From a virus (taxonomy: Duplodnaviria; Heunggongvirae; Uroviricota; Caudoviricetes): a DNA stretch of 64,000 bases. Position numbers and translations under genes: made by a program. Below are positions 1-64,000 of this stretch, one piece after another. The notes under the pieces are model-generated. The model had not been told where the DNA came from and searched no databases. It saw only the letters and a list, made by a program, of their open reading frames with translations. How positions within the stretch are numbered: position 1 is the first letter of the stretch; the number at the start of each line of letters is the position of its first letter. The DNA is taken from positions 1 through 64,000 of IMG/VR virus record IMGVR_UViG_3300044991_001838. One strand, given 5' to 3'.

Positions 1-208
1 GTTCTTCTTTACCATCGTTCCAAACGATTTTACTTGTTTTACTTATTAAATCCGTAATAATTTTATAAAAAGGTGAGTCACTTCTTTTTTGGGTTACGGT
101 TTGATTTTTATCGTCATAGATATAACTCCAAATGGAATTATAGTAAGAACCTGTTATTTTCTTTTCAACAACTCTACCTTTATCATCCACCTTTTCGTTA
201 ACTATCAT
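1..208 (-). CDS. hypothetical protein, N-terminal part only (ORF runs off left edge)
   Basis: Minus-strand ATG at 206-208 opens an ORF (MIVNEKVDDKGRVVEKKITGSYYNSIW...) with no stop before position 1; 4-nt ATGA overlap with next gene. Confidence 0.45.
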   Translation of the reverse strand, partial: MIVNEKVDDKGRVVEKKITGSYYNSIWSYIYDDKNQTVTQKRSDSPFYKIITDLISKTSKIVWNDGKEE

Positions 209-411
209 AATAGTATTTGATATTTAATCCAAATTTCTGTTTGTTCAGGTAATGTAAATATGGAATGAATGAATAATTTTGTTTTACCTAATTTTTCCTT
301 TCTTTCCAAGTAATTTTGAAAATCATTAAAATCTATAAACCTTCGGATAAATACACTATATTTTTCACCGTCATATTCAAAAGTAGGTGTCGTTATTTGT
401 GTTATAGTCAT
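205..411 (-). CDS. hypothetical protein
   Basis: 68-aa ORF, overlapping-stop coupling with neighbours in a minus-strand operon. Confidence 0.5.
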   Translation of the reverse strand: MTITQITTPTFEYDGEKYSVFIRRFIDFNDFQNYLERKEKLGKTKLFIHSIFTLPEQTEIWIKYQILL

Positions 412-644
412 AATAATATTTCAATTGTTATACCTGCTGGTCCTAATGATAGGTTGTAGGTGTTAAATCTGTTATCGTTTAACCATCCATACTTTTTGAA
501 GTTAAAGATTATTACATCTTTTCCTTCGTATTGTGCGTGGATGGCATTTGTTTGGTAATCAATCGCCGGATGAGACACAAACCCATTTTTAACCGGATTT
601 ATAAACTCTTTTTCCAATTCCCGTGTCTGAATATGAATTAACAT
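408..644 (-). CDS. hypothetical protein
   Basis: 78-aa ORF, tightly packed between thyA-like gene and downstream ORF. Confidence 0.5.
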   Translation of the reverse strand: MLIHIQTRELEKEFINPVKNGFVSHPAIDYQTNAIHAQYEGKDVIIFNFKKYGWLNDNRFNTYNLSLGPAGITIEILL

Positions 645-646
645 TT

Positions 647-2071
647 TTAATTGCTTAAAGGTGCTTTAATTGTTGGATGTGATTGATAGTTTACAAGTTT
701 TAAATTATCATAAACATATTCATCAAACTTTAAATCGGGGTTAGTAACCATTACTAATGTTGGTAATCGATAAGGTTCTCTTGTTTTATAAGGAATTTTA
801 TATGAATCATAATATTCACTTAATCCACCACCAAACGGCATTAATTCATCAACCGCTTTATTATAATTTTCTTCACCCATCGCTTGTTTTAACAATTCTG
901 TTCTTTCTTCGTGAGTGTATTTTCTTCCAATCTGTTCTTTTGCTTGTTCAATATGATTTGAATATAAATGAACATCTCCTAGATTTCCAATCAACTCTTC
1001 AGGAACCATATTAACTTCTTTTGCAATTATTTCTAATAATAAACCATATGAAGCAATGTTGAATGGTAAACCTAAGAATGTATCTACTGAACGTTGATTC
1101 CACATTAACGAGATTGCTCTGGTTGGGATGTTACTTCTATCCCAAGATTCAACCGTCATAGGTGATACAAATTCAGAATCATAATTAGCTAATTTTTTTC
1201 TTTCTTCTAAACTCAACTCTCTTGTATAAACTTGAAATCCATAATGACAAGGTGGAAGAACCATTTGGTCTAATTCTCCAACATTCCAAGCATTAACCAT
1301 TAATCGTCTTGAGTCTGGATTTGTTTTAAGGTCGTTGATTAGGTTTTGGATTTGGTCTTTCCCACCAATATATTTGTCAAATTTATCATCAATTACTTTA
1401 GCAACTTGAACTGGGCAAAAAGATTCATTATAACCAAGTGTTATGTTTTTATAGTAAACTTTTTTACCTTCATCTTCATCACTGTAAAGAGATTGGTCAG
1501 AATCCTGTATCGGTGTTGTTAACCACTCAGTACCATTAGCAAATGAATGTAAATCACTCCACTTAATAGTCCAACCATTATCAGTTTTGTGTAAAAAACC
1601 CGTTTGTTTGGTATCTGTCCATCCACCCCAATTTCTCCATTGCTTACCATAAATTGGCCCTAATTCACCCCACTTGTTAGCAAACTCATCACTATTTATA
1701 ATTCGTTTTTCAAATTCTTTAGTAGAAATATTAGCAAACTTTGGTGAATTGTTTCCTGCAGTCCAGTACTTTGAATAGTTTTCATCATATCTTTTTTTAG
1801 CATCTCCTGTCCAAATATGACAACCATTTTCAATTAAATACTTAATATTTGTATCACCTCTAAGGAACCAAAGTAATTCTGTTACGATTGTTTTCCACGG
1901 CATTTTTTTGGTGGTGAGTAAAGGAAACCCATCTTTCATATTGTGACGGATTTGTCTTCCGAATACTGAGATTGTTCCTGTACCAGTACGGTCAGATTTA
2001 GGGGTTCCATTATCCAAGATGTCTTGTAATAGCTCTTGATATTTTTTATCTATATTGTTCATAAATCCCAA
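647..2071 (-). CDS. thyA: thymidylate synthase (ThyA/dUMP-pyrimidine C5 transferase family) with large insertions
   Basis: N-term DRTGTGT, FPLLTTKK...ELLWFLRGDTN, catalytic PPCHYGFQ, LGLPFNIASYGLL, LGDVHLYSNH, C-term HPTIKAP all match ThyA; about 30-aa and about 100-aa inserts plus a C-terminal insert relative to the E. coli ThyA remembered. Confidence 0.85.
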   Translation of the reverse strand: MGFMNNIDKKYQELLQDILDNGTPKSDRTGTGTISVFGRQIRHNMKDGFPLLTTKKMPWKTIVTELLWFLRGDTNIKYLIENGCHIWTGDAKKRYDENYSKYWTAGNNSPKFANISTKEFEKRIINSDEFANKWGELGPIYGKQWRNWGGWTDTKQTGFLHKTDNGWTIKWSDLHSFANGTEWLTTPIQDSDQSLYSDEDEGKKVYYKNITLGYNESFCPVQVAKVIDDKFDKYIGGKDQIQNLINDLKTNPDSRRLMVNAWNVGELDQMVLPPCHYGFQVYTRELSLEERKKLANYDSEFVSPMTVESWDRSNIPTRAISLMWNQRSVDTFLGLPFNIASYGLLLEIIAKEVNMVPEELIGNLGDVHLYSNHIEQAKEQIGRKYTHEERTELLKQAMGEENYNKAVDELMPFGGGLSEYYDSYKIPYKTREPYRLPTLVMVTNPDLKFDEYVYDNLKLVNYQSHPTIKAPLSN

Positions 2072-2231
2072 ATACTTTTTCTTTTTCGTTTTATTTTATT
2101 CAGTAGTAATTTCAGTATCATCACTATCACTTGTATTTTCTTCCTCATCTTTTATTCCTTCAATATGTTGATACCACATTGGATTTGGTAACCCACTGTA
2201 ATAGTCCCACAATTCATCGTCGGTTTGTGGA

Positions 2232-2423
2232 TTACTCATTCAAATATTTGTTAAATGTTTCCTTTGCTTTATCTAAATTTTCAACATCTTCATCAAAAAT
2301 GGTGTTAATAATAAATTCCGCTTCTTCTTCAGTACATTTTTCAATTATATCAATGTAAGTTTCTACTGAGACACCCAATCCCTGAGCAATACCCAAATCA
2401 ATTAATTCATATAATCCACCCAT
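2232..2423 (-). CDS. hypothetical small acidic protein
   Basis: 63-aa ORF, ATGA overlap with upstream gene. Confidence 0.4.
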   Translation of the reverse strand: MGGLYELIDLGIAQGLGVSVETYIDIIEKCTEEEAEFIINTIFDEDVENLDKAKETFNKYLNE

Positions 2424-2653
2424 TATTCTTCGTCAAACCCCCCATCTAATTCAAAATTTTCACCTTCTTCAACTTTACTATCAATGTATTCACGAAGTTC
2501 TTTCATAGATTGTAAGAATCCTAATCTTAATCTGTGAAATTCCTCATCTTCAATTTCATCCCAATTGGAATAACTTTCAAAGCAGTAGTCAAAACCTTCT
2601 TCATCCATTCTGTATTGGACTGATTGCCAAATTTCTAATTCATCGTATGTCAT
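2423..2653 (-). CDS. hypothetical acidic protein
   Basis: 76-aa ORF in operon. Confidence 0.45.
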   Translation of the reverse strand: MTYDELEIWQSVQYRMDEEGFDYCFESYSNWDEIEDEEFHRLRLGFLQSMKELREYIDSKVEEGENFELDGGFDEE

Positions 2654-3041
2654 CTGTATGTGTTTTAATTTTTTTTAGTCCGCTTATTAATAAAGACGCT
2701 GTGGAATAATTTGTTGCCAATGGTATATTATAAACATTACAAATTCGTAATAACATATTCACATCTACCTGATGGGGATGAAGACCTAGTGGGTCAATAA
2801 AAAATATAACAGCGTCTATTTCACCATCAGATATTAACGAAGCAATTTGTGCGTCACCACCTAAAGGACCTGATTTAAGACAATTTACATCAAGTCCTGC
2901 GTGTTCAATATGTTTTCCAGTTGTACCTGTCGCCATAACATCAACCTCTCTAAAGAAATCTAATCTCTTCATAATAAAGGCAACCATATCCGCTTTTTTC
3001 CCGTCGTGAGCAATTACCGCTATTCGTGTATTTTTTTTCAT
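2640..3041 (-). CDS. mgsA: methylglyoxal synthase-like protein
   Basis: IAVIAHDGKK...ATGTTG...LKSGPLGGDAQI...IFFIDPL...HPHQVDV...NIPLATN matches MgsA signature blocks. Confidence 0.75.
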   Translation of the reverse strand: MKKNTRIAVIAHDGKKADMVAFIMKRLDFFREVDVMATGTTGKHIEHAGLDVNCLKSGPLGGDAQIASLISDGEIDAVIFFIDPLGLHPHQVDVNMLLRICNVYNIPLATNYSTASLLISGLKKIKTHTDDIR

Positions 3042-3047
3042 CTTATC

Positions 3048-3479
3048 CTAATTTTGTATTTCGTTAGTTTTCAAATAATCTTCAATTAATAATTCTATTT
3101 TTTTTCTACCTTTTTCATTGATTGGTATTGGATTTCCTTCTTCGTCAATACGAACAAATCGTATATTAGTTTTTAAGACAATTACTTGATTACTCGTGTA
3201 AACATTATGTGCTCTCGCCTCCATGTATAATGTTACAGAGGTGATACCCAATTTAGAAGGTCTACCATATATTTTAAGTAATTGTCCTTCTTTAGCTGGT
3301 TTTTCAAAATAACATTTATCTATTGAAACTGTAACCATTCTTGGTGTATCACATAATTGCATAGAATACCCCGCAGCAGCGGCATCAATCCATGCGAGTA
3401 GTTTTCCACCAAACAAATTTCCATGAAATCCTAAATCCGATTTTTTAATCGGGTGTGTATTTAATAACTCCATACCCAT
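3048..3479 (-). CDS. hotdog-fold acyl-CoA thioesterase (YciA-like)
   Basis: GNLFGGKLLAWID...MVTVSID...F.KPAKEGQLL pattern typical of YciA/4HBT thioesterases. Confidence 0.65.
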   Translation of the reverse strand: MGMELLNTHPIKKSDLGFHGNLFGGKLLAWIDAAAAGYSMQLCDTPRMVTVSIDKCYFEKPAKEGQLLKIYGRPSKLGITSVTLYMEARAHNVYTSNQVIVLKTNIRFVRIDEEGNPIPINEKGRKKIELLIEDYLKTNEIQN

Positions 3480-3668
3480 TTATTTATTATTAGTTATTTC
3501 TTTTAACCATTCTGATTTAACCTCATCACAAACAATATCATATAAATCATATTTGTCTAATTTTGGGTATTTCATTTGCATTTCTTTCATTCGGGTCATT
3601 ACTTTGTTGTAATAACCTCTTTCATGGGCGTGTACTAAACGCTCCTCAACTCTTTCTTCATTTGTCAT
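3480..3668 (-). CDS. hypothetical protein
   Basis: ORF 3480..3743; internal Met (MTNEERVEERL) at 3668 is preferred because it couples with the upstream gene. Confidence 0.35.
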   Translation of the reverse strand: MTNEERVEERLVHAHERGYYNKVMTRMKEMQMKYPKLDKYDLYDIVCDEVKSEWLKEITNNK

Positions 3669-3910
3669 AGTATTCCTGCCTCCTCTCTCCACATTTCTTC
3701 CATATGGTTTCTTGACGCGTTGTAGTTTCCGTAGTCGCCCCAATAATCCAATAGGGACTCAAACGCCAATTTAAGTTTATTATATTTTTGTTCGGATTCA
3801 TTTATACCAAAGACATAAGATTCTGTCATTGCGTCAATAACAGAATCTTTATCTAAGAATGAATTATGTACGATTTTTGATTCGTAAATTTCTTCTAATT
3901 TATTTTTCAT
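3665..3910 (-). CDS. hypothetical protein
   Basis: 81-aa ORF, ATGA overlap with RNA ligase gene. Confidence 0.45.
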   Translation of the reverse strand: MKNKLEEIYESKIVHNSFLDKDSVIDAMTESYVFGINESEQKYNKLKLAFESLLDYWGDYGNYNASRNHMEEMWREEAGIL

Positions 3911-4989
3911 GGTTCAATTTCTTTTTGCCAAAACGGTTTACTATATTGTGGTTTAATCAATTTCCAAATAATCTCATCATATGGTTTTTTATCCCACATG
4001 GCAAACATTATTGGTCGTAATACTTCTTGTTGTTTTAATACAAACTCCGCAAATTCTTTTTTTGTTGGTTCAGGGTCCACATCACCATATTTTCCATAAC
4101 GGAATCCATCGTGAAGTTTACCAGCTCTTTCAGATATTTGAAAAAACCCATATCTTAAATCTCTAATGGTATTTTTAACCCATTTATCAAATTCATCAGG
4201 GACTTTATCTAATAGTTCAGAGACATCTTTACCATCTTTTAGATATTCCCATATGTCAACATTTGAGAATCCAGTTAAGATTCTATGTAAACGAACATAT
4301 TCTTCCCCTTTTATTTTCATACGAAATCCGTTTCTAAAACGAATAACATAACCTTCGCGGTTTTGAGTTATTTGAGATTTAAGTATGTCGTAATCGGTTA
4401 CATCATCGTATTTTTTAACGGTTGGTAAACCACTTACTTCATTGATGGATAACATTGAAGTATAATCTAATTCTTTACCTGAGACATTACTTATCATACA
4501 TAATACAACCAATTCTTCATCATCACCATAATCACAAACAATACGATTTTCAGGGTAAATAATCTCTACAACGGTAGTATAACCTTTTGGTAAAACTTCA
4601 ACATTGTATTTTTCATTTAATATCTTAGTCCCTCTAATTGATTGGTCAGAAATAAACGAACCTTTACTTGCCAAAATCCAATTTCCTCTAAACCAAAATA
4701 AAATACCTAAAGAACCATCTAATTTTTCATATACTTCAAAAGTTTCTTCGGGGATGTCTTTAAAGGTTAATTCTTCGTAGTTGAAAAACTTATTAAATGA
4801 TTTTGCAACAACATTACCTTCATTATCCAAGATAAGCCCTCGGCAAATTTTAGTAACACTATCCCAGTTATTCTCATACTGACAAGTACGAGAATAATTG
4901 TATATTGAAATAGGAAGGGTTGGGTGGTCATTTTTAACCACCAACCCTCTTTCTATGTAATCGTTTAATATGTTTATATCTACGGTCAT
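3907..4989 (-). CDS. rnlA: RNA ligase 1 (T4 RnlA-like)
   Basis: YNYSRTCQYENNWDSVTKICRGLILD, KxDGS motif I (EKLDGSLG), EGYVIRF...KIKGEEYVRLH resemble T4 Rnl1 blocks. Confidence 0.75.
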   Translation of the reverse strand: MTVDINILNDYIERGLVVKNDHPTLPISIYNYSRTCQYENNWDSVTKICRGLILDNEGNVVAKSFNKFFNYEELTFKDIPEETFEVYEKLDGSLGILFWFRGNWILASKGSFISDQSIRGTKILNEKYNVEVLPKGYTTVVEIIYPENRIVCDYGDDEELVVLCMISNVSGKELDYTSMLSINEVSGLPTVKKYDDVTDYDILKSQITQNREGYVIRFRNGFRMKIKGEEYVRLHRILTGFSNVDIWEYLKDGKDVSELLDKVPDEFDKWVKNTIRDLRYGFFQISERAGKLHDGFRYGKYGDVDPEPTKKEFAEFVLKQQEVLRPIMFAMWDKKPYDEIIWKLIKPQYSKPFWQKEIEP

Positions 4990-5000
4990 TTTTTATTGTT

Positions 5001-5546
5001 TTATTCCCAAGTTATCATGGGACATACTTTATTTTTTATTGAATATGACATTCCTTTAATCATTTTCCAACTATCAGTTTCAAAAAAAGAGATAATACCC
5101 CATATTGATAATACTGATGTGGTTAATGCTCCAATCCCTGCAAAGATATAAATTAATCCCATTAAAAACCCTTTAGTTGAAAATAAATCATATAGACCAG
5201 CGGTAATCATAAGAACTAATAATCCACCCATAAGTCCAAAATACAAATATTGAAACCCTTTTGTTATTTTTGAATCATTTCTTTGACACCATTTTATGAA
5301 CTTAGTTGGTTCTTTATATGGTTTGTTTTTTGGTTCTTTTTTTGTGATTTTCACAATCTTTTTGGTTGGAGAAACTATTAAAGTTTTAAACCCTTTCCAA
5401 ATCAAAATTACAGGTAGTAACAAAATTAATGTTACTATTGTCCAAAAATATGGACATAAACTTTTAAATTCGTAAGTAGGATAATATCCTTTAACGAAAT
5501 TATAATACTTTGAGTGCCAAGAACTTCTACTAAGATTTACTAACAT
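5001..5546 (-). CDS. membrane protein
   Basis: Multiple hydrophobic segments (4 or more predicted TM helices). Confidence 0.5.
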   Translation of the reverse strand: MLVNLSRSSWHSKYYNFVKGYYPTYEFKSLCPYFWTIVTLILLLPVILIWKGFKTLIVSPTKKIVKITKKEPKNKPYKEPTKFIKWCQRNDSKITKGFQYLYFGLMGGLLVLMITAGLYDLFSTKGFLMGLIYIFAGIGALTTSVLSIWGIISFFETDSWKMIKGMSYSIKNKVCPMITWE

Positions 5547-5550
5547 ATTT

Positions 5551-6402
5551 TTAGTTTCTATTAATTAATAATCCTGATGTAGTCCCAAAAACATTGTTTT
5601 GTCCGTAAGGAGATTTACCTTTTTGTGCCCATATTCTATCCGTCTCTGCTCTGTATAATTCCAACATTTTTGGTTGAGACATAATTTCTTTTGTTTTGGC
5701 ATCGTAAATGGCTGCCTCGTAATTACCTTTCGCCTCCGCAACTTTTCTTTGAGCCGTTTGCTCGGCTTGAATTGTTTGAGATTTAATTGTTGCAGTTTCT
5801 TGAATAACTTTAATTTTATTTTCAATAGCTTTTCTATATGATTCAGGAATCGCCATTTTTAAGATTGCAATATTATTCAGAACAAACCCTTCTTTATCTA
5901 AAGATGTTGATAATGATTTTGTGACATTTGCTTCATATACATTTCTATGTTGTAATAAACTATCAGAAGCGAATGACACAGCATTATCTAATAACTCTTT
6001 TCTTACAATATTACGAACTCTTGTATTAATTAACTCATCCATCTCTACTCTATATTTTGTAAATAAAGTTGGTGCCATTTCTCGTTTTAATTGTAAGTTA
6101 ATTGCTACGTCTAAACCAAATGTTGCACCATCTCCTGATGTTACATCAATGTGTTCATCTGTTGGAGAATCCTCATCTACTGATGCAGTCCACACTTTAT
6201 GTTGAACTGATGTTGGGTACATGTATACATCTTGAGTTGGAGGGAAATAGAAAATAAATCCCGATTTCATCTCAATGTTTGGAACCCCTTTGTCGTTACC
6301 TATTTGGTCAACAACTAATGCGACTTCTGAAGAATCTGCTGTTGTACAAGATGTTGCCGACAACATTAATAACCCTAATAATCCTAATACTACTTTTTTC
6401 AT
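5551..6402 (-). CDS. SPFH/band-7 domain lipoprotein
   Basis: Lipoprotein signal (LLMLSATSC) and C-terminal region with HflC/prohibitin-like pattern. Confidence 0.5.
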   Translation of the reverse strand: MKKVVLGLLGLLMLSATSCTTADSSEVALVVDQIGNDKGVPNIEMKSGFIFYFPPTQDVYMYPTSVQHKVWTASVDEDSPTDEHIDVTSGDGATFGLDVAINLQLKREMAPTLFTKYRVEMDELINTRVRNIVRKELLDNAVSFASDSLLQHRNVYEANVTKSLSTSLDKEGFVLNNIAILKMAIPESYRKAIENKIKVIQETATIKSQTIQAEQTAQRKVAEAKGNYEAAIYDAKTKEIMSQPKMLELYRAETDRIWAQKGKSPYGQNNVFGTTSGLLINRN

Positions 6403-6416
6403 AATTTGTTTTTTTT

Positions 6417-6626
6417 TTAATTTTTCTTTGATAATTGATTTTGTACGTATTTTACAACAAACATACCTGTTAATATTAATGTCAATACCGATATTACATT
6501 TAATACAATGTTTGCCGCGGTTAATCCCGGAAATACAACATACATTAAAATAAGAATGACCGAGATTGTAAGTAATGAACCTTTTAGGAAGGGCACATTA
6601 ACATAATTTTTGATAAAATTTTTCAT
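6417..6626 (-). CDS. small membrane protein
   Basis: 69 aa with two hydrophobic helices. Confidence 0.4.
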   Translation of the reverse strand: MKNFIKNYVNVPFLKGSLLTISVILILMYVVFPGLTAANIVLNVISVLTLILTGMFVVKYVQNQLSKKN

Positions 6627-6629
6627 ATG

Positions 6630-6851
6630 TTATTTTGCAATTAACATGTTTGTGTTGGCAATTGGGAATCTTGCAACAGGAACTCTTTTTTCTTCTGTGG
6701 AGGTGTTATCCAATTGTAATACTTGGTAGAAACCATCTTCTACTTTTACTGTTGGTACATTAGTAAATTCATAAAGAATTTCCGAATCTTGAGCTTTATT
6801 TAAATAAAGTTTTGCTGTTTTTGTTGCTGTGTTAAATAATAGTGTTTGCAT
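6630..6851 (-). CDS. hypothetical protein
   Basis: 73-aa ORF in operon. Confidence 0.4.
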   Translation of the reverse strand: MQTLLFNTATKTAKLYLNKAQDSEILYEFTNVPTVKVEDGFYQVLQLDNTSTEEKRVPVARFPIANTNMLIAK

Positions 6852-6870
6852 GTTTTTTTTGTTTTTGTTT

Positions 6871-7281
6871 TTATAATTTAATTTCCATTCTTTTTCTCAT
6901 CACATCTACCTTATCTTCAGGTACTCCGTGTTTATTTACGCCACCATGACGATTTTCAACAATAACGGTATAAACTGTATATCCGTATTTTTTTGCAATT
7001 GTCTGATAAAACTTCATTTCCCATTCTTGGGTAAATGTATTTGAGACTACAATATTACGATAAAATATTGAGTTAAACAAACTTGGTATCATTGATTTAT
7101 GAACTTTTCTTTTACAAGAATTGTGAGCGTCTCTCAAATGACTAAAGTTGAATTCGTATTTACCATTTTTAACAAAATAATCATCCGCCTCAAATATTTG
7201 CCACGATTTGGCAATTGATTTCGCAAAGGTTGATTTACCTGAACCAGGAACTCCTCTTACTATGTATAATTTTTTTTCCAT
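6871..7281 (-). CDS. P-loop nucleotide/polynucleotide kinase-like protein
   Basis: Walker A GVPGSGKST near N-terminus; size and context like the PNK kinase domain. Confidence 0.6.
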   Translation of the reverse strand: MEKKLYIVRGVPGSGKSTFAKSIAKSWQIFEADDYFVKNGKYEFNFSHLRDAHNSCKRKVHKSMIPSLFNSIFYRNIVVSNTFTQEWEMKFYQTIAKKYGYTVYTVIVENRHGGVNKHGVPEDKVDVMRKRMEIKL

Positions 7282-7293
7282 ATTATTTTTATT

Positions 7294-7515
7294 TTACCAT
7301 GAATCTGAATCGGTTAAATCTAAGTCTACTTGAGCTAATTCACTGTAGACAGATATTGTTTGACCAATACCACAATCTGATACAGACCAAGTCATTTTTC
7401 CGTATTTGCCATATAATCCTTTAACGTGTGACATCCACTCGTCATACATTTCTTGTTGTTTATCGTTTAATTCAATTGTTATTTTTGTATTCCGTTTCAA
7501 ATTTTTTTCTGCCAT
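7294..7515 (-). CDS. hypothetical protein
   Basis: 73-aa ORF. Confidence 0.4.
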   Translation of the reverse strand: MAEKNLKRNTKITIELNDKQQEMYDEWMSHVKGLYGKYGKMTWSVSDCGIGQTISVYSELAQVDLDLTDSDSW

Positions 7516-7681
7516 TACAAATATTTTTTTCTTTTTTTATTTCCCACAACCCCCCTCTTTTATCAGGGGATATCATATGACAATTGTGAGGTTTATTATG
7601 TTTTTTGGAATGATTAATAATCATATCGTTAAAATGATTTCTAATCGTCCAAGGGCATTCTTTACAAGGTTTCTTACACAT
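7472..7681 (-). CDS. hypothetical Cys/His-rich protein
   Basis: CKKPCKECPW...HNKPHNCH; start uncertain (overlaps downstream ORF). Confidence 0.3.
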   Translation of the reverse strand: MCKKPCKECPWTIRNHFNDMIINHSKKHNKPHNCHMISPDKRGGLWEIKKEKNICNGRKKFETEYKNNN

Positions 7682-7685
7682 AATC

Positions 7686-8012
7686 TTAATATAGGTCTTC
7701 CGAATATAATGTTATTCTTAAATCATCTGTTTGACCAGCATCAAATGCTATTTGCCCACCTTCTTCTCTGTCCACAAATCTATTTGTGTTTGTTAAGAAT
7801 CCTTGTTCGTGTTCTCCGGAACAATCTTCACCAAATGTGCAAGTTCTTAATCCTGTCAAACTACCCATCGTCCATAATGCCTGCCCGTGTCTATGCCCTA
7901 ATACCACCAATCCCCTATCACAATTTTTTGGGAGAACACCATTAATAACCTTTTTCAGAGGTATGTCTTTATACCAAATTGCAGCACATAAAATATATTC
8001 TTTTTTCATCAC
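7686..8012 (-). CDS. hypothetical protein
   Basis: 108-aa ORF. Confidence 0.45.
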   Translation of the reverse strand: MMKKEYILCAAIWYKDIPLKKVINGVLPKNCDRGLVVLGHRHGQALWTMGSLTGLRTCTFGEDCSGEHEQGFLTNTNRFVDREEGGQIAFDAGQTDDLRITLYSEDLY

Positions 8013-8308
8013 TCTTCATAATTATCTTTTGGTAATTCATCCCAAATTTCTTGAGATGTTTTTGTTTCACACATTTCTCCGGTGAATCCTTTAACACCAT
8101 TTTTAGTTGAGAACCATTCACCCTTACCATTTAATCTAATAAATGTTGCAAAGGAGTTTAGATTCCAATTGGATTTTATATCTCTGTTTGGATTATCGGC
8201 ACAATCACCACTCCAAATATCAATACACCCTTCGGTACAATTAAATCGTGAATATTTTACCCACCCTTCTTGTAATTTTTCCGGTGTTCTCATTACTTTC
8301 TCATCCAA
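8009..8308 (-). CDS. hypothetical protein
   Basis: 99-aa ORF, ATGA coupling. Confidence 0.45.
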   Translation of the reverse strand: MDEKVMRTPEKLQEGWVKYSRFNCTEGCIDIWSGDCADNPNRDIKSNWNLNSFATFIRLNGKGEWFSTKNGVKGFTGEMCETKTSQEIWDELPKDNYEE

Positions 8309-8604
8309 ATGTTAAACGAATCATATTCTTCCGAATACCCACCTGCAATCATTCTAATACTAATGTCATTTGACGCCTCCAAAGATAACATTTTTGATAG
8401 TTTTATCTTATTCCAATGGTCAAATTGTGATACAATAAACATAAGATTATCCCCAACATTCTTAAGGTCTTTAATACCATTGACTTTTTCGGTTGCATAT
8501 CCATACTCATCATCATAAGTTTTCCAAATTTCAATTGCCTTTTCTTTAACTTCATTGAAAGTGGTGTCTCTTGCAGGTGTATAATATAATTTTGTATTAT
8601 CCAT
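8293..8604 (-). CDS. hypothetical protein
   Basis: 103-aa ORF. Confidence 0.45.
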   Translation of the reverse strand: MDNTKLYYTPARDTTFNEVKEKAIEIWKTYDDEYGYATEKVNGIKDLKNVGDNLMFIVSQFDHWNKIKLSKMLSLEASNDISIRMIAGGYSEEYDSFNIWMRK

Positions 8605-9250
8605 TGTCTTTATTTATTATTTCATCTGTGTGGTGGTCAAATAACATATCCGACACAATTTCACGTTTGATTATCATTCTTACAATATCGTCCATGTCAT
8701 AAACACCAAAATTTGGATTACCATCAATCCCAACATCCATTTTTTTACCTTTTCCAAATCTAAGATTTGTTGGAAGGTGTACGTGTCCGTGAAGGTGTAC
8801 GTGTCCTTTATTTAAACCATCCCACGATGCCATCGGATAGTGCATCAAAACAAAAGTTCCAAACTTATACATCAATTTTGTGTAGTGATTAACGCTTGCA
8901 AACAATTCTTGACAATCCCCTCGGTTATTTTCAATGTGGTGGTCGTGATTACCTAATATAAGGTGTATCTCTTGACATACAATTCTATCTCTAAAAATTT
9001 TTACATTTTCAAACCCTCCAAAACTCCAATCACCCAAGTGAATCAAAACATCATCTTGACCAACAACACTATTAATATTGTTTACAATAGATTCGTTCAT
9101 TTGTTCAATAGTTTTGAAATCTCTGGTTTGGGATAATGGGATACTACCGTCAGGTAATCTCCATGCAGTCACACCACGACATATATTCTTATGTCCATAG
9201 TGCGTATCGGAGATTATCCATACCTTTCTATCTTTATCTATTTTTATCAT
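8597..9250 (-). CDS. calcineurin-like metallophosphoesterase
   Basis: DTHYGH, GDWSFGG, GNHDHH, HGHVHLP motifs of the MPE superfamily. Confidence 0.7.
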   Translation of the reverse strand: MIKIDKDRKVWIISDTHYGHKNICRGVTAWRLPDGSIPLSQTRDFKTIEQMNESIVNNINSVVGQDDVLIHLGDWSFGGFENVKIFRDRIVCQEIHLILGNHDHHIENNRGDCQELFASVNHYTKLMYKFGTFVLMHYPMASWDGLNKGHVHLHGHVHLPTNLRFGKGKKMDVGIDGNPNFGVYDMDDIVRMIIKREIVSDMLFDHHTDEIINKDNG

Positions 9251-9579
9251 ACCGATTCAATTTTTTTTAATTCGTCTTCTAATCGACTTAAGAATGAGTC
9301 CTCACCATCATCACCTGACAATAACCAATCCACCCTTTGTGCATATACTTGAGCAATCTTAAGAGCCTTAACAGCGTCTTTCATTTTCTCAATAATTTCA
9401 TCCGAATATTTGTAATGGAATTTATCCTCAGGGTATTTTTCATACCATTCATCATTATGCCAGTCGTTTTTTATCTCTTCTCGTGTTTTTTCACGACCAT
9501 TATTGAATACTGTCTCCTCTATTTGGTCTGCGATGTATCCAATTTTATATTGGTTGTAGTCAAATGCTCCTCCGCTCAT
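9247..9579 (-). CDS. hypothetical protein
   Basis: 110-aa ORF. Confidence 0.45.
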   Translation of the reverse strand: MSGGAFDYNQYKIGYIADQIEETVFNNGREKTREEIKNDWHNDEWYEKYPEDKFHYKYSDEIIEKMKDAVKALKIAQVYAQRVDWLLSGDDGEDSFLSRLEDELKKIESV

Positions 9580-9959
9580 ATCAATTCAAATTTTGTTAAT
9601 GTGTCTCTTCTTTCTTCTTTGTTAATTCCCAATAAATAATTTTTAACATTACTAACAATTGGTTTACTGTAAATTTGGACTATCTCACTAAAGGTTATTG
9701 TTTTCTTTACAATCTGAGTTGGGTCACCTTTTAATCTACCATTTTTGTAATCACTAATTGCGGTAAGAATAGTTTTCTTATATCCACTAGACCCATCAAT
9801 TAAATTTATGGTGTGGTTTGTGTATTGTCCGTTGATAATCAATCTAAGTAAATGAACCTTTCTCGCCTTACCATAGGTAATAACATATTCGTCATATCCA
9901 TTACGATTAAATCCTGTTTCAGTTTTTTCGTATTTGGCAACTTTAAAGATATTTTCCAT
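9576..9959 (-). CDS. hypothetical protein
   Basis: 127-aa ORF. Confidence 0.45.
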   Translation of the reverse strand: MENIFKVAKYEKTETGFNRNGYDEYVITYGKARKVHLLRLIINGQYTNHTINLIDGSSGYKKTILTAISDYKNGRLKGDPTQIVKKTITFSEIVQIYSKPIVSNVKNYLLGINKEERRDTLTKFELI

Positions 9960-9993
9960 AATTAAATAATTTTATGGGACAAAGATAATAAAA

Positions 9994-10251
9994 TTATTCT
10001 GAAATAGTAATTAAAAAAACAGGATTTTGTTCACCGGCATATAAACCTTTAATGTTGTAGTCATAAAACTCTTCAGCCTCACCCATAGTCATAAGGTCTC
10101 GTTCTTGTAGGATGTTAATAATTTTACTTTGGGAGTAAAGTATACGAGGACCGTGGAAATCCTCAACAATACCAACAATTGCTTCATCAAGGCCGTCTAA
10201 CATAACAGCTCCTTCACAGTAAGATTCTATATCGTAATTGTTGATTATCAT
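9994..10251 (-). CDS. hypothetical protein
   Basis: 85-aa ORF, last gene of minus block before divergent region. Confidence 0.45.
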   Translation of the reverse strand: MIINNYDIESYCEGAVMLDGLDEAIVGIVEDFHGPRILYSQSKIINILQERDLMTMGEAEEFYDYNIKGLYAGEQNPVFLITISE

Positions 10252-10373
10252 AGTAGTAAAATTAAAAAAACAAGTGAGTTTATAATTTAGGCGATAGGTA
10301 AATTACCAAGATACTATCAGATGAATTGTCAAACATCACTTGTCTTAATTAAAGATAGATAACCTATTTTGGT

Positions 10374-11513
10374 ATGTCAAACGAAAATTCAAAATTAAAA
10401 ACTATTTATATTAAAATAATAGTTATGAGAGGATATTTTGGATTAGGTCAATTATCAGCATCTGAGAAGTCAGATATTTTAGACCAACATAAAAGTGTTT
10501 ATAATGGTTACCAAACTATGCAGCCACAAGTGTCAAACACACAACCATTAACTGTGTATGATTTTGCAGGTGATAAAGAAGGTTTAGTCGTTAATAATAA
10601 GGGCGAAGTTAAAAGATATACAAACATGGGAATCAACGAACAAGTTGAAACTAATGAAGTTTGTGATGAATGTGGTGCAATGCAAATGAGTGAAGGAGAA
10701 TGTATGGAATGTGGTTACAGAGGTGGTGAAATGGGAGAAGGCAAAAAATTTCCTGATTTAACGGGTGATGGTAAAGTAACTTATGCCGATATTTTGAAAG
10801 GTAGAGGAGTAAAACCTAAAGGTTCAAAAACCGACAAAGCAATTAAAAAAGTAAATAAGATTTCTGCAAAACACGGAATGGAAGAAGAAACAGGCCATTT
10901 AGATGACATTTATAGTGTTAGAGATTTAAACTTAAAACATGGAGATTTTGACTATGTTGAAGGTGGTGGAAATGACTATGGTACTTTTGAAGGAATGCAC
11001 AAAAATCTTTATAAAGAAGATGAATCAGATGAATTTGTAAATTACGATGATAACTTTGAAGACCCTGATAATGAAAATGATGGATTTGAAGATTTAGAGG
11101 CAGGAGAAGAACTTGGAGAACAAGGTGGAAATGTTGATGATATGGATACTGATTCTGTTGAACCAGCTTACGATTTTGAATCAGAAGGACCTGGAGATGT
11201 TTATCCTGTAAAAGAATATGAAGCAATGGAATCTGCGTGGGCTGATGATGAGTTAGAAGAAGTGGATATTTCAGGTTCTCAAGGAATTTATGGAGACATG
11301 GACCCAGCATTTGATTTTGATAGTGACGGACCAGGTAAAGGTGGTCCATACCAAGAATTTTCTTATGGAACAACACATAACGATATGGACGATGAAGATA
11401 TGGAAGATATGGATGATGAATGGGAAGAAATTGACGATGATTTACAAGAAGACTTCAAAAATCAAAAAAATAAAATCATGGAAATGTTTAACAGATTTAA
11501 CAGATACAATTAA
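10374..11513 (+). CDS. hypothetical acidic protein with Cys cluster
   Basis: CDECGAMQMSEGECMECGY zinc-ribbon-like; very acidic C-terminal half; terminator follows. Confidence 0.55.
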   Translation: MSNENSKLKTIYIKIIVMRGYFGLGQLSASEKSDILDQHKSVYNGYQTMQPQVSNTQPLTVYDFAGDKEGLVVNNKGEVKRYTNMGINEQVETNEVCDECGAMQMSEGECMECGYRGGEMGEGKKFPDLTGDGKVTYADILKGRGVKPKGSKTDKAIKKVNKISAKHGMEEETGHLDDIYSVRDLNLKHGDFDYVEGGGNDYGTFEGMHKNLYKEDESDEFVNYDDNFEDPDNENDGFEDLEAGEELGEQGGNVDDMDTDSVEPAYDFESEGPGDVYPVKEYEAMESAWADDELEEVDISGSQGIYGDMDPAFDFDSDGPGKGGPYQEFSYGTTHNDMDDEDMEDMDDEWEEIDDDLQEDFKNQKNKIMEMFNRFNRYN

Positions 11514-11518
11514 TATCA

Positions 11519-11545
11519 AACCCCTCTAATCGGAGGGGTTTTTTA
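11519..11545 (+). terminator. rho-independent terminator
   Basis: AACCCCTC-TAATCG-GAGGGGTT followed by T6. Confidence 0.7.
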
Positions 11546-11620
11546 TTATTAAAAAAATATTTTAAGAAATAAAATGACTTTTACTATGTTTAAATATATT
11601 TCTTTATAAATTAACATATT

Positions 11621-11923
11621 ATGGAAATTAATGAAATTATATCATACTTCTTAAATCCTGATACAAATGTTTTAGATGTTTCGTTTAGAACAATTGAAGA
11701 TAGTGAAGAAGTTTTAAGAACTGACAGTATAGATTATACTCATGTTGAAGATTATGGATTTGACCTTGTGTCAGAATCATTTGATTTTTTTGGTGAAGAA
11801 TTTGAAGATGATGAAATCTTTGAAGAAGAAAAAATTGAATTGGACGAAGAAGAATTAGTAATATTTTTAAATGAATATTACACTGTTAATCCTAATGCAT
11901 TACCAAAGAGTGAGTTCTATTAA
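11621..11923 (+). CDS. hypothetical acidic protein
   Basis: 100-aa ORF. Confidence 0.45.
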   Translation: MEINEIISYFLNPDTNVLDVSFRTIEDSEEVLRTDSIDYTHVEDYGFDLVSESFDFFGEEFEDDEIFEEEKIELDEEELVIFLNEYYTVNPNALPKSEFY

Positions 11924-12453
11924 GGACCCACTCTTGTTAATGATAATGTCATAACTTGTTTTTGACCAAATTTTCCATTAAACCATGCACCTGAACTCTT
12001 CAACTGTAAGGTCTCAAACCCATCATCTTCAATCAAAAAGGTGACTAATCTTGAAGAACCATCATCGGTAACATAATTAAATTGCATATAACCATTATTA
12101 TATGCGTTACCCCCAAAAGTATTATAAAATATTTCATTAGGAGATGTACCATATCTCCATATGTCTTGTCCTGCAGGAGTTACACCTAATAATTTCATTC
12201 TAACCGTTGAATAATCAATATGGATATAAAAATGATTTATAGAAATTACGTCAAATGGTTTTGGTAATAAATTATTGTTATATGAGGTACCAACAAGATA
12301 TAATGAATCTCTTGTTTGATTTTGGTCAACATTTGTAATATCTAATTTAGAAACGACATATTTTCCACTTAAAGTAAGGGTTGGTTTTTCTGTGACATAT
12401 TGTTCACAAGATACCAAAAATAAAACAATGAATAATAAAAATAGTTTTTTCAT
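11920..12453 (-). CDS. lipoprotein
   Basis: Signal MKKLFLLFIVLFLVSC lipobox. Confidence 0.55.
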   Translation of the reverse strand: MKKLFLLFIVLFLVSCEQYVTEKPTLTLSGKYVVSKLDITNVDQNQTRDSLYLVGTSYNNNLLPKPFDVISINHFYIHIDYSTVRMKLLGVTPAGQDIWRYGTSPNEIFYNTFGGNAYNNGYMQFNYVTDDGSSRLVTFLIEDDGFETLQLKSSGAWFNGKFGQKQVMTLSLTRVGP

Positions 12454-12494
12454 AAAGTAAGATTTAGTTTATTAATTTCAATAAGGCAAATATA

Positions 12495-12776
12495 ATGTTT
12501 TTTTTCAATAAATCTAAAATATTTATTAGAATGAATTTAGATGTAGATTTTTTAATAGGGTTTTTTAACAAACATACCACTGACAACAACAAAGAAGAAA
12601 TGGGTGAACAAGATGCAGCAGCATCGGCAGCGCCATCCACAGGAGGTGGTGGAGGTTCAGTTCCTAAATGGGCCGACACATATACCTTAACAAGAGGTAA
12701 AGCAAATAAGTTAGGTCTTGCGGGAGAAAAATGGGAAACAGGAATAACACGAGGAGCAGCAAATCAAATTTGGTAA
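12495..12776 (+). CDS. hypothetical Gly/Ala-rich small protein
   Basis: ORF in coding direction of downstream genes; low complexity. Confidence 0.3.
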   Translation: MFFFNKSKIFIRMNLDVDFLIGFFNKHTTDNNKEEMGEQDAAASAAPSTGGGGGSVPKWADTYTLTRGKANKLGLAGEKWETGITRGAANQIW

Positions 12777-12808
12777 TAACAATATATTTATAATTAAAAT
12801 ACTTTCAC

Positions 12809-13774
12809 ATGGTACAACCAAAATATCGCCCTGAAGAGGCGTTACAAAGAATAAAGTTAATGATGGAATATGATTCATCTAAAACTTTAGATGAGAATAA
12901 AGAAATGATATCAGAACAAACCGCAGGTAACGTGGCAGACCCATTAACTTTAGGATATGGTGCGACAGGTGCTGCGTATGGAGCAACTTTAGCGGGTGGT
13001 GGTATTGCAGCAGCAACCGCAGCAGGAGCTACTGCGGGTAGTGTGTTTCCTGTTGTTGGTACAGCAATAGGCGCTTTAGCAGGTGTTGGAGTTGGTATGT
13101 TAATGCAATGGTACTCTAATAAAGATTATGGAAAATCTGGATTTGAACAAGTAATGAGTGCCTGTAAATCATCAGGGGCGTCTAAATTAGTTCCAAAAAT
13201 GTCAAAAAGTGAAACACGAGCTATTGCATATTCAATAGAAGATGCTAAAGGACAGTGGAATGATGACGAAAATGCAATTGCTTCGGCATTACAAAAAATT
13301 GAGTCTATTGCGGACCTTTGTGCTGTTGATAAGAAAGTTACAGGAGGTCTTCTTGAATTTTTAGATAATTTAACTGAAAGTCCTGACGAATGGAAAATGT
13401 TTACAAGACCTTTAGCTGGAATGATTGAAGATACTGAAGTAGTATTAACACCTCAAGAACAGAAAAAAGTTGGTGTTAAAACAGGTGGTAACAGTAGTGG
13501 AAAAACCAGTAAATATAAATCATGTTCTGGTACGTATTCTTACGGATGTAAAGCTAACGCAATTGCAGAAGTACAAGGATGTTTAGGGTTAACAACTGAC
13601 GGTAAATTTGGTCCAAAAACTAAAGCTGCCTTGAGCGGTAAAGGTTTTACAACATTTACAGATAAAGATATACCAAAAATATGTTCAACAACAACAACAA
13701 CAATAGAAAAACCTAAAGATGAATTCACTACACAAGTTGATGCTGATAATGTGGAGGATATTTTAAACATGTAA
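12809..13774 (+). CDS. membrane-anchored protein with peptidoglycan-binding domain
   Basis: Gly/Ala-rich TM segment; C-terminal GCLGLTTDGKFGPKTKAALS resembles the PG_binding_1 motif. Confidence 0.5.
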   Translation: MVQPKYRPEEALQRIKLMMEYDSSKTLDENKEMISEQTAGNVADPLTLGYGATGAAYGATLAGGGIAAATAAGATAGSVFPVVGTAIGALAGVGVGMLMQWYSNKDYGKSGFEQVMSACKSSGASKLVPKMSKSETRAIAYSIEDAKGQWNDDENAIASALQKIESIADLCAVDKKVTGGLLEFLDNLTESPDEWKMFTRPLAGMIEDTEVVLTPQEQKKVGVKTGGNSSGKTSKYKSCSGTYSYGCKANAIAEVQGCLGLTTDGKFGPKTKAALSGKGFTTFTDKDIPKICSTTTTTIEKPKDEFTTQVDADNVEDILNM

Positions 13775-13780
13775 TTTAAT

Positions 13781-14767
13781 ATGAAAAAGAATTTAATAAG
13801 CGAATTAGAAATAAAAGAAATTTTATCAATGCACAAGTCATTAAAAGAACAAGATGAAAAAAAATTGTCTTTAGATGTTACTAGTGATTTAGTAAAATTA
13901 CGTAAAGCAATTGATGCAGGATGTTTAAAAAATGGTAAAATTTTAACAAACGCCAACCAAACCAAATATGTTTACAGAGCAACTACTAAAAGTGGTAAAA
14001 CTGTAGATTTCACTGCGGATATGAATTATTCCTTTGGAGATGGTTCTAAAACAGGTAAATGGAAATGTGATAAAATTGCCCAAATGGCTGCGACCGCGGC
14101 ACAAACTGCGCAACAAACGGCTTCAGCTGCCGCAGACACTACTTTAGTACAACAAGAAGGTGGGTGGCAAGAAGCTAAAGACATTAAAACAACTCGTGAA
14201 AATTTAGAAAACCCATTAATGTTTGAAAAGAAAGTTGTTAATGGAGTTACATTGTACAGAAGTGTTCCTGAAAAAGGAATTACAGGAGGATTAACTTCTG
14301 ACCAAACAAAAATAATTGAAAAATGGAATAGTAAAGGTGCTAAATTAAGAAAAGATTTAGACCCTGAAGAGGCTAAAACTTGGACTTCAAGAGTTGTTAG
14401 TCCTGCTAGCGAAGGATATTTTTCCCAAGATTTAATTATGTTTTTTCCACCTGAAAATGTTGTAGGAACACAAGGAGGTAATGTTGAAGCCGAATTTAAT
14501 AAGGCTATTACAAATCAAACACCGACAAGTAAGAAAGATTGTAGAAACACTATTGAGGCTTACTACAAAGCGTTTAAAACTAAAAAACGAATTGAACCTA
14601 ACACTTTTGAACCAATGAAAGAAAAAGTTCAGGCATGTGCTAACGAATTTGACGGTAAATGGGGAGGTATTTTAAGTAATATTGACGATTATGTTGCAAT
14701 TCTTAGAGGAGATAAAGTTGGTGGACCATCATCATATGGTGCAGATTCAAAATGGAGAATTCAATAA
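13781..14767 (+). CDS. hypothetical protein
   Basis: 328-aa ORF. Confidence 0.5.
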   Translation: MKKNLISELEIKEILSMHKSLKEQDEKKLSLDVTSDLVKLRKAIDAGCLKNGKILTNANQTKYVYRATTKSGKTVDFTADMNYSFGDGSKTGKWKCDKIAQMAATAAQTAQQTASAAADTTLVQQEGGWQEAKDIKTTRENLENPLMFEKKVVNGVTLYRSVPEKGITGGLTSDQTKIIEKWNSKGAKLRKDLDPEEAKTWTSRVVSPASEGYFSQDLIMFFPPENVVGTQGGNVEAEFNKAITNQTPTSKKDCRNTIEAYYKAFKTKKRIEPNTFEPMKEKVQACANEFDGKWGGILSNIDDYVAILRGDKVGGPSSYGADSKWRIQ

Positions 14768-14771
14768 AAAA

Positions 14772-15464
14772 ACTATGTTAAAAAAAGATATAAAAAAGTC
14801 GTTATTAGAGACTAAAGAAAGAAAAGAAAAACAATTAATCGAGCAAAAATTGGTTAAAAGTAGAATCATGATGATTGTTGAATCTGAAGGTAATATGAAA
14901 AATTTTCATTTATTATCAGAAGAAAAACAATTTAAAATATCATACTCTATTTTTGAAGAAATTGGTTATCTTGAAGAACAAGGTTTAATGACCGAACAAG
15001 TTTGGGATTTTTTAGGTAAAATTTTTGGAAATTCCGTTGGTGGTGTTGCACAAACTATTGTTGAACCATTAGTTAATTCTTTATTAAGTTCAATTGGACT
15101 TGGAGGTTATTTTAAAGATTTCTTAGTGTCGTTTATTACATCAAACCCATTAAGACTTGCAAAAGCTCTTAAGAGTTGTGAAGAATTAACTAAATTAATA
15201 GCAGAATCTTTAACTGAAGCTGTTATTATGATGATACAAAGAGAAAAAGGATTATCCGGACAAGGATACACTTTTATTAGAAATGCCTTAGGTGGTGCGG
15301 TTAAAGACTATAAATTTGTTGAATCATTAGAAAAACAACTTAGTAGTACAGTATGTAGTCTTTTTGGAAAAATGAATGATAAAGCATCCGGAGTTTATGA
15401 CAAATTAAAAAGTAGTGTTACAAGTGACACCGGAATAGGTGGACTAATAGGAGCAACTGAATAG
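14772..15464 (+). CDS. hypothetical protein
   Basis: ORF 14682..15464; start moved to Met (MLKKDIKK) just after upstream stop. Confidence 0.45.
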   Translation, partial: TMLKKDIKKSLLETKERKEKQLIEQKLVKSRIMMIVESEGNMKNFHLLSEEKQFKISYSIFEEIGYLEEQGLMTEQVWDFLGKIFGNSVGGVAQTIVEPLVNSLLSSIGLGGYFKDFLVSFITSNPLRLAKALKSCEELTKLIAESLTEAVIMMIQREKGLSGQGYTFIRNALGGAVKDYKFVESLEKQLSSTVCSLFGKMNDKASGVYDKLKSSVTSDTGIGGLIGATE

Positions 15465-15558
15465 AACACAATTCTATTCTTAGCCGAGATGAAAGTAAAA
15501 AGTTGTCTCTATAAACTGACGAACAAAAATAAAGGGGGTGTTCTAAAGTCTAAAAAAA

Positions 15559-15586
15559 AAGAAGGGTTAAACACCCTTCTTTTTTG
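15559..15586. terminator. bidirectional terminator between convergent genes
   Basis: A-run, GAAGGGT-loop-ACCCTTC, T-run; overlaps clpP stop. Confidence 0.6.
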
Positions 15587-16247
15587 TTGTAACAACTTCA
15601 TCAATAATCCCGTATTCAAGTGCTTCATCCGCAGTTAACCACAAATCACGAGTAGCATCCAAAGTAACTTGTTCCTCAGTTTTACCACAATAAGAACCTA
15701 ACAAATCAAAAAGAATTTTATTTGTTTTTTCCCATTCCCTCATATTGATACGAGCATCTTGGATATTACCTCCTGCACCACCTGAAGATTGGTGTAACAT
15801 GGTTTTTGAGAATCTCAATGAACTTCTTTTACCTTTAGTTCCAGCCCCCAGCAATACGGACCCCATAGATGCCGCCATACCTGTGTTAATTGTTCTAATA
15901 TCACAAGAAATGTAATCCATAACATCTACCATTGAAAGTCCTGACTTAACACTTCCACCAGGAGAGTCGATATGCATCGTAATGTCCAATTTATCTGATG
16001 AATCTAAGAACATTAACTGAGCTTGGACTATTGTTGACATGTGGTCATTAACAGGTCCAGCAACCCATAAAATTCGGTCTCTCATTAATCTTGAAAAGAT
16101 ATCCATTTGAGTTACTCTCATTTCTCTTTCTTCCAAAATGTATGGAGTCATCGAATTCTCAATTTGAGAATTAAAATTATGTAAATCCAAAGATGGTTTA
16201 CCTAAATGTTTTACATAATAATTTTTAAAATCTTCGCCTATATTCAT
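15567..16247 (-). CDS. clpP: ATP-dependent Clp protease proteolytic subunit ClpP
   Basis: DSPGGSV, catalytic Ser (GMAASMGSVLL), His (MLHQS) and Asp (TRDLWLTADEA) in ClpP order; very close match to the E. coli ClpP remembered. Confidence 0.85.
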   Translation of the reverse strand: MNIGEDFKNYYVKHLGKPSLDLHNFNSQIENSMTPYILEEREMRVTQMDIFSRLMRDRILWVAGPVNDHMSTIVQAQLMFLDSSDKLDITMHIDSPGGSVKSGLSMVDVMDYISCDIRTINTGMAASMGSVLLGAGTKGKRSSLRFSKTMLHQSSGGAGGNIQDARINMREWEKTNKILFDLLGSYCGKTEEQVTLDATRDLWLTADEALEYGIIDEVVTTKKKGV

Positions 16248-16300
16248 ATTTTATATTTTTGACAAATGTATTTAAAAATAATTAATTATCCTAATTTTTT

Positions 16301-16633
16301 TTAAAATCCTTCGCCAGTTACGTCAGCGCCTGTAGATTCTCCTTCTTCTGCTGGGTTTGTTTCAGTTTGTTCGTTACTTTTCATATTAACGGCGCTTCCT
16401 TCAGGAATGTCTTCTTCACACTTATAAATGTGAACTTGGTCATTATGTTCAAAAACAATAACTTTCTTAATGTCTTCACCTAAATTCATATCTCCAACGA
16501 TATCAACAACAATACCTTCACCATCATTAAGGATTAACCCTAATGCTCTTGCAAAGATTAATGAAGCATTTAATAAATCTTGAGGGTCTTGTCCTTGACC
16601 TGCTTTTTCTGGATTTGTGTAATTTTCTTGCAT
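16301..16633 (-). CDS. hypothetical acidic protein
   Basis: 110-aa ORF. Confidence 0.45.
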   Translation of the reverse strand: MQENYTNPEKAGQGQDPQDLLNASLIFARALGLILNDGEGIVVDIVGDMNLGEDIKKVIVFEHNDQVHIYKCEEDIPEGSAVNMKSNEQTETNPAEEGESTGADVTGEGF

Positions 16634-16665
16634 TTGTATTTTTTTTTAAAATCTAATAAAGATTT

Positions 16666-17163
16666 TTAATAAACAAATGATTTTTGGTAATCAATCCAAA
16701 TTTTATGAAGTACTGCGTTTTCATTAATTAATGTTGGAGCGAAAGGTTTTGTTTTTAAATTCATTTTTGCTTCCTCAGGAGTTCTGTTCCCTTTCTTAAG
16801 GTTACATTTAAAACAAGATGTTACCAAGTTTGTCCATTCATTTTTTCCCCCTCTTGATTTAGGTAATACATGGTCTAATGTTAAATCTTTTTTTGAACCA
16901 CAATAAACACATTCTTGATTATCTCTTCTGTATATTCTTGACCTATTTGGTCTTAGTCCTCTTGCGTGGTATTTTATGTATTTTAAAAGTCGGATAATAA
17001 CGGGGCGTACATATTCATTGTATCCTGAGATAATTGGGTTTTCATCTGATTTTATAATTTCAGCTTTACCCTTATCTACCAATACAAATCCCCTCCTAAT
17101 GCTTGTGACATTCAAAGGAGTATAATCATAATTTAATACCAATACCGTGCTCATTCCTTTCAA
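16666..17163 (-). CDS. HNH endonuclease
   Basis: CVYCGS...LDHVLPKSRGGKNEWTNLVTSCFKCNLKKG HNH motif. Confidence 0.75.
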   Translation of the reverse strand: MKGMSTVLVLNYDYTPLNVTSIRRGFVLVDKGKAEIIKSDENPIISGYNEYVRPVIIRLLKYIKYHARGLRPNRSRIYRRDNQECVYCGSKKDLTLDHVLPKSRGGKNEWTNLVTSCFKCNLKKGNRTPEEAKMNLKTKPFAPTLINENAVLHKIWIDYQKSFVY

Positions 17164-17364
17164 TTTTTACAAACATAAGTGATTTAAAATATAAAAACAA
17201 AAAAAGGGTCAATATTGACCCTTTTATAAAACTAATAATTAGTATTTTTTTATGAATTGAAATTTTCCAAACCCCAAAACATCTAAGTTCTCATATGATA
17301 GGTTAGTTCCCAAAAGACACCTTATATTTTGTCTATTATCATACTAATAAATATCTGAAAAAAG

Positions 17365-17395
17365 TTTGGGAAGTCAAATTATTTAATTACTTTTG
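17365..17395 (+). promoter_or_regulatory. Bacteroidetes-type promoter (-33 TTTG, -7 TACTTTTG)
   Basis: TTTG at 17365-17368 and TAnnTTTG at 17388-17395, 19-nt spacing, 22 nt upstream of ORF 17418. Confidence 0.45.
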
Positions 17396-17417
17396 TAAAA
17401 AATTAAAACAAATTATT

Positions 17418-17681
17418 ATGCCAGAATTTGAATCTTATGTTGATGTAGATGTTGACGAATTTGTATCTTCTTGTAGTAAAAGAGAAATACAAGAATTAAT
17501 AGAGTGTTTAGTTGAGGATGGTTATCTTCCTAAAAACGTAATTGGAACAAATCCAAATGAAAATTTGGGAAGATATGAAACTGATTTTAATGAAAATTTA
17601 GATAAACTTAAAGAGAAATATTACTCTTTAAGTTCTGAGGATGAACAGGTAATTCAAAATATTTTTAAAAAATATTTATAA
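17418..17681 (+). CDS. hypothetical protein
   Basis: 87-aa ORF preceded by TTTG/TACTTTTG promoter-like motif. Confidence 0.5.
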   Translation: MPEFESYVDVDVDEFVSSCSKREIQELIECLVEDGYLPKNVIGTNPNENLGRYETDFNENLDKLKEKYYSLSSEDEQVIQNIFKKYL

Positions 17682-17842
17682 TTATTGGATTTTTGATATA
17701 TTTATTGTAATATTGTACTATGAAAACGATGAACACAAATACAAATCTTGACACACCGACAACTCCTAATGGGGATGCGGGCACTATTCGTATGAGTTCA
17801 GACATAATTTTTGAGTAATATTATATTAGCCAAAAATTTAAA

Positions 17843-17872
17843 ACCCTGAACTAATCCTTCAGGGTTTTTTTT
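17843..17872 (+). terminator. rho-independent terminator
   Basis: ACCCTGAA-CTAATCC-TTCAGGGT then T9. Confidence 0.7.
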
Positions 17873-17880
17873 ATTTATTA

Positions 17881-17954
17881 CGGGGTGTGGACTAAAGGTT
17901 AGTCGCCTGGTTTGGGACCAGGACATCGAGCAGATTCGATTTCTGCCACCCCGA
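17881..17954 (+). tRNA. tRNA-Pro (UGG)
   Basis: Acceptor CGGGGTG/CACCCCG, D-stem GACT/AGTC, anticodon arm CCTGG-TTTGGGA-CCAGG, T-arm GCAGA-TTCGATT-TCTGC; 7-nt variable region. Confidence 0.7.
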
Positions 17955-17960
17955 CATTAT

Positions 17961-18045
17961 TGACATGTTGCCATAGAGGTCGAATGGTCCAGACTGTTAA
18001 TCTGGTGAGTAAAATCCGACGTAGGTTCGAATCCTACCGTGTCAG
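17961..18045 (+). tRNA. atypical tRNA: Asn-type anticodon loop CUGUUAA (GUU) but 15-nt variable region
   Basis: Acceptor TGACATG/CGTGTCA, anticodon arm CCAGA-CTGTTAA-TCTGG, T-arm GTAGG-TTCGAAT-CCTAC; 85 nt; variable segment TGAGTAAAATCCGAC without an obvious stem. Confidence 0.45.
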
Positions 18046-18087
18046 CTTTACTTTTCGAATATTTGTGATAGTTATTATTAACTAATA

Positions 18088-18648
18088 ATGTTAATAATGA
18101 GTAAATACTTCGAAAAAATAATAGAATTAAGAAATCAGGGTAAAACCTATAAAGAAATTTGTAAAGAATTACATTGTGCAATTTCAACAGTATCATATCA
18201 CTGTAAACTCAATAAAATGGGTGGTCATAGTGATAGATTGACAGATGAACAAAAATTAGAATTACAAAAACTTTATGATGAAATTGGTTCTGTTAAAAAA
18301 ATTGCAAAATTAAAAGGACATGCAATTAACACTGTTTTAAAATATGTTGTAACAACAAATAAAAATAAAACAGTTTCAAAAACTGAAGCAGTTATTGAAT
18401 GGAGAAAACGAACAAAACAAAAATTAATTGACTATAAGGGTGGTGAATGTGAATTATGTGGATATAAAAAATGTAACAGAGCTTTACAATTTCATCATCT
18501 CAATCCTGAAGAAAAAGACTTTTCAATTTCAGGAAAAAGTGTTAGTTTTGAAAAACTAAAAGACGAGGTAGACAAATGTATATTAGTATGTTCTAATTGT
18601 CATTCTGAAATACACGACGGTTTAGTTGAATTATTACAAGTGGGGTAG
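18088..18648 (+). CDS. HNH homing endonuclease with N-terminal HTH
   Basis: CELCGY...LQFHHLNPEEK...CILVCSNCHSEIH HNH; inserted between tRNA genes. Confidence 0.75.
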   Translation: MLIMSKYFEKIIELRNQGKTYKEICKELHCAISTVSYHCKLNKMGGHSDRLTDEQKLELQKLYDEIGSVKKIAKLKGHAINTVLKYVVTTNKNKTVSKTEAVIEWRKRTKQKLIDYKGGECELCGYKKCNRALQFHHLNPEEKDFSISGKSVSFEKLKDEVDKCILVCSNCHSEIHDGLVELLQVG

Positions 18649-18719
18649 GTGGAAAATTTCCAATGTTGTGGTATCGTGGATGGAGTAATCCTGAAGCATA
18701 AACAGACAAAAAGAAAGAA

Positions 18720-19208
18720 ATGAAGTTAAAAACATTCTTATTGACTGGATTGTTATTGTTAGGAACATTAACAATCAAAGCACAAGAGAAGCAATTACAA
18801 AGTGAAACAACTATTGAAAATAGTATCACAAGACAAAATTTGTATGAGCAGATAATTAATCACGGAATTAAATTTCCTGATGTGGTATTCGCACAAGCGG
18901 TATTAGAATCAGGTCAATTTACTTCCAAATTGTTCAAATCAGCGAACAATCTATTTGGTATGAGAATACCAAAAAAACGAGAGTCATCCGCAAACGGTCA
19001 AACCAAAAGTGGGTATTCAAGTTATGAAGATTGGGTGTTTAGTGTGTATGATTACTCCTTATGGCAGAATTATATGTTAAAAAACAAGAATGATTTGACA
19101 AAAAAAGAGTACCTTGCGTTACTTGGTAAAATATACGCACAAGACAAAAGATATGTCAGTAGTTTAAAACGAGTAATCGAAGAACATAAGGACATATTAG
19201 TTAACTAA
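18720..19208 (+). CDS. secreted N-acetylglucosaminidase (FlgJ/GH73-like) peptidoglycan hydrolase
   Basis: Signal peptide; AQAVLESGQFTSKLFKSANNLFGM glucosaminidase domain motif. Confidence 0.6.
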   Translation: MKLKTFLLTGLLLLGTLTIKAQEKQLQSETTIENSITRQNLYEQIINHGIKFPDVVFAQAVLESGQFTSKLFKSANNLFGMRIPKKRESSANGQTKSGYSSYEDWVFSVYDYSLWQNYMLKNKNDLTKKEYLALLGKIYAQDKRYVSSLKRVIEEHKDILVN

Positions 19209-19330
19209 AAAGATTGGGTTGAGACTCCCCATAAAAAACAGAAAGACAGAATACGGGAAGTCACTACCCGAGAAACACGGTTCTTTCTCATTCAATTGTT
19301 ATAGGATTGTCACCTTTGAATTGAAATTTT

Positions 19331-19403
19331 GGTCCCGTGGTTGAATGGTTACAATTCCACCCTGTCACGGTGTGAGGTACGGGTTCGAATCCCGTCGGGA
19401 CCG
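19331..19403 (+). tRNA. tRNA-Asp (GUC), CCA encoded
   Basis: Acceptor GGTCCCG/CGGGACC, D-stem GTTG/CAAT, anticodon loop CUGUCAC, T-arm ACGGG-TTCGAAT-CCCGT, followed by genomic CCA at 19404-19406. Confidence 0.75.
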
Positions 19404-19409
19404 CCAAAT

Positions 19410-19481
19410 GCAGATATCGTATAGGGGTTATTACTCCAGACTTCCAATCTGGAGACGACGGTTCGATTCCGTCTATCTGCT
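19410..19481 (+). tRNA. tRNA-Gly (UCC)
   Basis: Acceptor GCAGATA/TATCTGC, anticodon arm CCAGA-CTTCCAA-TCTGG, T-arm GACGG-TTCGATT-CCGTC. Confidence 0.8.
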
Positions 19482-19532
19482 CAAGGGGTGTGTGGGAACC
19501 CAAGAATATGTGATGAGCATATACCCACAAAC

Positions 19533-19605
19533 GCCTCCTTAGCTCAGCAGGTAGAGCGCAACATTTGTAATGTTGATGTCGTTGGTTCGATTCCGACAGG
19601 AGGCT
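19533..19605 (+). tRNA. tRNA-Thr (UGU)
   Basis: Acceptor GCCTCCT/AGGAGGC, D-arm GCTC-AGCAGGTA-GAGC, anticodon arm CAACA-TTTGTAA-TGTTG, T-arm GTTGG-TTCGATT-CCGAC. Confidence 0.85.
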
Positions 19606-19612
19606 CAAATAA

Positions 19613-19687
19613 GGGGTTACATGTTCCAAGGCTTGGCGAGAAACACTTGCAATGTCTCTGAGGTGAGTTCGATTCTCACTAGCTCCA
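19613..19687 (+). tRNA. tRNA-Ala (UGC)-like with non-canonical D-arm
   Basis: Acceptor GGGGTTA/TAGCTCC with G3:U70, anticodon loop CUUGCAA, T-arm GTGAG-TTCGATT-CTCAC; D region (CATGTTCCAAGGCTTGGCGAG) does not form a standard D-stem and position 8 is C. Confidence 0.45.
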
Positions 19688-19700
19688 CAAAAATAAAACT

Positions 19701-20048
19701 ATGGCACATCCAAATTTACATGCAAAATCATCCGCTAAGAAATTTGGTGGAAAACCTGAAGATTATATCCATTTACACGAATGGTTAGATGAAACCAAAT
19801 CTTGGTTTGGTGACTCACTCCACAGAATGTTTAGACATCATAGTGAAGGGATTTTTGAAATGGAAAAAAGATTTGGTACGGAATTCACCAATAGTGATGG
19901 TAAAATAGTTTACACAAGATATGTTGGTGAACAACATGTAAAAGAAGACTGTAATAACTATATCCCATCGGCCAAAGAGTGGGTTAATAACCTTTCCGAG
20001 AATAAACGACCACAATGGATGTTAAGAACATTAAAAATAGATGATTAA
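19701..20048 (+). CDS. hypothetical protein
   Basis: 115-aa ORF immediately after tRNA run. Confidence 0.5.
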   Translation: MAHPNLHAKSSAKKFGGKPEDYIHLHEWLDETKSWFGDSLHRMFRHHSEGIFEMEKRFGTEFTNSDGKIVYTRYVGEQHVKEDCNNYIPSAKEWVNNLSENKRPQWMLRTLKIDD

Positions 20049-20064
20049 AGGATATTTATAGTTT

Positions 20065-20781
20065 ATGAAAGGAATTTTAACACCAGAAGAAAAAAAATAT
20101 TTACGAAGAGTTACCAATTATCTTAATTCATTAGGGATGTATGATGGTAATATTGAGTTTGATATTGATAGTTATTCAGTATTTGACCCCAACGATATTG
20201 ATTGGGATGAAATAACCCATTTTTCAAACAATTATAGAGCGGATATCCCATCAGGATTAATTCCAATACTTCAAAAGATTGTTAACTATGTTGATAATCA
20301 AAACAATTTTGAGCACCTTGATATGGATATGATTAATTACCAAAGAGTTGAGTTTGATATTGATGTAAAAGATAAAAAAATCGTGTTTAGTAAATGGTGG
20401 TCTTTTTATGAAAGAGGTGATGGAAGTTCGATTGAGTTCGATTCTGATGAAGACATTGAAAAATTTAAACGATGGGAAGGAAACGAGTTTTCCGATGTTG
20501 AAATACCAAATGATGGTATTTTAACCGTAACATATAATGGGTCTGGAGATTCAGGATATTTGGAAGATAGATTTGACCAAAATGGTAGTGCGGTACCTGC
20601 GGGAATTGAAGATTGGTGTTACACTCAACTTTCAACAAATTTTGGTGGTTGGGAAAACAATGAAGGGTCTGATGGTCAATTTATATTTGACTTTAATAAT
20701 AAAATTGTTACATTAGACCATACTGACAATATTGAATCAAACGATAGTAATACTTTATATGAAGAAAGTTTTACAGAATAA
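20065..20781 (+). CDS. hypothetical acidic protein
   Basis: 238-aa ORF. Confidence 0.5.
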   Translation: MKGILTPEEKKYLRRVTNYLNSLGMYDGNIEFDIDSYSVFDPNDIDWDEITHFSNNYRADIPSGLIPILQKIVNYVDNQNNFEHLDMDMINYQRVEFDIDVKDKKIVFSKWWSFYERGDGSSIEFDSDEDIEKFKRWEGNEFSDVEIPNDGILTVTYNGSGDSGYLEDRFDQNGSAVPAGIEDWCYTQLSTNFGGWENNEGSDGQFIFDFNNKIVTLDHTDNIESNDSNTLYEESFTE

Positions 20782-20898
20782 GATATATTTATAAAAACAA
20801 TGAGAACAATATTATTACATACATTATTACTTAATAGACAAGGTCTGTTAAGAAGACTTATGCGGTAATTTGTTCAGAGCCATTCTATTTATAGAGAC

Positions 20899-20931
20899 TT
20901 AACCCTGAACTGAAAAGTTTGGGGTTTTTTT
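20899..20931 (+). terminator. terminator-like hairpin
   Basis: AACCCTGAAC...GTTTGGGGTT with internal mismatches then T7. Confidence 0.45.
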
Positions 20932-20953
20932 ATGGTTATATCAAAGATTTTAC

Positions 20954-20961
20954 TATCTTTG
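20954..20961 (+). promoter_or_regulatory. Bacteroidetes -7 element TATCTTTG upstream of tRNA-Leu(UAA)
   Basis: TAnnTTTG 11 nt before tRNA 5' end; same decamer recurs at 22447, 26827, 32926. Confidence 0.4.
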
Positions 20962-20971
20962 TAGAAGAAAT

Positions 20972-21052
20972 ATCGAGGTGGTGAAATGGTAGACACGAGG
21001 GGCTTAAGACTCCTTGCCATAAGGCGTGAGGGTTCGACTCCCTCTCTCGATA
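20972..21052 (+). tRNA. tRNA-Leu (UAA), class II
   Basis: Acceptor ATCGAGG/TCTCGAT, disc A, 3-bp D-stem, anticodon arm AGGGG-CTTAAGA-CTCCT, 12-nt variable arm, T-arm GAGGG-TTCGACT-CCCTC. Confidence 0.7.
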
Positions 21053-21120
21053 CAAAATTTAAAATTATGAAAAAGGTATTTGATAATCTTTGAGGTCTGC
21101 TAAACAACAGACTCAAGATT

Positions 21121-21309
21121 ATGAGTGTGAATACAAACAGAATGAAATTGAAGAAGGCAACTTGTTCAAAAGATTACAGATTGATTTGGTTAAAGTTTGA
21201 ATACCCTTCTTATTGGGATGAGGGTGTTCATTACAGAAAAGGACAATTTTCTCACAAATACAGAGAACATAAAACTTGGAAGTATAACCGAAAAACTCAG
21301 TGGAAGTAA
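21121..21309 (+). CDS. hypothetical basic small protein
   Basis: 62-aa ORF between tRNA genes. Confidence 0.3.
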   Translation: MSVNTNRMKLKKATCSKDYRLIWLKFEYPSYWDEGVHYRKGQFSHKYREHKTWKYNRKTQWK

Positions 21310-21417
21310 AATGTGTTGTTCCTGTGAGATAGGAATGAAATAGTCGGGTGAGATTATAAATTTTGAAAAGATTTATGTCTATATTTGCACAACACGAGGA
21401 GTTCTCAACCTCAAAAT

Positions 21418-21507
21418 AGTTAGGTGGCGGAATTGGTAGACGCTTTAAGGTACTTTATCATTGCTGAAGTTTAAATATCCTCACAGGTTCGAGTCCTGTC
21501 CTGACTA
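21418..21507 (+). tRNA. Leu-type class II tRNA-like gene with aberrant, extended anticodon region
   Basis: 5' half AGTTAGG-TG-GCGGAATTGGTAGACGC and 3' half ACAGG-TTCGAGT-CCTGT-CCTGACT-A match the Leu tRNA frame (E. coli tRNA-Leu has GGTGGCGGAATTGGTAGACGC), but 39 nt between D- and T-arms give no 5-bp stem plus 7-nt loop; the region folds as TTTAA-GGT-ACTT-(11-nt loop)-AAGT-TTAAA. Confidence 0.4.
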
Positions 21508-21646
21508 CTAAATTCAATTAAAGACAAGACCCTGACATATGTTTATGGTGCGTCCCGATGTGTCTAAGCTAGAAGTACAATAGCACAAATCACATTGACA
21601 ACAGTTATCGGAGTGGAAATGGAAGTCCACAATTGAATTTTAAAAT

Positions 21647-21726
21647 AGTCGGGTGGCGGAATTGGATAGACGCGGCCCCGTTGAGGGGTTTAACCGGAAT
21701 TACAGGTTCGAGTCCTGTCCTGACTA
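21647..21726 (+). tRNA. Leu-type tRNA-like gene with 5-nt anticodon loop (probable pseudo- or non-decoding tRNA)
   Basis: Same conserved 5' and 3' halves as 21418-21507; middle GGCCCC-GTTGA-GGGGTT forms a 4-6 bp stem with 5-nt loop. Confidence 0.4.
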
Positions 21727-21944
21727 CGATTGAGATAGAGATACTCAATAGATTTGGCATCGTTACTTAAACAATGATGTAGCTGGTACTCCAAACGGTT
21801 TTACAGAGGGAGTCGTCGGAAAAACGGCAAGAGAACCATCTTGACCTCCGAGTATATGGTTGACTTTTAAGCGGTAAGACGCGATGGGTTTTGAATAGGA
21901 AAACTGTAGATATCTACACCAAAATAATCTCATTGGTGGAAAAT

Positions 21945-22018
21945 GGTTCGGTAGCTCAGCTGGATAGAGCACAAATCTTCTAAATTTGGGGTCATAGGTT
22001 CGAATCCTATCCGAATCA
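21945..22018 (+). tRNA. tRNA-Arg (UCU)
   Basis: Acceptor GGTTCGG/CCGAATC, D-arm GCTC-AGCTGGATA-GAGC, anticodon arm CAAAT-CTTCTAA-ATTTG, T-arm ATAGG-TTCGAAT-CCTAT. Confidence 0.8.
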
Positions 22019-22117
22019 CAATTATCATATCCTCAGGTACCCCTATCGCACAGGGTGGGCTAAGTAAGATGGAATTTCTGTTGGCGAGAACCAGAATGCC
22101 TGTACGATGTGATATAT

Positions 22118-22190
22118 GCCCCGATGGTGGAATGGCAGACACGCTTGTTTTAGATACAAGATTTTGAGAGTTCGAGTCTCTCTTGGGGTA
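22118..22190 (+). tRNA. tRNA with anticodon UAG (Leu, CUN) but class I architecture (5-nt variable loop)
   Basis: Acceptor GCCCCGA/TTGGGGT disc A, D-stem GTGG/ACAC, anticodon arm CTTGT-TTTAGAT-ACAAG, variable ATTTT, T-arm GAGAG-TTCGAGT-CTCTC. Confidence 0.6.
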
Positions 22191-22376
22191 CAAAAAAAAA
22201 TAATATTTGACAAATTGAAGATTTTGACTATCTTTGATATAATTATAGAAACAATGAAAACTACAATACAACATATGGTCTTTAGTAAACAACAAATAGT
22301 TTGTTGGTATGAGCGTATGCTGCTATGTAGTTCGGATGTAATCGTAGGATAATAATATAAATTTATATCATATCAG

Positions 22377-22412
22377 ACCCCGAACTTTTAATTAAGGTTC
22401 GGGGTTTTTTTA
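22377..22412 (+). terminator. rho-independent terminator
   Basis: GACCCCGAAC-loop-GTTCGGGG then T7. Confidence 0.7.
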
Positions 22413-22446
22413 TTCTATAATCTTTTGCTCTTTGAAATATTGATTG

Positions 22447-22454
22447 TATCTTTG
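22447..22454 (+). promoter_or_regulatory. Bacteroidetes -7 element TATCTTTG upstream of tRNA-Glu/Val/Phe run
   Basis: TAnnTTTG 16 nt before tRNA-Glu; follows terminator 22377-22412. Confidence 0.4.
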
Positions 22455-22470
22455 TAAAAGATTTATTTAT

Positions 22471-22542
22471 GGCCCTGTCGACTATCGGTTAGGTCGCCAG
22501 GTTTTCATCCTGGAAAGTCGGGTTCGACTCCCGGCAGGGCTA
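22471..22542 (+). tRNA. tRNA-Glu (UUC)
   Basis: Acceptor GGCCCTG/CAGGGCT, D-stem GACT/GGTC, anticodon arm CCAGG-TTTTCAT-CCTGG, T-arm TCGGG-TTCGACT-CCCGG. Confidence 0.75.
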
Positions 22543-22548
22543 CAATAC

Positions 22549-22620
22549 AGTTCCTTAGCTCAGTGGAAGAGTTCTTGCCTTACATGCAAGCAGTCGTAGG
22601 TTCGAATCCTACAGGAACTA
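22549..22620 (+). tRNA. tRNA-Val (UAC)
   Basis: Acceptor AGTTCCT/AGGAACT, anticodon arm CTTGC-CTTACAT-GCAAG, T-arm GTAGG-TTCGAAT-CCTAC. Confidence 0.75.
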
Positions 22621-22766
22621 CTAAGATAATGGTTCTAACCATTCAATGGAATGTCGACAATTCCGAATGGAGCAATAGTTCATCACCCTTTCTGCCGAGG
22701 CCTCATAAAACTCAGGAAAGCAGTTAAGATTGGAGCGAGACGGGTACTCCATCATTATCTTTATTT

Positions 22767-22839
22767 GGTAACGTAGCTCAGTCGGTAGAGCACTTGTTTG
22801 AAGAACAAGGTGTCGTCAGTTCGATTCTGACCGTTACCA
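22767..22839 (+). tRNA. tRNA-Phe (GAA)
   Basis: Acceptor GGTAACG/CGTTACC, D-arm GCTC-AGTCGGTA-GAGC, anticodon arm CTTGT-TTGAAGA-ACAAG, T-arm GTCAG-TTCGATT-CTGAC. Confidence 0.85.
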
Positions 22840-23243
22840 CGGAGTCCCGAATTAACGGGAAACCCCCACTCCCATATGGCAGCCAGTCCATTAACCTGGT
22901 GAAGTGGGGTTGTTAGTCGACTGTGTAATGAGGGAAGGTCCCAAACCCCCAAGACCAATAGTCACAGACACTTGTGTTGACTATGGAGTTGTAAGGTTGC
23001 CTTGTGCGGGTTCGAGTCCCGTGTCGACTACACGAGTCGAGTAGTATACGACTAGTTTGCTCCCGAACGATGAGAAGTGGTTTTACAACCATGGGGACCT
23101 GAGCCGATTACTTGAGTCTAAGTCGGTTGGTTAGTGTACCATTAACAGGAGTAAGTTAACACACAAGTTCTAACCCCTCACGTAAGTGGGTTGCCGCTGA
23201 AATTCGGTATTGGGGACAGTCAGAAATGATTGAACGAAAAAAA
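22840..23243 (+). ncRNA. candidate structured stable RNA(s) within tRNA island (tRNA-like 3' terminus)
   Basis: About 400 nt without ORFs, markedly more GC-rich than flanks; ends with T-arm GCGGG-TTCGAGT-CCCGT plus acceptor GTCGACT-A whose complement AGTCGAC lies about 110 nt upstream; multiple local hairpins. Confidence 0.35.
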
Positions 23244-23317
23244 GACCTCTTAGCTCAGTTGGCTAGAGCACTTCACTTTTAATGAAGGAGTCCCGAGTTC
23301 GAGTCTCGGAGGGGTCA
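23244..23317 (+). tRNA. tRNA-Lys (UUU)
   Basis: Acceptor GACCTCT/AGGGGTC, D-arm GCTC-AGTTGGCTA-GAGC, anticodon arm CTTCA-CTTTTAA-TGAAG, T-arm CCGAG-TTCGAGT-CTCGG. Confidence 0.85.
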
Positions 23318-23333
23318 CAAAAAAATAGAAATT

Positions 23334-23576
23334 ATGATACCAAAAAATGAAATGGTTGAAGGTTGGTACAATGGATTTTGTAGGAACAACCACATGGCAT
23401 ATTGGGACGGAGAAAAGTTCCAATACATCCGATATAAGTTCGGGTTCCAATTGGATACCATAGAACATTTTGAGGATGTTAAAGATAAAGGGTTTGACGG
23501 GTTTGTACCTGTTGAAAGAATTGAAAGAATTCCTATCGATAAACAATGGGAAGTTAAAAAAGAAATAGGATATTAA
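23334..23576 (+). CDS. hypothetical protein
   Basis: 80-aa ORF. Confidence 0.45.
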   Translation: MIPKNEMVEGWYNGFCRNNHMAYWDGEKFQYIRYKFGFQLDTIEHFEDVKDKGFDGFVPVERIERIPIDKQWEVKKEIGY

Positions 23577-23577
23577 A

Positions 23578-23856
23578 ATGAAAGAGATTGATTATTTCCG
23601 AAAAATATTAAAACATCAAAACCCAATTTATTATAGTGGGGTTAGAATTACCACTGAAGTTAAAAACATTTATGGGGAACCTGGAATTAATAACATTGTT
23701 GTTGGAAAATTGAGAAAAATTATAATCCAATTTCCTGGAAATTCAGGTAATCTTTATTCCAACATTAGTTCTTATATTAGGTTTGTTTGGGGAACTAATG
23801 ATGTAATTGCGGAATTTGATTTTGATGGAACTAATTATTTCAAATTTACAGTATAA
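23578..23856 (+). CDS. hypothetical protein
   Basis: 92-aa ORF. Confidence 0.45.
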   Translation: MKEIDYFRKILKHQNPIYYSGVRITTEVKNIYGEPGINNIVVGKLRKIIIQFPGNSGNLYSNISSYIRFVWGTNDVIAEFDFDGTNYFKFTV

Positions 23857-23870
23857 AAAAATAAAAAGAT

Positions 23871-24470
23871 ATGATAGATAATTTAGAGATAATAAAACCG
23901 TTGTTAAACTTTGAAGAAAAGGGTGATTTCTATATGTTGTATGTGTTTAAACGTAAGAAAGACCAACCTGAAAATGAAAGAGATAATCATCAATCGGTTA
24001 GAACAATTAAAACATATTGTATTGATTCAATTGACCATTTGGAAAGAAGGTACGATGAGGTAAAACAACTTTGTGAAATGTTTAAAGCAAGAGCTTATAT
24101 TCATATTCAAAAACAAAATCATAAAGATGTTTCTTTGGATATGTTGTCAAATTTGGCGGAAAGAATTAAGAATGGGGTTCAAAACCAAAAAGGGTTATTT
24201 GATTCAGTTGTTGGTCAAATAAAGACTAAAGAAAAAAGATGGATTGTTGATATTGATACTACTGACCCTGATTTTTTATATGAAGTCGCCGATTTTATTA
24301 AAGACCTTAGACCAATTGGATTTAAGGTTGAAAAAGTAATACCTACCAAAAATGGTAGACATTTAATTACATCTCGATTTGATGTCAAATCATTTAGTGA
24401 TAGATATCCTGAAATTGATATCCAAAAGAAGAACCCAACATTATTATATTACCCAAATAGTTTAGATTAA
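23871..24470 (+). CDS. hypothetical protein
   Basis: 199-aa ORF. Confidence 0.5.
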   Translation: MIDNLEIIKPLLNFEEKGDFYMLYVFKRKKDQPENERDNHQSVRTIKTYCIDSIDHLERRYDEVKQLCEMFKARAYIHIQKQNHKDVSLDMLSNLAERIKNGVQNQKGLFDSVVGQIKTKEKRWIVDIDTTDPDFLYEVADFIKDLRPIGFKVEKVIPTKNGRHLITSRFDVKSFSDRYPEIDIQKKNPTLLYYPNSLD

Positions 24471-24472
24471 TT

Positions 24473-24630
24473 ATGGCAACATTAGAAACACAATATAAAA
24501 ACTTTCTCTTGGAGAATCCAAATTCAAAGTTTACCTTTGACGAGTGGAAAGAATGGTTAGGAAAACAAATTGAGGAAGCCCTTAAGGATATTAAAATTAA
24601 AGAATATGGAAAAGAAATTAGGGAAAATTG
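24473..24630 (+). CDS. hypothetical small protein
   Basis: 52-aa ORF (MATLETQYKNFLLENPNSKF...) below the ORF-track cutoff, read directly from sequence. Confidence 0.3.
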
Positions 24631-24941
24631 AGTCGGTAAGTTTTGGTCTTGGTGGATATCAAGGAGCAATGTTAGGTCTTCACGTCACATTAAGTGGTGG
24701 AAGTTGGGGTGTTGGTGATTCAAGAGCCAATTGGGATTCAGAACAAATAAAATGGACGGAACACACCCAATGGTCTGAAGAAGATAGGGATGGATGGTAT
24801 TCTGAGATTATGAGATATGTTTCGACTTTACTGAAGGAAGCTAAGGTTGACTCTGTGGATAAATTAAAAGGGAAACCGGTTGAGGTTACCTTTGAAGGAA
24901 ACACATTAAAAGAATGGAGAATACTAACTGAAGTTCTTTAA
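24606..24941 (+). CDS. hypothetical Trp-rich protein
   Basis: ORF 24570..24941; start moved to MEKKLGKIE. Confidence 0.45.
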   Translation: MEKKLGKIESVSFGLGGYQGAMLGLHVTLSGGSWGVGDSRANWDSEQIKWTEHTQWSEEDRDGWYSEIMRYVSTLLKEAKVDSVDKLKGKPVEVTFEGNTLKEWRILTEVL

Positions 24942-24950
24942 ATTAGATAG

Positions 24951-25022
24951 GGTCGGTTGGCCGAGTGGCTTAGGCGGTAGTCTGCAAAACTATTCACACA
25001 GGTTCAAATCCTGTACCGACCT
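24951..25022 (+). tRNA. tRNA-Cys (GCA)
   Basis: Acceptor GGTCGGT/ACCGACC, anticodon arm GTAGT-CTGCAAA-ACTAT, T-arm ACAGG-TTCAAAT-CCTGT. Confidence 0.8.
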
Positions 25023-25028
25023 CAAAAA

Positions 25029-25073
25029 TCTTAAATTTGAGCAGTAAATACTCTTAAATTTGAGCAGTAAATA
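25029..25073 (+). repeat. perfect tandem duplication of 22-23 nt between tRNA-Cys and tRNA-Trp
   Basis: TCTTAAATTTGAGCAGTAAATA twice (25029-25050, 25052-25073). Confidence 0.8.
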
Positions 25074-25076
25074 AAT

Positions 25077-25147
25077 ACGTTTGTAGTGCAACGGTAGCAT
25101 CACGGTCTCCAACACCGTTGGTGGGGGTTCGAATCCCTCCAAGCGTG
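25077..25147 (+). tRNA. tRNA-Trp (CCA)
   Basis: Acceptor ACGTTTG/CAAGCGT, D-arm GTGC-AACGGTA-GCAT, anticodon arm ACGGT-CTCCAAC-ACCGT, T-arm GGGGG-TTCGAAT-CCCTC. Confidence 0.75.
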
Positions 25148-25449
25148 CAAAAGGTTGATTGGGGAATGATTGTACTAATAGTTCGAGAGTGAATGCCGGC
25201 TAGTACAATCGGAGTTGGGAGGTATTCACCTAAGTAACGCTAATCGTAAAAACAGATGTCCACGCAACCATCTTCTGTTTTCCTAAAAGAATTAAGACAG
25301 ACCTATAACTTACGTCAGTGGTAGTGTAGGGGTGAGGTTCGGAGTAATCAACCAAACCAAGAGACCGCCGAGGGTAAACACGGGTATGATGCCCGTCTAG
25401 TCCCCTAAGACTGAAATATCGGAGAATCCTCATTGTCTGTTTTATAATT
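25148..25449 (+). ncRNA. candidate structured stable RNA within tRNA island
   Basis: GC-rich ORF-free 300 nt; 10-bp stem GATTGTACTA/TAGTACAATC (25168-25212), hairpin ACAGATG...CATCTTCTGTTTT with U-tract, hairpin ACGGGTATGATGCCCGT. Confidence 0.35.
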
Positions 25450-25530
25450 GGGAGTGTTGAGCAATTGGTCGCTTAGCAGACTGTAAATCTGTGGTCTACG
25501 ACATTGGGGGTTCGAATCCCTCCACTCCCA
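25450..25530 (+). tRNA. tRNA-Tyr (GUA), class II
   Basis: Acceptor GGGAGTG/CACTCCC, anticodon arm GCAGA-CTGTAAA-TCTGT, 13-nt variable arm, T-arm GGGGG-TTCGAAT-CCCTC. Confidence 0.8.
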
Positions 25531-25679
25531 CAAACAAGGAAACAACCCCTGAGTTGGTAAGCGCTTATCCGGACTCAAGAGAAGTAAAGTTATCAGATGG
25601 GTGCGTAACGCCTTGGACTACTATTATTGAATGATACGAGCCTGCAAAGTTCGAAAGGAGTCAGGTAGTAGTCAATTTT

Positions 25680-25753
25680 GGACCTTTAACTCAGTCGGTT
25701 AGAGTAGCTCGCTCATAACGAGAAGGTCCCAGGTTCGAGTCCTGGATGGTCCA
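25680..25753 (+). tRNA. tRNA-Met or Ile2 (CAU), elongator-type
   Basis: Acceptor GGACCTT/ATGGTCC (one mismatch), D-arm ACTC-AGTCGGTTAGAGT, anticodon loop CUCAUAA, T-arm CCAGG-TTCGAGT-CCTGG; 1:72 paired so not initiator. Confidence 0.65.
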
Positions 25754-25759
25754 CAGTAT

Positions 25760-25830
25760 TGCCCGATGGTGTAATGGTAACACAACTGTTTTTGGTACAG
25801 TCGTTCCAAGTTCGAGTCTTGGTCGGGTAA
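25760..25830 (+). tRNA. tRNA-Gln (UUG)
   Basis: Acceptor TGCCCGA/TCGGGTA, D-stem GTGT/ACAC, anticodon arm ACTGT-TTTTGGT-ACAGT, T-arm CCAAG-TTCGAGT-CTTGG. Confidence 0.75.
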
Positions 25831-25912
25831 CTAAATAAATAAAGTATGTGGTTTTTAATTTTGTGGATTGTTTTGATGATAATTGTTAAATGGGACAATA
25901 ATCGGTAATTAG

Positions 25913-25985
25913 GGTTTTATGGTGTAACGGATTAGCACACGAATCTACGGAATTCGGAGTTTAGGTTCGAATCCTAATAGAACCT
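25913..25985 (+). tRNA. tRNA-Arg (ACG)
   Basis: Acceptor GGTTTTA/TAGAACC, D-stem GTGT/GCAC, anticodon arm CGAAT-CTACGGA-ATTCG, T-arm TTAGG-TTCGAAT-CCTAA. Confidence 0.75.
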
Positions 25986-26066
25986 CTAAACTGCGTGACT
26001 TAGAGGAAAAGAACTATCTCTCATAAGGATGGTCAATTGGGTTCGAAACCCAAACACGCAACATAT

Positions 26067-26140
26067 GGTGGCTATAGCTCAGTTGGTAGAGCGCTTGGTT
26101 GTGGTCCAAGTTGTCACGGGTTCGATTCCCGTTAGTCACC
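26067..26140 (+). tRNA. tRNA-His (GUG) with encoded G-1
   Basis: Extra 5' G pairing with discriminator C73 (His identity), acceptor GTGGCTA/TAGTCAC, anticodon arm CTTGG-TTGTGGT-CCAAG, T-arm ACGGG-TTCGATT-CCCGT. Confidence 0.85.
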
Positions 26141-26175
26141 CTAATATTTTTCATCTATACCGACTATTTATTAGT

Positions 26176-26754
26176 ATGGAAAAGAAATTAACATTAACAA
26201 AGGAACAATTATTTAAAGTGATGCACTTGAATGAGGCGGAAAACAAACCAGGTTTAACAAAGTCACCTAAATTATACTCGTTATCAGATAAGACAATTAA
26301 AATCTTAACTGATAGAATCAAAGACGAATATACTGCACATTATTATTACAGAGCGGCAACTAACTGGTGTGCGGATATGAACTACAAAAAAGCGGCAGCG
26401 TTTTTTGAAAATGAGGCAAAAGATGAATTAGGTCATTCTGAGATTTTACAACAATATATGACCGATTTCAATATTATCCCTGAAATCCCATCAGCAAAAA
26501 TTAGTCATACTTTCAATAGTTTGGAAGAAATTATTAATGGAGCTTATGAAATGGAATTGGCATTAATGAAAGCATATAACAAAGATTCACAAACAGTATT
26601 TTCTGATGATATTACAACATTTGATGTTTTAACTAAATTTAGAAAAATTCAAAAAGGTGCCGTAGTTGAGTATAACGACTTAATTAATGCATTGAGTTTA
26701 ATTGATAGTAAAGATAAGTTCCAAGTATTATACTTTGAACAAACATACTTTTAA
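26176..26754 (+). CDS. ferritin-like (non-haem ferritin) protein
   Basis: AATNWCADMNYKKAAAFFENEAKDELGHSEILQQYMTDFNIIP parallels FtnA [42 protein letters not shown]; tracked ORF start 26029 lies inside tRNA-His, so start reset to MEKKL at 26176. Confidence 0.65.
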   Translation: MEKKLTLTKEQLFKVMHLNEAENKPGLTKSPKLYSLSDKTIKILTDRIKDEYTAHYYYRAATNWCADMNYKKAAAFFENEAKDELGHSEILQQYMTDFNIIPEIPSAKISHTFNSLEEIINGAYEMELALMKAYNKDSQTVFSDDITTFDVLTKFRKIQKGAVVEYNDLINALSLIDSKDKFQVLYFEQTYF

Positions 26755-26776
26755 TATAGAAGAGATTTAAATACTA

Positions 26777-26812
26777 AATCCCTCTGATTAAAAGTCAGGG
26801 GGATTTTTTTTA
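26777..26812 (+). terminator. rho-independent terminator after ferritin gene
   Basis: ATCCCTCTGA-TTAAAAG-TCAGGGGGAT then T8. Confidence 0.7.
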
Positions 26813-26826
26813 TGGGATAAATTAAC

Positions 26827-26834
26827 TATCTTTG
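26827..26834 (+). promoter_or_regulatory. Bacteroidetes -7 element TATCTTTG upstream of tRNA-Ile
   Basis: TAnnTTTG 12 nt before tRNA 5' end; follows terminator. Confidence 0.4.
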
Positions 26835-26846
26835 TAAAAATAATAA

Positions 26847-26920
26847 TGGAATATAACTCAGTTGGTTAGAGTGTCATCCTGATACGGTGAAAGTCGATGG
26901 TTCGAGTCCATCTATTCCAA
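26847..26920 (+). tRNA. tRNA-Ile (GAU)
   Basis: Acceptor TGGAATA/TATTCCA, D-arm ACTC-AGTTGGTTAGAGT, anticodon arm TCATC-CTGATAC-GGTGA, T-arm GATGG-TTCGAGT-CCATC. Confidence 0.75.
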
Positions 26921-26921
26921 C

Positions 26922-27266
26922 ATGGAAACAACAGAAATAATAGAAAAAAAGAAAAAGGGGCATAAAGCCCAATTCAAAAAGATTGTAAAAGAATATAAAA
27001 GTGCATCAACTAAAGAAGTTTGGGAAGGTGTAAGGGATAATTTTACTTTTGGGTTCTTAGGGGCCACTTTAGTAGTTTTTATTGCAACACGTACAGATAT
27101 TGCGGTTTTAATGGGTTATTTAATATATTACTTTTTTATGGGTAAAATTGTAAATAGACCAAAATACGTAACTGATTTAGGTAAATTAATTGTATTCCCA
27201 ATACCATCCGCATTGGGCGCTTTTACAGGATATAAATTGTCATATATCTTACTACACCTAATATAA
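26922..27266 (+). CDS. membrane protein
   Basis: Two or three hydrophobic helices; possible holin-like. Confidence 0.45.
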   Translation: METTEIIEKKKKGHKAQFKKIVKEYKSASTKEVWEGVRDNFTFGFLGATLVVFIATRTDIAVLMGYLIYYFFMGKIVNRPKYVTDLGKLIVFPIPSALGAFTGYKLSYILLHLI

Positions 27267-27271
27267 TATAA

Positions 27272-27356
27272 GGAAGGTTGGCAGAGTGGTAATGCAGCGG
27301 TTTGCTAAACCGTACATCGATAAAATGATGCGAGAGTTCGAGTCTCTCATTTTCCG
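27272..27356 (+). tRNA. tRNA-Ser (GCU), class II
   Basis: Acceptor GGAAGGT/ATTTTCC disc G, anticodon arm GCGGT-TTGCTAA-ACCGT, 17-nt variable arm, T-arm GAGAG-TTCGAGT-CTCTC. Confidence 0.75.
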
Positions 27357-27440
27357 CAGAAAAAATATGTAAGAAAAATTGACATATCAGTATAGTTCTT
27401 GTATATTTATAATCTAATAATAAATAAAACAAAAAAAATT

Positions 27441-27638
27441 ATGAAAAAAATCGTAGCATTATTTGCAATTGTTGCAATCGTATCGTTATCCTCTTGTGGA
27501 AACAAAAAATCAAGTGAAACTAACTCTGACTTAACAGACTCAACTACAGTAACTGTAGACTCAGTAAAAGTGGATTCTACATCAGTAATTGTGGACTCAG
27601 TAAAAGCTGAAACACCAGCCGTAGAAGTAAAAAAATAA
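27441..27638 (+). CDS. lipoprotein
   Basis: MKKIVALFAIVAIVSLSSCG lipobox; Thr/Ser/Val-rich. Confidence 0.5.
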   Translation: MKKIVALFAIVAIVSLSSCGNKKSSETNSDLTDSTTVTVDSVKVDSTSVIVDSVKAETPAVEVKK

Positions 27639-27657
27639 TTACATTCTATTAGGAAAG

Positions 27658-27688
27658 AAAAAACCCATCAATTGATGGGTTTTTTTAT
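27658..27688. terminator. palindromic bidirectional terminator (copy 1)
   Basis: AAACCCATCAATTGATGGGTTT perfect palindrome flanked by A-run and T-run; identical core at 31267-31292. Confidence 0.65.
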
Positions 27689-28926
27689 TATAATAATTTT
27701 TTAATTCTTTTTATATTTTCAGTAACTTTCTTTTTAAAAGGACTTTTAACTAAATCTAAAAGCCAAGGGTCAACAGGTTCTTTATCTGCAACACCGCCCC
27801 ACCTTTTTTGAGTTCTATTACCATTTTTATCGTATTTGTCTCCAAGTACTTTATTAAAAATTTTTCCAGGTACAGATGCCATCATAGCGGTTAATGGGTC
27901 AGAAAATGACTGTCCTGAATTTCTATCTTTTTTCTTAACGTCATCATATTCTTTAGTGTTTGAGTTGTCACTAATTTTAATTGTATTCCAAGTATCATCA
28001 TACATTGTTACTTCAACATCTGTATCAGTTTTACCTAATATATCACCATTTGATATTGATTGTCCAACTCTGACAGAAGGGTGACTTATTCCACAAAATT
28101 GTAGGTAAGTTGTTTTTTTACCGTTACTTTTTACTGTAATTTGGTTTTTACAACTTGGTGAATATTTGTTAATAATTTCACCTGAAATTGGGCTTTTTAT
28201 TTTTGGGTTAGAATCTTTTGGGATAATTAATCTACCATATCTATTTGATATGTTGTTACCAAAATGTTTATTTTCTTTAATTTGGCGAGTTTCATTTGCT
28301 AAATTCTTTAGGGATTTTACTTGTGAACTAGGGTCAAGTAAAAGAGTGTCTGTTGCCGCATTAGGGTTATTAAATGCCGAAAATGTTGCTTGACTAACTC
28401 CTTCAGGTTTGGTTGCCGCTTTATATGCTGTATCTGATGCGGTATCTCCTGATGGTGTTACTGATGATGCACCACCTTTATTTGAAACATGTACATGATT
28501 GTTATGTCCTGGAAATCCAAAAGTTAAAACCGCTTTTTCGTTACCAGACTCAACATTTTTTTTGTATCCCATTTGAACTAATACCCCAACTAACTTATCG
28601 GCGTCGGCTCTGTTAGAAGTACTTACCGCCCTACCATTAATCATTGCAATGTCCACAGCATTACCCGATTCGTGTCTTGTTCCTGTATCATGACCACTAA
28701 CCGCAGTTGTAATATCTACTTTAAGTCCTGCAGATTTTGCTGCTGTTTGTATATCTTGTAAAAGTGCGGTGTTAATATTATCTTTTGAAGGAGTACTTTT
28801 CCCAACAACATTATCTTTAAAATCTACATTATCATATACATCAGAAGCTTCAACCAATTCTTTGTTTTCTAAAATGGTTTTATACAATGATAAAATTTCA
28901 TTGACTAATTTTGATTCTTTTCCCAT
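27688..28926 (-). CDS. peptidoglycan peptidase, M15 (VanY/L-Ala-D-Glu endopeptidase) family with C-terminal beta-barrel domain
   Basis: SGHDTGTRHESGNAVDIAM matches the M15 S-x-H-x(3)-G-x-A-x-D zinc site, second His cluster GHNNHVHV; C-terminal LytM-like segment lacking HxH. Confidence 0.6.
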   Translation of the reverse strand: MGKESKLVNEILSLYKTILENKELVEASDVYDNVDFKDNVVGKSTPSKDNINTALLQDIQTAAKSAGLKVDITTAVSGHDTGTRHESGNAVDIAMINGRAVSTSNRADADKLVGVLVQMGYKKNVESGNEKAVLTFGFPGHNNHVHVSNKGGASSVTPSGDTASDTAYKAATKPEGVSQATFSAFNNPNAATDTLLLDPSSQVKSLKNLANETRQIKENKHFGNNISNRYGRLIIPKDSNPKIKSPISGEIINKYSPSCKNQITVKSNGKKTTYLQFCGISHPSVRVGQSISNGDILGKTDTDVEVTMYDDTWNTIKISDNSNTKEYDDVKKKDRNSGQSFSDPLTAMMASVPGKIFNKVLGDKYDKNGNRTQKRWGGVADKEPVDPWLLDLVKSPFKKKVTENIKRIKKLL

Positions 28927-28966
28927 AATAATAAATACCTTAATTACATAAAAAAAAGACCAACTA

Positions 28967-29308
28967 TTAATTGGTCTTTTTAGAATAAGTTAATCTTTTA
29001 ATTTTTTCTTGAGTTTTTTCAGGTAATCCCGTTAATAACGTAGATTCCTTCGGGGTCTTTTTTTCAGATTTAATTTTTCTAATAGGTTTATCTTCAACTA
29101 AACCGAACTTAATAAAACGGTACCAAACTCTTTCATGAATATAATATTGAATAGGTTTGTACAATAATTCGGCAACCCCAAAAGCGGCACCAAATGTTAT
29201 ATTACCTGTTGCCCACCACATGATTAAAAATCCAACTGCGGTACTGATTATTCTATAACTAATTGTTTTTGCTAAATGTCGTTTAGCGGATACTTTAATT
29301 TGATTCAT
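28967..29308 (-). CDS. membrane protein
   Basis: 113 aa, two TM helices then basic tail. Confidence 0.45.
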   Translation of the reverse strand: MNQIKVSAKRHLAKTISYRIISTAVGFLIMWWATGNITFGAAFGVAELLYKPIQYYIHERVWYRFIKFGLVEDKPIRKIKSEKKTPKESTLLTGLPEKTQEKIKRLTYSKKTN

Positions 29309-29690
29309 AAGGACTAATATTAGATGGTATTTGGATATCTTTCAAACCTTCATCTCTTTTTAAGTTTATACCAATAGCTCTTGGTAATTCTGGTTTGTCA
29401 GGGTCAACGTCATTTAAAACAACTCTTGTCCCTCGGCCACAATTCATAACTATTTGATTAAATTTAATCCCAAGGATGTTTAGTTCGTTTTCTGTAAATT
29501 CTCTATATGATTCAGGGCGAGCAGTTGTGATAATAATAACAGCTCCTGAGTTAAAATGACCATTAACAAAATCAATAACATCTTGGATTGGAGTTAATAC
29601 TGACTCCGCAAGTTCACTGAATTTTCTGTACTTAACTAAAGTACCATCAATATCAACAAAAAGGGTTGGATTTTTAATTACCGTACTCAT
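29295..29690 (-). CDS. HAD-family phosphatase (PNK 3'-phosphatase-like)
   Basis: LFVDIDGTLV motif I, IITTAR motif II-like, VLNDVD region. Confidence 0.6.
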   Translation of the reverse strand: MSTVIKNPTLFVDIDGTLVKYRKFSELAESVLTPIQDVIDFVNGHFNSGAVIIITTARPESYREFTENELNILGIKFNQIVMNCGRGTRVVLNDVDPDKPELPRAIGINLKRDEGLKDIQIPSNISPYESN

Positions 29691-29691
29691 A

Positions 29692-29877
29692 TTAAATTTT
29701 TGGTTCTTTTGGTATTACCATCCAAAGTACAAGATAAGTAAAAATAATTGGGATTGGGGTAAAAATTGCAACTATAAAAATAACTTTTACCACACTTTCA
29801 TCAATGCCTAAATAATCTGCAAGACCTGAACAGATACCTGCAAATTTTGAATTTCTTTTTCTAAATAATTTTTTCAT
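29692..29877 (-). CDS. PspC-domain membrane protein
   Basis: FRKRNSKFAGICSGLADYLGIDESVVKVIFIV then TM helix, classic PspC N-terminal domain. Confidence 0.65.
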   Translation of the reverse strand: MKKLFRKRNSKFAGICSGLADYLGIDESVVKVIFIVAIFTPIPIIFTYLVLWMVIPKEPKI

Positions 29878-29884
29878 ATTTTTT

Positions 29885-30060
29885 TTTGATATAAAAGTGG
29901 TCAGGGACTAGTGGGATTAACCCTAAGAGTGCACTTCCGTTCATCGCTGCAGCAAATTACACTAGTTTGACCACCATACGTTGAAGTGTTATGATTTACC
30001 TTGTTAGGTTCTACCCCAATTCAAGTGCTCATAAACCCAACGATTTTAATTATGACACAA
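29885..30060 (-). ncRNA. structured intergenic element upstream of pspC-domain gene
   Basis: Nested long-range pairs GTGGTCA...TGACCAC and CTAGTG...CACTAG around GGGATTAACCC hairpin; between two minus-strand genes. Confidence 0.25.
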
Positions 30061-30072
30061 TGATAATAATGT

Positions 30073-30264
30073 TTATATTTTATCAAAGTGTTTATTGTTT
30101 AATTCCTCAATAGAAATTTGATTATTTTTCCATTCTTTCCAAACTTCAAAATCTTTTAATTCTGTTAAAGTATCTTCATGAACCAATAGAAATCCTTCAG
30201 GTGCAATACCTTTTAATTTACCCATTGGTCCTCTTTCCTCAATAATTTTTTTTATATCAATCAT
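30073..30264 (-). CDS. hypothetical protein
   Basis: 63-aa ORF coupled to upstream gene. Confidence 0.4.
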   Translation of the reverse strand: MIDIKKIIEERGPMGKLKGIAPEGFLLVHEDTLTELKDFEVWKEWKNNQISIEELNNKHFDKI

Positions 30265-30958
30265 TATTAGTTAAATATTCCAATAATTTTTCTTTAACAC
30301 CAGATTGTTTGATTCCTTCATTTTCTCTTGGTGTATGAACAAAGTTAGATAATCCCCATACTTGTTCATAACCATAAGAATCTTTCCCTCCTAACTGTAA
30401 ATCGTCAATACAAGCCCAATGTGTGATTTCGGGATGGTCTGTTAGATATTGTCTAACCTCAATACATCTTTGTTGTTCATGCATTGTACTTCGTCTCCAT
30501 ACAAACTCATCAGGTTTATCACAACCGATGTATCGTTTGGTGAATGCTATTGGTGCCTTTGAGATTCCTTTTGACAGGTAATATTCACCAATTTCTTCCA
30601 ATGTTGCGTGTAATCTCCAATCAGAAGAAACAACAAGTTCAGCACCTGTTAATTCTAAGACATCATTTAATACTTTAACGGCTTTCTTATCAAAATCATC
30701 AAATCGTACTTCAACGGGTGCTACAGTGTCGCTAGTTGCTTCAGGATTAAGTTTCTTATACTTCTTCCATTTTTTGGCTCGACCACCCCAATTATTGGAG
30801 AGACAGATTACCCCGTCATTATCCAAAAATATTACCTTATTTGTTTTCATTTTATTTAATAATTTAATTGATTCAAATCTAATAGCGTCAGTTAATTCTT
30901 GGCATTCCCAGCACCAATCATTATTATCTATCCCAATATGCTTATAACACTTCAACAT
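30257..30958 (-). CDS. HAD-like hydrolase (nucleotidase/phosphatase-like) with N-terminal Cys pair
   Basis: VIFLDNDGVI DxDGV motif I. Confidence 0.5.
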   Translation of the reverse strand: MLKCYKHIGIDNNDWCWECQELTDAIRFESIKLLNKMKTNKVIFLDNDGVICLSNNWGGRAKKWKKYKKLNPEATSDTVAPVEVRFDDFDKKAVKVLNDVLELTGAELVVSSDWRLHATLEEIGEYYLSKGISKAPIAFTKRYIGCDKPDEFVWRRSTMHEQQRCIEVRQYLTDHPEITHWACIDDLQLGGKDSYGYEQVWGLSNFVHTPRENEGIKQSGVKEKLLEYLTNND

Positions 30959-31032
30959 AATACAAAGATACGATATTTATAAGAAAAACAAAAAGTCTTA
31001 CGACATAAATTTTAAATATCTGTAAATGGAGG

Positions 31033-31254
31033 ATGATGAAAAAAATGAAAACTTGGAGACGGAGCCTCCAAGACAACCTATCACAGGTATTTTTAATGCT
31101 CGCATTATTCTTCAATCCTTTTGGTTTCGATGCCGTACAATATTCCCTAATATTACTGACAGGAAGTTTATGGAAAGCGAACTTCGTGTTGTATGGTATT
31201 GCGGGATTATTTTTTGGACTGTATATCTACTTTCGAAAGTTATCTAATCGTTAA
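31033..31254 (+). CDS. small membrane protein
   Basis: Two hydrophobic helices; chosen over overlapping alternative frame 31026..31247. Confidence 0.4.
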   Translation: MMKKMKTWRRSLQDNLSQVFLMLALFFNPFGFDAVQYSLILLTGSLWKANFVLYGIAGLFFGLYIYFRKLSNR

Positions 31255-31266
31255 GTATAATAAAAT

Positions 31267-31292
31267 AAAAAACCCATCAATTGATGGGTTTT
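31267..31292. terminator. palindromic bidirectional terminator (copy 2)
   Basis: Same AAACCCATCAATTGATGGGTTT core as 27661-27682. Confidence 0.6.
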
Positions 31293-31299
31293 CTTTTTG

Positions 31300-31770
31300 G
31301 TGGAGATGTCGGCTTCGAAGCCGAGTGTTGTTCACCCTAATTGTTCAGGACTACACGTTTAGGATAACATTAGTTCTCAATGTTCCAAAATATCAGGTCT
31401 GATGTATGTGAGAAACCTACCTGCAAACAACTTGGTCTTAGAGTTATTTTAAACGAGCTCTAACCTGTCACCCGTATACTGAACTTCTGTTGCTAGGTTG
31501 AATGTTCTAACCGACCCCTTGTTGTTCCCTGAACTATGCAGTAACAACAGCTTCTTCTCTAGTCAAACCTAAAGCAGAAAGCTTAGCAAAAGTATTGCCA
31601 ATTGAATTTTACCATCACAGATTTAAGTCATAGATGATGTTTGACTACGTGCCCCAAATAAGTAGTAATGCCAGTCAATTCCATTTCATCCCCTTATTTT
31701 AACACTACAAAGATAGAAATAAATATGTAGATTCCAAACAGAAAAGGTATTTATATTAAAAATAGTTTTT
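31300..31770. ncRNA. GC-rich ORF-free segment, candidate ncRNA
   Basis: About 470 nt with no ORF of 60 aa or more apart from an edge overlap; perfect hairpin GTCGGCTTCGAAGCCGAG near its start; GC clearly above genome background. Confidence 0.25.
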
Positions 31771-31771
31771 A

Positions 31772-32917
31772 ATGGGTAAAATTAAATTAAGTGAGTCTGA
31801 ATTAATTCAGGTTATTAAAAGAATTGTTAAAGAATCTGATGATGAGTCAAATGGACCAAACGACAATTTTGTTATTGCCTTAAGAAATTATGCTAAAGGT
31901 AAAATCACTAAAGATGATTTATATGACATTGATGATTCCATATACTATATTGAACCCAAAACACCTTTAGGTCAAACAATGTTAACTATAGAGTTTAAAA
32001 ATGAAGAAGAACTTTTAAATTTACTTGAGATGAGTGATGATGACATATGGTTTATGAGAGCATTAAATGGATATGACGGTTATGACTTTATGGACTCATA
32101 TCAAATAGAGCAAGATTTTAAAGATGGGTATGGTGTGTACGGTGAGTTAGATGAAGAAAATGTAGATAAACTTAAAGACCTCTCTTCAATTCTTTTATCG
32201 GGTAAAGAATTTGATTTAACTAATGAAGATTTTAAAATTGCATTATCTCAAATTTTATTAGATGTGTTTCCAAAAGAAATTGACTACATCCTTGGTGATT
32301 TTGAAATGGAAAAAGAAAGTGAAATGAATGCTGTTGCCAATAAAGTAATTAAAGAAGAATTTGATGATGTTTTATTAAGTGTTGGAGCAAACATTAATAG
32401 TGGATTTGATAGGATTGATATAAAATTGTCGGATTTGTATGCTGCTGCTTTACAATCAAATTTATACAATGGTGATGCCAAAGAATTAGTTGCTAGTGTA
32501 CTTAAAAGGGCTAGTGATAATAACGGTGGAGGTGGTCAATTTGGTGGGTGGTATGAAAACAGTTATGAATATCAAGACCCTGAGTATTTTGATTCAAAAT
32601 CTTTCAATAACTATGTGGGTAGACAATTTGATGAAATGTTAGAAAGTTTGGAGTCAAACAGTGATGAGATTAATGGTGGAATAAAAGAATATTTAGATTT
32701 TAGAACTCGTATAACTTCTAAATTCAAATTAAATAGTTGGTACGACTTACCTAAAGACAAAAAATACAGATTTCAGATTAAAGAATTTGATAGAAATGAT
32801 ATGAAAATCATTGTTGAATTACAAACACCTCTTGGATTTAAAAAAGTTAAATTAAGTGAGGAAAATTTTAATCATTTATTATATCAACCTTCATTATTTA
32901 ATTTGGAAGAAATCTAA
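31772..32917 (+). CDS. hypothetical acidic protein
   Basis: 381-aa ORF. Confidence 0.5.
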   Translation: MGKIKLSESELIQVIKRIVKESDDESNGPNDNFVIALRNYAKGKITKDDLYDIDDSIYYIEPKTPLGQTMLTIEFKNEEELLNLLEMSDDDIWFMRALNGYDGYDFMDSYQIEQDFKDGYGVYGELDEENVDKLKDLSSILLSGKEFDLTNEDFKIALSQILLDVFPKEIDYILGDFEMEKESEMNAVANKVIKEEFDDVLLSVGANINSGFDRIDIKLSDLYAAALQSNLYNGDAKELVASVLKRASDNNGGGGQFGGWYENSYEYQDPEYFDSKSFNNYVGRQFDEMLESLESNSDEINGGIKEYLDFRTRITSKFKLNSWYDLPKDKKYRFQIKEFDRNDMKIIVELQTPLGFKKVKLSEENFNHLLYQPSLFNLEEI

Positions 32918-32933
32918 ATTTTTATTATCTTTG
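32902..32933 (+). promoter_or_regulatory. Bacteroidetes-type promoter (-33 TTTG, -7 TATCTTTG) for M20 peptidase gene
   Basis: TTTG 32902-32905 and TATCTTTG 32926-32933, 20-nt spacing, 4 nt before ATG 32938. Confidence 0.45.
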
Positions 32934-32937
32934 TGCT

Positions 32938-33780
32938 ATGACACAAAATATAGACTTACTAAAGGAAGTACTTAGCGTTCCTAGTAAAACATACAAAGAA
33001 GACCTTATGGTTGAATTTTTGGTTAATTGGTTAACTGAAAACAATATTGAACATTATGTTGATGAAAACAAAAATGTTTATGCGACAAAAAAAGAAAATT
33101 CGGAATTACCTGAAGATTTCTTTTTCCCATGCGTGATTTCCCACACAGACACAGTTCATGATTTAGATACAATCATTGTTCATGAAGAACAATTATTAAA
33201 TGCTCAAGGTGAAGTTAAAGATTCACTTAAAGCATACAATCTACACGGTCTTCCTACAGGGATTGGTGGTGATGATAAATGCGGAGTTTTTGCTTGTTTA
33301 ACATTACTTAAAGAATTACCGTATTTGAAAGCGGCATTCTTTGTATCTGAAGAAACTGGTTGTCATGGTTCTAAAAAAGCAGACCCTGAGTTCTTTACCA
33401 ATGTTGGTTATGGGATTCAATTTGACGCTCCTGAGAATTGGATGATTACTGAAAAATGTTTTGGTCAAATTTTATTTGATAGAGAAACAGAATTCTTTGA
33501 AAAAATTGACCAAGTATTAACTGAGGGAATGGTTAAAGAAGACATGCAATACATGGTCCATCCATATACCGATGTTTATGCCTTGAGAAACAAATTTGAT
33601 TTTTCTTGTATTAACTTCTCAATTGGATATTACAATTACCACACACCAAACGAGTATGTTGTTATTGAGGATGTATTCAATGGAATTGAAATGGGTAGAA
33701 AAATGATTGAGGGATTAGGTTATAGATTACACTATAAAAAGTCAGTTCAATATGACCCAATGAGTAGATTTGTTAGATAA
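32938..33780 (+). CDS. M20/M42-clan zinc exopeptidase-like protein
   Basis: VISHTDTVHD (HxD), GIGGDDKCGVFA (GxxDxKxG), FVSEETGCHGS (EE) metal-site blocks. Confidence 0.6.
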   Translation: MTQNIDLLKEVLSVPSKTYKEDLMVEFLVNWLTENNIEHYVDENKNVYATKKENSELPEDFFFPCVISHTDTVHDLDTIIVHEEQLLNAQGEVKDSLKAYNLHGLPTGIGGDDKCGVFACLTLLKELPYLKAAFFVSEETGCHGSKKADPEFFTNVGYGIQFDAPENWMITEKCFGQILFDRETEFFEKIDQVLTEGMVKEDMQYMVHPYTDVYALRNKFDFSCINFSIGYYNYHTPNEYVVIEDVFNGIEMGRKMIEGLGYRLHYKKSVQYDPMSRFVR

Positions 33781-34441
33781 AATTTTCTAACTTATCAATA
33801 TATCGTTTAACCATCGGGTGGTCTTGAATATCTTCATATTCTCCTCCCGATTTTTTTATGTCTTTAATTCCGTTAACAATTTGTTGTAAATGACCTCTGA
33901 CCATTTTAGACATTAAAGGATATTTTTCAATAAATAGGGAAAGTGAAAATAAATTTTTTGCAATATCTATTGGAATTTCTAATTTAATCACAATTTTTGC
34001 AACCATATTTTTTGCAAATTGGTCGGCATCTAATTCCATCTCCCAATATTGGTCGGCAAGATTCTCAAAATCTTCCAAGTCAAATTCAGTTAATGGGTTT
34101 AACATTTTTAAATCACGAACTTGATGCTCATGTCTAATTTCGTGAAAAATTGTGTAAAGAAAATCCCCAATAGTTGACATTTGTGTTGGAGAACAAATTA
34201 TAACTTGGTCCTTAGTTCTAACACCTGAAAACCCTGTTGAACAAGAATTAAGAAATTTAACATTAATATTATTTTTTTGGATATAATCTGAAATGAATTT
34301 ACCAATTATTGGTACTTTAGATTTTAAATCGTCAGGAAATTGGGATTTAAAATGATTCATTAATCTATCAAGATTTGATTGAGATTTTATCTCATTATTT
34401 TCAAATGTTTCTTTAATAATTTTTTTAATCAAATCTTTCAT
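33773..34441 (-). CDS. HExxH zinc metallopeptidase-like protein
   Basis: FHEIRHEHQVRDL HExxH with downstream acidic residue. Confidence 0.5.
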   Translation of the reverse strand: MKDLIKKIIKETFENNEIKSQSNLDRLMNHFKSQFPDDLKSKVPIIGKFISDYIQKNNINVKFLNSCSTGFSGVRTKDQVIICSPTQMSTIGDFLYTIFHEIRHEHQVRDLKMLNPLTEFDLEDFENLADQYWEMELDADQFAKNMVAKIVIKLEIPIDIAKNLFSLSLFIEKYPLMSKMVRGHLQQIVNGIKDIKKSGGEYEDIQDHPMVKRYIDKLENFI

Positions 34442-34453
34442 TATTATAAATAT

Positions 34454-34486
34454 AAAAAAAGGGGGAATTAAATTCCCCCTTTTTTA
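34454..34486 (-). terminator. terminator downstream of ClpC-like gene
   Basis: A7-GGGGGAATT/AATTCCCCC-T6 palindrome. Confidence 0.65.
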
Positions 34487-36499
34487 TTATCTACCTTTTT
34501 TCTGAATTTTAACCTCATCATTATCTACCTTGATAACATAAGATTTACCTTCAATCATTTTACCAAGAAGAACTTCTTCTGATAATAAATCCTCAACCTT
34601 ATCTTGAATTGCTCTTTTCAAAGGTCTTGCCCCGTATAATTCATCAAATCCAATTTTGGATAGGTAATCAACCAATGTTGAATCATAAGTTACTTTGTAC
34701 TTCATATCACTAAGACGAACAGTTAATTTTTTTAACTCAATCTCTGTGATTTTTTTGATATCATCAATAGTCAAAGAGTTAAATACGATAGTATCGTCAA
34801 TACGGTTAATAAATTCAGGTGAGAAAAAGTTTTTCATCTCTTTCATCAATACTTGTTTCTTTGCCTCTTCATTTGAATAAGGGTTATTAGAAAATCCAAT
34901 ACCTGTACCAAAATCTTGTAATTTCTTAACACCCAAATTTGAAGTTAGGATAATCAAAGTATTTTTAAAATTAATCTTACGACCTAAACTATCAGTCACA
35001 TGACCATCATCCAAGATTTGAAGTAAAACTGTAAACACATCTTTGTGTGCTTTTTCTACCTCATCAAATAAGATAACAGAGTAAGGTCTGTTCTTAACTT
35101 TTTCAGTTAATAATCCACCTTCTTCATAACCAACATATCCTGGAGGTGCTCCAACCAATTTAGAAATACTGTGTTTCTCTTGGTACTCAGACATATCCAC
35201 ACGAATAAGAGAATCCTCAGAGCCAAACATTTCTTTAGCTAATTGTTTGGCCAAGTGAGTTTTACCAACACCTGTTGACCCTAAGAACACAAATGAACCT
35301 ATTGGACGATTTGGGTCTTTGATACCCAAACGGTTTCTTTTAATAGATTTTGCAATTTTAATAACCGCTGCGTCCTGACCAATCACTTTACCTATCAACT
35401 CTTTATCCAAGTTTAATAAAGCCTTAGTATCATCAACATTCATTTTGCTTACAGGAATCTTAACCATATTAGAAACCACATCATAAACATCTTCCAAATT
35501 AACTTTTTGTTTATTTTCTGACATAGACTCTTCAAACTTAAGTTTTTCAGATTCCAATTTGGCCAAAACTTTTTTCTCTTTGTCCCTTAATTGGGCCGCC
35601 TGTTCGTAGTTTTGTTTTTTAACAACATCAATTTTTTGTTGTTTAATCTCCGAAGCATCCTTTTTTAATTTCTCAATTATTTCAGGAACCTTAAGCTCGG
35701 TTTGCATACGAGCACCAACCTCATCCAAGATATCAAATGCTTTATCAGGAAATTCTCTATCTGTGATATATCTATCCGCCAATTTAACACAAGCTTCAAT
35801 AACCTCATCGTTATAAATGACTTTATGAAATGACTCATACTTGTCACGAACATTTTTAAGGATTTCAATTGTCTCAACAACAGATGATGGTTCAACAATT
35901 ACTTTTTGGAATCTTCTTTCCAATGCTCCGTCTTTCTCAATATTCTTACGGAACTCATCAAGGGTAGTTGCACCAATACATTGAAGTTCACCACGAGATA
36001 ATGCGGGTTTGAAAATGTTTGAACCATCCATTGACCCTGAAGAATTACCAGAACCTACTAATGTGTGAATCTCATCAATAAACACAATAATGTTTGGGTT
36101 ATCACGAAGTTCTTCAATAATCACTTTCATTCTTTCTTCAAATTGACCACGATACTTTGTACCTGCAACAACTGAAGTTAAATCTAAGTTTACAATTCTT
36201 TTATCAACCAAGTTTCTCGGACATTCTCCGGTAACAATTTTAATTGCCAATCCCTCAACCAAAGCGGTTTTACCACAACCAGGTTCTCCAATGATAATAG
36301 GGTTATTTTTCTTTCTACGAGATAAGATTTGTGCAATTCTTAAAATCTCTTTGTCACGACCAATTACGGGGTCTAATTTACCTTCCTCAGCAAGTCTATT
36401 CAAATCTCTACTAAAGTTATCTAAAACAGGTGTACTGCTTTCTGATTGAGATTGTTTTTTACTCATTGTTTTGTCGTCGTCATCCATTAAGTCGTTCAT
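34487..36499 (-). CDS. clpC: Clp/Hsp100 AAA+ unfoldase, ClpC/ClpA-like, lacking N-domain, with ClpP-docking IGF loop
   Basis: D1 Walker A GEPGCGKT and B IVFIDEIH; linker with UVR-like motif YEQAAQLRD; D2 Walker A GSTGVGKT and B ILFDEVEKAH; GTGIGFSNNP IGF loop; C-terminal GARPLKRAIQ. Confidence 0.85.
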   Translation of the reverse strand: MNDLMDDDDKTMSKKQSQSESSTPVLDNFSRDLNRLAEEGKLDPVIGRDKEILRIAQILSRRKKNNPIIIGEPGCGKTALVEGLAIKIVTGECPRNLVDKRIVNLDLTSVVAGTKYRGQFEERMKVIIEELRDNPNIIVFIDEIHTLVGSGNSSGSMDGSNIFKPALSRGELQCIGATTLDEFRKNIEKDGALERRFQKVIVEPSSVVETIEILKNVRDKYESFHKVIYNDEVIEACVKLADRYITDREFPDKAFDILDEVGARMQTELKVPEIIEKLKKDASEIKQQKIDVVKKQNYEQAAQLRDKEKKVLAKLESEKLKFEESMSENKQKVNLEDVYDVVSNMVKIPVSKMNVDDTKALLNLDKELIGKVIGQDAAVIKIAKSIKRNRLGIKDPNRPIGSFVFLGSTGVGKTHLAKQLAKEMFGSEDSLIRVDMSEYQEKHSISKLVGAPPGYVGYEEGGLLTEKVKNRPYSVILFDEVEKAHKDVFTVLLQILDDGHVTDSLGRKINFKNTLIILTSNLGVKKLQDFGTGIGFSNNPYSNEEAKKQVLMKEMKNFFSPEFINRIDDTIVFNSLTIDDIKKITEIELKKLTVRLSDMKYKVTYDSTLVDYLSKIGFDELYGARPLKRAIQDKVEDLLSEEVLLGKMIEGKSYVIKVDNDEVKIQKKGR

Positions 36500-36667
36500 A
36501 TATTTCTAATTTTTTACAAAGTAATAACAAATATTATACTTATCCAAATTAATTGTCAAATTGTCAGATAAATATTTTTGGTATGACATATTGACATATT
36601 ATTTAATTTGGTATATTATTTGAATACCACAAAGGTAAGTAATAAAATTAAATAAAAAAAATAAATT

Positions 36668-37054
36668 ATGTTTGGAAACAGAAAAAACTTTAACGACCTG
36701 TTCAAATCATTTGACGATATGTTTGAACAATTAAACCTAAACACCGGTGAATGGAAAACAAAAACCAGAACATCCGAAGACGGTTCAATTAAAGTCACTA
36801 CGCATTATTGGAGTAATGACCCTAAAGAATCAAGACCATCAAATGAATTTGAGAAATTGCAATCTCAATTAAATGTCGCAATTGAAAATGAAGATTTTGA
36901 ATCTGCCGTTAAACTTAGAGATTCAATTAAAAAATTAGAATCAAACAAGAAGGTTATTGATAAACTTGAGTTAGAATTGAGAGAATCTATTAAAGAACAA
37001 AACTTTGAAAAGTCAATTGAACTTAGGGACAAGTTGAAAAACTTGAAAAAGTAA
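36668..37054 (+). CDS. tandem UVR-domain protein (candidate Clp adaptor)
   Basis: Two UvrB/C-type motifs: EDFESAVKLRDSIKKLE and QNFEKSIELRDKLKNLKK; divergent from ClpC-like gene. Confidence 0.55.
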   Translation: MFGNRKNFNDLFKSFDDMFEQLNLNTGEWKTKTRTSEDGSIKVTTHYWSNDPKESRPSNEFEKLQSQLNVAIENEDFESAVKLRDSIKKLESNKKVIDKLELELRESIKEQNFEKSIELRDKLKNLKK

Positions 37055-37058
37055 TGTT

Positions 37059-37086
37059 AAACCCTCACCAAACGGTGAGGGTTTTA
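37059..37086 (+). terminator. rho-independent terminator
   Basis: CCCTCACC-AAAC-GGTGAGGG then TTTT. Confidence 0.65.
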
Positions 37087-37097
37087 TATTTATTAAA

Positions 37098-37430
37098 ATG
37101 AAACCATTTGAAAATTTTTTAAATAGTAGTGTAGGGCTACAACGAATAATTGAAATATATGTTAAGATGAGACGATATTTTCAATCGGAAGGATGGAGTG
37201 AAAGGGATTTAGAAAAACCTCCATATTATTCACCTCAATTAATGTCTCTTCATCAAAATTTTAGTAATGAATTAAAAGATTTACTTCAACAAGTAAAAGA
37301 TTATGGTTTAGAAATAGATGGAGAAGAATTTAATGAATATTTAAAACCAATACTATCTAAAATAGATGAAATAACACCACTAAAAAATGGCAATTACAAA
37401 AGAGGAAATCAAAGGGACGAAGATTATTAA
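37098..37430 (+). CDS. hypothetical protein
   Basis: 110-aa ORF. Confidence 0.45.
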   Translation: MKPFENFLNSSVGLQRIIEIYVKMRRYFQSEGWSERDLEKPPYYSPQLMSLHQNFSNELKDLLQQVKDYGLEIDGEEFNEYLKPILSKIDEITPLKNGNYKRGNQRDEDY

Positions 37431-37629
37431 TGAAATCAAATCGTCAAACATTAGAAAAACAGAATACGATACTGAAACAAGTAGTTTAATCGTAGAATTT
37501 AACAATGGGCTGAGATATGAATATGAGTCTGTACCACATCAAGTCTACACTGCATTTAGAAAATCCGAGTCTCAAGGAAAACATTTTACAACAGATATAT
37601 CAAAAAAGTACAAGTATAAGAAACTGTAG
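37387..37629 (+). CDS. KTSC-domain protein
   Basis: YDTETSSLIVEFNNGLRYEYESVPHQVYTAFRKSESQGKHF fits the KTSC domain pattern. Confidence 0.5.
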   Translation: MAITKEEIKGTKIINEIKSSNIRKTEYDTETSSLIVEFNNGLRYEYESVPHQVYTAFRKSESQGKHFTTDISKKYKYKKL

Positions 37630-37641
37630 TATTTATAAAGG

Positions 37642-38373
37642 ATGAGCAACTTCCAACAAATACTTAATAGTTTTTCAATTAAGAAGACTTTAAACCCAAA
37701 AGTTTGGGAAAATTCCAATGACCCTGACAAAGCAACTATGGTTCCTAAGGTTAGAAAGGCTCTTGAACGTATTGCCGATGAATTTATTGAATATCTTGGA
37801 GATGACGTATTTGTTGAAGATGTTGTACTTACAGGTTCTTTGGCGAACTTTAATTGGTCTGAATTTTCAGACTTTGACCTTCATATCATTGTTGACATAC
37901 AACAATACGAAGATGATTCTGAATTATACAAAGAATTATTTAATTTAAAAAAACAAGTTTTCAACGATAAGCATAACATTAAAATATTTGGGTATGATGT
38001 TGAATTATACGCACAAGATTCCGAAGAATCTCACTACGCGTCAGGAGTTTATTCAATAATGAATAATGAATGGGTTACCAAGCCAAAACAATTTAAAATA
38101 GAGATAGATAAAGATTTGTTATCAAATAAAATTAAAAATTGGACTGAAAAAATTGATAAAGCTCTTGAGTCTGATGAACAAAAAACTTTAGATGATATTA
38201 AAAACAAATTAAAAGAATATAGACAATCGGGTCTTGAAAAAGAAGGAGAATTGTCTTATGAAAATTTAGTTTTTAAATTTTTACGAAGGTCTGGTCATAT
38301 TCAAAAACTATTTGATAAGGCAAATAATGTCGTAGATAAAGAACTTTCTATTGAGAGAAAAATGGAAGACTAA
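37642..38373 (+). CDS. nucleotidyltransferase (Pol-beta superfamily) protein
   Basis: LTGSLANFNWSEFSDFDLHIIVD: the G[SG] and DxD signature of minimal nucleotidyltransferases. Confidence 0.5.
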   Translation: MSNFQQILNSFSIKKTLNPKVWENSNDPDKATMVPKVRKALERIADEFIEYLGDDVFVEDVVLTGSLANFNWSEFSDFDLHIIVDIQQYEDDSELYKELFNLKKQVFNDKHNIKIFGYDVELYAQDSEESHYASGVYSIMNNEWVTKPKQFKIEIDKDLLSNKIKNWTEKIDKALESDEQKTLDDIKNKLKEYRQSGLEKEGELSYENLVFKFLRRSGHIQKLFDKANNVVDKELSIERKMED

Positions 38374-38428
38374 TAAATATTACTTACTAAATGTAAATAA
38401 TCATATATTTATAAAGAAAAAAACTTAA

Positions 38429-39790
38429 ATGGCTTTAGTTACATATCTTATAGGCGCTTGTACAGGCGGACCAGCAAAATTAATTGATTTTGATAGCTCA
38501 TCGTTACCTGCAGTTAATGGAAATTATTATTTAACATTTACTGGTGGTACAACACCTGGATGTTATGATATCATTGACAACGCAGAACCTAACACAGGTA
38601 CTGACACTGTATTAACTATATCAATTGATTATGGTGATTGTGTGACTTGTCAAGCGGTTGTTACACCAACACCTACCGTTACAACTACTAATACTGCAAC
38701 GCCTACTGTTACAACTACTAATACTGCAACTCCAACAAATACTACAACAAATACTGCAACTCCAACAAATACTACAACAAATACCGCAACTCCGACACCA
38801 ACAGTAACACCAACAAATACTCAAACACCAACTAACACATCAACTAGTACTCCTACACAAACTAAAACACCAACTCCAACTAACACTGCAACTAATACTG
38901 CAACACCAACTAACACTGCAACTAATACTGCAACACCAAGTAATACACCAACTATATCGGTAACACCAAGTAACACTCCTAATGTTTGTAAAACATATAA
39001 CTTATATGGTGGAACTGGTAATACAACTTTTATTTATAAAGACTGTGACGGATTTATAAATACAGTACAAGTACAAGCTTATCAAACATTGGTGGTTTGT
39101 TCTACAGAAATAACAATTATTAATGGTGATGGTTATTATGTTTCAATAGGGTCATGTCCATTACCGACACCAACACCAACAGCAACACCAACAAATACTG
39201 CAAGTAATACACCGACACCATCAGTTACTTCAACAGTAACTTCAACACCTACTCAAACACAAACTAAAACACCTACAAATACGCCTACTCAAACTCAAAC
39301 GCAAACTCAAACACCTACGCAAACTCAAACTCAAACTCAAACTCAAACACCTACACAAACTCAAACTAAAACACCTACAAATACACCAACTCAAACTAAA
39401 ACACCGACAAATACACCAACTCAAACTAAAACTCCAACAAATACACCAACTCAAACTACGACCCCAACGAATACACCAACAAAAAGCGGTACTCCTAATG
39501 TAACATCTACTAATACTGCAACACCAACAAAAACTCCAACAAATACACCAACAGGAACACCTGCAAATACACCTGCAGTGACTCCTTCACCAACACCAAC
39601 ATATTGGTTTACAGGATTCTCGGCTGACCAACAATACGCATACACTATTGAAATTTTAGGTGATTTTAGTGGTGGAACGGCGCCTGCAGGAGCAATTGCA
39701 CCTCACCCGATATTTACAAATAATGAGGGAATACCTGTAGCACAATTAAACGCAATCACTATTGGAGGTTTCCAAGGATTAAATAGTTAA
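38429..39790 (+). CDS. Thr/Pro-rich tandem-repeat (mucin-like) protein, probable virion fibre or decoration protein
   Basis: Dozens of TPTNT/TPTQTQTKTPTNT repeats flanking a Cys-containing globular insert and C-terminal domain. Confidence 0.55.
   Translation: MALVTYLIGACTGGPAKLIDFDSSSLPAVNGNYYLTFTGGTTPGCYDIIDNAEPNTGTDTVLTISIDYGDCVTCQAVVTPTPTVTTTNTATPTVTTTNTATPTNTTTNTATPTNTTTNTATPTPTVTPTNTQTPTNTSTSTPTQTKTPTPTNTATNTATPTNTATNTATPSNTPTISVTPSNTPNVCKTYNLYGGTGNTTFIYKDCDGFINTVQVQAYQTLVVCSTEITIINGDGYYVSIGSCPLPTPTPTATPTNTASNTPTPSVTSTVTSTPTQTQTKTPTNTPTQTQTQTQTPTQTQTQTQTQTPTQTQTKTPTNTPTQTKTPTNTPTQTKTPTNTPTQTTTPTNTPTKSGTPNVTSTNTATPTKTPTNTPTGTPANTPAVTPSPTPTYWFTGFSADQQYAYTIEILGDFSGGTAPAGAIAPHPIFTNNEGIPVAQLNAITIGGFQGLNS
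38680..39560 (+). repeat. coding tandem repeats (ACN/CCN-rich) in Thr/Pro-repeat protein gene
   Basis: Iterated acaccaacaaatact / actcaaactcaaac units. Confidence 0.75.
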
Positions 39791-39817
39791 ATAATTAAAT
39801 AATAAATAAATCATAAT

Positions 39818-41056
39818 ATGGCAGATTTAAAACCAATTGGAAGTGAAAAACTTCAAGGTCAAGATAAATTAAATAGAATAATGGAAATTGCTCGTTTTAA
39901 CGAGACAATTCCTAGTAGAATAAATGAAACTGCGAAAACTGAATATAACAGAACTTTAGCCGATGGTAATAACTATGAAATCGTGAAAGAAAGACAAGGA
40001 TATATTCTTAAAAGAACTATTACTGAATCTGGAACTGATTATATGGAACCGATGAAAAATAGAAAATATTATTCATCGTATTCTCAAGCGTTAAAAAGAT
40101 TAAATCTTGTTGCCGGAGAATTAAATAGGATTAATGAAAATGAGACTGAAGTTTCAATGTTTGGTGAACAAAAAAAATTCACATTAAAAACTCCAAAACC
40201 TGCACCTTCAATGGCTCCACCAATGGCTCCACCAATGGCTCCACCAATGGCACCACCAGCAATTCCTGCACCTGAATTACCTGCATCTCCAACTTCTGAT
40301 TTAGGAGGAGAAGATGATTTTAACATGGATATTGATTCTGAAGAAATGGGTCCTGAAGGAGACGTTGATGTTAATGATGATATTGACATTGAAGAACCAA
40401 GTGGGGATGACGATGTTGTTACTTTTAAAACAATTCAAAAACTTACAGGTAAGTTAACTCAAAAAATTAGAACATTAGAAAACGAAGAAGGAATGACTTC
40501 TGAAGATATCAAATATGTAATCAATATGGTTATTTCATCTTTAGAGTTAAGTTCTTTAAGTGAAGAAGATAAAGATGATATTATTGATAAATTTGAAGAA
40601 GATGAAACTGATGAATTTGGTCAAGAAGACGATATGGATGGTGAAGATTTTACCGATGATACTGAAGTTGAAGATATCCAATCTGACATGGACATTCCAA
40701 TGGAAGGTGAAGTGGATGAAGAAGATGATTTTGGAAATGGTGCAATATTAGACCATATTTTTGGAGAATCTAAAGTTGACAAAGTGTTGTCAAAATATTT
40801 TGAAGTTTCTAAAAAAGAAATTTTAGAAAATAGAGAAAAAAATGCTAATAAAAATTTAACAAAAATTTCTGAAGTTAGAAAAAAAATGGGTGAGGTTGTT
40901 AAATTAACTGAAACTATTGAACAAGAATTGGCTTCTCAAAAATTTTTAGAAAAAAATTCTTTGGCAAAAATTGTTGGTAAAACCAATAAAGATAATTTAG
41001 TATTTGAAAATAAAGGAAAACAAGTAAGAATAACACCTAAAGGACAAATTTTGTAA
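39818..41056 (+). CDS. hypothetical acidic protein with (APPM)n repeat
   Basis: SMAPPMAPPMAPPMAPPAIPAP then long D/E-rich region. Confidence 0.5.
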   Translation: MADLKPIGSEKLQGQDKLNRIMEIARFNETIPSRINETAKTEYNRTLADGNNYEIVKERQGYILKRTITESGTDYMEPMKNRKYYSSYSQALKRLNLVAGELNRINENETEVSMFGEQKKFTLKTPKPAPSMAPPMAPPMAPPMAPPAIPAPELPASPTSDLGGEDDFNMDIDSEEMGPEGDVDVNDDIDIEEPSGDDDVVTFKTIQKLTGKLTQKIRTLENEEGMTSEDIKYVINMVISSLELSSLSEEDKDDIIDKFEEDETDEFGQEDDMDGEDFTDDTEVEDIQSDMDIPMEGEVDEEDDFGNGAILDHIFGESKVDKVLSKYFEVSKKEILENREKNANKNLTKISEVRKKMGEVVKLTETIEQELASQKFLEKNSLAKIVGKTNKDNLVFENKGKQVRITPKGQIL

Positions 41057-41059
41057 TCT

Positions 41060-41455
41060 ATGAGTAATTTGATATACGTAAATGGATTAGGACCTAACTA
41101 TAAGGGAGATAATCTTTACGAATTCATTTTCTCAGATAGTCTTGATGTGTGGGGTGAATCTTGGGAAAGTAAACCATCTAATGGTTATCCAAATCCACCT
41201 GAATTAAAATATATTAATAAAGTAGGAGTTCTGAGAAATACTGATATAAAATTGGAATTGATTCAGAACTCCGATTTTTTTTCTATGATAGATGCAATTG
41301 ACGATGTTGTTGCATTAGCCTGGGAGCCCGATGAAGAAAACGGACAAAATCGTATGGTTTTTAGATTCGGAATGACCGAACAACAAATAAAAGATAAACT
41401 CTATGAAAGAGATTTAATTTTAGAATTTGAAAAGAAAGTAATTTATGAAAATTAA
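41060..41455 (+). CDS. hypothetical protein
   Basis: 131-aa ORF. Confidence 0.5.
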   Translation: MSNLIYVNGLGPNYKGDNLYEFIFSDSLDVWGESWESKPSNGYPNPPELKYINKVGVLRNTDIKLELIQNSDFFSMIDAIDDVVALAWEPDEENGQNRMVFRFGMTEQQIKDKLYERDLILEFEKKVIYEN

Positions 41456-42449
41456 TAAAAAAGCATTAGAACTTATTGAGAAAGGATTATCGTCTAAAAC
41501 GGTTAGTAAATTAGATGAATCTCAAATTAATATCCTGCATAAAAAATTATTTTTAGGGGAACAAGTTGAAGAAATACCTACTAAAAAAAGTTATAAAGTT
41601 GGACAAGACGGTGGAAATTTACCACCATCACCAAAAGGGTATAATGTAATGAAAACTCCAACAGGAGATGTTGTTGCAACTCCAAACGAGTCTGAATTAG
41701 AGGAAGATGACAATTTAGATGATTCTGCGGAAAAAGATAGTGGTTTTGACCCTTACGCAGGTAATAGTGTTGGAAATGACGACGGTCCATCTAGTGATGA
41801 TGGATTTGGTGGTGGAGATGACGGTATGGGTATGTTTGAAAGTGAAGCAGACCTTAAACCAGGACAACCAAACCCATGGGCTATATGTCACGCACAAGTT
41901 GGTCCTAAAAGAACAAGAAAATTTGAAAGATGTGTACAATCTGTAAAAAAACAGTTGGGAGAAGGAAAAAATCCTGTATCTTTGTTCATTGAAAATCAAA
42001 TTATGAAAATAGTAGAAAAAAACTTACCACCAAGAATTACAAAAGGAGATTTAGTAAAATATCTTTCGGAAGGAGAAAATTTTGCAACTAAACATTTACA
42101 ATCGTTTGGTAAAAGTTCAGGTACTGAAACCGCGCCTACAAAACCAAAAACAAGTCCAACAACAAAACCTGGTACAAAACCACAAAAACCTGCACACCCT
42201 GGAAAAAATCCTAACCCTGGTGAGAATCCTGCACCAAAGGCGGAAAAGAAAAAAAATGAAGTGGGTGAGGATACAAAAACCGCACCTACAAAACCAACAA
42301 CAAAACCTGGTACAAAACCACAAAGACCTGCACACCCTGGAAAAAATCCTAACCCTGGTGAGAATCCTGCCCCTAAGGCAAAAAAACCATCAGCAGAAGA
42401 AACAAAAGATAAAGTAATTGATGTAATATTAAACCTCCTACAAAAATAA
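41445..42449 (+). CDS. hypothetical protein with duplicated Pro/Lys-rich 50-aa unit
   Basis: APTKP..TKPGTKPQ.PAHPGKNPNPGENPAPKA occurs twice, from a 150-bp direct repeat. Confidence 0.5.
   Translation: MKINKKALELIEKGLSSKTVSKLDESQINILHKKLFLGEQVEEIPTKKSYKVGQDGGNLPPSPKGYNVMKTPTGDVVATPNESELEEDDNLDDSAEKDSGFDPYAGNSVGNDDGPSSDDGFGGGDDGMGMFESEADLKPGQPNPWAICHAQVGPKRTRKFERCVQSVKKQLGEGKNPVSLFIENQIMKIVEKNLPPRITKGDLVKYLSEGENFATKHLQSFGKSSGTETAPTKPKTSPTTKPGTKPQKPAHPGKNPNPGENPAPKAEKKKNEVGEDTKTAPTKPTTKPGTKPQRPAHPGKNPNPGENPAPKAKKPSAEETKDKVIDVILNLLQK
42129..42385 (+). repeat. 150-bp direct duplication inside ORF 41445-42449
   Basis: accgcGcctacaaaaccaa...cctggtgagaatcctgc repeated at 42129 and 42279 with few substitutions. 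Confidence 0.7.
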
Positions 42450-42450
42450 A

Positions 42451-43764
42451 ATGGCAAATAAGATTAAAGAACAGATAGAATACGGAGATAGACCCGAAAG
42501 AATGGACCCAAACTTAGAAAGAAAATTGGCTAGTCCTGAAAGTTTATACGCTCAAAATCCTGCCATGAAAAAAGGTGTGGAAGATGTTCAAAGATTAATT
42601 AGTAATAGATTTCAAAAAGTTGCTGAAAAGTTAAGTGAGGTTACAGGAATAAATGATTTAAGTTCTCAACAAGTTCAAGGAATGGTTTATCAAGAAATGA
42701 TGAGAAAACTTCCTGGTATTATGAGAATTGAGGCGGCTCATAGAGAAGAGTTAGAAGAGTTGGCTAAAGAAGCCGCTTTAGAAGAAACTGAAATTCCTGC
42801 TGATTGGTATGAAATTGAAGCGTTACTTAATAGACAACCTATTGATACTGGTAATTTTAGAATGAATCCTGAAGATGAAGAAGACGAAGAAGAAGAAGAA
42901 GACGAAAAACCAGAAATTCCATCATTTGATGTTGAAGATTTAACTGACGAAGAACTTCTTGAATTAGAAAAACACAAAAGAAATATTATTAATGCCATTA
43001 TTCAGGGAGCAGCAAAAAAAGGGCATTACCTTTTTCAAAAACCTGATATTAAAGCAAGATTAGATGCAATTGACCCATCTCTTTACAGAGATTATTTGGG
43101 GATTATGTCAATCAATGATTTCCTATATTTTACTATGGAACAAATGATTGAAATGATGAGTCAAACAGGACAAGGAGTTGCGGGAAAAGTTGAGTTAAAA
43201 AATAACGATGATGAAGACGGCGATGAAGGAGAAGAAGGTGAAGAAGAAAAACCAGACACAAAAATTGTTGCGGAAGGTATGATTTTTCCAATCCTATGTC
43301 ATGAAATCATCAAAGGTCTTGAAGAAGCTAAAGGAAGACACGGTTTACCTAAAGACCCTTCATTAAGACAAAAAGTTCAAGGTCAGGTAGATACATTATC
43401 TAACGAGCCAATGCAACTTAGAATAGGTCCTGAAATTGTAGAAAAACTTAGGTTTGCATTACCTGATGAAATGTACGATGAATCAAATAAAGGATTAATA
43501 AACTGGTTTCATACATTATTGTACCAAATACCAGCACAAGAATTTTTAGAAATTATTGGAAACGCCATTTCTCAAGACGAATCAAAAGTTAAAAGAGCAA
43601 CATCAAAATTCAAAGAGATAATGAGAGAAGCACAACAATTAAAAAGTGACTTTGAAAATTATCAAGAAGAAGAAGGTTCTGATTCAGACGATTATGGTGA
43701 CGATGACGATGAAGATGGTTTAGATGATTTCTTGGGTAGTTTAGGTATATCGAGGCCTAAATAA
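42451..43764 (+). CDS. hypothetical acidic protein (head-module, upstream of terminase)
   Basis: 437 aa, poly-Glu tracts. Confidence 0.5.
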   Translation: MANKIKEQIEYGDRPERMDPNLERKLASPESLYAQNPAMKKGVEDVQRLISNRFQKVAEKLSEVTGINDLSSQQVQGMVYQEMMRKLPGIMRIEAAHREELEELAKEAALEETEIPADWYEIEALLNRQPIDTGNFRMNPEDEEDEEEEEDEKPEIPSFDVEDLTDEELLELEKHKRNIINAIIQGAAKKGHYLFQKPDIKARLDAIDPSLYRDYLGIMSINDFLYFTMEQMIEMMSQTGQGVAGKVELKNNDDEDGDEGEEGEEEKPDTKIVAEGMIFPILCHEIIKGLEEAKGRHGLPKDPSLRQKVQGQVDTLSNEPMQLRIGPEIVEKLRFALPDEMYDESNKGLINWFHTLLYQIPAQEFLEIIGNAISQDESKVKRATSKFKEIMREAQQLKSDFENYQEEEGSDSDDYGDDDDEDGLDDFLGSLGISRPK

Positions 43765-43773
43765 CACCACATT

Positions 43774-45534
43774 GTGACTAAAGAACAATTAATGATAGAA
43801 GTAACGAAGTGTTTGAGGAATACTCCTTATGCACTTCGTACTTATTTACAGACTTACGATAACACCGTATCCAAATACGTTCCGTTAGACTTATTTCCAG
43901 ACCAAGTAACCCTTATAGAAGATTACGATAACCACAATGAAAATGTTGCCTTAAAGTACCGACAGGCAGGGGTTTCAACAGTTACTGCCGCTTGGGCATC
44001 AAAAAAACTAGCTTTTGCCAAAAAAACCAAACCTGAAAAAATTCTAATCATTGCCAACAAATTAGATACTGCTATGGAGATGGCAAATAAGGTTAGAGGA
44101 TTTACTGAACAATGGCCTGCTTGGGTTGGAGTTGGATTTTCTCAGGAAAAAAATGCTCAACGACATTTTAAATTAACAAATGGTTGTGAGGTTAAAGCCG
44201 TTGCAACATCCCGAGATGCCTTGAGGGGTTATACCCCAACCATTCTAATATTTGATGAGGCTGCGTATATTGAAGCTGACGGAGATTTTTGGGCGGCTTG
44301 TATGGCATCCTTATCCACAGGGGGTAAGGTAATTGTAGTATCCACCCCAAACGGATATGACCCAATTTATTATGAAATCTATGACCAATCATTGAGAGGA
44401 ATGAATGATTTCAAAATTACTGAAATGTTTTGGTACCGTGACCCAAGATATACAAAAGATTTGTATATGGTCAAAACAAACGATTTAGTCCATTTTTTAT
44501 TGAATAGAGAAGAATATAACCTTGATGAGGTAATCATTGATTTATCAATGAGTAATCCATACGAGAGGGACCATTCAATAGTAACCGATTATGTTGAGCA
44601 AGGATACAAACCATGTTCTGCTTGGTTTGAAGGAATGGTTAAAAAATTAAAATACGATAGACGTAAGGTTGCTCAAGAGTTAGAATGTAACTTTTTGGGT
44701 TCAGGGGATAATGTATTTGATTCTGAAATGATGACAGACATATCTAAAAACCAAGTTAAAGACCCAATTGCAAAAATGATGGGTGGTGGACTTTGGATTT
44801 GGAAAGAACCTGTTAATGGTCATAAATATGTTATGGGTGTTGATGTATCTCGTGGAGATTCTGAGGATTTTTCTTGTATTCAAATTATTGATTTTGATGC
44901 AAGAGAACAAGTTTTAGAATATGTTGGAAAAATACCACCAGATATTTTGGCGGAAATTGCTTATAAATGGGGTACAATGTACAATGCTTATTGTGTAGTT
45001 GATTTAACAGGAGGTATGGGAGTTGCAACAGCTAGAAAAATGCAAGAGATGGGTTATCAGGCAGGAATGTACGTTGATAACGTCGATACAACAAACAAAT
45101 GGAAGTTTGACCCTAAGATGAATGAGAAGATACCTGGTATTAACTTTAACAATAAAAGGGTTCAAATTATCGCATCGTTTGAAGAATCTATGAGACATAA
45201 ATTTAGAATTTATTCAAGTAGACTTTATAACGAGATGAATACGTTTGTTTACATTAATGGTAGACCTGACCACCAAAAAAATCATCATGATGATTGTATC
45301 ATGAGTATTTCTATGGCAATATACGTTGCGGAGAAATCTTTCCAATCTTTAGAAAAGGTTGTGAACCATACCAAAGCGATGTTAAATTCATGGTCAAGTG
45401 TTATGAATGAGAATAAAAACACATCAGAATATTTTAATCCACTTGTTCCTCAAATGGGAAGACAATTCCCAATAAATCAAGGTCCATCCCGAGCCGACTA
45501 TGAAAAATACTCTTGGTTATTTCATTCACGATAA
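43774..45534 (+). CDS. terL: terminase large subunit
   Basis: ATPase Walker B ILIFDEAAYI, VVSTPNG; C-terminal nuclease region GVDVSRGDSEDFSCIQII; T4 gp17-like organisation. Confidence 0.75.
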   Translation: MTKEQLMIEVTKCLRNTPYALRTYLQTYDNTVSKYVPLDLFPDQVTLIEDYDNHNENVALKYRQAGVSTVTAAWASKKLAFAKKTKPEKILIIANKLDTAMEMANKVRGFTEQWPAWVGVGFSQEKNAQRHFKLTNGCEVKAVATSRDALRGYTPTILIFDEAAYIEADGDFWAACMASLSTGGKVIVVSTPNGYDPIYYEIYDQSLRGMNDFKITEMFWYRDPRYTKDLYMVKTNDLVHFLLNREEYNLDEVIIDLSMSNPYERDHSIVTDYVEQGYKPCSAWFEGMVKKLKYDRRKVAQELECNFLGSGDNVFDSEMMTDISKNQVKDPIAKMMGGGLWIWKEPVNGHKYVMGVDVSRGDSEDFSCIQIIDFDAREQVLEYVGKIPPDILAEIAYKWGTMYNAYCVVDLTGGMGVATARKMQEMGYQAGMYVDNVDTTNKWKFDPKMNEKIPGINFNNKRVQIIASFEESMRHKFRIYSSRLYNEMNTFVYINGRPDHQKNHHDDCIMSISMAIYVAEKSFQSLEKVVNHTKAMLNSWSSVMNENKNTSEYFNPLVPQMGRQFPINQGPSRADYEKYSWLFHSR

Positions 45535-45571
45535 GTATTTATATTATCAGAGTAATAAGTAAATTTACATT

Positions 45572-47428
45572 ATGGCAGAAAACAATAATAATCTGACGGT
45601 TTGGCAAAGACTATCACAAACATTTGGACCTAATTCACTTTTAGGACAAGATTACCCTACTTTCACATTTGATAAGAAGGAACTTTTACGCACAAAAAGT
45701 AGAGAAGAATACGAGAAAGAAAAATTACAAGCACAACAAACTTTTTACTTAACAAACCAATGGGCTAAGGTTGAAAATAACCTTTACTCACAAGCAATAT
45801 ATTATGAACCATCAAGACTGTCTGCACAATATGATTATGAATCAATGGAATACACTCCTGAGATTTCAGCAGCCTTAGACATATACGCCGAAGAATCTAC
45901 AACAACAAATGAAGATGGATTCATCTTACAAATTTATTCTGAATCAAAAAGAATTAAAGGAGTACTTGCCGATTTATTTAACAATGCTTTAGATATTAAT
46001 ACCAACTTACCAATGTGGACAAGAAACACTTGTAAGTATGGTGATAACTTTGTTTACTTAAAATTAGACCCTGAAAAAGGTATTGTTGGGGTACAACAAC
46101 TACCAACAATAGAAATTGAAAGACATGAGGTTGGGGTTAGTGCAAAAATATCAGTTGATATAACACAAGAATTAGAGAAAGACAAAAAATCCCTTCATTT
46201 TACTTGGAAGAATAAAAATATGGAATTTCAATCATGGGAGATTGCTCACTTTAGATTATTAGGTGACGATAGAAAACTTCCTTACGGAACTTCAATGTTA
46301 GAAAAAGCAAGAAGAATTTGGAAACAATTATTACTATCAGAAGATGCGATGTTAATTTATCGTACATCAAGAGCTCCTGAGAGAAGAATGTTCAAAGTCT
46401 TTGTGGGTAATATGAATGATGATGATGTTGAGGCATACGTAAACCGTGTTGCAAACAAATTTAAAAGAGAACAAATTGTTGACAAAAATACAGGTAATGT
46501 CGATATGAGGTTTAACCAAATGGCGGTTGACCAAGATTATTTTATCCCTGTTAGAGACCCATCAGCTCCTGACCCAATTACTACTTTACCTGGTGCAACT
46601 AACTTATCAGAGATTGCTGATATTGAATATATCCAAAAGAAATTATTAACCGCTCTTCGTGTACCTAAAGCATTTTTAGGTTTTGAAGAAGTTGTTGGTG
46701 ATGGTAAAAACTTGGCATTACAAGACATTAGATTCGCACGTACAATTAACAGAATCCAAAAGAGTATGTTAGCCGAGTTAAATAAAATTGCTATTGTTCA
46801 TTTATTCCTATTAGGATTTGAAGATGAACTTTCAAACTTTACTATTGGTCTTACAAATCCATCTACTCAAGCGGATTTATTAAAAATTGATGTTTGGAAA
46901 GAAAAGGTATTATTATACAAAGACTTAGTATCAGACCCAGGAAATGGTATTCAAGCAACCTCATCTACATGGGCTAAGAAACATATTTTTGGATGGTCAG
47001 ATGAAGAAGTTCGTTTAGATTTACAACAACAAAGAATTGAAAGAGCAGTTGGGGAAGAACTTAAAGCGACTGCAACAGTTATTACTAAAACAGGATTATT
47101 TGATAACATAGACAAATTATACGGAAGTGCAACAGGTGCAACACCAGCAGTAGGTGCAGAAACAACACCAGGAGGAACTGAAGAATTAAGTTCACCACCA
47201 TCATTTGGGGGAGGAGAGGAATTACCTGACCTTGGAGCTGAAGCACCACCGGCAGGAGAAGCTCCACCGGGAGGGGAGCCTGAATTAGCTCCCGAATCTA
47301 AGAAAAAAGACTTAAATATTTTGATAGAAAACAATTTAATTGAGGGGTCTTCTATGATAAACTTAGGTCATGGACAAGATTCTTTAGGAGAAATTTCAAA
47401 AGAACTTGATAAGTTATTAAATTCGTAA
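45572..47428 (+). CDS. portal protein (gp20-like)
   Basis: 618 aa immediately after terL; size and position typical of a portal; acidic Pro/Gly C-terminal tail. Confidence 0.55.
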   Translation: MAENNNNLTVWQRLSQTFGPNSLLGQDYPTFTFDKKELLRTKSREEYEKEKLQAQQTFYLTNQWAKVENNLYSQAIYYEPSRLSAQYDYESMEYTPEISAALDIYAEESTTTNEDGFILQIYSESKRIKGVLADLFNNALDINTNLPMWTRNTCKYGDNFVYLKLDPEKGIVGVQQLPTIEIERHEVGVSAKISVDITQELEKDKKSLHFTWKNKNMEFQSWEIAHFRLLGDDRKLPYGTSMLEKARRIWKQLLLSEDAMLIYRTSRAPERRMFKVFVGNMNDDDVEAYVNRVANKFKREQIVDKNTGNVDMRFNQMAVDQDYFIPVRDPSAPDPITTLPGATNLSEIADIEYIQKKLLTALRVPKAFLGFEEVVGDGKNLALQDIRFARTINRIQKSMLAELNKIAIVHLFLLGFEDELSNFTIGLTNPSTQADLLKIDVWKEKVLLYKDLVSDPGNGIQATSSTWAKKHIFGWSDEEVRLDLQQQRIERAVGEELKATATVITKTGLFDNIDKLYGSATGATPAVGAETTPGGTEELSSPPSFGGGEELPDLGAEAPPAGEAPPGGEPELAPESKKKDLNILIENNLIEGSSMINLGHGQDSLGEISKELDKLLNS

Positions 47429-47435
47429 TATTTAT

Positions 47436-48149
47436 TTGAAAATGAGTAAAATGACTTTTGGAAAAATTAAATCCTTTATTGAGAATAATCTGCTAGAATC
47501 CTACAAAAATGAGAAGGATTTCAAGAAGACATTGAGAGAATTCAAACATAATGTTTTGAGTAATAAATCTATGTCAAAAGCTTATGACCTATACAACCAA
47601 TTGAGTACACCTCAAGGGTTAAGTGAGTCTGATGCCAAAGAATTTTTGGATGAAGGAATTTCTTTATTACAAAAAGTTTTACCGTCAATTAAATTACCAA
47701 GAACAATATCAGAATCGGTTAAAAACCGTTATAACGATATTGATACATTAGTTTATACTCAAAAGTTAAACTTAATAGAAAGAATTGAATCTAAAAAAAA
47801 TATAGTTTCTATCCTTACCTCTAAACCTAATACGGTTAAAGAATCCATTAATATTCCCATAAAATCTATGGTTAGTATCGCTAACCAAACATTAAGAAAT
47901 TATTTGGATAACTTAGATGAAAATTCTAAAAAAGAATTTATACAACTTGTTTCTGAAGACACTAAAGTTTTGGAAGATAAGTTTGAAGTTATTCGTGAAA
48001 GTGCGATTTCTAAACTTCAAACATTATTAGAAAAAGAAGAAGAAAATGAAATTAAAACAAGAATTTCTGAAACAATTAATAAATTAAAAGACGAAAAGTT
48101 TGACCAAATGAATTTTTTAAGATTAAAAAATCTTGAATCATCAATCTAA
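47436..48149 (+). CDS. hypothetical head-module protein
   Basis: 237-aa ORF. Confidence 0.45.
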   Translation: MKMSKMTFGKIKSFIENNLLESYKNEKDFKKTLREFKHNVLSNKSMSKAYDLYNQLSTPQGLSESDAKEFLDEGISLLQKVLPSIKLPRTISESVKNRYNDIDTLVYTQKLNLIERIESKKNIVSILTSKPNTVKESINIPIKSMVSIANQTLRNYLDNLDENSKKEFIQLVSEDTKVLEDKFEVIRESAISKLQTLLEKEEENEIKTRISETINKLKDEKFDQMNFLRLKNLESSI

Positions 48150-48332
48150 ATTATCTTTTTTACTTTGAATATATTTTGCCTTTAAAATCTGTGCTCTTTT
48201 AAGTACAGATTTTTTTGTATACTCTTTTCTCAGATTTAATTTTTGGTTTTGTTTTGTCTTAATGACTTTGGACTTAAGAGTCTTTAAAGCTCTTTCAATA
48301 TTATCCCCACTATTAATTTTTACTATTATCAT
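48141..48332 (-). CDS. rpsU: ribosomal protein bS21 homologue
   Basis: MIIVKINSGDNIERALKTLKSKV...RKEYTKKSVLKRAQILKAKYIQSKK aligns with S21 ([21 protein letters not shown]...REFYEKPTTERKRAK). Confidence 0.7.
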   Translation of the reverse strand: MIIVKINSGDNIERALKTLKSKVIKTKQNQKLNLRKEYTKKSVLKRAQILKAKYIQSKKDNLD

Positions 48333-48432
48333 ATAATATACAAATATCTTGTTGTTTTAAAAAAATTTTGACAATTTGAGATATATGTCTTATTTTTTTG
48401 TAGAACATAAACACATATAATAATGAAAATTA

Positions 48433-48870
48433 ATGAAAAAGGGAAAAAGTGTAAAGTTAAATTTATACAATCCAATTAAATCCGTCTACGGTACAGTAGA
48501 TTCTAAAAATCTAAAATCTGTTTACATAAACATACAATCATGGGTAACCCCAAAAGAAGATTATGATAATTGGAACCGAATTGTTTCTAATTTAGGAAGA
48601 GAAATAAAACATTCTGTCTATGACTCAATAAACACTAAATTATTTCAAGATAAAAGTATTGTGGATTTAGACCTTAGAACTAGTGGAATATCTCACGGAA
48701 AAAAATCTTTTTTTAATTTAGAAATCAACCTATACACAAACTCTGAATTAGATTTTAAATCAATTGAAATTAAAGATTCAATTAAAATAATTGTAAAATC
48801 AGTATTCAGAAACAACATACTACAAAACAAATATTTTGATTTTTCAACATCAAAAAAAACTAATGAATAA
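48433..48870 (+). CDS. hypothetical protein
   Basis: 145-aa ORF. Confidence 0.45.
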   Translation: MKKGKSVKLNLYNPIKSVYGTVDSKNLKSVYINIQSWVTPKEDYDNWNRIVSNLGREIKHSVYDSINTKLFQDKSIVDLDLRTSGISHGKKSFFNLEINLYTNSELDFKSIEIKDSIKIIVKSVFRNNILQNKYFDFSTSKKTNE

Positions 48871-48909
48871 TAAACTATTGATTACCGCATATTTATCATA
48901 AAAGATTAA

Positions 48910-49626
48910 ATGAAAAAGTTAAGAATATTAGAGGCAAGTGAGACTGGTCACGGAATTTTAATTGAAACAGATGCGGGTTGGGTTTCCCCTAAAGAGAAAC
49001 ACAATGAGATTGTTTTGAAAGAAGCTAAAGAAATGGATTATAGAAACCCATTTGAATTTTATGCAGTACTACAAAAATATGATACACCAAACAGAAATGG
49101 TAGGTCATACCCTGAAAGAATCCTTAAAAGAGAAGCAGATAACTACAAACAAACAATTGCTAAAGGGTTATCAACTTCTGAATTAAATCACCCTGAATCA
49201 TCTCTTATTGATTTAGATAGAGTAGCCCACATCATTACTGATATATGGTGGGATAAAAATATTTTAATGGGTAAGTTAAAATTATTAACTTCACCAGGGT
49301 TTCACGAAAGAGGGATTGTTTCAACTAAAGGAGACCAAGCAGCAAACTTAATGAGACAAGGAGTTACTTTAGGGATTTCATCTCGTGGGGTTGGTTCACT
49401 TAAAAAAGTTGGGGAAAGAAATGAAGTACAAGATGATTTTGAATTAATCTGTTTTGACTTAGTGTCATCTCCATCAACACCAGGAGCTTACTTATTTTCA
49501 AATGCTGAAGATAGAGATAAGTACGAAGAAAATTTAGACGAAGAAAAAAAATACAAACAAAATAATGGAGTTGTTGAAAAAGAAGTTGACTTAATGAGAA
49601 AATTAAACGATTTTTTAGGAAAATAA
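48910..49626 (+). CDS. prohead core protease (T4 gp21-like)
   Basis: Position immediately before scaffold and capsid genes; NGRSYPERIL...ELNHPE...GISSRGVGS blocks resemble gp21 family. Confidence 0.55.
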   Translation: MKKLRILEASETGHGILIETDAGWVSPKEKHNEIVLKEAKEMDYRNPFEFYAVLQKYDTPNRNGRSYPERILKREADNYKQTIAKGLSTSELNHPESSLIDLDRVAHIITDIWWDKNILMGKLKLLTSPGFHERGIVSTKGDQAANLMRQGVTLGISSRGVGSLKKVGERNEVQDDFELICFDLVSSPSTPGAYLFSNAEDRDKYEENLDEEKKYKQNNGVVEKEVDLMRKLNDFLGK

Positions 49627-49638
49627 AAAAACACAAAC

Positions 49639-49848
49639 ATGGAAGAAAAGTATTTTGTTGCAAAAATTCAGTATGATTTACCTGATGAGAATACAGGTAA
49701 GATTAGAAAAATCAGAGAAGAGAAGTTAGTTAAAGGTTATTCTGTAACAGATGTTGAGGCAAAAGTTACAAAAAAATATGAGGGGTTTACTCATGAGTGG
49801 AGAATAACGGCAGTATCGGAAAGTAAAATTGACGAAGTTATTGAGTAA
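49639..49848 (+). CDS. hypothetical small protein
   Basis: 69-aa ORF, terminator follows. Confidence 0.45.
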   Translation: MEEKYFVAKIQYDLPDENTGKIRKIREEKLVKGYSVTDVEAKVTKKYEGFTHEWRITAVSESKIDEVIE

Positions 49849-49870
49849 TTAATTAACAATTTAAAAAATA

Positions 49871-49898
49871 AAAAAGTGGTCTTAGGGCCACTTTTTTT
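49871..49898 (+). terminator. rho-independent terminator
   Basis: AAAGTGGTC-TTAG-GGCCACTTT then T7. Confidence 0.65.
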
Positions 49899-49984
49899 GT
49901 TTAGGTAATATTTATGTAATAAAATAAACTTTGTTTACAATATGGTCAAATTGAATTTTTATCATATTGGAACTATTTATAAGT

Positions 49985-49992
49985 TATAAATA
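49985..49992 (+). promoter_or_regulatory. T4-type late promoter-like TATAAATA upstream of scaffold gene
   Basis: Exact TATAAATA 12 nt upstream of ATG 50004 in a T4-like head module. Confidence 0.35.
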
Positions 49993-50003
49993 ATTAATTT
50001 TTC

Positions 50004-51632
50004 ATGCAAGAAAATAACAAATTAGTACAAGAGGCACTTATTCAAATGAGACAAGTTGAAGAAGCGATAGCCGAAAATGCAAAAGGAATACTTGCTTCAA
50101 CTATGAAGGAAGAAATCAATCAGTTAGTAAAAGAATCTTTATCTGAACAAGATGATGATGAGGTTGAATTAGATGTTGATATGGATGACGACGACATGGA
50201 AGATGTTGACGTTGACATTGATACTGATTATGAAGATGATGACGTAGACATGGATTTTGACATGGATACTGATTCTGAAGAAAGTCCGATAGACTTAACT
50301 GACGCTTCTGACGAAGAAATTCTTAAGGTGTTTAAAGCAATGGGTGAAGAAGATGGCATCATAGTAAAAAAAGATGGTAACGATATTCACTTAACTGACA
50401 ATGACTCTGATGAAGAATATCTAGTTAAGCTTGGTGAATCTGAAGAAGAATATTACGAAGATATGGATGGAGATATGGATGAAGAACACGATGTTGATAC
50501 AGAAGATGTAATTAACGCAATCTTTTCTAAAGACGGTGACGCTTCAGATATTGAAGTAGACCAAGACGACGAAGAAGTTATGTACGAAATCGAATTTGAA
50601 GAGGATGACGATATGTTAGACGAAGAGGATGACGATATGTTAGACGAAGAGGATGACGATATGTTAGACGAAGAGGATGACGATATGTTAGACGAAGAGG
50701 ATGACGATATGTTAGACGAAGAGGATGACGATATGTTAGACGAAGAAGACGAAGACGAAGATTTGGGCGAATCTTACAACCGAAGAAAAACTGTTAGAGA
50801 AGCAAAATCAACAATTAAACCTAAAGGTGTTGGAATTGGCTCAGGACCTAAATTCACTTACAAAGATAAAGCTGCGGGTGGATTTAAAGAGGACAAAAAA
50901 CAAGGTCCTAAATCAGTGGGTACTGGTAAAGCAAAATTTGAATACAAAGCGGGAGCAAATATGGAAGGAAAATCCAAAGTTGTTAAGGCAGAAACAAAAG
51001 AAGGTCAAGGATACAAAGACAAAGAAGATGAAAGGTTAGCAATGAAACATGGTAAAATTGCTTCAAAAGACCTTAAAACGACTAAAGCTCGTAGAGATGA
51101 CGCAGGTTTTGAAAAGAGAGAAACTAAAGAAGCTGCTAGAACTTATGGAATGGGTTCCAAAGAAGGTAGAGGACTTAGAAAAGGTATTACTAATAACAGA
51201 AATTATGTTTATGGTAATAGTGGAGTAAAAGTAGAATCTACTCAACAAGAAGTTAATATGTTGAGAGAGAAAAATGAAGAATACAGAAAAGCGTTAAATA
51301 TTTTCAGAGAAAAACTTAACGAAGTTGCAATCTTCAATTCAAACTTAGCGTATGCGACTAGATTGTTCACTGAACATTCGACTACTAAAAAAGAGAAAAT
51401 AAATATCTTAAGAAGATTTGACGATGTTGAAACTTTAAAAGAATCTAAAAATCTTTATCAGTCAATTAAAGGTGAGTTATCTAAACCAGATACAAAATCA
51501 ATTAATGAATCAGTAGAAACAAGATTAACAAAACAAGTTTCTTCAGGTTCATCATCTACACTAATTGAATCTAAAACTTACGAAAATCCTCAATTCATGA
51601 GAATGAAGGATTTGATGAGTAAATTAGGGTAA
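50004..51632 (+). CDS. scaffolding protein (gp22-like), highly acidic with tandem repeats
   Basis: Six EEDDDMLD repeats, extreme D/E content, located just upstream of major capsid gene; TATAAATA upstream. Confidence 0.6.
   Translation: MQENNKLVQEALIQMRQVEEAIAENAKGILASTMKEEINQLVKESLSEQDDDEVELDVDMDDDDMEDVDVDIDTDYEDDDVDMDFDMDTDSEESPIDLTDASDEEILKVFKAMGEEDGIIVKKDGNDIHLTDNDSDEEYLVKLGESEEEYYEDMDGDMDEEHDVDTEDVINAIFSKDGDASDIEVDQDDEEVMYEIEFEEDDDMLDEEDDDMLDEEDDDMLDEEDDDMLDEEDDDMLDEEDDDMLDEEDEDEDLGESYNRRKTVREAKSTIKPKGVGIGSGPKFTYKDKAAGGFKEDKKQGPKSVGTGKAKFEYKAGANMEGKSKVVKAETKEGQGYKDKEDERLAMKHGKIASKDLKTTKARRDDAGFEKRETKEAARTYGMGSKEGRGLRKGITNNRNYVYGNSGVKVESTQQEVNMLREKNEEYRKALNIFREKLNEVAIFNSNLAYATRLFTEHSTTKKEKINILRRFDDVETLKESKNLYQSIKGELSKPDTKSINESVETRLTKQVSSGSSSTLIESKTYENPQFMRMKDLMSKLG
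50598..50741 (+). repeat. six exact 24-bp tandem repeats in scaffold gene
   Basis: gaagaggatgacgatatgttagac x6 encoding EEDDDMLD. Confidence 0.85.
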
Positions 51633-51670
51633 AAAAATAAAAATAAATAAAATTAATAAAAACCAAAAAA

Positions 51671-53473
51671 ATGGGAGCATTATTAGAATCAGGTCTAGTT
51701 GGTAACATCGGGTTAAAACACCTTAAAGTTATCAAAGAAGACACAATCAACAAATGGGACAAATTAGGATTCTTAGAGGGTCTTAAAGGTCACATGAGAG
51801 AAAACGTAGCACAACTTTACGAAAACCAAGCATCGTATTTAATTAACGAAGCATCATCTACATCTGATACAGGTGCATTTGAAACTGTGGTTTTCCCAAT
51901 CGTTAGAAGAGTATTCTCTAAACTTTTGTCAAATGACATCGTTTCAGTACAAGCTATGAACTTACCAATCGGTAAATTATTCTACTTCGTACCAAATATT
52001 CAAGCATACACTGATGAATCAAACGCAAACACAGGTATCCACTACGCACCGTATGGTTCACCAAACGCGTCTGACGCACAAACACCAAACAGTGGTTATG
52101 ACTATAACAACACTAAAGACCTTTATGATAGATTCTACGAAGGTAATGAACCAGCTTTAGACCCACCAGGTTTATTTGACTATTCAAAAGGACAATTTTC
52201 TGCAATCACAGCTACGGTTACTACTGTATCATGGTTAGCGGACCAATTAGTTCCTTCAGGTTATAGTGAAGATAACTATAGAAAAGTTCTTATTGTAATG
52301 TCAGGTTTTGCATCTGATGGAGCAGGTAAATTAATCGGTCCTGACGGTCAACCGATGGATAACGAAGCGTTCTTATCTGATTTAACAGTTTATGGTGTTG
52401 CGGGTAACCCTACAACAGCAGCAAATGTTAATAACCCTTACTTATTTAGAGTTGTAACTCAAAGATATGGTAAAGGTATTGTTCAATATGGTAACAATAA
52501 CTCAACTTTAGTATTCCCTAACAGTAAAACTGATGGTGGTCAATATGACAACTTATGTGATGCTCAAGGTAAAATTTACTTAGAGGTTGATTTACAAGTA
52601 CCGGTTTGTATCACTTGTGGTGGTTCAATGGACGGTTATACAGGTTCAACTTTCTCATCTACAACAGCTTTAGATAGTGCGTTCACTGCTAAATATAGAA
52701 TCTACAAAAACTTAGAGTTTGAAGATAGAATCGGTGAGGTATCTTTCGACCTTATGTCAGTTACAGTTTCTGTAACAGAAAGAAAATTAAGAGCACAATG
52801 GTCTCCAGAAATGGCACAAGACGTTGCGGCATTCCACAACATTGATGCTGAAGCTGAATTAACGGCTTTATTATCTGAACAAGTTGCAGCTGAAATCGAC
52901 CGTGAAATCTTAAGAGATTTACGTAAAGGTGCAGCATGGAACTTACGTTGGGATTACAATGGTTGGAAACGTTTAGGTTCTTCTGCAGTTCCTTATACTC
53001 AAAAAGACTGGAACCAAACGCTTATCACAGCGATTAACCAAATCTCAGCTCAAATCCACAAATCTACATTAAGAGGTGGAGCTAACTGGATTGTTGTTTC
53101 TTCTGAAATCTCAGCTATCTTTGACGATTTAGAATACTTCCACGTATCAAACGCTTCTCCTGAGCAAGACCAATACAACATGGGTATTGAAAGAGTAGGT
53201 ACTTTAGCAGGTCGTTACCAAGTGTACAGAGACCCTTATTTCCCACCAAACCAAGTGTTATTGGGTCACAAAGGAACATCATTGTTAGACACAGGTTACA
53301 TCTACGCACCGTACGTACCTTTACAATTAACTCCAACAATGTATAACCCATTCAACTTCACACCAATCAAAGGTATCATGACTAGATACGCTAAGAAAAT
53401 GGTAAACAACCGTTTCTACGGTAGAATTACAGTTGATGGTGTAAGAACATTTGACTTAAGAGAGTTGAGATAA
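51671..53473 (+). CDS. major capsid protein (T4 gp23-like)
   Basis: VVFPIVRRVFSKLLSNDIVSVQAMNLPIGKLFYF parallels gp23 VMGMVRRAIPNLIAFDICGVQPMNSPTGQVFAL; C-terminal YAPYVPLQLTP...MTRYAKK parallels gp23 YYAPYVALTP...KTRYG; strong terminator follows. Confidence 0.8.
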   Translation: MGALLESGLVGNIGLKHLKVIKEDTINKWDKLGFLEGLKGHMRENVAQLYENQASYLINEASSTSDTGAFETVVFPIVRRVFSKLLSNDIVSVQAMNLPIGKLFYFVPNIQAYTDESNANTGIHYAPYGSPNASDAQTPNSGYDYNNTKDLYDRFYEGNEPALDPPGLFDYSKGQFSAITATVTTVSWLADQLVPSGYSEDNYRKVLIVMSGFASDGAGKLIGPDGQPMDNEAFLSDLTVYGVAGNPTTAANVNNPYLFRVVTQRYGKGIVQYGNNNSTLVFPNSKTDGGQYDNLCDAQGKIYLEVDLQVPVCITCGGSMDGYTGSTFSSTTALDSAFTAKYRIYKNLEFEDRIGEVSFDLMSVTVSVTERKLRAQWSPEMAQDVAAFHNIDAEAELTALLSEQVAAEIDREILRDLRKGAAWNLRWDYNGWKRLGSSAVPYTQKDWNQTLITAINQISAQIHKSTLRGGANWIVVSSEISAIFDDLEYFHVSNASPEQDQYNMGIERVGTLAGRYQVYRDPYFPPNQVLLGHKGTSLLDTGYIYAPYVPLQLTPTMYNPFNFTPIKGIMTRYAKKMVNNRFYGRITVDGVRTFDLRELR

Positions 53474-53492
53474 TCAATATCTTATTTAACAA

Positions 53493-53524
53493 TAAAAGGG
53501 TTCCTAATGGAACCCTTTTTTTTA
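53493..53524 (+). terminator. strong terminator after major capsid gene
   Basis: AAAAGGGTTCC-TAAT-GGAACCCTTTTTTTT. Confidence 0.75.
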
Positions 53525-53553
53525 TTATAGAGTATTTATAATAAAATAGTAAA

Positions 53554-54981
53554 ATGATTAAACAAAATTGGAATATAGATACGAAAGAAGTTAAAAGAAT
53601 ATTGATGATGCATGAGAGTGCAACAAAAAATTTATATTTAATAAAAGAACAAAACACTTCTGCAGTTCAATCTTCAACAAATCCCGATGAAATAACCCTC
53701 GAAGGAAAAAGTTTTTTCTCAAATGGAAAATGGAAATCTTTATCACCTGAAGGTAAAGAAGAATTAGATGGTCAATTAGCAAATGCTGCAAAATTTTTAA
53801 CATCAAAAAAAGGTAGAGTTGTTTATGTAAAAATTATTGCCGGAGAATCTCAGGTAACTAATACTGATAATGAAAACCCTGCACGCCCAAAAGTTGACCC
53901 TGGATATCTTTCAGAAAAAAGAGCAACAACAATGAAAGAATATTTGACCAAATATTTTGATAACTTAGTAAGTCAAGGTATTATTTCAAATAAACCAATA
54001 TTTGAGGCACCTGAAGTTATTATTGGTTCAGAGAAATACACTAAAGGAATTGATAATCCTAACGACGAAAAATATAAACCTGAAAGATTTGTTAAAGTAG
54101 AATTAAAATTAAAATCTCCTGCAGAATGTGTTGTTGGTTTAACTGTAGAGGTTATGTATAACTCAGTTGAAAACACAAGGTTTCCATGTAGAGGTGACCA
54201 TAGATGTAATGAAGCTGAATTTGCGATTAAATTAAATGGTGTTGAAATTGGTATTGCTAATTTAAATAATGAATATGATGGAAAGAGTAAGACCAGCGGA
54301 CCAATTGTTGTAACAGATGAACAAGCAAAACAAATTATAGGTGACAAAAGTAAAGATATTATAATTAGTTTACAATGTTTGTCAGGAAATAAATGCCATT
54401 CAAGTTCTCCTGAAGTTAAAATCAGTAAAGGAAATTCTATTATTTATTGGGGATGTTCTCCATCATTAACAGAATTTGGAGACACGGCTGATAAAATTAT
54501 TTTAGTTTTAGACAACTGTGGTAATTTGAAGAAAAAAGGGACTGAAACCGAAAATACAGGTGATGAAAAAACCCCGATTAATGTTAAACCTACAGGTAAA
54601 GTATTAGAATTCCCTATTGGGGTCACAACAGATATGGTGGAAAGAGTTAAATTTTTATCCGATAATAAATTTATAAAATCTACACCTGAAAAAGATGGTA
54701 GTTATTTGGTAATTCATAATAGATTTGGTAATAATCATGGTGTTAGTCTTGGAGATAGGGTTAAATTAGTTAAAAAACCACTTATCAGGTTTATTAAATG
54801 CCCTATAAATGAAACACCTGAATCTCTTGGTAAATCATTAATGGCTAGTAAAACAATAACACCAGTTACGGATAAAAGGTCTATAACTATACCAACTCAA
54901 GATGTGTATAAAGTATTACAAAGTGCACTTATAAATAAAGTAACCTATAAAGAGGGTGACTATATTAAACTTGTTAAGTAA
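53554..54981 (+). CDS. hypothetical virion-module protein
   Basis: 475-aa ORF after capsid gene. Confidence 0.5.
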   Translation: MIKQNWNIDTKEVKRILMMHESATKNLYLIKEQNTSAVQSSTNPDEITLEGKSFFSNGKWKSLSPEGKEELDGQLANAAKFLTSKKGRVVYVKIIAGESQVTNTDNENPARPKVDPGYLSEKRATTMKEYLTKYFDNLVSQGIISNKPIFEAPEVIIGSEKYTKGIDNPNDEKYKPERFVKVELKLKSPAECVVGLTVEVMYNSVENTRFPCRGDHRCNEAEFAIKLNGVEIGIANLNNEYDGKSKTSGPIVVTDEQAKQIIGDKSKDIIISLQCLSGNKCHSSSPEVKISKGNSIIYWGCSPSLTEFGDTADKIILVLDNCGNLKKKGTETENTGDEKTPINVKPTGKVLEFPIGVTTDMVERVKFLSDNKFIKSTPEKDGSYLVIHNRFGNNHGVSLGDRVKLVKKPLIRFIKCPINETPESLGKSLMASKTITPVTDKRSITIPTQDVYKVLQSALINKVTYKEGDYIKLVK

Positions 54982-54984
54982 GTA

Positions 54985-55230
54985 TTAGTTACCTGATAAG
55001 GTATCTACAGAAATCTTTACATCTTCAAACAATTTTTTGTCTTCTTTTGACATTTTACCAAAACTTTTTTTATAAGCTTTATGGCACATTCTTTTGAATT
55101 TTTTTTCGGTAACCATCTTACCGTTTGCTAATTCAATAGTTTTTTGACTTACACATGAAGTTAAAAATATTACTGTGATTAAAATTACGATTAAGTTTTT
55201 CATAGACTGTTTTATTTTTTTATTGTACAA
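54985..55230 (-). CDS. lipoprotein
   Basis: Signal and lipobox ILITVIFLTSC. Confidence 0.5.
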   Translation of the reverse strand: MYNKKIKQSMKNLIVILITVIFLTSCVSQKTIELANGKMVTEKKFKRMCHKAYKKSFGKMSKEDKKLFEDVKISVDTLSGN

Positions 55231-55378
55231 ATATACACATTTTTATTGATTCCAAAAATATTTTGAATATATTTATTATTAGATTTTAGTTTATCAGTCC
55301 CCAACCTTAAAGGTTGTTGAGTATTCACGGACACGAAGGTATTGGTAACATAGTCATTAACTATAATAAAATTAAAAA

Positions 55379-56185
55379 ATGAATTACTCAACTACGGTGG
55401 GCAAACCGACTGCACACATTACAAAGAAAAAGTCGCGTCTTAAGGTCTATAACGGCCACATTATCTTCTTAAATGACAAAGATAATTTCGAATTCGAAAT
55501 CCATAATCCAAAACAAAAATCGGTACTTGTAAAAATCAAATTGAATGGTCAATACATCTCAACAAGTGGGGTTGTATTAAGACCAGGTCAGAGGATGTTT
55601 TTAGAACGATTCTTGGACACTAACAACAAGTTTGAGTTCAGTACCTATAAAATTAAAAATACTCCTGAAAACATATCGGCAATCGATTTGAATGGGGATG
55701 TTAGAATTGAGTTTTATGATGAACAAGAACCTATTAGAAATAATTTCTATTATACAAATGGACTTACTTACACAAATTTACATCACTCAGGTACGGGTTC
55801 ATTCCAACCTATGGGTGTAACAACAACAAACATTCACAATTATTCTACAAATACAAGTAATTTAACTTCAGGTATTTCATCAACAGCGTTTAATACTTCA
55901 ACTAATACTGCTGGCGTTATAACCAATACATTTGCGGGACCAAACATTAGAAGTAAAAAATCTCTTGAAACCGGCAGAGTTGAGAAAGGTGATAAATCCA
56001 AACAAAATTTTACTAATTCATATGAGAATTTTAATTATCACACATCACATGAAATTAGTTTTAAATTACAACCATTAAGTACTAAGAATAAAACCACAGA
56101 AGACATTAGACAATATTGTACGGAATGTGGTACCAAGACAAAAACAAATTTTAAATTTTGTCCGTCTTGTGGAAATAAATTATAA
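55379..56185 (+). CDS. hypothetical protein with C-terminal zinc ribbon
   Basis: CTECGTKTKTNFKFCPSCGNKL. Confidence 0.5.
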   Translation: MNYSTTVGKPTAHITKKKSRLKVYNGHIIFLNDKDNFEFEIHNPKQKSVLVKIKLNGQYISTSGVVLRPGQRMFLERFLDTNNKFEFSTYKIKNTPENISAIDLNGDVRIEFYDEQEPIRNNFYYTNGLTYTNLHHSGTGSFQPMGVTTTNIHNYSTNTSNLTSGISSTAFNTSTNTAGVITNTFAGPNIRSKKSLETGRVEKGDKSKQNFTNSYENFNYHTSHEISFKLQPLSTKNKTTEDIRQYCTECGTKTKTNFKFCPSCGNKL

Positions 56186-56188
56186 ATA

Positions 56189-56217
56189 AAAAAAGGGTCC
56201 CGTGAGACCCTTTTTTT
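56189..56217. terminator. bidirectional terminator between convergent genes
   Basis: A7-GGGTC-CCGTGA-GACCC-T7. Confidence 0.65.
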
Positions 56218-56443
56218 ATTCTTCAGATTTGGTTAAATGAGTATTAACCATCCTAATTGATTTGGAAACTAGCTCAGTCTCCCTTAAATCGTACAATCTA
56301 GCTTTATGAGCATATTCTATTGCCTGAGCAAGGATGTAAAATGATTGTTCAATTGTTAAATTATCAGTTAATTTATCAATGTCTTCGGGAGTATAATATG
56401 CGATAGAATCAAATAATAACCCCATAGGTTCTTTTTCTGTCAT
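56216..56443 (-). CDS. hypothetical protein
   Basis: 75-aa ORF. Confidence 0.4.
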   Translation of the reverse strand: MTEKEPMGLLFDSIAYYTPEDIDKLTDNLTIEQSFYILAQAIEYAHKARLYDLRETELVSKSIRMVNTHLTKSEE

Positions 56444-56484
56444 AATTTTAATAATAAATGGATATTTATGGTTAAGTTAAATAT

Positions 56485-57186
56485 ATGAATAAAAAATCAA
56501 TAAGGGAAGCGACAGGGTCAGGTTCATCAGGACATTATAAAGTTCCAATTGTTCTTGCACCACAACAATGGAAACCAGACCAATTGGCGCCATTCAATAC
56601 CCCTGTTTACAAATACACTAATGCGGAATTGGCTTATGAAGAAGCTGATGGTGATTATTTAGAAAGTCCTGAAGAAAGAAAAAAAATAGAAGCTAATACT
56701 GAAAAATTATCTCGTATTGATACATATCTAAAAAGTTTTTATACAGGACAAAATGATGAAGACGGTAGTAGTATATCAGATGTCGAAAGTCCTGAAGAAA
56801 TAATTAAACGAGATGTTGGTCCACTTAAAGAATCTTTTTTAAAAGAAGATTTAGCGGTTTGGTTTGGAACTAAAAAGAAACCAAAAGGAAGTTCACAGCC
56901 AAAAGGACCATGGGTTAATATTTGTCGTAAAAAAGAAGGTGGGGGACATCCTCCGTGTGGTAGACCTGAGGCTAGTGATAAGGGATATCCTAAATGTCGT
57001 GCTGCCGGTGTTGCCAGTAAAATGACCGACTCACAAAAAAGGTCTGCATGTCAACAAAAAAGAAAGGCTGAAAAAACACACTCTAAATCAGGTACGGGTA
57101 ATAAGCCTAAAATGACTTCTTATAAACCAAAAAACGAACAGTTACAAGAGTTAATAAAAAAAGTTCTCAGAGAGAACTTTCGTTAG
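56485..57186 (+). CDS. hypothetical basic protein
   Basis: 233 aa, Lys/Cys-rich C-terminal half. Confidence 0.5.
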   Translation: MNKKSIREATGSGSSGHYKVPIVLAPQQWKPDQLAPFNTPVYKYTNAELAYEEADGDYLESPEERKKIEANTEKLSRIDTYLKSFYTGQNDEDGSSISDVESPEEIIKRDVGPLKESFLKEDLAVWFGTKKKPKGSSQPKGPWVNICRKKEGGGHPPCGRPEASDKGYPKCRAAGVASKMTDSQKRSACQQKRKAEKTHSKSGTGNKPKMTSYKPKNEQLQELIKKVLRENFR

Positions 57187-57592
57187 TAATTTTTTCTAAT
57201 ATTTTTGATAAAGAGTGTTGAATTTGTCCTTGCATCTCTATCTCAAATTCCATTCTATTTTTTTCAACTTTTTCATCAAATATTGAAGAGAGTTTATCAA
57301 ATAAATTTTGGCAAATATCAATATCATAATTATAAATGTGGTTTGTAATGTTTAATCTTAAACCATTTAATAAAATGAATATTCCTAATGGTTCGTTTTT
57401 AATATATCTTTTTTCGGATAATGGTGCAATTAAAAACGTGGAATCAGGATGGTTAATTAATTTTCTAAAAATTGCTGAAGATTTAATTTCATTACGATTA
57501 TAGTTTTTTTTACGATTTAAAAAATATTGTTTAAAAAGAATATAAATTTTTAATCTTAATCTTTTAAAAAGTCTGCTATAAAATTTTCTCAT
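57167..57592 (-). CDS. hypothetical protein
   Basis: 141-aa ORF. Confidence 0.45.
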   Translation of the reverse strand: MRKFYSRLFKRLRLKIYILFKQYFLNRKKNYNRNEIKSSAIFRKLINHPDSTFLIAPLSEKRYIKNEPLGIFILLNGLRLNITNHIYNYDIDICQNLFDKLSSIFDEKVEKNRMEFEIEMQGQIQHSLSKILEKITNESSL

Positions 57593-57660
57593 TAGTTTAT
57601 CCTTATTTTTTTATTCAACAAAGATAATTGTTTTTTTTATATTACAAACTATTTTAAATA

Positions 57661-57689
57661 AAAAAAAGAGTAATTAACTCTCTTTTTTT
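57661..57689 (-). terminator. terminator
   Basis: A-run, AGAGTAATTAACTCT palindrome, T-run. Confidence 0.55.
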
Positions 57690-57695
57690 ATCATA

Positions 57696-58160
57696 TTAAC
57701 AATATGCACCTGAACAATGTTTTTTCCCGTCAAGTCCTGCAATTGTTCCTTTACAAACTTGAACGGCAAAACCGTTAGAATAAGCTGAAGGGTAAACTTT
57801 ATATTTTGATTTTGCTGCGGCTAATCCACGAGCACATAATTTAGTACCTGTTTTTTTACGACCTTCTTCTACCATATCATATTCGTTATTCATCCCTCCT
57901 TTTTCTTCATTCATTAAAAAATCAAATACTTGGTCTATATTAGTTTTTGCTTCGGTTATATGGTCATCAGCCCAATCATGTCCATTTTGAATTATCTCAT
58001 CAATTTGGTCATGGTCCATCTCTAACATAATCTCACATTGTCTTTTTATTTGGACTAAATTACTAAAGAACATATAATTTACTCCTCTTTCTTCAGATAA
58101 AACTTTTTTAACTAATCTTGTTAAATCTGATTCTGTTAATTTTACTATTCTATTTGCCAT
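57696..58160 (-). CDS. hypothetical protein
   Basis: 154-aa ORF with terminator downstream. Confidence 0.45.
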   Translation of the reverse strand: MANRIVKLTESDLTRLVKKVLSEERGVNYMFFSNLVQIKRQCEIMLEMDHDQIDEIIQNGHDWADDHITEAKTNIDQVFDFLMNEEKGGMNNEYDMVEEGRKKTGTKLCARGLAAAKSKYKVYPSAYSNGFAVQVCKGTIAGLDGKKHCSGAYC

Positions 58161-58165
58161 TGTAT

Positions 58166-58546
58166 TTAAATTTTTATAAAAGTTATGTTAACATTACCAC
58201 CGTTTTCCATTAAGTTCCAAGGTTGTAATTCAATCCACCCATTTTGAGTGGCGTTAAAAAGAACACCGTTATAATCTCCACTAGCGGAAATTGTGAATGG
58301 TGATTGCCATCCTGGGTCAAATCCACTTCCACCACCTGACCAAGAAGAACCTGCAACATCTGTAAAAGTTCCTGGTGTTGATGGGTCGTAAAACCTAATG
58401 GCGTTAGTATTGTTTGTGAATGACGAATCAAATTCGTAATCAAATGTTTCATTATTATTACATCCTCCAATATTACCTATTTGACTATTCATTACAAGTA
58501 AACTTAAACCTGAATTATTTGTAATGTGAAATTTAACTGGCCCCAT
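58166..58546 (-). CDS. hypothetical virion protein
   Basis: 126-aa ORF coupled to large upstream ORFs. Confidence 0.45.
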   Translation of the reverse strand: MGPVKFHITNNSGLSLLVMNSQIGNIGGCNNNETFDYEFDSSFTNNTNAIRFYDPSTPGTFTDVAGSSWSGGGSGFDPGWQSPFTISASGDYNGVLFNATQNGWIELQPWNLMENGGNVNITFIKI

Positions 58547-58552
58547 ATTTTA

Positions 58553-60052
58553 TTATTTTCTATTTACGATATTAAATGTTAATTGTTTCTTATAAGTATC
58601 TTTTTCACCTGAAGTGTTCACTTGAATATCCACATAATATTGGTTAGGTATTTTATCTCTCATATCAAACATGAAAAAATATTCATTTGGTGTTCTACTA
58701 AGAGGTGTCCAATCTTGTACTTGTACTTCAGTTGTTCCTTCTTTAACATATACTCTGTAAAACGCCGAAACATCTAATAACATTTGTTGGGCGGTGTAAG
58801 CCTTTTTAATTGTCACCCCAACCTTTCTGATATCTGAGTTAAGAATTTGTTCGTTTTGTAAAATACCATAAAAATTAAACCCATAAATTTGTGGGTCTTT
58901 AGATACTGACCCAATTTGAATACCCGCTTTATATTCTTGTAATACAAATTGATTTGTTACATTTGAGATACCTTGACCATTAATTGTCAATCCTGACCAC
59001 ACATCATAATATTGACATGGTGTTGCTCCTGTAAATCCATTAGGGACAGTTACCTCATAGATTCCTTTTGTTTTTAAACAAGTAGATAAAGTTGCCATAC
59101 CGGAAACAGCATTTCCATTTCGGTCCTCAATTCTAACAATTGGTGTTGAATCTAAATTTACTAAATCACCGTTTTGATAAACATATAAATATAGTTTATT
59201 AATTTGACTCTTTAAAAATTGATTTCTATCGTCTTTTACAATATCATCATAGTTTGTTAAAAGGTATGGTTGGTAAAATGTTTGAGTATGTCTTGAGAAA
59301 AACGCTACACTATAACTTTCGGTTAAACCTGTAATATTTTCTATTTGGGGTAAATAAGCTACTCCCCATCCCGTAACTCCTGTCAATGTCCCATTAAGGA
59401 TACTATTAATTTCATTTGACATGTCCATGTTAAGGTCTTCATTACCTAACTCAAAATGTTGTCTTGCAACAATTGTAAGTCCTGAAAAATTAACATTTCC
59501 ACTATTTGTGTTACTATAAACACCTGGCTGTGACCAATCATTAATAGTAGTTGTTTGATACCAATTTGATGGTCTTGTGGAAAATGCTCTACTGTCAACA
59601 TATGTTAACGGTGCAGAACCACCCACACCACTATTTTTTGCGATATTAAAATCATTATAATCATACCCAACACCTTCATCCCAATACTGTGAGGTACCTG
59701 TTGTTCCTGAAGTTTTTGGTATTCTAAATAATATTAAATCAAATGATGTTGCTCTTCTTCTTTCATTTGACATAAACGAATTTAGTAATTCATTATCAAA
59801 TGAAGATGTGTTTGTCATCTTTAATGTATGAGTCATTGCTGAAGTACATCCTGTAGATATTACACCTGTAGCAACATTTTGTTCTAACAAAGATAAATCT
59901 AAGTTAAAGAGTAATCTTGAGTATCCATAGTTAGGAACTACTAAATCTGAAGCACCAAAGTTTAACTCAATAACAGGGTTTCTTCCTGTATTAACAAATG
60001 AGTTTGATACGATGGTATTATTTTTATCTATGTATGACCTTAAAATTGACAT
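58553..60052 (-). CDS. putative tail/baseplate structural protein
   Basis: 499 aa, Asn/Thr/Gly-rich, in minus-strand block of large ORFs. Confidence 0.45.
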   Translation of the reverse strand: MSILRSYIDKNNTIVSNSFVNTGRNPVIELNFGASDLVVPNYGYSRLLFNLDLSLLEQNVATGVISTGCTSAMTHTLKMTNTSSFDNELLNSFMSNERRRATSFDLILFRIPKTSGTTGTSQYWDEGVGYDYNDFNIAKNSGVGGSAPLTYVDSRAFSTRPSNWYQTTTINDWSQPGVYSNTNSGNVNFSGLTIVARQHFELGNEDLNMDMSNEINSILNGTLTGVTGWGVAYLPQIENITGLTESYSVAFFSRHTQTFYQPYLLTNYDDIVKDDRNQFLKSQINKLYLYVYQNGDLVNLDSTPIVRIEDRNGNAVSGMATLSTCLKTKGIYEVTVPNGFTGATPCQYYDVWSGLTINGQGISNVTNQFVLQEYKAGIQIGSVSKDPQIYGFNFYGILQNEQILNSDIRKVGVTIKKAYTAQQMLLDVSAFYRVYVKEGTTEVQVQDWTPLSRTPNEYFFMFDMRDKIPNQYYVDIQVNTSGEKDTYKKQLTFNIVNRK

Positions 60053-60072
60053 TTACCTTTTTAATATAAATA

Positions 60073-61608
60073 TCAATTAAGTCGGATATTGCTGTTAAGT
60101 ATTTTTTCTAATGAATTATTTAATTCTTCAAGAATTTTATCAGCGTTAGAACCGTCTTGTGTTATAGGTACTGGAGGTAATCCTGGGTATGAGTGTGTAT
60201 GTGTTAATAGGAATCTAACAATCATATCAATCAACTCTAATAACTCTTCTCCTCTAACCATACTTGATGTATTGGGCATTATATCGTTGGCAAATTTTTC
60301 AGAAGAAATACCATAAAGAGTGTTAGCAAAATTAATTCTTTCTTTACCAGGTATTTGAGAATTATGAGATAATAAAAATACTTTACTACTACCTAACGCA
60401 CCATATGAAGATTCGGCATTAACATATTTAAATTGAGGAACAACTTTTTTAATTGGTGTTCGTGGAATACCAACTTTATTTTTTGAGTAAATTAAACCGG
60501 ACCCACCTTTAAGTGCGGGACTAAGTTTAATACCTCGGTATATTTCACTAACATTATTGACAACCGCACTATTTGCAAACGCCCCTTCATCTGTTGATGG
60601 TACCAATAATGAGTACATAGCTTTACTTGGTCTATAAAACATAGGGAATTTATTATTATCATTGTTATCAGGAAATAATTGTACACCACTTTCAGTAACA
60701 TTAGTTTTATTACAAGTTTTAATAAAATCATTAATAAAATTAATAGTCTCTAATTTTGATAACGCCATAAATGGTACTGTCGCAACTAATTTTTTTAAAT
60801 TTTCAGATACTACGCTGGTTAAAGTTAAATTTTTTGAATTTGTTGTGGAGTCTGCTTTTAATTGGTATAAATAAACCGCCCCTGTAAATTTATCTAAAAG
60901 GTTTTCAGGGTTAATAACAACCCATTCAATTAAATATTTTGTAAGAACCACATCTTCTTTTAGTTCATAATAAACTTTGGGAGATAATTCTTCTTTTGTA
61001 GATTGAAATTTACTAAGTTGTAAAAACCCTCTTTGTTGATTTGCAACAGGAATAACATTTTCTTTTAAATATTGACCTTTAAATTTACCCGCTCTTAATA
61101 AAACTTCATTTTCTTTTACAATAAGGTCAGCACTACCTCTACCTAAAATTGCATTATCTCCAGGTTGGGGAAATACACCTTCATGAACACTATTATCAGT
61201 ATAGGAACCATCTTGATTTTTTAATGGTTTTGGGTTTTTAATTTGCGTACCCGTACCTGTGAATTTATTACCACCATAATAAAATTCTTTAAAGGTTGCT
61301 GTTGGAGTTGAAAAAGTGTTTTGAACATAATATTGATTTTGATATTTAAAATCTTTGTTCATAAAAATAACTTGGACTAATTCATCTACTTTAGGTATTG
61401 CGTAAACAAAATACGGTAATAAAGTATTAAAGACTAAAGGGTCTCTTGAAGTCCAAATATCTTTCTCTTCATTCCATGGTGGGTCAGTGACACTTTTTAA
61501 AATATCATCTATGTTATCTATTAGTCTAATACCTCTAATCCTACCTAACATCATAGGGTCTTCAGTATTTAATACTTTACATTGGAAAAATATTGAATTA
61601 TCAGCCAT
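60073..61608 (-). CDS. putative tail/baseplate structural protein
   Basis: 511-aa ORF. Confidence 0.45.
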   Translation of the reverse strand: MADNSIFFQCKVLNTEDPMMLGRIRGIRLIDNIDDILKSVTDPPWNEEKDIWTSRDPLVFNTLLPYFVYAIPKVDELVQVIFMNKDFKYQNQYYVQNTFSTPTATFKEFYYGGNKFTGTGTQIKNPKPLKNQDGSYTDNSVHEGVFPQPGDNAILGRGSADLIVKENEVLLRAGKFKGQYLKENVIPVANQQRGFLQLSKFQSTKEELSPKVYYELKEDVVLTKYLIEWVVINPENLLDKFTGAVYLYQLKADSTTNSKNLTLTSVVSENLKKLVATVPFMALSKLETINFINDFIKTCNKTNVTESGVQLFPDNNDNNKFPMFYRPSKAMYSLLVPSTDEGAFANSAVVNNVSEIYRGIKLSPALKGGSGLIYSKNKVGIPRTPIKKVVPQFKYVNAESSYGALGSSKVFLLSHNSQIPGKERINFANTLYGISSEKFANDIMPNTSSMVRGEELLELIDMIVRFLLTHTHSYPGLPPVPITQDGSNADKILEELNNSLEKILNSNIRLN

Positions 61609-61810
61609 TATTTCTTTCTTGGTATGCTTTTAACACATTATTATACAATTCTTCAAGTTTATCTAAATAAAGAGTTGTATTAATGATTGTTTGTTTAGTG
61701 GTTTCAAAATCTGATGATAATAAATCCATAAATTCAACTAACTTATTGTTAGGTAAAGTTTTTAAATTTTTTTGTTCGTTAATTATATTTTCAAATTCTT
61801 CGTTTTTCAT
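61601..61810 (-). CDS. hypothetical protein
   Basis: 69-aa ORF overlapping neighbours by 8 and 1 nt. Confidence 0.4.
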   Translation of the reverse strand: MKNEEFENIINEQKNLKTLPNNKLVEFMDLLSSDFETTKQTIINTTLYLDKLEELYNNVLKAYQERNNG

Positions 61811-61811
61811 A

Positions 61812-63893
61812 TTACATAAATTTTCCTGTTTGAGTAGCTAATCCAACAGTGTATACTTTACCATCTTCTGTTATGTTTGACGCCACTGATTTATTTGACG
61901 AAGAATTAAATTGTAACATCAAATTTGGACTACCATCGGGCATAGGTCCTGTTGGCATACCTGACGATTGTAACGCTTGTATTGTTTTCATGGTCATTTG
62001 TGTTGCGGATATACCAGGTAATGACCCTGCCAATGCTAAAAGTGGTAATGGTATTTCAGGTTGAGCAGTAGGTATAAGTTGTCCAATTGTTGTAAGTAAT
62101 AATAAAATATTATCTAATAAATTTTTACATTTTCTGTAATCATCAATTAATTGGGAAATAAGTAATGCAATTTGAATTAATCGTAAAATCATTGCGATTT
62201 TTTTTCCGTATCTTTCTTTAACAAGGTCAATAACTATTTCAGACATTAAATTAATAATCTCTTTTTTTAATATTTCAAATAACGCTTTTAAAAATTCTGA
62301 ATTAACTCTTGATATTACTTGTATTGAAAATGATTTGTATACTTTTAAAAAATCAGACGCATTTGTTACAACATTACTATTTGGTTGATTAACATTTGCT
62401 CCTGTGTTACCAATAGTGTTTACCGATTGTGTCGCAGTGTTTGCACTTGTAATTGCCTGATTATATGTGTATGTTGCCCCTGATTGAACTACGGATAATA
62501 ATGTGTATAGAGGTAATAATACTTTTGGGCTTAACACACTGGCTGCAACTGCTAACGGTATTTGTTTAATAATATTAGTGTTTATTGAAACTTTAACATC
62601 AAAATTTGCAGGAATGGCAAGTTTCCATTCTGGATTTTCAGAAATAGAATCTATCATTTGTTCAACAAATGCAACTTGTTGTGCAACCGTCTTCCCTGTT
62701 GACTCTCTAAATTCAATTAATTGACTAATAAGTGATTCACTATCGACAGGTAATTTAATATTATTACAGTCTTCAAATTCCATCACACCATTCTGAATGT
62801 TAGAAATTTTAACTTGAATATTTCTTAAATCAACTTCAGTTAATTCATAAAAACTATCATCAACACCATCTAATTCAGCGATTTTAGCTACCCCACTAAC
62901 ATCAATTTCTCTTCTATTATCAAAACATAATCCTAAAATTCTTTGTATTAATAATTCAAATTTAGTTGATTGCTCTAATTGTCCAAATCCTGCTTGTAGA
63001 TTAATACTAACCGCTCCTGAAATAAGGTTTATAAGATTTGCGGTAATATCAACATTATCTACTAATTTGATAGAACTATAATAATCAGATAAAAATTCTC
63101 CGACTTGGTTACCAACATTACCTGAATCATTTGTACGATTAAGTAATATAACTCTGTAATAATCTCCGGTAACTCCAAAACTATTTGTATTTGAATATTG
63201 GACATCAAATAAATTTTGACCTGATTTACCTAAATAATTTTGACCATTAATATCACTAAAAGACCTACCTTGATTATTTTGAGTCATCAAAGTATAAAGT
63301 TGTTTGTTCATTGGAAATGCTACATCACCACCATACGGTTTAAATTTTGAATCTGCTGAAGGTTGTTCTTTTTCGTAAAAAATTTTACCAAAATCAGTCT
63401 CAGGAGATTGTTTTAAATTTGAAAAAAGGTCAATTGAACTAACAGGTATGTAAATACCATCGGCTTGCGGTAACAAAGCCATTGGTGTTGATTGTAATGT
63501 CGCAGGGTCAGTTCCTTGAAATGTTTGTTCTATTGAACATCCTAAAGCCTTAATTGTTTCTTCTTTAACAATACCAGCAAGTTTTGGTTCTATTATGGCG
63601 GCAATCTCCAACATTTTTTTTTGTATAAATGAAGAAGTACCTGACCCAGAACCTTTAAGTTGATTTACAAATGCCAACATTTGGGACATTGAATTAGGTG
63701 GCTCCCTTTGAAATCTTTTTTGTTGGTCTTTAATCTTATTTAATTGTGTAGTTAACTGTGTTGTAGATTTTGTAGCAGAATTAGCGGCATTTTTAACTAA
63801 ATCCTTTCCAGCAGTAGAAACTTCTAAATAAGTTTTTGCTGATTGGATTTTACTTTGAATGGATTCCGCTGCCGAGTTAATATCTAATTCCAT
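61812..63893 (-). CDS. putative large tail structural protein
   Basis: 693-aa ORF. Confidence 0.45.
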   Translation of the reverse strand: MELDINSAAESIQSKIQSAKTYLEVSTAGKDLVKNAANSATKSTTQLTTQLNKIKDQQKRFQREPPNSMSQMLAFVNQLKGSGSGTSSFIQKKMLEIAAIIEPKLAGIVKEETIKALGCSIEQTFQGTDPATLQSTPMALLPQADGIYIPVSSIDLFSNLKQSPETDFGKIFYEKEQPSADSKFKPYGGDVAFPMNKQLYTLMTQNNQGRSFSDINGQNYLGKSGQNLFDVQYSNTNSFGVTGDYYRVILLNRTNDSGNVGNQVGEFLSDYYSSIKLVDNVDITANLINLISGAVSINLQAGFGQLEQSTKFELLIQRILGLCFDNRREIDVSGVAKIAELDGVDDSFYELTEVDLRNIQVKISNIQNGVMEFEDCNNIKLPVDSESLISQLIEFRESTGKTVAQQVAFVEQMIDSISENPEWKLAIPANFDVKVSINTNIIKQIPLAVAASVLSPKVLLPLYTLLSVVQSGATYTYNQAITSANTATQSVNTIGNTGANVNQPNSNVVTNASDFLKVYKSFSIQVISRVNSEFLKALFEILKKEIINLMSEIVIDLVKERYGKKIAMILRLIQIALLISQLIDDYRKCKNLLDNILLLLTTIGQLIPTAQPEIPLPLLALAGSLPGISATQMTMKTIQALQSSGMPTGPMPDGSPNLMLQFNSSSNKSVASNITEDGKVYTVGLATQTGKFM

Positions 63894-63896
63894 ATA

Positions 63897-64000
63897 TTAT
63901 CTCATTCTGTAAGTTTCTTCGTCATTTGAAACATCTTTATCTATTAGATTTTGAATTATATCATCATCTAAATCTGCCATTGAGAATGATTCAGTATTAT
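63897..64000 (-). CDS. hypothetical protein, C-terminal part only (ORF continues past right edge)
   Basis: In-frame minus-strand ORF ending TAA at 63897-63899 (...MADLDDDIIQNLIDKDVSNDEETYRMR) with no stop up to window end. Confidence 0.3.
   Translation of the reverse strand, partial: NTESFSMADLDDDIIQNLIDKDVSNDEETYRMR

What the first reader, a model, noticed from the sequence alone, without database searches (positions are those of the whole stretch)
22840..23243. GC-rich ORF-free 400-nt structured segment ending in a tRNA-like T-arm/acceptor
Between tRNA-Phe and tRNA-Lys. The terminal GCGGG-TTCGAGT-CCCGT plus GTCGACT-A pairs with AGTCGAC about 110 nt upstream, i.e. a tRNA-like domain with a large internal insertion, plus further hairpins downstream. 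Analogous in position to the stable species 1/2 RNAs (RNA C/D) of the T4 tRNA region; could also be an intron-bearing tRNA or a novel ncRNA.
Basis: partly seen in the sequence, partly recalled or inferred. Interest (0 to 1): 0.75.

Follow-up and report, generated by a model that had tools for sequence, protein, structure and literature searches.

The report
Three passenger RNAs in phage tRNA operon
The 400-base gap between two tRNA genes of this uncultured T4-like phage holds three separate conserved structured RNAs of unknown function: a widespread pseudoknot that nearly always begins one base after a tRNA, a tRNA-shaped RNA with no anticodon, and a 210-base multi-hairpin RNA.

Summary
In detail: window 22841-23243 is ORF-free, about 50% GC in a roughly 30% GC phage, and holds a canonical T arm and a 7-bp acceptor stem. 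It is three modules, not one RNA.

- **A (22840-22910)** is an H-type pseudoknot with embedded hairpins. I found 102 unique variants in uncultured phage contigs. All four helices covary, and three unpaired stretches are near-invariant. It usually starts exactly one base after a tRNA discriminator. It matches no Rfam family and does not fit HDV/theta, twister, pistol or hammerhead.
Its acceptor stem covaries and its T arm is canonical, but it has no D or anticodon cloverleaf and is not an intron-bearing tRNA.
- **C (23031-23243)** is a conserved multi-hairpin RNA.

None of the three occurs in GenBank phages. Module A's pattern is absent from 185,579 prokaryotic genomes. The layout mirrors T4's tRNA-Arg, rnaD, rnaC.

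Best reading (0.5): these are stable passenger RNAs cut out by tRNA-processing enzymes, with unknown trans functions. Main rival (0.2): A is a new self-cleaving ribozyme that makes the tRNA 3' end.

The parts
22767..22839 (+). tRNA-Phe (GAA), the upstream tRNA. Its discriminator A (22839) is followed by C (22840) and then by G1 of module A.
   Evidence: ARAGORN; Rfam tRNA 72.3 bits.
22840..22910 (+). Module A, a conserved H-type pseudoknot RNA. Junction C at 22840. S1 5' GGAGU 22841-45. H1 hairpin 22846-59 (CCCG/AAUUAA/CGGG). S2 5' (A)CCCCC 22862-67. S1 3' ACUCC 22868-72. Linker C-AUAUGGCA 22873-81. H2 GCCAG 22882-86, loop UCCAUUAAC 22887-95, CUGGU 22896-900. GAA 22901-03. S2 3' GUGGGG(U) 22904-10.
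   Evidence: Covariance model R1 scores 98.1 bits here, and it is the only copy in the window. There are 102 unique variants with covariation in S1, S2, H1 and H2. G-U pairs fit only the + strand.
22911..22914 (+). 4-nt spacer (UGUU) between module A and module B.
   Evidence: Across relatives the spacer after A is 4-8 nt and variable in sequence.
22915..23030 (+). Module B, a tRNA-like RNA without an anticodon. Acceptor 5' AGUCGAC 22915-21, then U8 G9. Conserved core GUAAUGAGGGAAGGUCCC..CCCCAAGAC. A long arm with a variable tip hairpin (~22958-22990). GGAGUUGUAAGGUUGCC. The variable arm is deleted in the window. T arm 23006-22, acceptor 3' GUCGACU 23023-29, discriminator A 23030.
   Evidence: Sequence. 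Alignment A3 shows compensatory changes at 4 of 7 acceptor pairs and in the long arm. There are 34 contexts of the family. ARAGORN and the Rfam tRNA model do not call it.
23031..23243 (+). Module C, a ~210-nt conserved multi-hairpin RNA. A variable 5' leader hairpin (23035-23054) is followed by a core starting near UGCUCCCGAACGAUGAGAAG (~23058). The core includes a GNRA-capped hairpin CUCAC-GUAA-GUGGG. The module ends at the 5' end of tRNA-Lys.
   Evidence: nhmmer finds 13 contexts, mostly between a tRNA-like 3' end and a tRNA. Alignment A4 shows compensatory changes, for example GUGGUUUUACAACCAU versus GUGGUGUCACUACCAC.
23244..23318 (+). tRNA-Lys (UUU), the downstream tRNA. RNase P cleavage at its 5' end would define the 3' end of module C.
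   Evidence: ARAGORN; Rfam 67.4 bits.

Best explanation
The gap holds three independent, conserved, structured non-coding RNAs that ride in the phage's + strand tRNA operon.

**Proposed release (inferred).** Each RNA is bounded by a tRNA or tRNA-like end, so the tRNA-processing machinery would release them.
- 3'-end maturation of tRNA-Phe sets the 5' end of A.
- RNase P at the acceptor stem of B cuts A from B.
- 3' maturation of B frees C.
- RNase P at tRNA-Lys trims C.

**What each product is.**
- **A** is a ~70-nt H-type pseudoknot. S1 and S2 stack, and a hairpin sits in loop 3. Both termini are buried in helices.
- **B** is a 116-nt tRNA-shaped RNA. It keeps the acceptor/T-arm minihelix that RNase P, 3'-end enzymes and CCA-adding enzyme recognise, but it cannot decode.
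- **C** is a ~210-nt multi-hairpin RNA.

They are the counterparts, in an uncultured T4-like phage lineage, of T4's small stable RNAs species 2 and 1 (rnaD, rnaC).

**Shown:** modularity, conservation, covariation, strand, exact junction geometry, phage-only distribution.

**Inferred:** processing by RNase P and RNase Z/BN-type enzymes, stability of the products, and action in trans through the near-invariant unpaired bases of A (AUAUGGCA, loop UCCRUUAAN, GAA) on an unknown partner.
For: **Modularity.**
- In many relatives A alone fills a 74-nt tRNA-Phe to tRNA-Lys gap.
- B occurs 4 nt after A in 22 contexts. Three short 79-nt forms lie directly before A.
- C occurs in 13 contexts, most between a tRNA-like 3' end and a tRNA.

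**A is a real RNA structure.**
- There are 102 unique variants.
- Canonical pairing is 99.8% in S1, 94% in S2, 99.8% in H2 and 98.8% in H1. With shuffled partners it is 70-89%.
- S2 partners swap wholesale, for example CCCCAC/GUGGGG, GGUAA/UUACC, AGCAA/UUGCU and ACACUC/GAGUGU.

**Junction asymmetry.**
- A canonical T-loop ends exactly 13 nt before G1 in 75 of 102 variants.
- ARAGORN tRNAs end at the C in 73 of 102.
- The downstream spacer varies from 4 to 8 nt.
- This fits a 5' end that cannot be trimmed and a 3' end that exonucleases can trim back.

**A can stand alone.** In L283 it ends in its own intrinsic terminator with no tRNA nearby. In L252 and L289 it sits between an ORF and a lone tRNA-Arg.

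**Parallel with T4.** T4 has the layout tRNA-Arg, 1 nt, rnaD, 6 nt, rnaC, and rnaC carries a tRNA-like 3' domain. The window phage is T4-like: it has T4-type portal, Gp23 capsid and terminase proteins and an RnlA-type RNA ligase.
Against: - There are no expression or end-mapping data, so release and stability are inferred only.
- No partner or target is known.
- The extreme conservation of unpaired bases and the double-pseudoknot-like compactness of A are more typical of ribozymes or aptamers than of base-pairing sRNAs.
- The zero-tolerance spacing to the upstream tRNA could equally reflect a cis role in tRNA 3'-end formation.
- My helix statistics come from a parser that required at least 4 pairs per helix, and from pattern scans that fixed part of the linker and loop. 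Both invariance and pairing are therefore somewhat inflated.
Confidence: 0.5

Rival explanations
1. Module A is a new class of self-cleaving ribozyme. It would cut at its own 5' edge, between C22840 and G22841, to release the 3' end of the upstream tRNA. Function would match the HDV-like theta ribozymes of gut phages, but with a different fold.
For: - A is 57-75 nt, pseudoknotted, strongly covarying, and has many near-invariant unpaired bases.
- G1 lies exactly one base after the discriminator in most contexts. Theta ribozymes sit the same way: their cleavage site is within +/-1 nt of the tRNA 3' end in 77% of tRNA-associated cases (PMC10879173).
- As in HDV-type ribozymes, G1 opens the first helix.
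Against: - No known ribozyme family matches, even at Rfam E <= 10.
- The theta layout P1-P2-P3/L3-P1'-GG-L4-CUAA-P2' cannot be threaded onto A. There is no hairpin between S2 5' and S1 3'. There is no C between H2 and S2 3'; those bases are GAA in 99 of 102 variants.
- There is one copy per locus, while about 20 other tRNAs in the same array do without it.
- In L283 the upstream ORF's stop codon lies 8-10 nt inside the motif, so cleavage there would make a non-stop mRNA.
- Three contexts have no upstream tRNA, and there the -1 base is U.
Confidence: 0.2
2. Module A is a cis-acting processing signal. Stacked S1+S2 (11 bp) would mimic an acceptor/T-arm minihelix, so RNase P cuts 5' of G1. This would leave tRNA-N73-C74 with a 3'-OH, ready for CCA completion.
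For: - The H-type geometry has no nucleotide between S2 5' and S1 3', and loop 1 is 1-3 nt. This predicts coaxial stacking of about 11 bp.
- G1-C is invariant.
- C precedes G1 in every tRNA-adjacent context.
- That RNase P is known to cut pseudoknotted tRNA-like structures is background knowledge. I did not test it here.
Against: - It does not explain the near-invariant AUAUGGCA, the UCCRUUAAN loop or GAA, nor the stand-alone copies with a terminator.
- A downstream tRNA placed 1 nt away would achieve the same result, as in T4.
- No RCCA-like tail follows S1 3'.
Confidence: 0.08
3. The segment is decaying tRNA-array debris. Module B would be a tRNA pseudogene, or a tRNA interrupted by an insertion or intron, and the rest would be spacer.
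For: - B has U8 and G9 after the acceptor and, in relatives, a long variable arm like class II tRNAs.
- The same array contains other aberrant tRNA-like genes, at 21416-21508 and 19611-19690.
Against: - The non-tRNA core of B is conserved across 34 contexts, and its acceptor and long arm show compensatory changes.
- A and C are more conserved than the neighbouring proteins, which are 65-97% identical.
- No excision restores a cloverleaf.
Confidence: 0.07
4. Module A is a ligand-binding aptamer, riboswitch-like. It has the same overall topology as the preQ1-II class: an H-type pseudoknot with a hairpin embedded in loop 3.
For: The order S1(5')-L1-S2(5')-S1(3')-linker-hairpin-GAA-S2(3'), with near-invariant junction bases, resembles my recollection of preQ1-II architecture. 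That is a lead from memory, not a test. Type 2 copies sit between tRNA-Asn and tRNA-His, both of which carry queuosine.
Against: - No Rfam riboswitch model matches.
- A is almost never in a 5' UTR. Most copies follow tRNA-Phe, which is not queuosine-modified.
- No expression platform is apparent.
Confidence: 0.05

Closest known systems
Bacteriophage T4 species 1 RNA (rnaC) and species 2 RNA (rnaD)
   Same: - They are small stable RNAs of unknown function inside the tRNA operon of a T4-type phage.
- rnaD begins 1 nt after tRNA-Arg, as A begins 1 nt after tRNA-Phe's discriminator.
- rnaC follows 6 nt later. Its 3' ~93 nt form an acceptor (ACGGAACG/CGUUUCGU) and a canonical T arm around a non-cloverleaf interior, like B.
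- They have no Rfam family either.
   Different: - There is no detectable sequence or covariance-model similarity.
- rnaD is 119 nt, ends in CCA and shows no A-type pseudoknot.
- rnaC has a 46-nt 5' extension that B lacks.
- The window has a third module, C.
- Homology is not shown, only a shared layout.
Theta ribozymes (minimal HDV-like ribozymes next to phage tRNAs; PMC10879173)
   Same: Both are compact pseudoknotted RNAs whose first base, a G, directly abuts the 3' end of a phage tRNA. Both occur as one or a few copies per genome and are found only in uncultured phage data.
   Different: - The fold differs. A lacks P3/L3 between P2 5' and P1 3', the P1.1 GG after P1 3', and the catalytic C of J4/2.
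- A comes from contigs whose IDs suggest freshwater and other environmental samples rather than gut phages. I did not check the sample metadata.
- Self-cleavage by A is untested.
Canonical tRNA and tmRNA tRNA-like domain
   Same: B has a 7-bp acceptor stem, U8, a GTTCGAGTC T arm and a discriminator A. These are the parts read by RNase P, 3'-end enzymes and CCA-adding enzyme. As in tmRNA, a long helix replaces the anticodon arm.
   Different: - B has no D-arm or anticodon cloverleaf and no 7-nt anticodon loop.
- Position 3:70 is U-A, not G-U, and there is no tag ORF.
- The Rfam tRNA and tmRNA models and ARAGORN all miss it.
preQ1-II riboswitch (H-type pseudoknot with embedded hairpin)
   Same: The order of helices matches: two pseudoknot stems with a hairpin inserted in loop 3 and conserved junction bases. 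This rests on my memory of the class.
   Different: No match to the Rfam model. A is not in a 5' UTR. No Shine-Dalgarno sequestration or expression platform is visible.

Membership tests
tRNA (Rfam RF00005 / ARAGORN), module B | 7-bp acceptor stem closed by a discriminator | tested here: met
   AGUCGAC (22915-21) pairs with GUCGACU (23023-29), followed by A23030. Compensatory changes occur at 4 of 7 pairs.
tRNA (Rfam RF00005 / ARAGORN), module B | T arm: 5-bp stem with a UUCRANY loop | tested here: met
   GCGGG-UUCGAGU-CCCGU at 23006-22.
tRNA (Rfam RF00005 / ARAGORN), module B | D arm and anticodon arm with a 7-nt loop carrying U33 and an anticodon; overall model score | tested here: not met
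   No Rfam tRNA hit on 22841-23243 even at E <= 10, and ARAGORN makes no call. The arm at the anticodon position is a long helix (CC..GAC / GUY..GG) with a variable tip hairpin. Short forms have a 6- or 8-nt loop, AGUAAAAU.
Intron-bearing tRNA | Removing an internal segment restores a cloverleaf; group I intron core if bacterial-type | tested here: not met
   ARAGORN -i finds nothing at default settings. At -ps90 it gives only a tRNA-Thr at 22885-23031 whose 5' strand is taken from the conserved H2 of module A. No group I intron hit in Rfam. The interior is about 85 nt, too short.
tmRNA (one-piece or permuted) | G3:U70 alanine identity, tag reading frame, pseudoknots, 3' CCA-proximal tRNA-like domain | tested here: not met
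   B has U3-A70. ARAGORN -m finds nothing, and there is no Rfam tmRNA hit in the segment. A relative gives only a 15.7-bit tmRNA_permuted hit at E = 0.67. A genuine tmRNA lies elsewhere in the window, at 31298-31693 on the - strand.
HDV-like / theta ribozyme, module A | Nested double pseudoknot in the order P1-P2-P3/L3-P1'-P1.1(GG)-P4-J4/2(C)-P2', with G1 opening P1 | tested here: not met
   [quoted passage not shown] A has the order S1-S2-S1'-hairpin-S2'. It has no P3 between S2 5' and S1 3', and GAA where J4/2 would carry C. No Rfam HDV-type hit.
Twister, pistol, hammerhead and hatchet ribozymes, module A | Family covariance model or conserved core (for example CUGANGA + GAAA for hammerhead; nested P1/P2 with T1/T2 for twister) | tested here: not met
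   No hit to any Rfam family at E <= 10 on the window segment or on relatives. CUGANGA is absent. S1 and S2 are crossed, not nested. The hatchet consensus was checked only through Rfam.
Self-cleaving ribozyme (any class), module A | Site-specific self-scission in vitro | not testable with these tools
   This needs in vitro transcription of window 22767-22914 and gel or mass analysis.
T4 rnaC/rnaD-type tRNA-operon stable RNAs | Discrete stable transcripts processed from the tRNA precursor | not testable with these tools
   Only position and architecture could be compared. There is no sequence or model similarity.

The most novel reading that the evidence does not exclude
Module A is a previously unrecognised catalytic or ligand-sensing RNA class: a 57-75-nt H-type pseudoknot with an embedded hairpin. 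In the catalytic version it cleaves at its own 5' edge and matures the 3' end of the adjoining phage tRNA. That would make it a second, structurally unrelated solution to the job done by theta ribozymes. Modules B and C would be further unknown RNA classes that travel with it.
Probability: 0.2. Interest if true: 0.9.

Novelty: new variant of a known kind. Interest (0 to 1): 0.68.

Why it matters
- **T4 species 1 and 2 RNAs.** By my recollection these have had no known function since the 1970s; I did not check the literature on this. Here a distant, uncultured T4-like lineage shows the same operon layout with unrelated sequences. That suggests 'passenger' RNAs in phage tRNA operons are a general and selected feature. 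It also supplies families with enough variation for structure-guided experiments.
- **Module A.** It has over 100 variants, four covarying helices and near-invariant junction bases, and it is phage-only. It is a ready-made candidate for ribozyme or aptamer testing.
- **If A cleaves itself.** It would be a new self-cleaving class, and it would show that phages have evolved RNA-only tRNA 3'-end maturation at least twice.
- **Annotation.** tRNA finders and Rfam leave about 400 nt of functional RNA unannotated in this window, plus several aberrant tRNA-like genes nearby.

Tried and rejected
- **Whole-segment folding** on either strand is not more stable than shuffles (z about -0.9). It is uninformative.
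- **Rfam** at gathering and at E <= 10, on the window, on L111 and on eight subtype 3 loci, gives only tRNAs and noise.
- **ARAGORN** with introns, tmRNA mode and lowered thresholds gives nothing credible.
- **Hand threading of A onto known folds.** I tried HDV/theta, including a circular permutation in which the C before G1 would act as the catalytic C. Helix order fits that permutation. However P4 and the P1.1 GG are missing or misplaced, and the cleavage site would fall inside the RNA. I rejected it as unlikely. Twister fails because the stems are crossed rather than nested. Pistol fails on connectivity. Hammerhead fails for lack of CUGANGA.
- **A as a coding mini-ORF** (AUG GCA ...). The frame and stop are not conserved between types, and the changes are compensatory at the RNA level.
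- **S1 as a Shine-Dalgarno/anti-Shine-Dalgarno mimic.** S1 covaries freely, so I rejected this.
- **B as tRNA-Tyr** (GUA inside GUYGUAAGG). No 5-bp stem flanks a 7-nt loop.
- **C as RNase P RNA, group II domain V or a tmRNA coding piece.** There are only scattered resemblances and no model hit.
- **Searches for relatives.**
  - GenBank phages: nothing for the 403-nt segment or for a subtype 3 consensus.
  - 185,579 prokaryotic genomes: nothing for module A's pattern.
  - Literature: sequence strings and topic searches found nothing.
  - The 2023 catalogue of 8,495 IMG/VR candidate structured RNAs (PMC10690425) could contain these motifs unnamed. Its supplements were not available.
- **Co-variation of A with B.** I looked for complementarity between A's near-invariant loops and B's conserved blocks and found none.

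Full report
**1. The observation**

- The segment lies between tRNA-Phe (22767-22839/40) and tRNA-Lys (23244-23318), in a + strand array of 22 tRNA genes.
- It is 48-50% GC, against 25-33% in neighbouring coding DNA.
- It carries only short, overlapping ORFs of 65 aa or less.
  - AGTCGAC at 22915-21;
  - T arm GCGGG-TTCGAGT-CCCGT at 23006-22;
  - GTCGACT at 23023-29;
  - discriminator A at 23030.
- The T arm is in the middle of the segment, not at its end.
- Bulk folding energy of the 403 nt is no better than shuffles on either strand (z about -0.9).
- Rfam reports nothing in the segment, at gathering scores or at E <= 10.

**2. The segment is modular**

A neighbouring 199-aa protein recovered 80 related IMG/VR loci. 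nhmmer of the segment against them split it into three parts.

- The first ~71-74 nt are nearly identical in more than 20 loci. In many of these they are the only thing between tRNA-Phe and tRNA-Lys, as an exact 74-nt gap.
- The tRNA-like part and the 3' ~210 nt occur only in some relatives, and in other combinations.

I call them A (22840-22910), B (22915-23030) and C (23031-23243).

**3. Module A**

*How the variants were collected.*
- Pattern scans of IMG/VR and of metagenome contigs were followed by a structural parser. This gave 102 unique variants.

*Consensus, 5' to 3'.*
- C, at the junction with the upstream tRNA.
- S1 5' strand: G-R-R-G-W.
- Loop 1: 1-3 nt, or a hairpin H1 plus about 3 nt.
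- S2 5' strand: 5-6 nt.
- S1 3' strand: 5 nt, with no nucleotide between it and S2 5'.
- C(N)AUAUGGCA.
- H2: a 5-bp stem with loop UCCRUUAAN.
- GAA(N).
- S2 3' strand.

This is an H-type pseudoknot with a hairpin embedded in loop 3.

*Covariation.*

| Helix | Canonical pairs | Mean with shuffled partners |
|---|---|---|
| S1 | 99.8% | 87% |
| S2 | 94% | 70% |
| H2 | 99.8% | 83% |
| H1 | 98.8% | 89% |

- No shuffle out of 1000 reached the observed value.
- S2 changes wholesale between lineages: CCCCAC/GUGGGG, GGUAA/UUACC, AGCAA/UUGCU, AAUAA/UUAUU, ACACUC/GAGUGU, CUCUC/GAGAG.
- G-U pairs fit only the + strand.

*Caveats.*
- The parser demanded at least 4 pairs per helix.
- The scans fixed parts of the linker and loop, so 'invariance' is partly by construction.
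- One scan left the linker free and another left the 3' half free. The fixed parts still recurred: GAA in 99 of 102 variants, and a rare ACAUGGCA in place of AUAUGGCA.

*Copy number and distribution.*
- A covariance model found one copy per locus and only one in the window, at 98 bits.
- The model did not find the motif in T4's tRNA region.
- blastn found no homologue in 50,697 GenBank phage records.
- The anchoring pattern is absent from 185,579 prokaryotic species genomes.

**4. Context of A**

- A canonical T-loop ends exactly 13 nt before G1 in 75 of 102 variants.
- ARAGORN calls a tRNA ending at the junction C in 73. Of these, 48 are Phe, 15 Asn, 3 Val and 3 Leu. Gly, Asp and His each occur once.
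- Several of the remainder follow tRNA-like genes that the finder does not call.
- Downstream, a tRNA or a B-type tRNA-like RNA starts after a variable 4-8 nt.
- There are three exceptions.
  - In L252 and L289, A (plus an extra 3' hairpin) lies after an 80-aa ORF and 4 nt before a lone tRNA-Arg.
  - In L283, A overlaps the upstream ORF's stop codon by 10 nt. It ends in an intrinsic terminator, with no tRNA nearby.
  - In all three the base before G1 is U.
- So the junction C belongs to the tRNA side, and A is a self-contained RNA unit.

**5. What A is not**

- **HDV/theta.** Theta ribozymes of gut phages also abut tRNA 3' ends (PMC10879173). Their layout, read from the paper's data file, is P1-J-P2-ACC-U-CC-ACGY-GGU-P1'-GG-L4-CUAA-P2'. 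A has no hairpin between S2 5' and S1 3', has GAA where the catalytic C would sit, and no GG after the last pseudoknot strand.
- **Circularly permuted HDV.** The helix order fits, but P4 is missing and the scissile site would fall inside the RNA.
- **Twister.** The P4-loop region looks superficially alike, but twister needs nested P1/P2, whereas S1 and S2 cross.
- **Pistol.** Its connectivity does not fit.
- **Hammerhead.** Its core is absent.

**6. Module B**

- Nine homologues, and then 34 contexts, show a family with four features:
  - a covarying 7-bp acceptor stem, with both-sided changes at 4 pairs;
  - U8-G9;
  - a canonical T arm;
  - a discriminator A.
- Most members have a long variable arm. 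The window has lost it. L004 and L082 carry a different 22-nt hairpin there.
- Two blocks are conserved: GUAAUGMGGGAYGGU(R)CCC and GRAGUYGUAAGGUUGYC.
- Where the anticodon arm should be there is a long helix (CC..RAC / GUY..GG, with compensatory G-C/G-U/A-U changes). Its tip hairpin is swapped between subfamilies. Short 79-nt forms replace it with a 6-8-nt loop.
- No 7-nt anticodon loop can be drawn. ARAGORN, with or without introns, and the Rfam tRNA model do not call it.
- Position 3:70 is U-A, so it has neither tmRNA nor alanine identity.
- B follows A by 4 nt in 22 contexts. Three short forms stand directly before A. All loci were selected for A, so this association cannot be tested statistically here.

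**7. Module C**

- Thirteen contexts were found, mostly between a tRNA-like 3' end and a tRNA.
- The core is about 95% conserved, with compensatory changes in two hairpins and a GNRA-capped stem.
- I could assign it to no family.

**8. Setting**

- The phage is a distant T4-like myovirus. It has T4-type portal, Gp23 capsid and large terminase proteins.
- It also encodes an RnlA-type RNA ligase, ClpP, a ClpB-like ATPase, a protein with an RNA-repair HAD domain, and a tmRNA.
- T4's own tRNA region reads tRNA-Arg, 1 nt, rnaD (119 nt), 6 nt, rnaC (139 nt). The last ~93 nt of rnaC form an acceptor plus T arm around a non-cloverleaf interior.
- That matches the layout here: tRNA-Phe, 1 nt, A, 4 nt, B. 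No sequence or model similarity was detected.
- A strong terminator (22375-22407) precedes tRNA-Glu. The next strong + strand terminator is at 26776-26806. A, B and C are therefore probably co-transcribed with the tRNAs.

**9. Mechanism**

I commit to the passenger-RNA model at 0.5. The three RNAs are excised by the enzymes that mature the flanking tRNAs, and they act elsewhere.

- The exact abutment at the 5' side and the loose spacing at the 3' side fit this model. Bacteria generally cannot trim 5' extensions, whereas 3' tails are trimmed back to a helix. This rests on background knowledge and is an inference.
- After release, both ends of A are base-paired, as expected for a stable RNA.
- B keeps exactly the parts needed for RNase P, 3' maturation and CCA addition.

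What the RNAs do is unknown. The near-invariant unpaired bases of A must contact something or build a tertiary core.

The chief rival, at 0.2, is that A is a new self-cleaving ribozyme that makes the tRNA 3' end.

- For: its size, compactness, conservation and position.
- Against: the L283 context, the single copy per array, and the lack of any known catalytic fold.

The minor rivals are an RNase P-directing minihelix mimic, an aptamer and tRNA debris.

**10. Verdict**

- The segment contains three unannotated RNA families found only in uncultured phage contigs.
- One of them is widespread and structurally well supported.
- Function is unresolved. A single in vitro cleavage assay would decide the most interesting reading.

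Noticed in passing
window 31298-31693 (- strand): A phage-encoded tmRNA. Rfam scores it 47.9 bits against a cut-off of 47. The ends are convincing: GGGGAUGA at the 5' end, a G3:U70 pair, and a T arm followed by ..AUCUCCACCA at the 3' end. ARAGORN did not call it, and I did not read the tag peptide.
   Followed up: partly
window 19611-19690 (+): An uncalled tRNA-Ala-like gene directly after tRNA-Thr, where relatives have tRNA-Ala(UGC). The acceptor is GGGGUUA/UAGCUCC with G3:U70, there is a CUUGCAA loop (UGC anticodon) and a T arm GGUGA-GUUCGAU-UCACU, but the D-arm region is aberrant. The window otherwise lacks a tRNA-Ala.
   Followed up: partly
window 21416-21508 (+): An uncalled tRNA-Leu-like element. 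The acceptor is AGUUAGG/CCUGACU, the D arm is the class II form GCGGAAUUGGUAGACGC, and the T arm is canonical, but a ~22-nt loop sits where the anticodon loop should be. Relatives (L104, L101, L111, L086) have versions with other insertions.
   Followed up: partly
window 22622-22766 (+): A 145-nt spacer of 41% GC between tRNA-Val and tRNA-Phe. L001, L004 and L026 have the same length there, while other relatives have 4, 77 or 83 nt. It may be a fourth passenger RNA.
   Followed up: no
window 25149-25449 (+) and 21728-21944 (+): Two further GC-rich gaps (40-43% GC) of 301 and 217 nt without long ORFs inside the tRNA array, between Trp and Tyr and between Gln and Arg. I did not analyse them.
   Followed up: no
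window 26025-26060 (+): A T-arm-like site, ATTGG-GTTCGAAAC-CCAAA, in the 81-nt gap before tRNA-His. It overlaps the predicted start of the ferritin-like ORF at 26029-26754.
   Followed up: no
window 22375-22454 (+): A strong intrinsic terminator at 22375-22407 is followed by TTTG-N19-TATCTTTG at 22424-22454, just upstream of tRNA-Glu. From memory this resembles the Bacteroidota promoter consensus TTTG / TAnnTTTG. Together with a 93% match of tRNA-Glu to Flavobacterium phages, it hints at a Bacteroidota host.
   Followed up: no
window 3907-4989 (-), 30257-30958 (-): An RnlA-type RNA ligase (RNA_lig_T4_1, E = 5e-19) and a protein with the HAD domain of 'Swiss Army Knife' RNA-repair proteins (E = 4e-17). 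These form an RNA-repair toolkit alongside the tRNA array and the tmRNA.
   Followed up: no
L187, L163, L176, L174, L194, L198 and other subtype 3 loci: A separate small module, UGAC + 4-5-bp stem + loop GAAAGA, follows motif A in subtype 3. It also occurs on its own a few bases upstream of tRNAs, for example a second copy in L187. In L283 the same hairpin carries a U7 tail and looks like the terminator.
   Followed up: partly
L030 9541-9809: In this relative the space between tRNA-Phe and motif A is filled by a different ~270-nt RNA ending in a T arm (GUGGGUUCGAUUCCCGC). After A comes yet another tRNA-like RNA (GUUAAG..CUUAAC). Arrays in this phage group therefore hold several unrelated tRNA-like passengers.
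   Followed up: no

What the first reader, a model, noticed from the sequence alone, without database searches (positions are those of the whole stretch)
25148..25449. Second GC-rich structured ORF-free segment inside the tRNA island
Contains a 10-bp perfect stem (GATTGTACTA/TAGTACAATC) with 23-nt loop, a terminator-like hairpin plus U-tract at about 25252-25283 and another GC hairpin; immediately precedes tRNA-Tyr. Candidate stable small RNA(s).
Basis: seen in the sequence. Interest (0 to 1): 0.65.

Follow-up and report, generated by a model that had tools for sequence, protein, structure and literature searches.

The report
Two conserved phage tRNA-island RNAs
The 300-base gap between two tRNA genes of this uncultured phage holds two separate, conserved, intricately folded non-coding RNA genes of unknown function; one recurs beside tRNA genes in well over a hundred other phage contigs and matches no described RNA family.

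Summary
In this one sequence they are no better than chance: MFE z is about 0, and a perfect 10-bp stem is expected about 0.05 times in 300 nt. Comparison with related phage contigs decides the matter.

The segment is two independent RNA genes on the tRNA strand.

- **Module A (25152-25284)** belongs to a family with at least 133 distinct sequences in IMG/VR phage contigs.
  - It is nearly always inside a tRNA array, on the tRNA strand, and often only a few nt from a tRNA on either side.
  - It folds as a three-way junction (P1, P2, P4). A variable central domain here forms a hairpin plus an H-type pseudoknot.
  - All helices covary. About 40 nt are invariant, including the P4 loop GUCCAC-N4-CCAUCU.
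- **Module B (25295-25442)** is rarer (13 distinct sequences, 94% identical), has seven helices, two of them covarying, and usually ends a tRNA array.

Neither module matches Rfam 15, T4 rnaC/rnaD or any GenBank phage. The "terminator-like hairpin" is the family's conserved P4 and fails terminator criteria.

Most likely these are stable RNAs cut out of the polycistronic tRNA precursor, like T4 species 1 and 2. What they do in trans is unknown, and a new ribozyme class is not excluded. Expression is untested.

The parts
25077..25148 (+). tRNA-Trp (CCA), the upstream neighbour. No CCA end is encoded. 3 nt separate it from module A.
   Evidence: ARAGORN and Rfam at 61.7 bits. tRNA-Trp is the upstream neighbour in 31 of 55 family members that have a tRNA within 40 nt upstream.
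25152..25284 (+). Module A: a 133-nt structured RNA, member of a widespread phage tRNA-array RNA family (three-way junction plus pseudoknotted central domain).
   Evidence: nhmmer splits the segment into two modules. Covariance model R1 scores 115.4 bits, E 1.7e-26, and finds a single copy in the window. There are at least 133 distinct homologues.
25152..25154 (+). A-P1 5' strand (AGG). Pairs with 25282-25284 (CCU) and closes the molecule.
   Evidence: helix 1: 98.1% paired. The outer pair is A-U in 61, U-A in 5 and G-U in 2 sequences.
25156..25162 (+). A-P2 5' strand (UGAUUGG). Pairs with 25240-25246 (CUAAUCG).
   Evidence: helix 2: 100% paired in 72 sequences. One pair is G-C in 65, A-U in 4 and G-U in 3. 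The outer pair is U-G in 45 and U-A in 27.
25168..25177 (+). Pairs with 25201-25210.
   Evidence: I1. helix 3: 6 of 10 pairs change on both sides. Nine pairs are conserved; the tenth (25177-25201) pairs in only 8 of 21 sequences.
25189..25197 (+). A-pseudoknot 5' strand (GUGAAUGCC), in the P3 loop. Pairs with 25221-25229 (GGUAUUCAC) downstream of P3, forming an H-type pseudoknot.
   Evidence: I4. helix 4: 100% of cells paired and 8 of 9 pairs change on both sides.
25249..25281 (+). The stem is 25249-25256 / 25274-25281. The 17-nt loop is 25257-25273 and carries the invariant GUCCAC (25258-25263) and CCAUCU (25268-25273).
   Evidence: helix 3: three pairs have 2-5 pair types each. When members are collected by the 5' half only, 132 of 133 keep the loop motif, and further stem pair types appear. 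The terminator scan does not call it.
25295..25442 (+). Module B: a 148-nt structured RNA closed by an 8-bp terminal helix (25295-25302 / 25435-25442) that runs into a U-tract.
   Evidence: nhmmer and pattern scans give 13 distinct sequences at 94% column identity. Structure counts: 99.2% paired against 39-52% when slid.
25328..25332 (+). B long-range helix, 5' strand (AGGGG). Pairs with 25428-25433 (CCUCAU, with A25432 bulged).
   Evidence: helix 3: 100% paired and 4 of 5 pairs change on both sides.
25380..25396 (+).
   Evidence: helix 7: 4 of 7 pairs change on both sides.
25336..25358 (+). B hairpin GGUU.GG / CC.AACC. It is invariant, so neither supported nor contradicted by variation.
   Evidence: helix 4: 100% paired, with one G-C to G-U change.
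25368..25374 (+). B helices CCGA (pairs with 25419-25422 UCGG) and GGG (pairs with 25402-25404 CCC). These were predicted only and never vary.
   Evidence: helices 5 and 6.
25450..25531 (+). tRNA-Tyr (GTA), the downstream neighbour, 7 nt after module B.
   Evidence: tRNA-Tyr directly follows module A in 43 of 68 relatives that have a tRNA within 14 nt downstream.

Best explanation
The segment holds two unrelated, independently inherited non-coding RNA genes that are part of the phage's polycistronic tRNA operon.

**How it most likely works**
- Both are transcribed on the tRNA strand, together with tRNA-Cys, tRNA-Trp, tRNA-Tyr and the tRNAs that follow.
- Each folds into a compact structure whose 5' and 3' ends are clamped by a terminal helix.
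- Each is released as a discrete RNA of about 133 nt (A) or 148 nt (B) by the cuts that mature the neighbouring tRNAs: RNase P at the 5' end of the next tRNA, 3'-trailer cleavage and trimming of the previous one.
- The closing helices then protect the ends.
- This is the arrangement known for T4 stable RNA species 1 and 2.

**What kind of RNA each is**
- Module A has about 40 invariant nucleotides in its junctions and loop, next to freely varying stems and a swappable peripheral domain. That marks an RNA with a specific tertiary fold and a specific partner or chemistry. It most plausibly acts in trans on the translation or tRNA machinery during infection.
- Module B usually sits last in its tRNA array and ends in helix plus U-run, so it may also serve as the array's 3'-terminal cap.

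**Shown:** two modules, conservation, structure, strand, genomic context, absence from the known families tested.

**Inferred:** co-transcription, excision by tRNA-processing enzymes, stability, trans action.
For: **Two modules**
- nhmmer hits cover either query positions 2-138 or about 117/147-299 in different relatives.

**Module A family**
- There are 109 distinct sequences from the first scan and 133 overall.
- Core helices are 99.2% paired, against 60% or less when slid, with covariation in P1, P2 and P4.
- P3 and the pseudoknot covary at 6 of 10 and 8 of 9 pairs.
- The loop motif is kept in 132 of 133 sequences collected independently of it.

**Context of A**
- 105 of 112 instances have a tRNA within 1 kb.
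- All 191 nearest tRNAs are on the same strand.
- The upstream tRNA typically ends 3-4 nt before the GG (45 of the 55 with a tRNA within 40 nt).
- The downstream tRNA starts 5-8 nt after the CC in 67 instances.
- These gaps match the 3-5 nt tRNA-tRNA spacers of this island.
- No promoter or terminator is called inside the segment. The nearest strong + strand terminators are at 22375-22407 and 26776-26806.
- No neighbouring protein family is shared by more than 24 of 106 loci, so A is a stand-alone RNA gene.

**Module B**
- 99.2% paired, with two helices covarying.
- In 13 of 15 contexts it is followed by a T-rich, AT-rich stretch and has no tRNA within 1 kb downstream.

**Precedent**
- T4 rnaC and rnaD (139 and 119 nt) are annotated directly beside tRNA-Arg on the tRNA strand.
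- The window's major head protein belongs to the T4-type capsid family.
Against: - There is no expression, end-mapping or stability data of any kind. All relatives are uncultured contigs.
- Thermodynamic folding gives no signal (z about 0).
- Module A's single-sequence MFE fold is not the covariation-supported one.
- Neither module carries a recognisable RNase P or tRNA-like determinant. Rfam and ARAGORN find nothing.
- Release at the 5' side of A therefore depends on unspecified trailer cleavage.
- 37 of 112 A instances have their nearest upstream tRNA 40 nt or more away, and 20 have none in the fetched DNA. Some of these are preceded by other non-tRNA modules or lie near a locus end.
- Module B rests on only 13 near-identical sequences. 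Five of its seven helices never vary or vary only on one side.
- The trans function is pure inference.
Confidence: 0.62

Rival explanations
1. Module A, and possibly B, is a self-cleaving ribozyme of an undescribed class. It would cut the polycistronic precursor next to the tRNA and make the phage independent of host 3'-trailer nucleases, as proposed for HDV-like theta ribozymes.
For: - A starts 2-4 nt after a tRNA 3' end in about half of the instances. Theta ribozymes are likewise associated with tRNA sequences in phages thought to infect Bacteroidota (PMC10879173).
- The only bacterial-genome hits to A are three short contigs in Bacteroidota MAGs.
- About 40 invariant nucleotides sit in junctions and a loop, while the stems covary and the peripheral domain is swappable. 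This is the conservation pattern of small ribozymes.
- The fold is pseudoknotted.
Against: - No Rfam ribozyme model matches even at E up to 10.
- The helix order is nested (P1, P2, P2', P4, P4', P1'), not the nested double pseudoknot of HDV-like ribozymes.
- No hammerhead, twister, pistol or hatchet core is visible in the sequence.
- Spacing is equally tight on the 3' side, to the next tRNA, which a 5'-cleaving ribozyme does not need.
Confidence: 0.13
2. The modules are cis-acting elements rather than trans-acting RNAs. They would be folding insulators or processing platforms that help the neighbouring tRNAs, especially tRNA-Tyr, to mature. Alternatively they would act as a riboswitch or attenuator whose P4 hairpin plus U-run controls read-through into the downstream tRNAs.
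For: - Spacing to the downstream tRNA is fixed, and 43 of 68 downstream tRNAs are tRNA-Tyr.
- Loop subtype correlates with the downstream tRNA..ACCAUC before Tyr..CCCAUC before Thr or others.
- P4 is followed by UUU(U)CC.
- Module B ends in helix plus U-tract and usually ends an array.
Against: - P4 fails the terminator criteria and its loop is invariant rather than arbitrary.
- The downstream partner is not fixed: Tyr, Thr, Met, Val, Glu, Asn, Trp or none.
- The link between subtype and tRNA is equally explained by synteny within two paralogous lineages, which can occur in tandem.
- No known riboswitch class matches.
Confidence: 0.1
3. The segment encodes a small protein on the opposite strand: the 67-aa ORF at 25230-25433 (-).
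For: - The ORF exists.
- The same minus-strand frame stays open across module B in 12 of 13 variants.
Against: - The start codon is lost in L230, and the frame is broken by indels in L226.
- The ORF's C-terminal third lies in module A, which is absent from most genomes that carry B.
- At 94% nucleotide identity an open frame is expected to persist. By my arithmetic one stop-free frame among six over 46 codons has a chance of roughly 0.5.
- There is no Pfam match at E up to 1.
- G+C is 45%, against about 30% for this phage's genes.
- The substitutions are compensatory for RNA helices.
Confidence: 0.03
4. The modules are decayed or non-canonical tRNAs (pseudogenes, intron-containing tRNAs or tRNA-like structures) left in the array.
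For: - They occupy tRNA slots in the array with tRNA-like spacers.
- Published screens report candidate structured RNAs in phages that overlap tRNA predictions (PMC10690425).
Against: - ARAGORN and the Rfam tRNA model find nothing in 25149-25449, even at E up to 10.
- There is no T-loop or anticodon arm.
- The covarying helices form a three-way junction with a pseudoknot, not a cloverleaf.
- Invariance across at least 133 sequences is incompatible with decay.
Confidence: 0.03

Closest known systems
Phage T4 stable RNAs species 1 and 2 (rnaC, rnaD)
   Same: Small RNAs (139 and 119 nt) of unknown function. They are encoded inside the tRNA gene cluster on the tRNA strand, a few nt from tRNA-Arg and from each other. 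That they are processed out of the tRNA precursor is established T4 knowledge. The window phage has a T4-type major head protein.
   Different: No sequence or structure similarity. Model R1 finds nothing in the T4 tRNA region. In the sequence, T4 species 1 ends in a tRNA-like T-arm and acceptor; module A has none. A has a pseudoknotted three-way junction and a much wider distribution.
HDV-like theta ribozymes next to phage tRNAs (Kienbeck et al. 2024, PMC10879173)
   Same: A small structured RNA associated with tRNA sequences in Caudoviricetes thought to infect Bacteroidota. A role in tRNA 3'-trailer processing has been proposed.
   Different: Theta ribozymes have the nested double-pseudoknot HDV fold. 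Module A's helices are nested apart from one H-type pseudoknot in a dispensable peripheral domain. No HDV-family Rfam hit. Catalysis is untested.
GOLLD and ROOL RNAs
   Same: Structured, pseudoknotted RNAs of unknown function encoded in phages and prophages, often near tRNA islands (PMC12286853).
   Different: They are much larger: many GOLLD members exceed 800 nt, and both classes form multimeric cages. Their Rfam models do not match here. A and B are 133 and 148 nt.
Bacterial RNAs derived from tRNA-operon spacers (E. coli rtT RNA of the tyrT operon; the 3'ETS-leuZ sponge)
   Same: RNAs released as by-products of tRNA precursor processing that then act in trans (my own knowledge, not tested here).
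   Different: Those are poorly structured and lineage-restricted. rtT is an Rfam family by my recollection and nothing in Rfam matches. A and B are highly structured and phage-specific: only 3 hits in 185,579 bacterial and archaeal genomes, all on short MAG contigs.

Membership tests
tRNA (Rfam RF00005 / ARAGORN) | Cloverleaf with T-loop and anticodon arm, scoring above the family threshold | tested here: not met
   No tRNA call inside 25149-25449 by ARAGORN or by Rfam at E up to 10. The covarying helices do not form a cloverleaf.
Intrinsic (Rho-independent) terminator | G+C-rich stem, loop of 3-8 nt, followed directly by a run of at least 5 U | tested here: not met
   The scan calls none in 25148-25449. 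P4 has a 17-nt invariant loop and an AU-rich stem, and in relatives a tRNA follows within 5-8 nt.
HDV-like / theta ribozymes | Nested double pseudoknot with helix order P1-P2-P3-P3'-P1'-P4-P4'-P2' | tested here: not met
   The helix order in A is P1-P2-(P3/PK)-P2'-P4-P4'-P1'. No HDV-type Rfam match.
HDV-like / theta ribozymes | Site-specific self-cleavage at the ribozyme's 5' edge | not testable with these tools
   Needs an in vitro cleavage assay.
HDV-like / theta ribozymes | Position next to a phage tRNA gene | tested here: met
   The tRNA ends 2-7 nt upstream in 51 of 112 instances.
T4 species 1/2-type stable RNAs (functional class, not a homology family) | Encoded within the tRNA cluster, same strand, tRNA-like spacers | tested here: met
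   compared with the T4 annotation.
T4 species 1/2-type stable RNAs (functional class, not a homology family) | Sequence or structure homology to rnaC or rnaD | tested here: not met
   R1 finds no match in T4 69000-74000. No similarity by eye.
T4 species 1/2-type stable RNAs (functional class, not a homology family) | Accumulates as a discrete stable RNA after precursor processing | not testable with these tools
   Needs a Northern blot or RNA-seq of infected cells.
Any Rfam 15 family (riboswitches, ribozymes, sRNAs, GOLLD, ROOL, 5S, RNase P, tmRNA, Y RNA) | Covariance-model match at or near the gathering score | tested here: not met
   Nothing at the gathering threshold. At E up to 10 the only match falling mainly inside 25149-25449 is snoJ33, 14.4 bits against a cut-off of 45.
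New family 'module A' (defined here) | 5' NGG-U-UGAUURG ... GCYAAUCR-UAAAA-stem-[GUCCAC-N4-CCAUCU]-stem-UUU-CCN', with P1, P2 and P4 pairing | tested here: met
   The window copy scores 115.4 bits over the full model length. All three core helices are intact, with one G-U in P2.

The most novel reading that the evidence does not exclude
Module A is the founding member of a new class of catalytic or otherwise active RNA specific to phage tRNA arrays.

- **First reading:** a self-cleaving or precursor-processing ribozyme with a fold unlike any known class.
- **Second reading:** a trans-acting RNA whose invariant loop binds a CCA-recognising component of the host tRNA or translation machinery, or decoys a tRNA-targeting defence nuclease. 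The loop carries two CCA triplets, UCCAC and NCCAU, which resemble tRNA 3' ends.
- **Wider point:** every ORF-free spacer of this island is conserved in other phages. The island would then be a mosaic operon of tRNAs plus eight or more undescribed RNA gene families that assort independently.
Probability: 0.15. Interest if true: 0.85.

Novelty: new variant of a known kind. Interest (0 to 1): 0.6.

Why it matters
Phage tRNA islands are usually read as codon-usage or anti-defence tRNA sets. The gaps between the tRNAs are ignored.

- **What is found here.** One such gap holds two conserved, covariation-supported RNA genes. One of them is a compact pseudoknotted RNA with about 40 invariant nucleotides, at least 133 sequence variants, a ~72-nt minimal form (84-85 nt with flanks) and no match in Rfam 15.
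- **Why that pattern is promising.** Invariant junctions and loop beside covarying stems and a swappable peripheral domain is the signature that has previously led to new ribozyme and riboswitch classes.
- **An old open question.** The function of T4's species 1 and 2 RNAs has been unknown for about 50 years. A much larger family in the same genomic niche gives comparative leverage on why phages put non-tRNA RNAs inside tRNA operons.
- **A practical gain.** The minimal form is small enough for direct biochemical tests.
- **A wider hint.** All other spacers of this island are conserved too, so the phenomenon may be general.

Tried and rejected
- **Rfam.** Searched at the gathering threshold on the window, at E up to 10 on 25100-25700 and at E up to 1 on the whole island. 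Nothing was found for either module.
- **Single-sequence thermodynamics.** Uninformative and misleading for module A.
- **Exact-protein look-up of the 199-aa neighbour.** Returned only identical copies, so no variation.
- **GenBank phages.** blastn with the 301 nt and with a minimal consensus gave only chance hits or none.
- **T4 rnaC/rnaD.** Fetched and searched with R1; no relation.
- **Model R1 on 80 loci chosen by a neighbouring protein.** Found no divergent members beyond those nhmmer had already found. Tandem second copies are masked by hit overlap.
- **Group I intron, RNase P RNA, 5S rRNA and HDV-like readings.** I considered these from short sequence resemblances (for example UGGUAGUGUAGGGGU in B against 5S rRNA, CCUAAGAC against group I P7/P9.0). 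I dropped them because the resembling stretches are not conserved in relatives or the helix order does not fit, and Rfam gives no support.
- **Tertiary contacts of the P4 loop by mutual information.** Only subfamily signal appears, because the loop is invariant.
- **A partner protein by clustering ORFs within 4 kb of A in 106 loci.** None is shared widely.
- **Literature.** Searches for the motif sequence and for tRNA-array RNAs found no description.
- **Minus-strand ORF.** Tested and rejected.

Full report
**Setting.** The window is part of a tailed-phage genome. It encodes a terminase, a portal protein and a T4-type major head protein. The closest cultured capsids are only about 42% identical: Flavobacterium phage vB_FspM_immuto and Microcystis phage Mel-JY01. 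DNA is about 25-35% G+C. Between about 17.9 and 27.4 kb lies an island of 22 ARAGORN tRNAs, all on the + strand, plus one more found by Rfam. The finding is the 301-nt gap between tRNA-Trp (25077-25148) and tRNA-Tyr (25450-25531).

**Checking the observation.**
  - The perfect 10-bp repeat is at 25168-25177 / 25201-25210 with a 23-nt spacer.
  - The AAAACAGA/TCTGTTTT hairpin is at 25249-25256 / 25274-25281.
  - A G+C-rich hairpin is at 25380-25396.
- The gap is 45-46% G+C, like the tRNAs and unlike the surrounding genes.
- No + strand ORF of 25 aa or more lies within it. A 67-aa ORF is present on the - strand.
- In this one sequence none of this exceeds chance.
  - MFE z-scores are -0.01 for the whole gap, +0.02 for module A and -0.70 for module B.
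  - The MFE fold of module A is not the fold that evolution supports.
- The "terminator-like" label fails. The consensus scan calls strong terminators elsewhere in the island (22375-22407, 26776-26806) but nothing inside the gap.

**Related sequences.**
- Exact-match look-up of the neighbouring 199-aa protein returned only identical contigs.
- A relatives search with the same protein fetched 80 IMG/VR loci at 65-97% protein identity.
- nhmmer of the 301 nt against these loci showed that the gap is two units with separate histories.
  - Some relatives carry only query positions 2-138.
  - Others carry only about 117/147-299.
  - A few carry two tandem copies of the first unit.

**Module A (25152-25284).**

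*Distribution.*
- An independent scan anchored only on the 5' half and P2 also stopped at the limit, with at least 119.
- Together they give 133 distinct sequences.

*Architecture.*
- The architecture is 5'-N-GG / U / UGAUURG / [variable centre, 17-103 nt in this set] / GCYAAUCR / UAAAA / stem / loop / stem / UUU / CC-N'.
- On 72 representatives the three core helices are 99.2% paired, against 40-60% when partners are slid.
- Both-side changes occur in P1 (A-U and U-A), P2 (G-C, A-U, G-U) and three P4 pairs with up to five pair types.
- The 5'-anchored set adds further pair types in P4.
- In that set 132 of 133 sequences keep GUCCAC-N4-CCAUCU in the loop, so the loop's invariance is not an artefact of how members were collected.

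*Central domain.*
- The central domain is modular. The shortest members (84-85 nt with flanks) have only a 17-nt stretch there.
- Others insert a hairpin.
- In 21 sequences of this subtype the pseudoknot is 100% paired, with double changes at 8 of 9 pairs. The hairpin has double changes at 6 of 10 pairs.

*Strand and copy number.*
- G-U pairs fix the strand as +; for example the U-G in P2 occurs in 45 of 72 sequences.
- A covariance model built from the alignment finds exactly one copy in the window, at 115 bits, and none in the T4 tRNA region.

**Context of module A.**
- Of 112 distinct instances, 105 have a tRNA within 1 kb.
- All 191 nearest tRNAs are on the same strand.
- A tRNA ends 2-7 nt before the GG in 51 instances. 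It is tRNA-Trp in 31 of the 55 that have a tRNA within 40 nt.
- A tRNA begins 5-8 nt after the CC in 67 instances, and after 14 nt in one more. It is tRNA-Tyr in 43 and tRNA-Thr in 12.
- These gaps equal the tRNA-tRNA spacers of this island, so the RNA occupies a tRNA slot in the array.
- Two paralogous subfamilies exist.
  - Loop ..ACCAUC lies mostly before tRNA-Tyr.
  - Loop ..CCCAUC lies before tRNA-Thr or others.
  - The two can lie in tandem.
- No protein family recurs beside it: the best is present in 24 of 106 loci.
- The family is absent from 50,697 GenBank phage records at blastn sensitivity.
- It is essentially absent from 185,579 bacterial and archaeal genomes. The three hits are short contigs in Bacteroidota MAGs and are probably binned phage DNA.

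**Module B (25295-25442).**
- It is rarer: 11 viral and 11 metagenome stretches.
- Thirteen distinct sequences are 94% identical per column, while the neighbouring protein differs by 14-25%.
- A seven-helix model is 99.2% paired, against 39-52% when slid.
  - Two helices covary at four pairs each: the long-range helix 25328-25332 / 25428-25433 and the hairpin 25380-25396.
  - The other five never vary or vary only on one side, and remain predictions.
- An 8-bp terminal helix joins the two ends and runs into a U-tract.
- In 13 of 15 contexts B is the last element of its array, followed by T-rich, AT-rich DNA with no tRNA within 1 kb. In the window it is followed by tRNA-Tyr after 7 nt.
- The minus-strand ORF is not a gene.
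  - Its start is lost in one variant and its frame is broken in another.
  - A third of it lies in module A, which most B-bearing genomes lack.
  - It has no Pfam match.

**What it is.** The segment holds two conserved, structured non-coding RNA genes embedded in a polycistronic tRNA operon.

**How it most likely works (inferred).**
- They are transcribed with the tRNAs. No promoter or terminator is called between the flanking strong terminators at 22375-22407 and 26776-26806.
- They fold with their ends clamped by a terminal helix.
- They are released by the same cuts that mature the adjacent tRNAs, and they persist as stable RNAs.
- This is the arrangement annotated for T4 rnaC and rnaD. It echoes GOLLD and ROOL, which are often encoded near phage tRNA islands.
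- Module A combines invariant junctions and loop with covarying stems and a swappable periphery. That argues for a defined tertiary fold with a specific partner or chemistry. Its actual function is unknown.

**Rivals.**
- A new self-cleaving ribozyme that processes tRNA trailers, by analogy with theta ribozymes. The position and conservation pattern fit. The HDV helix order was tested and not met, and catalysis is untestable here.
- A cis-acting processing or attenuation element for the downstream tRNA. The downstream partner varies and P4 is not terminator-like.
- A decayed tRNA, or a minus-strand peptide. Both are contradicted.

**Comparison with the known, and novelty.**
- Neither module belongs to any Rfam 15 family.
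- Neither is related to T4 rnaC or rnaD.
- A full-text search for the motif sequence found only unrelated primers.
- The large 2023 catalogue of candidate viral structured RNAs does not describe this RNA, and its supplements were not available to check. Prior listing there cannot be excluded.
- The kind, a stable non-tRNA RNA inside a phage tRNA cluster, is known. These families and module A's fold are not.

**Verdict.**
- Interest is moderate to high as a well-defined new RNA family with a small, testable minimal form.
- Certainty about function is low.

Noticed in passing
window 21054-21417, 21728-21944, 22192-22470, 22622-22766, 22841-23243, 25532-25679: Every other ORF-free, non-tRNA spacer of the tRNA island is also conserved in other phage contigs (16-52 nhmmer hits each among the fetched loci). 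The island therefore looks like a mosaic of tRNAs and at least eight independently assorting non-tRNA modules.
   Followed up: partly
It splits into two conserved modules (about 1-192/236 and about 150/168-400). It contains a tRNA-like T-arm minihelix at 22974-23031. It has no Rfam match at E up to 10.
   Followed up: partly
window 31298-31693 (-): A phage-encoded tmRNA is called by Rfam just above threshold (47.9 against 47 bits, full length). ARAGORN does not call it.
   Followed up: no
window 21418-21507 (+): An extra 90-nt tRNA-like gene is found only by the permissive Rfam search (37.5 bits) and missed by ARAGORN. The ARAGORN tRNA-Gln at 21647-21727 is also weak, at 35.6 bits.
   Followed up: no
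L028 7031-7298; also L030, L032, L036, L037, L045, L054: Two paralogous module-A copies lie in tandem between tRNA-Trp and tRNA-Tyr: a ..CCCAUC type followed by a ..ACCAUC type. cmsearch reports only one of them because the hits overlap by a few nt.
   Followed up: partly
window 25258-25273: The invariant P4 loop of module A holds two CCA triplets (UCCAC and ACCAU, or CCCAU in the other subfamily). NCCAUC is also a near copy of the P2 3' strand GCCAAUC. Possible tRNA-3'-end mimicry or alternative pairing; this is pure speculation.
   Followed up: no
window 25339-25349 and 25419-25428: Module B contains an internal near-repeat, UCGGAGUAAUC and UCGGAGAAUC. Both copies are almost invariant across relatives.
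   Followed up: no
L010 about 7205-7233; L209 and L021 at equivalent positions: Directly upstream of module B these relatives have a T-arm plus acceptor-like 3' end (for example ..GGTTCGAATCCTATCATTATCCCA). ARAGORN does not call it as a tRNA, and the nearest called tRNA is 149-454 nt away. It may be a non-canonical tRNA or an RNA like T4 species 1.
   Followed up: no
window 34487-36499 (-), 15567-16247 (-), 26176-26754 (+): The phage encodes a Lon-like ATP-dependent protease (PHROG 4871, E 4e-237), a ClpP protease homologue and a ferritin-like protein beside the tRNA island.
   Followed up: no
L231, L232, L233 (genome contigs): The only 'bacterial genome' hits to module A are contigs of 0.6-2.8 kb in Bacteroidota MAGs (Chitinophagales, Bacteroidetes, Sphingobacteriaceae). 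They are probably phage DNA binned with its host, which hints at the host phylum.
   Followed up: no

Follow-up and report, generated by a model that had tools for sequence, protein, structure and literature searches.

Does a large phage that encodes its own Clp-type unfoldase also encode the rest of a proteolytic system, and which of the neighboring genes belong to it? Four genes raise this question in a 64,000-nucleotide window, the whole stretch of DNA that we analyzed, which comes from a large freshwater phage (IMG/VR record IMGVR_UViG_3300044991_001838, positions 1–64,000). An initial annotation had presented these genes as a self-contained proteolysis module, and we found four open reading frames exactly at the coordinates that it gave (Table 1). 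In our reading, the locus forms the core of a proteostasis island encoded by a freshwater jumbo phage with a likely Bacteroidota host; we assign this reading as a whole a probability of roughly 0.6. The system is real and partly known already; one component is new and testable. The new result is a variable slot divergent from ClpC, holding a tandem-UVR, HSP20, or DnaK gene, together with a common dyad.

Table 1. Coordinates of the features discussed, numbered from the first letter of the window.
Feature	Position	Strand	Size or remark
ClpP	15567-16247	-	226 aa
M20/M42-like MH-clan peptidase	32938-33780	+	280 aa
HExxH protein	33773-34441	-	222 aa
Terminator-like G+C hairpin, T runs on both strands	34455-34485	-	ClpC stop to HExxH start
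ClpC-like unfoldase	34487-36499	-	670 aa
Divergent regulatory region	36500-36667		between ClpC-like and UVR genes
TGACA-N3-TGTCA-type dyads	36553-36567, 36583-36597		in divergent region
TGGTATATTATTTGA element	36609-36623		ahead of UVR gene
Tandem-UVR protein	36668-37054	+	128 aa
Terminator-like hairpin	37059-37084	+	directly 3' of UVR gene
T4-type head maturation protease	48910-49626		phrog_207 match, 1e-42

Judged by its sequence, the unfoldase is a ClpC-type class I Hsp100, a double-ring AAA+ protein without an N-domain. It matches the Pfam families AAA, AAA_lid_9, AAA_2, and ClpB_D2-small, as well as PHROG families, and residues 147–802 of Staphylococcus aureus ClpC align to it in a single stretch (E 1.7e-223). 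Because this alignment starts at residue 147, the N-domain of ~146 residues is absent. The loss is real and family-wide: all but one of 130 distinct relatives are 616–708 residues long, the exception having 766, whereas the nearest cellular homologs, Bacteroidota ClpCs of 800–900 residues, retain the domain. All ATPase and pore motifs are present. In the S. aureus alignment, both rings have Walker A and B motifs, the pore loops read KYRG and GYVG, and a GTGIGFSNN loop sits opposite the ClpP loop of S. aureus, 'FAGFGGS'; an [I/V/L]GF ClpP-docking loop is kept in 128 of the 130 relatives. The double ring without an N-domain and the IGF loop, both claimed initially, are thus confirmed, and alignment revealed no loss of ATPase or IGF conservation. 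The UVR-like linker claimed with them is matched by Pfam at residues 283–311, but below threshold; the M-domain is short, carries this UVR-like motif, and has an aromatic Y at the position that we take to be S. aureus F436. In NCBIfam, the protein scores below the equivalog cut-offs of both ClpA and ClpB, with ClpB the best score.

Judged by its sequence, the phage ClpP is of the cellular type and catalytically intact. It matches Pfam CLP_protease (3.5e-56), aligns with cellular ClpPs over its full length (E 2e-47), and contains the Ser-His-Asp triad, with GMAASMG, MLHQ, and RD in the alignment to solved ClpPs; the NCBIfam ClpP model scores 241 bits and the model of the ClpP-related head maturation protease 69 bits. 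The ClpP that had been reported 19 kb from the unfoldase does exist and is distant, but the separation is 18.2 kb. Relatives carry ClpP and ClpC on the same contigs wherever these are long enough to show both, and ClpP is the presumed partner of the ClpC-like ATPase.

Conservation across the related phages extends to ClpC, ClpP, and the M20/M42-like dinuclear peptidase, whereas the HExxH gene is lineage-restricted. The M20/M42-like product is predicted to be a minimal MH-clan (M20/M42/M28-like) dinuclear metallopeptidase: its Pfam M42 and M20 scores fall just below gathering, it matches PHROG 4191 'peptidase' (5e-32) and also Peptidase T, and H69, D71, D112, E138, E139, D163, and H235, presumably the metal ligands as judged from MH-clan peptidases, show a conservation of at least 97% across 111 sequences. 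By NCBIfam, a peptidase and a deacylase cannot be told apart for this protein. Its gene, which lies 20 bp after another gene and is convergent with the HExxH gene, is the most constant neighbor of ClpC, adjacent in nearly all loci down to ~60% ClpC identity. The HExxH protein is probably a zincin-like metallopeptidase, with HEIRH invariant in 24 of 24 homologs. Those homologs occur in close relatives only (at least 55% identity), no recognizable family was found for the protein, and a terminator-like hairpin, one of 9 such sites in the region against 2.2 expected, parts its gene from ClpC. It is a lineage-restricted accessory or orphan gene downstream of ClpC. What survives of the proposed module is that both halves of a ClpC–ClpP pair are phage-encoded and family-conserved; the HExxH link is not supported. 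The pair of adjacent metallopeptidases likewise stands in its conserved motifs, but one member is an orphan and the other could be a deacylase.

The position divergent from ClpC is variable. The UVR open reading frame is always found in one of two places: divergent and adjacent to ClpC (in 38 of 80 loci anchored on ClpC) or on the same strand as a phage dnaK and immediately upstream of it (in 13 of 80 loci anchored on DnaK). HSP20 takes the divergent slot in 19 of the 80 ClpC loci, never together with UVR. Across 125 distinct ClpC sequences, UVR fills the slot 69 times, HSP20 and DnaK 17 times each, and UVR plus DnaK once; in the other 21 it is empty. One locus (L284) has the full arrangement, with M20 beside ClpC and, divergent from ClpC, UVR followed by DnaK.

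The same genes have a promoter element in common. In the window, the divergent region contains two TGACA-N3-TGTCA-type dyads and the TGGTATATTATTTGA element, and sigma-70-like hexamer matches coincide with these sites; the region is conserved across diverged loci and has a consensus architecture. Almost every DnaK locus (77 of 78) has the dyad upstream of dnaK, and in 56 of 78 loci ClpC is preceded by it; the element is specific, with only 107 matches in 809 kb of DnaK loci. The open reading frames 3' of exact dyads belong almost all to four families: ClpC (110 loci), UVR (98), DnaK (51), and HSP20 (9). No dyad was found directly upstream of ClpP, and it is absent at the M20-like gene. As the same dyad occurs at the promoters of the ClpC, UVR, HSP20, and DnaK units, these may constitute one co-regulated, heat-shock-like set.

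This company of chaperones fits a second reading, to which we give a small but real chance: the ATPase could act mainly as a ClpP-independent, ClpB-like unfoldase or disaggregase that works with HSP20 and DnaK on phage proteins, with ClpP and the peptidases unrelated. HSP20 and DnaK are the classic partners of ClpB-type disaggregation, ClpP is distant and outside the dyad set, and the best NCBIfam score is that of ClpB. The docking loop kept in nearly all relatives is, however, missing from ClpB, and ClpP is kept beside ClpC on sufficiently long contigs. The phage protein also aligns to ClpC in one stretch but to ClpB in two, and its M-domain has the length of that in ClpC. The second M-domain motif of ClpB binds Hsp70; given the ClpC-length M-domain, the phage protein would lack it.

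Within a single virus family, conservation of gene order is, taken alone, weak evidence of a functional link, and the four genes could be neighbors for that reason only, the 'module' being an artifact of reading adjacent annotations and the two metallopeptidase-like genes having unrelated roles, for example as a deacylase in metabolism and a protease in host takeover. Every relative that keeps this order does belong to one family, and in LR756502, a distant huge phage, a ClpC that also lacks the N-domain lies among glycosyltransferase-like genes with none of these neighbors. The hairpin after ClpC, the convergent orientation of the M20-like gene and its matches to deacylases as well as peptidases, and the presence of KTSC and nucleotidyltransferase genes as equally constant neighbors without a link to proteolysis point the same way. 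Synteny alone nevertheless does not explain why UVR occurs in two contexts, by ClpC and in a unit with dnaK, or why it has a specific dyad in common with ClpC, DnaK, and HSP20, and the adjacency of ClpC and M20 outlasts a change in M20 orientation and the loss of other flanking genes. We consider this explanation unlikely.

The UVR protein matches Pfam UVR twice (E 4.8e-14), as the initial annotation had it, and is a conserved stand-alone open reading frame with 325–593 homologs of 123–171 residues, seen on phage contigs, rather than a fragment of another gene. In the window phage it forms a single-gene unit, with a hairpin directly after it. Its AlphaFold2 model (pLDDT 69; pTM 0.34, a low confidence in helix packing) suggests an N-terminal helix and β-hairpin, followed by two UVR helical hairpins with a common long central helix; a fold search with this model found nothing. 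The family profile matches the UVR of McsA best among solved structures (6e-5), then the UvrB C-terminus (2e-4) and the ClpC M-domain (0.01), and the 'McsA' and 'UvrB' names given automatically by JGI to homologs are motif-level mislabels. The protein had been proposed as an adaptor candidate by analogy with Firmicutes, a framing that may not transfer, as the nearest cellular ClpC is from Bacteroidota. Its slot and dyad context with ClpC, DnaK, and HSP20 supports the proposal, but neither of two tests detected co-variation of the ClpC M-domain with UVR presence, and ClpC does not need the UVR protein, since about half of the ClpC-bearing relatives are without it. From the slot and dyad in common with chaperone genes, the UVR protein is most likely a chaperone-network cofactor.

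UVR domains also pair with each other in UvrB–UvrC, and the phage protein might instead target the host as a decoy for UVR-mediated contacts, either in the UvrB–UvrC handover of nucleotide excision repair or at the M-domains of host ClpC or ClpB. For its second motif, the best match is the C-terminal domain of UvrB (E 2e-4 to 2.6e-3), and the protein has weak NCBIfam matches to UvrB and UvrC. Phage modulators of host ClpC are known (PMC6873191). These matches are, however, weak and to the generic UVR motif, the gene always lies among chaperone genes and has their promoter element, and no repair genes were seen near it; a host decoy is thus quite improbable. Very improbable is that the ClpP homolog serves in capsid (prohead) maturation, as its counterparts do in many phages, and is unrelated to the ATPase: its best-matching PHROG families are named 'head maturation protease' (phrog_94, 5e-36), but its full-length cellular match, triad, and NCBIfam scores argue otherwise, the portal and capsid genes are 30 kb away from it, and it is not needed for head maturation because a separate T4-type protease lies between the portal and major capsid protein.

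Compared to bacterial ClpC–ClpP (S. aureus and B. subtilis ClpC, PDB 6em8 and 3j3s; M. tuberculosis ClpC1), the phage pair has the same two AAA+ rings with KYRG and GYVG loops, short UVR-type M-domain, [I/V]GF ClpP loop, and Ser-His-Asp ClpP. It differs in being phage-encoded, of Bacteroidota rather than Firmicutes origin, and below the ClpA and ClpB equivalog cut-offs, and in having no site for MecA, McsB, ClpS, or phospho-arginine, because the N-domain is absent. ClpC1 without its N-domain still unfolds SsrA-tagged protein, with regulation through the middle domain (PMC6274998). UVR motifs accompany ClpC-type chaperones in plant CLPF, EXE1/2, and UVR2-4 and in bacterial McsA (PDB 8wtb), and UVR-domain proteins are selectively trapped with chloroplast CLPC1, CLPF being an adaptor (PMC8889267). 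Unlike these, the phage protein has two UVRs in tandem and no YccV, DUF151, zinc finger, or cysteine; it scores 38 bits against an NCBIfam McsA cut-off of 210, and the examined part of the window showed no McsB. SPO1 Gp53, an adaptor-like modulator of host ClpCP (PMC6873191), is likewise a small phage-encoded protein proposed or shown to act on ClpC, but that ClpC belongs to a Firmicute host, whereas the window phage brings its own ClpC and ClpP; Gp53 was not among the relatives recovered by homology searches.

The window belongs to a large family of phages that fits the published 'moraphages', which are jumbo phages from freshwater with T4-like structural genes and hosts predicted to be Bacteroidota (Arch Virol 2025; PMC12619734), and the host is probably a member of the Bacteroidota. 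In the available portions of that account, a 'ClpA' ATPase and a 'putative peptidase' are among the core gene groups, and some moraphages have DnaK, DnaJ, and HSP20, the DnaK being of Flavobacteriales origin (PMC12619734). This description agrees with the relatives of the window; the same portions name the genes and say nothing of N-domain loss, ClpP pairing, a tandem-UVR protein, a variable slot, or a common dyad (PMC12619734). In the sHSP–DnaK–ClpB network, HSP20, DnaK, and an Hsp100 are also encoded together, in the phages with a common promoter element; however, the phage Hsp100 is ClpC-type, with a ClpP loop and no Hsp70-binding second motif in its short M-domain, and the classical network contains nothing that corresponds to the tandem-UVR protein. 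M42 TET, M20, and M28 dinuclear aminopeptidases act downstream of ATP-dependent proteases. The phage M20/M42-like protein has their H-x-D, D, EE, D, H clan MH ligands but is below Pfam gathering cut-offs, and its length and ligand spacing indicate no M42 PDZ-like domain and no M20 lid/dimerization domain; by analogy, a role in finishing peptide breakdown is plausible.

In the mechanism that we propose for the island, phage ClpC and ClpP would assemble into an ATP-dependent protease that, because the N-domain is missing, would be beyond the control of N-domain-binding adaptors or tags. The minimal dinuclear metallopeptidase would trim the peptides released by ClpP, recycling amino acids, and the HExxH protein would be a lineage-specific add-on. 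The slot divergent from ClpC would be a variable 'feeder' position, filled by tandem-UVR, HSP20, or DnaK and in one locus by UVR and then DnaK. The two UVR hairpins may contact the UVR-type M-domain of ClpC, Hsp70, or both, and the protein would then tune ClpC activity or pass substrates on. Given the company of HSP20 and DnaK, a role in protein quality control and recycling is at least as well indicated as the retargeting of host proteolysis. From the position and promoter element that the UVR gene has in common with heat-shock chaperone genes in related phages, the ClpC–ClpP, peptidase, and UVR set looks like a protein quality-control kit owned by the phage.

The ClpC-like protein carries the Pfam domains AAA, AAA_lid_9, AAA_2 and ClpB_D2-small, and it aligned to S. 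aureus ClpC in one stretch (to residue 802, E = 1.7e-223) compared to two pieces for the alignment to ClpB, a pattern that indicates an M-domain of the short ClpC type and absence of the N-domain. In the alignment to S. aureus ClpC, ring 1 contains GEPGCGKT, FIDEIH and KYRG, ring 2 contains GSTGVGKT, LFDEVEK and GYVG, and GTGIGFSNN is the counterpart of the ClpP-docking loop; GARP is also present, and the Pfam UVR match to the M-domain (residues 283–311) scored 20.7 bits, below the cut-off of 21.5. The initial annotation had made its proposal of a phage-borne proteolysis module depend on conservation of the ATPase and IGF motifs, and both are conserved among 130 distinct relatives: each of the Walker A/B and pore-loop motifs occurs in 119–130 of them, and the docking tripeptide is IGF in 78, VGF in 49 and LGF in 1 (128 of 130 in total). 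The ClpB and ClpA equivalogs of NCBIfam were tried for this protein, and neither was reached (822 bits against a cut-off of 1232 and 717 bits against 993, respectively).

The N-domain loss proposed from the first inspection was borne out. The first aligned residue of S. aureus ClpC is 147, Pfam Clp_N had no match in the protein, and the relatives are 616–708 aa long except for one of 766 aa, with a short, conserved acidic tail as the N-terminus. In ClpC, the Clp_N repeat domain binds adaptors and substrates. Because only 168 bp of intergenic DNA lie upstream of the phage gene, the N-domain was not split off as a separate gene. The closest cellular ClpC proteins (56–59% identity) are almost all from Bacteroidota, mostly Flavobacteriales, and are 800–900 aa long with VGF or IGF loops; as this closest cellular source keeps the N-domain, the phage gene looks like a Bacteroidota clpC that shed it. 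ClpC1 without its N-domain still unfolds SsrA-tagged protein, and its middle domain is a regulatory route (PMC6274998). The phage ClpC would likewise act without N-domain adaptors. LR756502, an unrelated uncultured phage of 642 kb, likewise encodes a ClpC without the N-domain (707 aa, VGF loop, 56% identity), here next to glycosyltransferase-like genes, and such a loss may recur among phages.

The ClpP gene of the window lies 18.2 kb from ClpC. Its product matched Pfam CLP_protease at 3.5e-56 (190 bits; cut-off 20.2), aligned over its full length to solved ClpPs with the catalytic triad kept (Ser in GMAASMG, His in MLHQ, Asp in RD), and scored 241 bits as ClpP in NCBIfam compared to 69 bits as ClpP-related head maturation protease. 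The NCBIfam ClpP equivalog cut-offs were not reached (241 against 361 bits for NF011091, the best, and 189 against 308.6 for TIGR00493); these scores and alignments mark it as a divergent ClpP. Members of this peptidase family (S14) form a tetradecamer with hydrophobic pockets for the IGF loop, and the phage ClpC would dock ClpP through its own. In relatives, ClpP and ClpC occur on the same contigs, roughly 20–30 kb apart. Our alignments show a predicted ClpC–ClpP pair that is complete and conserved, with a ClpC that lacks the N-domain.

What stands beside ClpC varies. In an HMM scan of loci fetched from relatives, the UVR gene was present in 38 of 80 ClpC-anchored loci, every time adjacent to and divergent from ClpC, and in 13 of 80 DnaK-anchored loci, every time directly upstream of the phage dnaK on the same strand; one locus, L284, has the full arrangement, with the M20-like gene, ClpC and, divergent from ClpC, UVR followed by DnaK. 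In 19 of the 80 ClpC loci, the divergent position (hereafter the slot) is occupied by a small heat-shock protein of HSP20 type (Pfam 4.6e-14), UVR never being alongside. For 125 distinct ClpC sequences, in a fetch-biased sample, the slot contained UVR in 69 cases, HSP20 in 17, DnaK in 17 and UVR with DnaK in 1, and it was empty in 21. The N-terminus of the window UVR protein, MFGNxxNFNDLF (MFGNRKNFNDLFKSF..., encoded at 36668–36730), resembles that of the slot HSP20, MIYGNSELNDLF (MIYGNSELNDLFDTIF..., in locus L002); this likeness is marginal (BLASTP E = 0.11; hhalign 16.5, with 14.9 as the highest score of 30 column shuffles) and is possibly the trace of a domain replacement.

The intergenic region between ClpC and UVR contains two copies of an inverted element of the type TGACA-N3-TGTCA (the dyad), which are kept in diverged relatives. 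The dyad precedes ClpC in 56 of 78 ClpC loci; in 77 of 78 DnaK loci it precedes dnaK or the UVR-dnaK pair, mostly 80–130 nt ahead of the first start codon. Matches across the DnaK loci amount to only 107 in 809 kb, and the dyad is rare outside these promoters. The open reading frames downstream of the exact dyads (n = 205) are almost all ClpC (110 loci), UVR (98), DnaK (51) or HSP20 (9). By position and by this specific promoter element, our comparisons show the UVR gene to be tied to ClpC, DnaK and HSP20, and the dyad looks like an operator for a heat-shock-like regulon of the phage. The UVR gene and ClpC are bounded by clusters of terminator-like hairpins. Neither ClpP nor the M20-like gene had a dyad match directly upstream; matches in ClpP loci fell mostly in coding sequence, with ~18 at roughly 950 bp upstream, where the window has no counterpart.

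Next after the dyad come TGGCAyA-N4-TTTG and an A-rich leader, in the window and in related loci (L002–L321). This downstream element can be read as sigma-54-like (GG-N10-GC) or as a Bacteroidota sigma-A promoter (TTG-N20-TAnnTTTG), and each reading fits imperfectly, in different copies. Upstream regions of cellular Bacteroidota clpC genes contain a composite with the same half-sites at another spacing in 5 of 72 loci compared to 0 of 1338 control windows. In these five (L413, L429, L436, L450 and L453, which we take to be Flavobacterium or Flavobacteriaceae), TTGTCAATTnnCTGACA is followed by GGnAnnGTTTTTG (GG-N10-GC-like) 46–50 nt before the start codon. The Flavobacterium-type half-sites hint at a host-like stress promoter.

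The UVR protein could have been a fragment of another gene, a possibility raised at the outset; it belongs instead to a conserved family of 325–593 small proteins (123–171 aa) on phage contigs, which are conserved in their tandem UVR core and vary in the N-terminal helix and hairpin. The family profile matched the McsA UVR (6e-5), the UvrB C-terminus (2e-4) and the ClpC M-domain (0.01), with no match to ClpB. A structural model has a helix at residues 8–21, a hairpin at 28–48 and helices at 60–73, 77–109 and 113–127, with low packing confidence (pTM 0.34); Foldseek against the PDB gave no hit at E ≤ 0.001 with this model, whose helix packing is weak. JGI automatic annotation names the homologues 'McsA' or 'UvrB'. 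Neither identity was retained. UvrB and UvrC have helicase or nuclease domains, and the 128-aa protein matches in the UVR motif alone (NCBIfam 32 bits against 750); McsA has N-terminal zinc-finger CxxC pairs, one C-terminal UVR and McsB as its partner, and the phage protein matches it only in the UVR part (38 bits against 210) and has no cysteine. No McsB homologue was found among the scanned ORFs.

Genomic context and motif similarity make the UVR protein a candidate adaptor or regulator of ClpC, and co-variation tests of this role were null. ClpC columns linked with UVR presence were not concentrated in the M-domain, and the relative divergence of the M-domain in close ClpC pairs showed no excess (1.96 for UVR-discordant compared to 2.01 for concordant pairs). 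These two null results and the half of relatives without a UVR gene argue against a direct ClpC–UVR link. Elsewhere, proteins with UVR domains are trapped selectively together with chloroplast CLPC1, and CLPF is an adaptor (PMC8889267); among phages, an adaptor-like protein aimed at host ClpC has been described (PMC6873191). The phage UVR protein would work inside a chaperone network, most likely through coiled-coil contacts of the UVR–UVR type to the ClpC M-domain and/or Hsp70.

Of the products of the two metallopeptidase-like genes, the M20-like protein matched a PHROG 'peptidase' family (5e-32), stayed under the Pfam cut-offs for M42 (21.7 against 23.2 bits) and M20 (21.9 against 24.6) with partial profile coverage, and had weak NCBIfam matches to peptidases and deacylases. 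Across 111 sequences, conservation reaches at least 97% at H69, D112, E139, D163 and H235 as well as at E138 and D71, and the alignment to Peptidase T includes the DDK and EE motifs; the first five residues correspond to a predicted clan MH dinuclear site with E138 as catalytic Glu. The length of 280 aa and the ligand spacing leave no room for an M20 lid/dimerisation domain or an M42 PDZ-like domain. The gene adjoins ClpC down to ~60% ClpC identity, orientation flips included, and the enzyme would complete peptide breakdown.

The HExxH protein had no family match in Pfam, NCBIfam, PHROG or PDB sequences, and a full-library profile search of its family returned 55 clusters, mostly fragments, without informative partner domains. 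Its gene is directly downstream of ClpC in nearly all of 79 loci, is found in close relatives only (at least 55% identity) and is separated from ClpC in the window by a strong terminator-like hairpin; the link of this protein to the ClpC system is weak. About one third of the homologues in our alignment (P0181, P0235, P0256 and others) have a zinc ribbon (CxxC...CxxC) of 30 residues inserted close to the N-terminus; these forms are 252 aa long, and JGI mislabelled one as ribosomal protein S27AE. In 16 DnaK loci of other lineages, a second, unannotated HExxH protein (343–350 aa; HETNH or HEFNH) is encoded just upstream of dnaK or the UVR-dnaK pair; as a candidate relative of the window HExxH protein it was rejected, as neither BLASTP nor hhalign detected a relationship.

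The four open reading frames of the locus agree exactly with the coordinates of the initial annotation (see table). The window has a G+C content of ~31%. No deposited phage matched the locus by megablast, and relatives were found at the protein level only, among them hundreds of IMG/VR contigs, the largest of 326 kb. The conserved order is nucleotidyltransferase, KTSC, (110-aa protein), slot, ClpC, (HExxH), M20-like and 381-aa protein. The KTSC and Pol-beta-type nucleotidyltransferase genes are linked to ClpC as constantly as the M20-like gene is, and they have no evident role in proteolysis. A similar amphipathic N-terminal motif (LSESELIQVIKRIVKE, LTESDLTRLVKKVLSEE, MKDLIKKIIKETFEN) opens several unrelated proteins and is possibly a common targeting or recognition signal.

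Coordinates of features in the window and in loci fetched from relatives and comparison genomes (L-numbers)
Feature	Sequence	Position	Strand	Remark
ClpP	window	15567–16247	-	
HNH endonuclease and acidic protein	window	16301–17163	-	165 aa and 110 aa; precede ClpP on its strand
Hairpin GGGTCAATATTGACCC	window	about 17200–17216		upstream of ClpP
Cluster of 22 tRNA genes	window	17881–27357	+	anticodons for 19 of 20 amino acids, none for alanine
Amphipathic N-terminal motif	window	31772–31830		
Amphipathic N-terminal motif	window	34390–34441	-	
Amphipathic N-terminal motif	window	58100–58160	-	
Amphipathic N-terminal motif	L289	3818–3890		
M20/M42-like protein	window	32938–33780	+	280 aa
HExxH protein	window	33773–34441	-	222 aa
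Terminator-like hairpin	window	34455–34485		
ClpC-like protein	window	34487–36499	-	670 aa
Dyad copies	window	36553–36567; 36583–36597		
Two-UVR-motif protein	window	36668–37054	+	128 aa
KTSC-domain protein	window	37387–37629	+	
Pol-beta-type nucleotidyltransferase	window	37642–38373	+	
Thr/Pro-repeat protein	window	38429–39790	+	453 aa, mostly Thr/Pro-rich repeats (TPTNT, TQTQ)
Acidic protein	window	39818–41056	+	412 aa, highly acidic, (PPMA)4 repeat; next after Thr/Pro-repeat gene
Large terminase	window	43774–45534		
Portal	window	45572–47428		
Head maturation protease, T4-type	window	48910–49626		between portal and capsid genes
Major head protein, T4-type	window	51671–53473		
HSP20 in slot	L002	5402–5803	-	also in 18 other ClpC loci
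DnaK/Hsp70	L063	3958–5814		slot gene
DnaK/Hsp70	L284	3992–6228		in the slot together with the UVR gene
N-domain-less ClpC	L001 (LR756502)	7929–10052		
Second HExxH protein	L289	3818–4870	+	
Second HExxH protein	L155	4727–5773	+	

The accessible part of a 2025 paper describes moraphages as freshwater jumbo phages with Flavobacteriia as predicted hosts, whose core gene groups include a 'ClpA' ATPase and a 'putative peptidase' and some of whose members have DnaK, DnaJ and HSP20; in that part of the text, these ClpA, peptidase and chaperone genes are named without further analysis (PMC12619734). Matched by these described features rather than by sequences, the window phage is likely to be of the moraphage lineage. 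Phage ClpC-like ATPases, ClpP and chaperones are already catalogued, in PHROGs and in the accessible text of the moraphage paper (PMC12619734). We found no description of the family-wide N-domain loss with the IGF loop, the tandem-UVR family, the UVR/HSP20/DnaK slot or the common dyad, and our search for published work on a phage ClpC–ClpP–UVR system or a Bacteroidota heat-shock operator returned nothing specific.

Our most far-reaching reading is tentative, with a probability of roughly one in four. In it, the UVR protein would be a new kind of free-standing, M-domain-like coupling factor whose two hairpins on one long helix dock the short M-domain of ClpC and/or Hsp70, replacing the N-domain/adaptor route and feeding proteins held by small heat-shock proteins or DnaK to the phage ClpCP, and ClpC, UVR, DnaK and HSP20 would form a phage heat-shock-like regulon under the TGACA-N3-TGTCA operator. 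With HSP20 and DnaK as company, the set hints more at quality control or recycling than at a selective destruction of host proteins. The locus is concrete and testable, and its support is one of context rather than of demonstrated interaction.

To our knowledge, phage Clp ATPases, ClpP and chaperones appear in gene catalogues and have hardly been studied, and all well-studied ClpC adaptors that we know of act via the N-domain. With hundreds of environmental variants, in which an N-domain-less ClpC has a tandem-UVR protein, HSP20 or DnaK as its interchangeable neighbour, the locus is a compact and abundant natural experiment, and the common dyad gives a concrete handle on the regulation of such phage gene sets. 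Should the UVR protein act through the M-domain to regulate or feed ClpC, it would be a minimal trans-acting Hsp100 regulator, a counterpart of the UVR-domain proteins that accompany chloroplast CLPC and are poorly understood, and a clue to protein quality control in large phages or to the recycling of host proteins in nutrient-poor waters.
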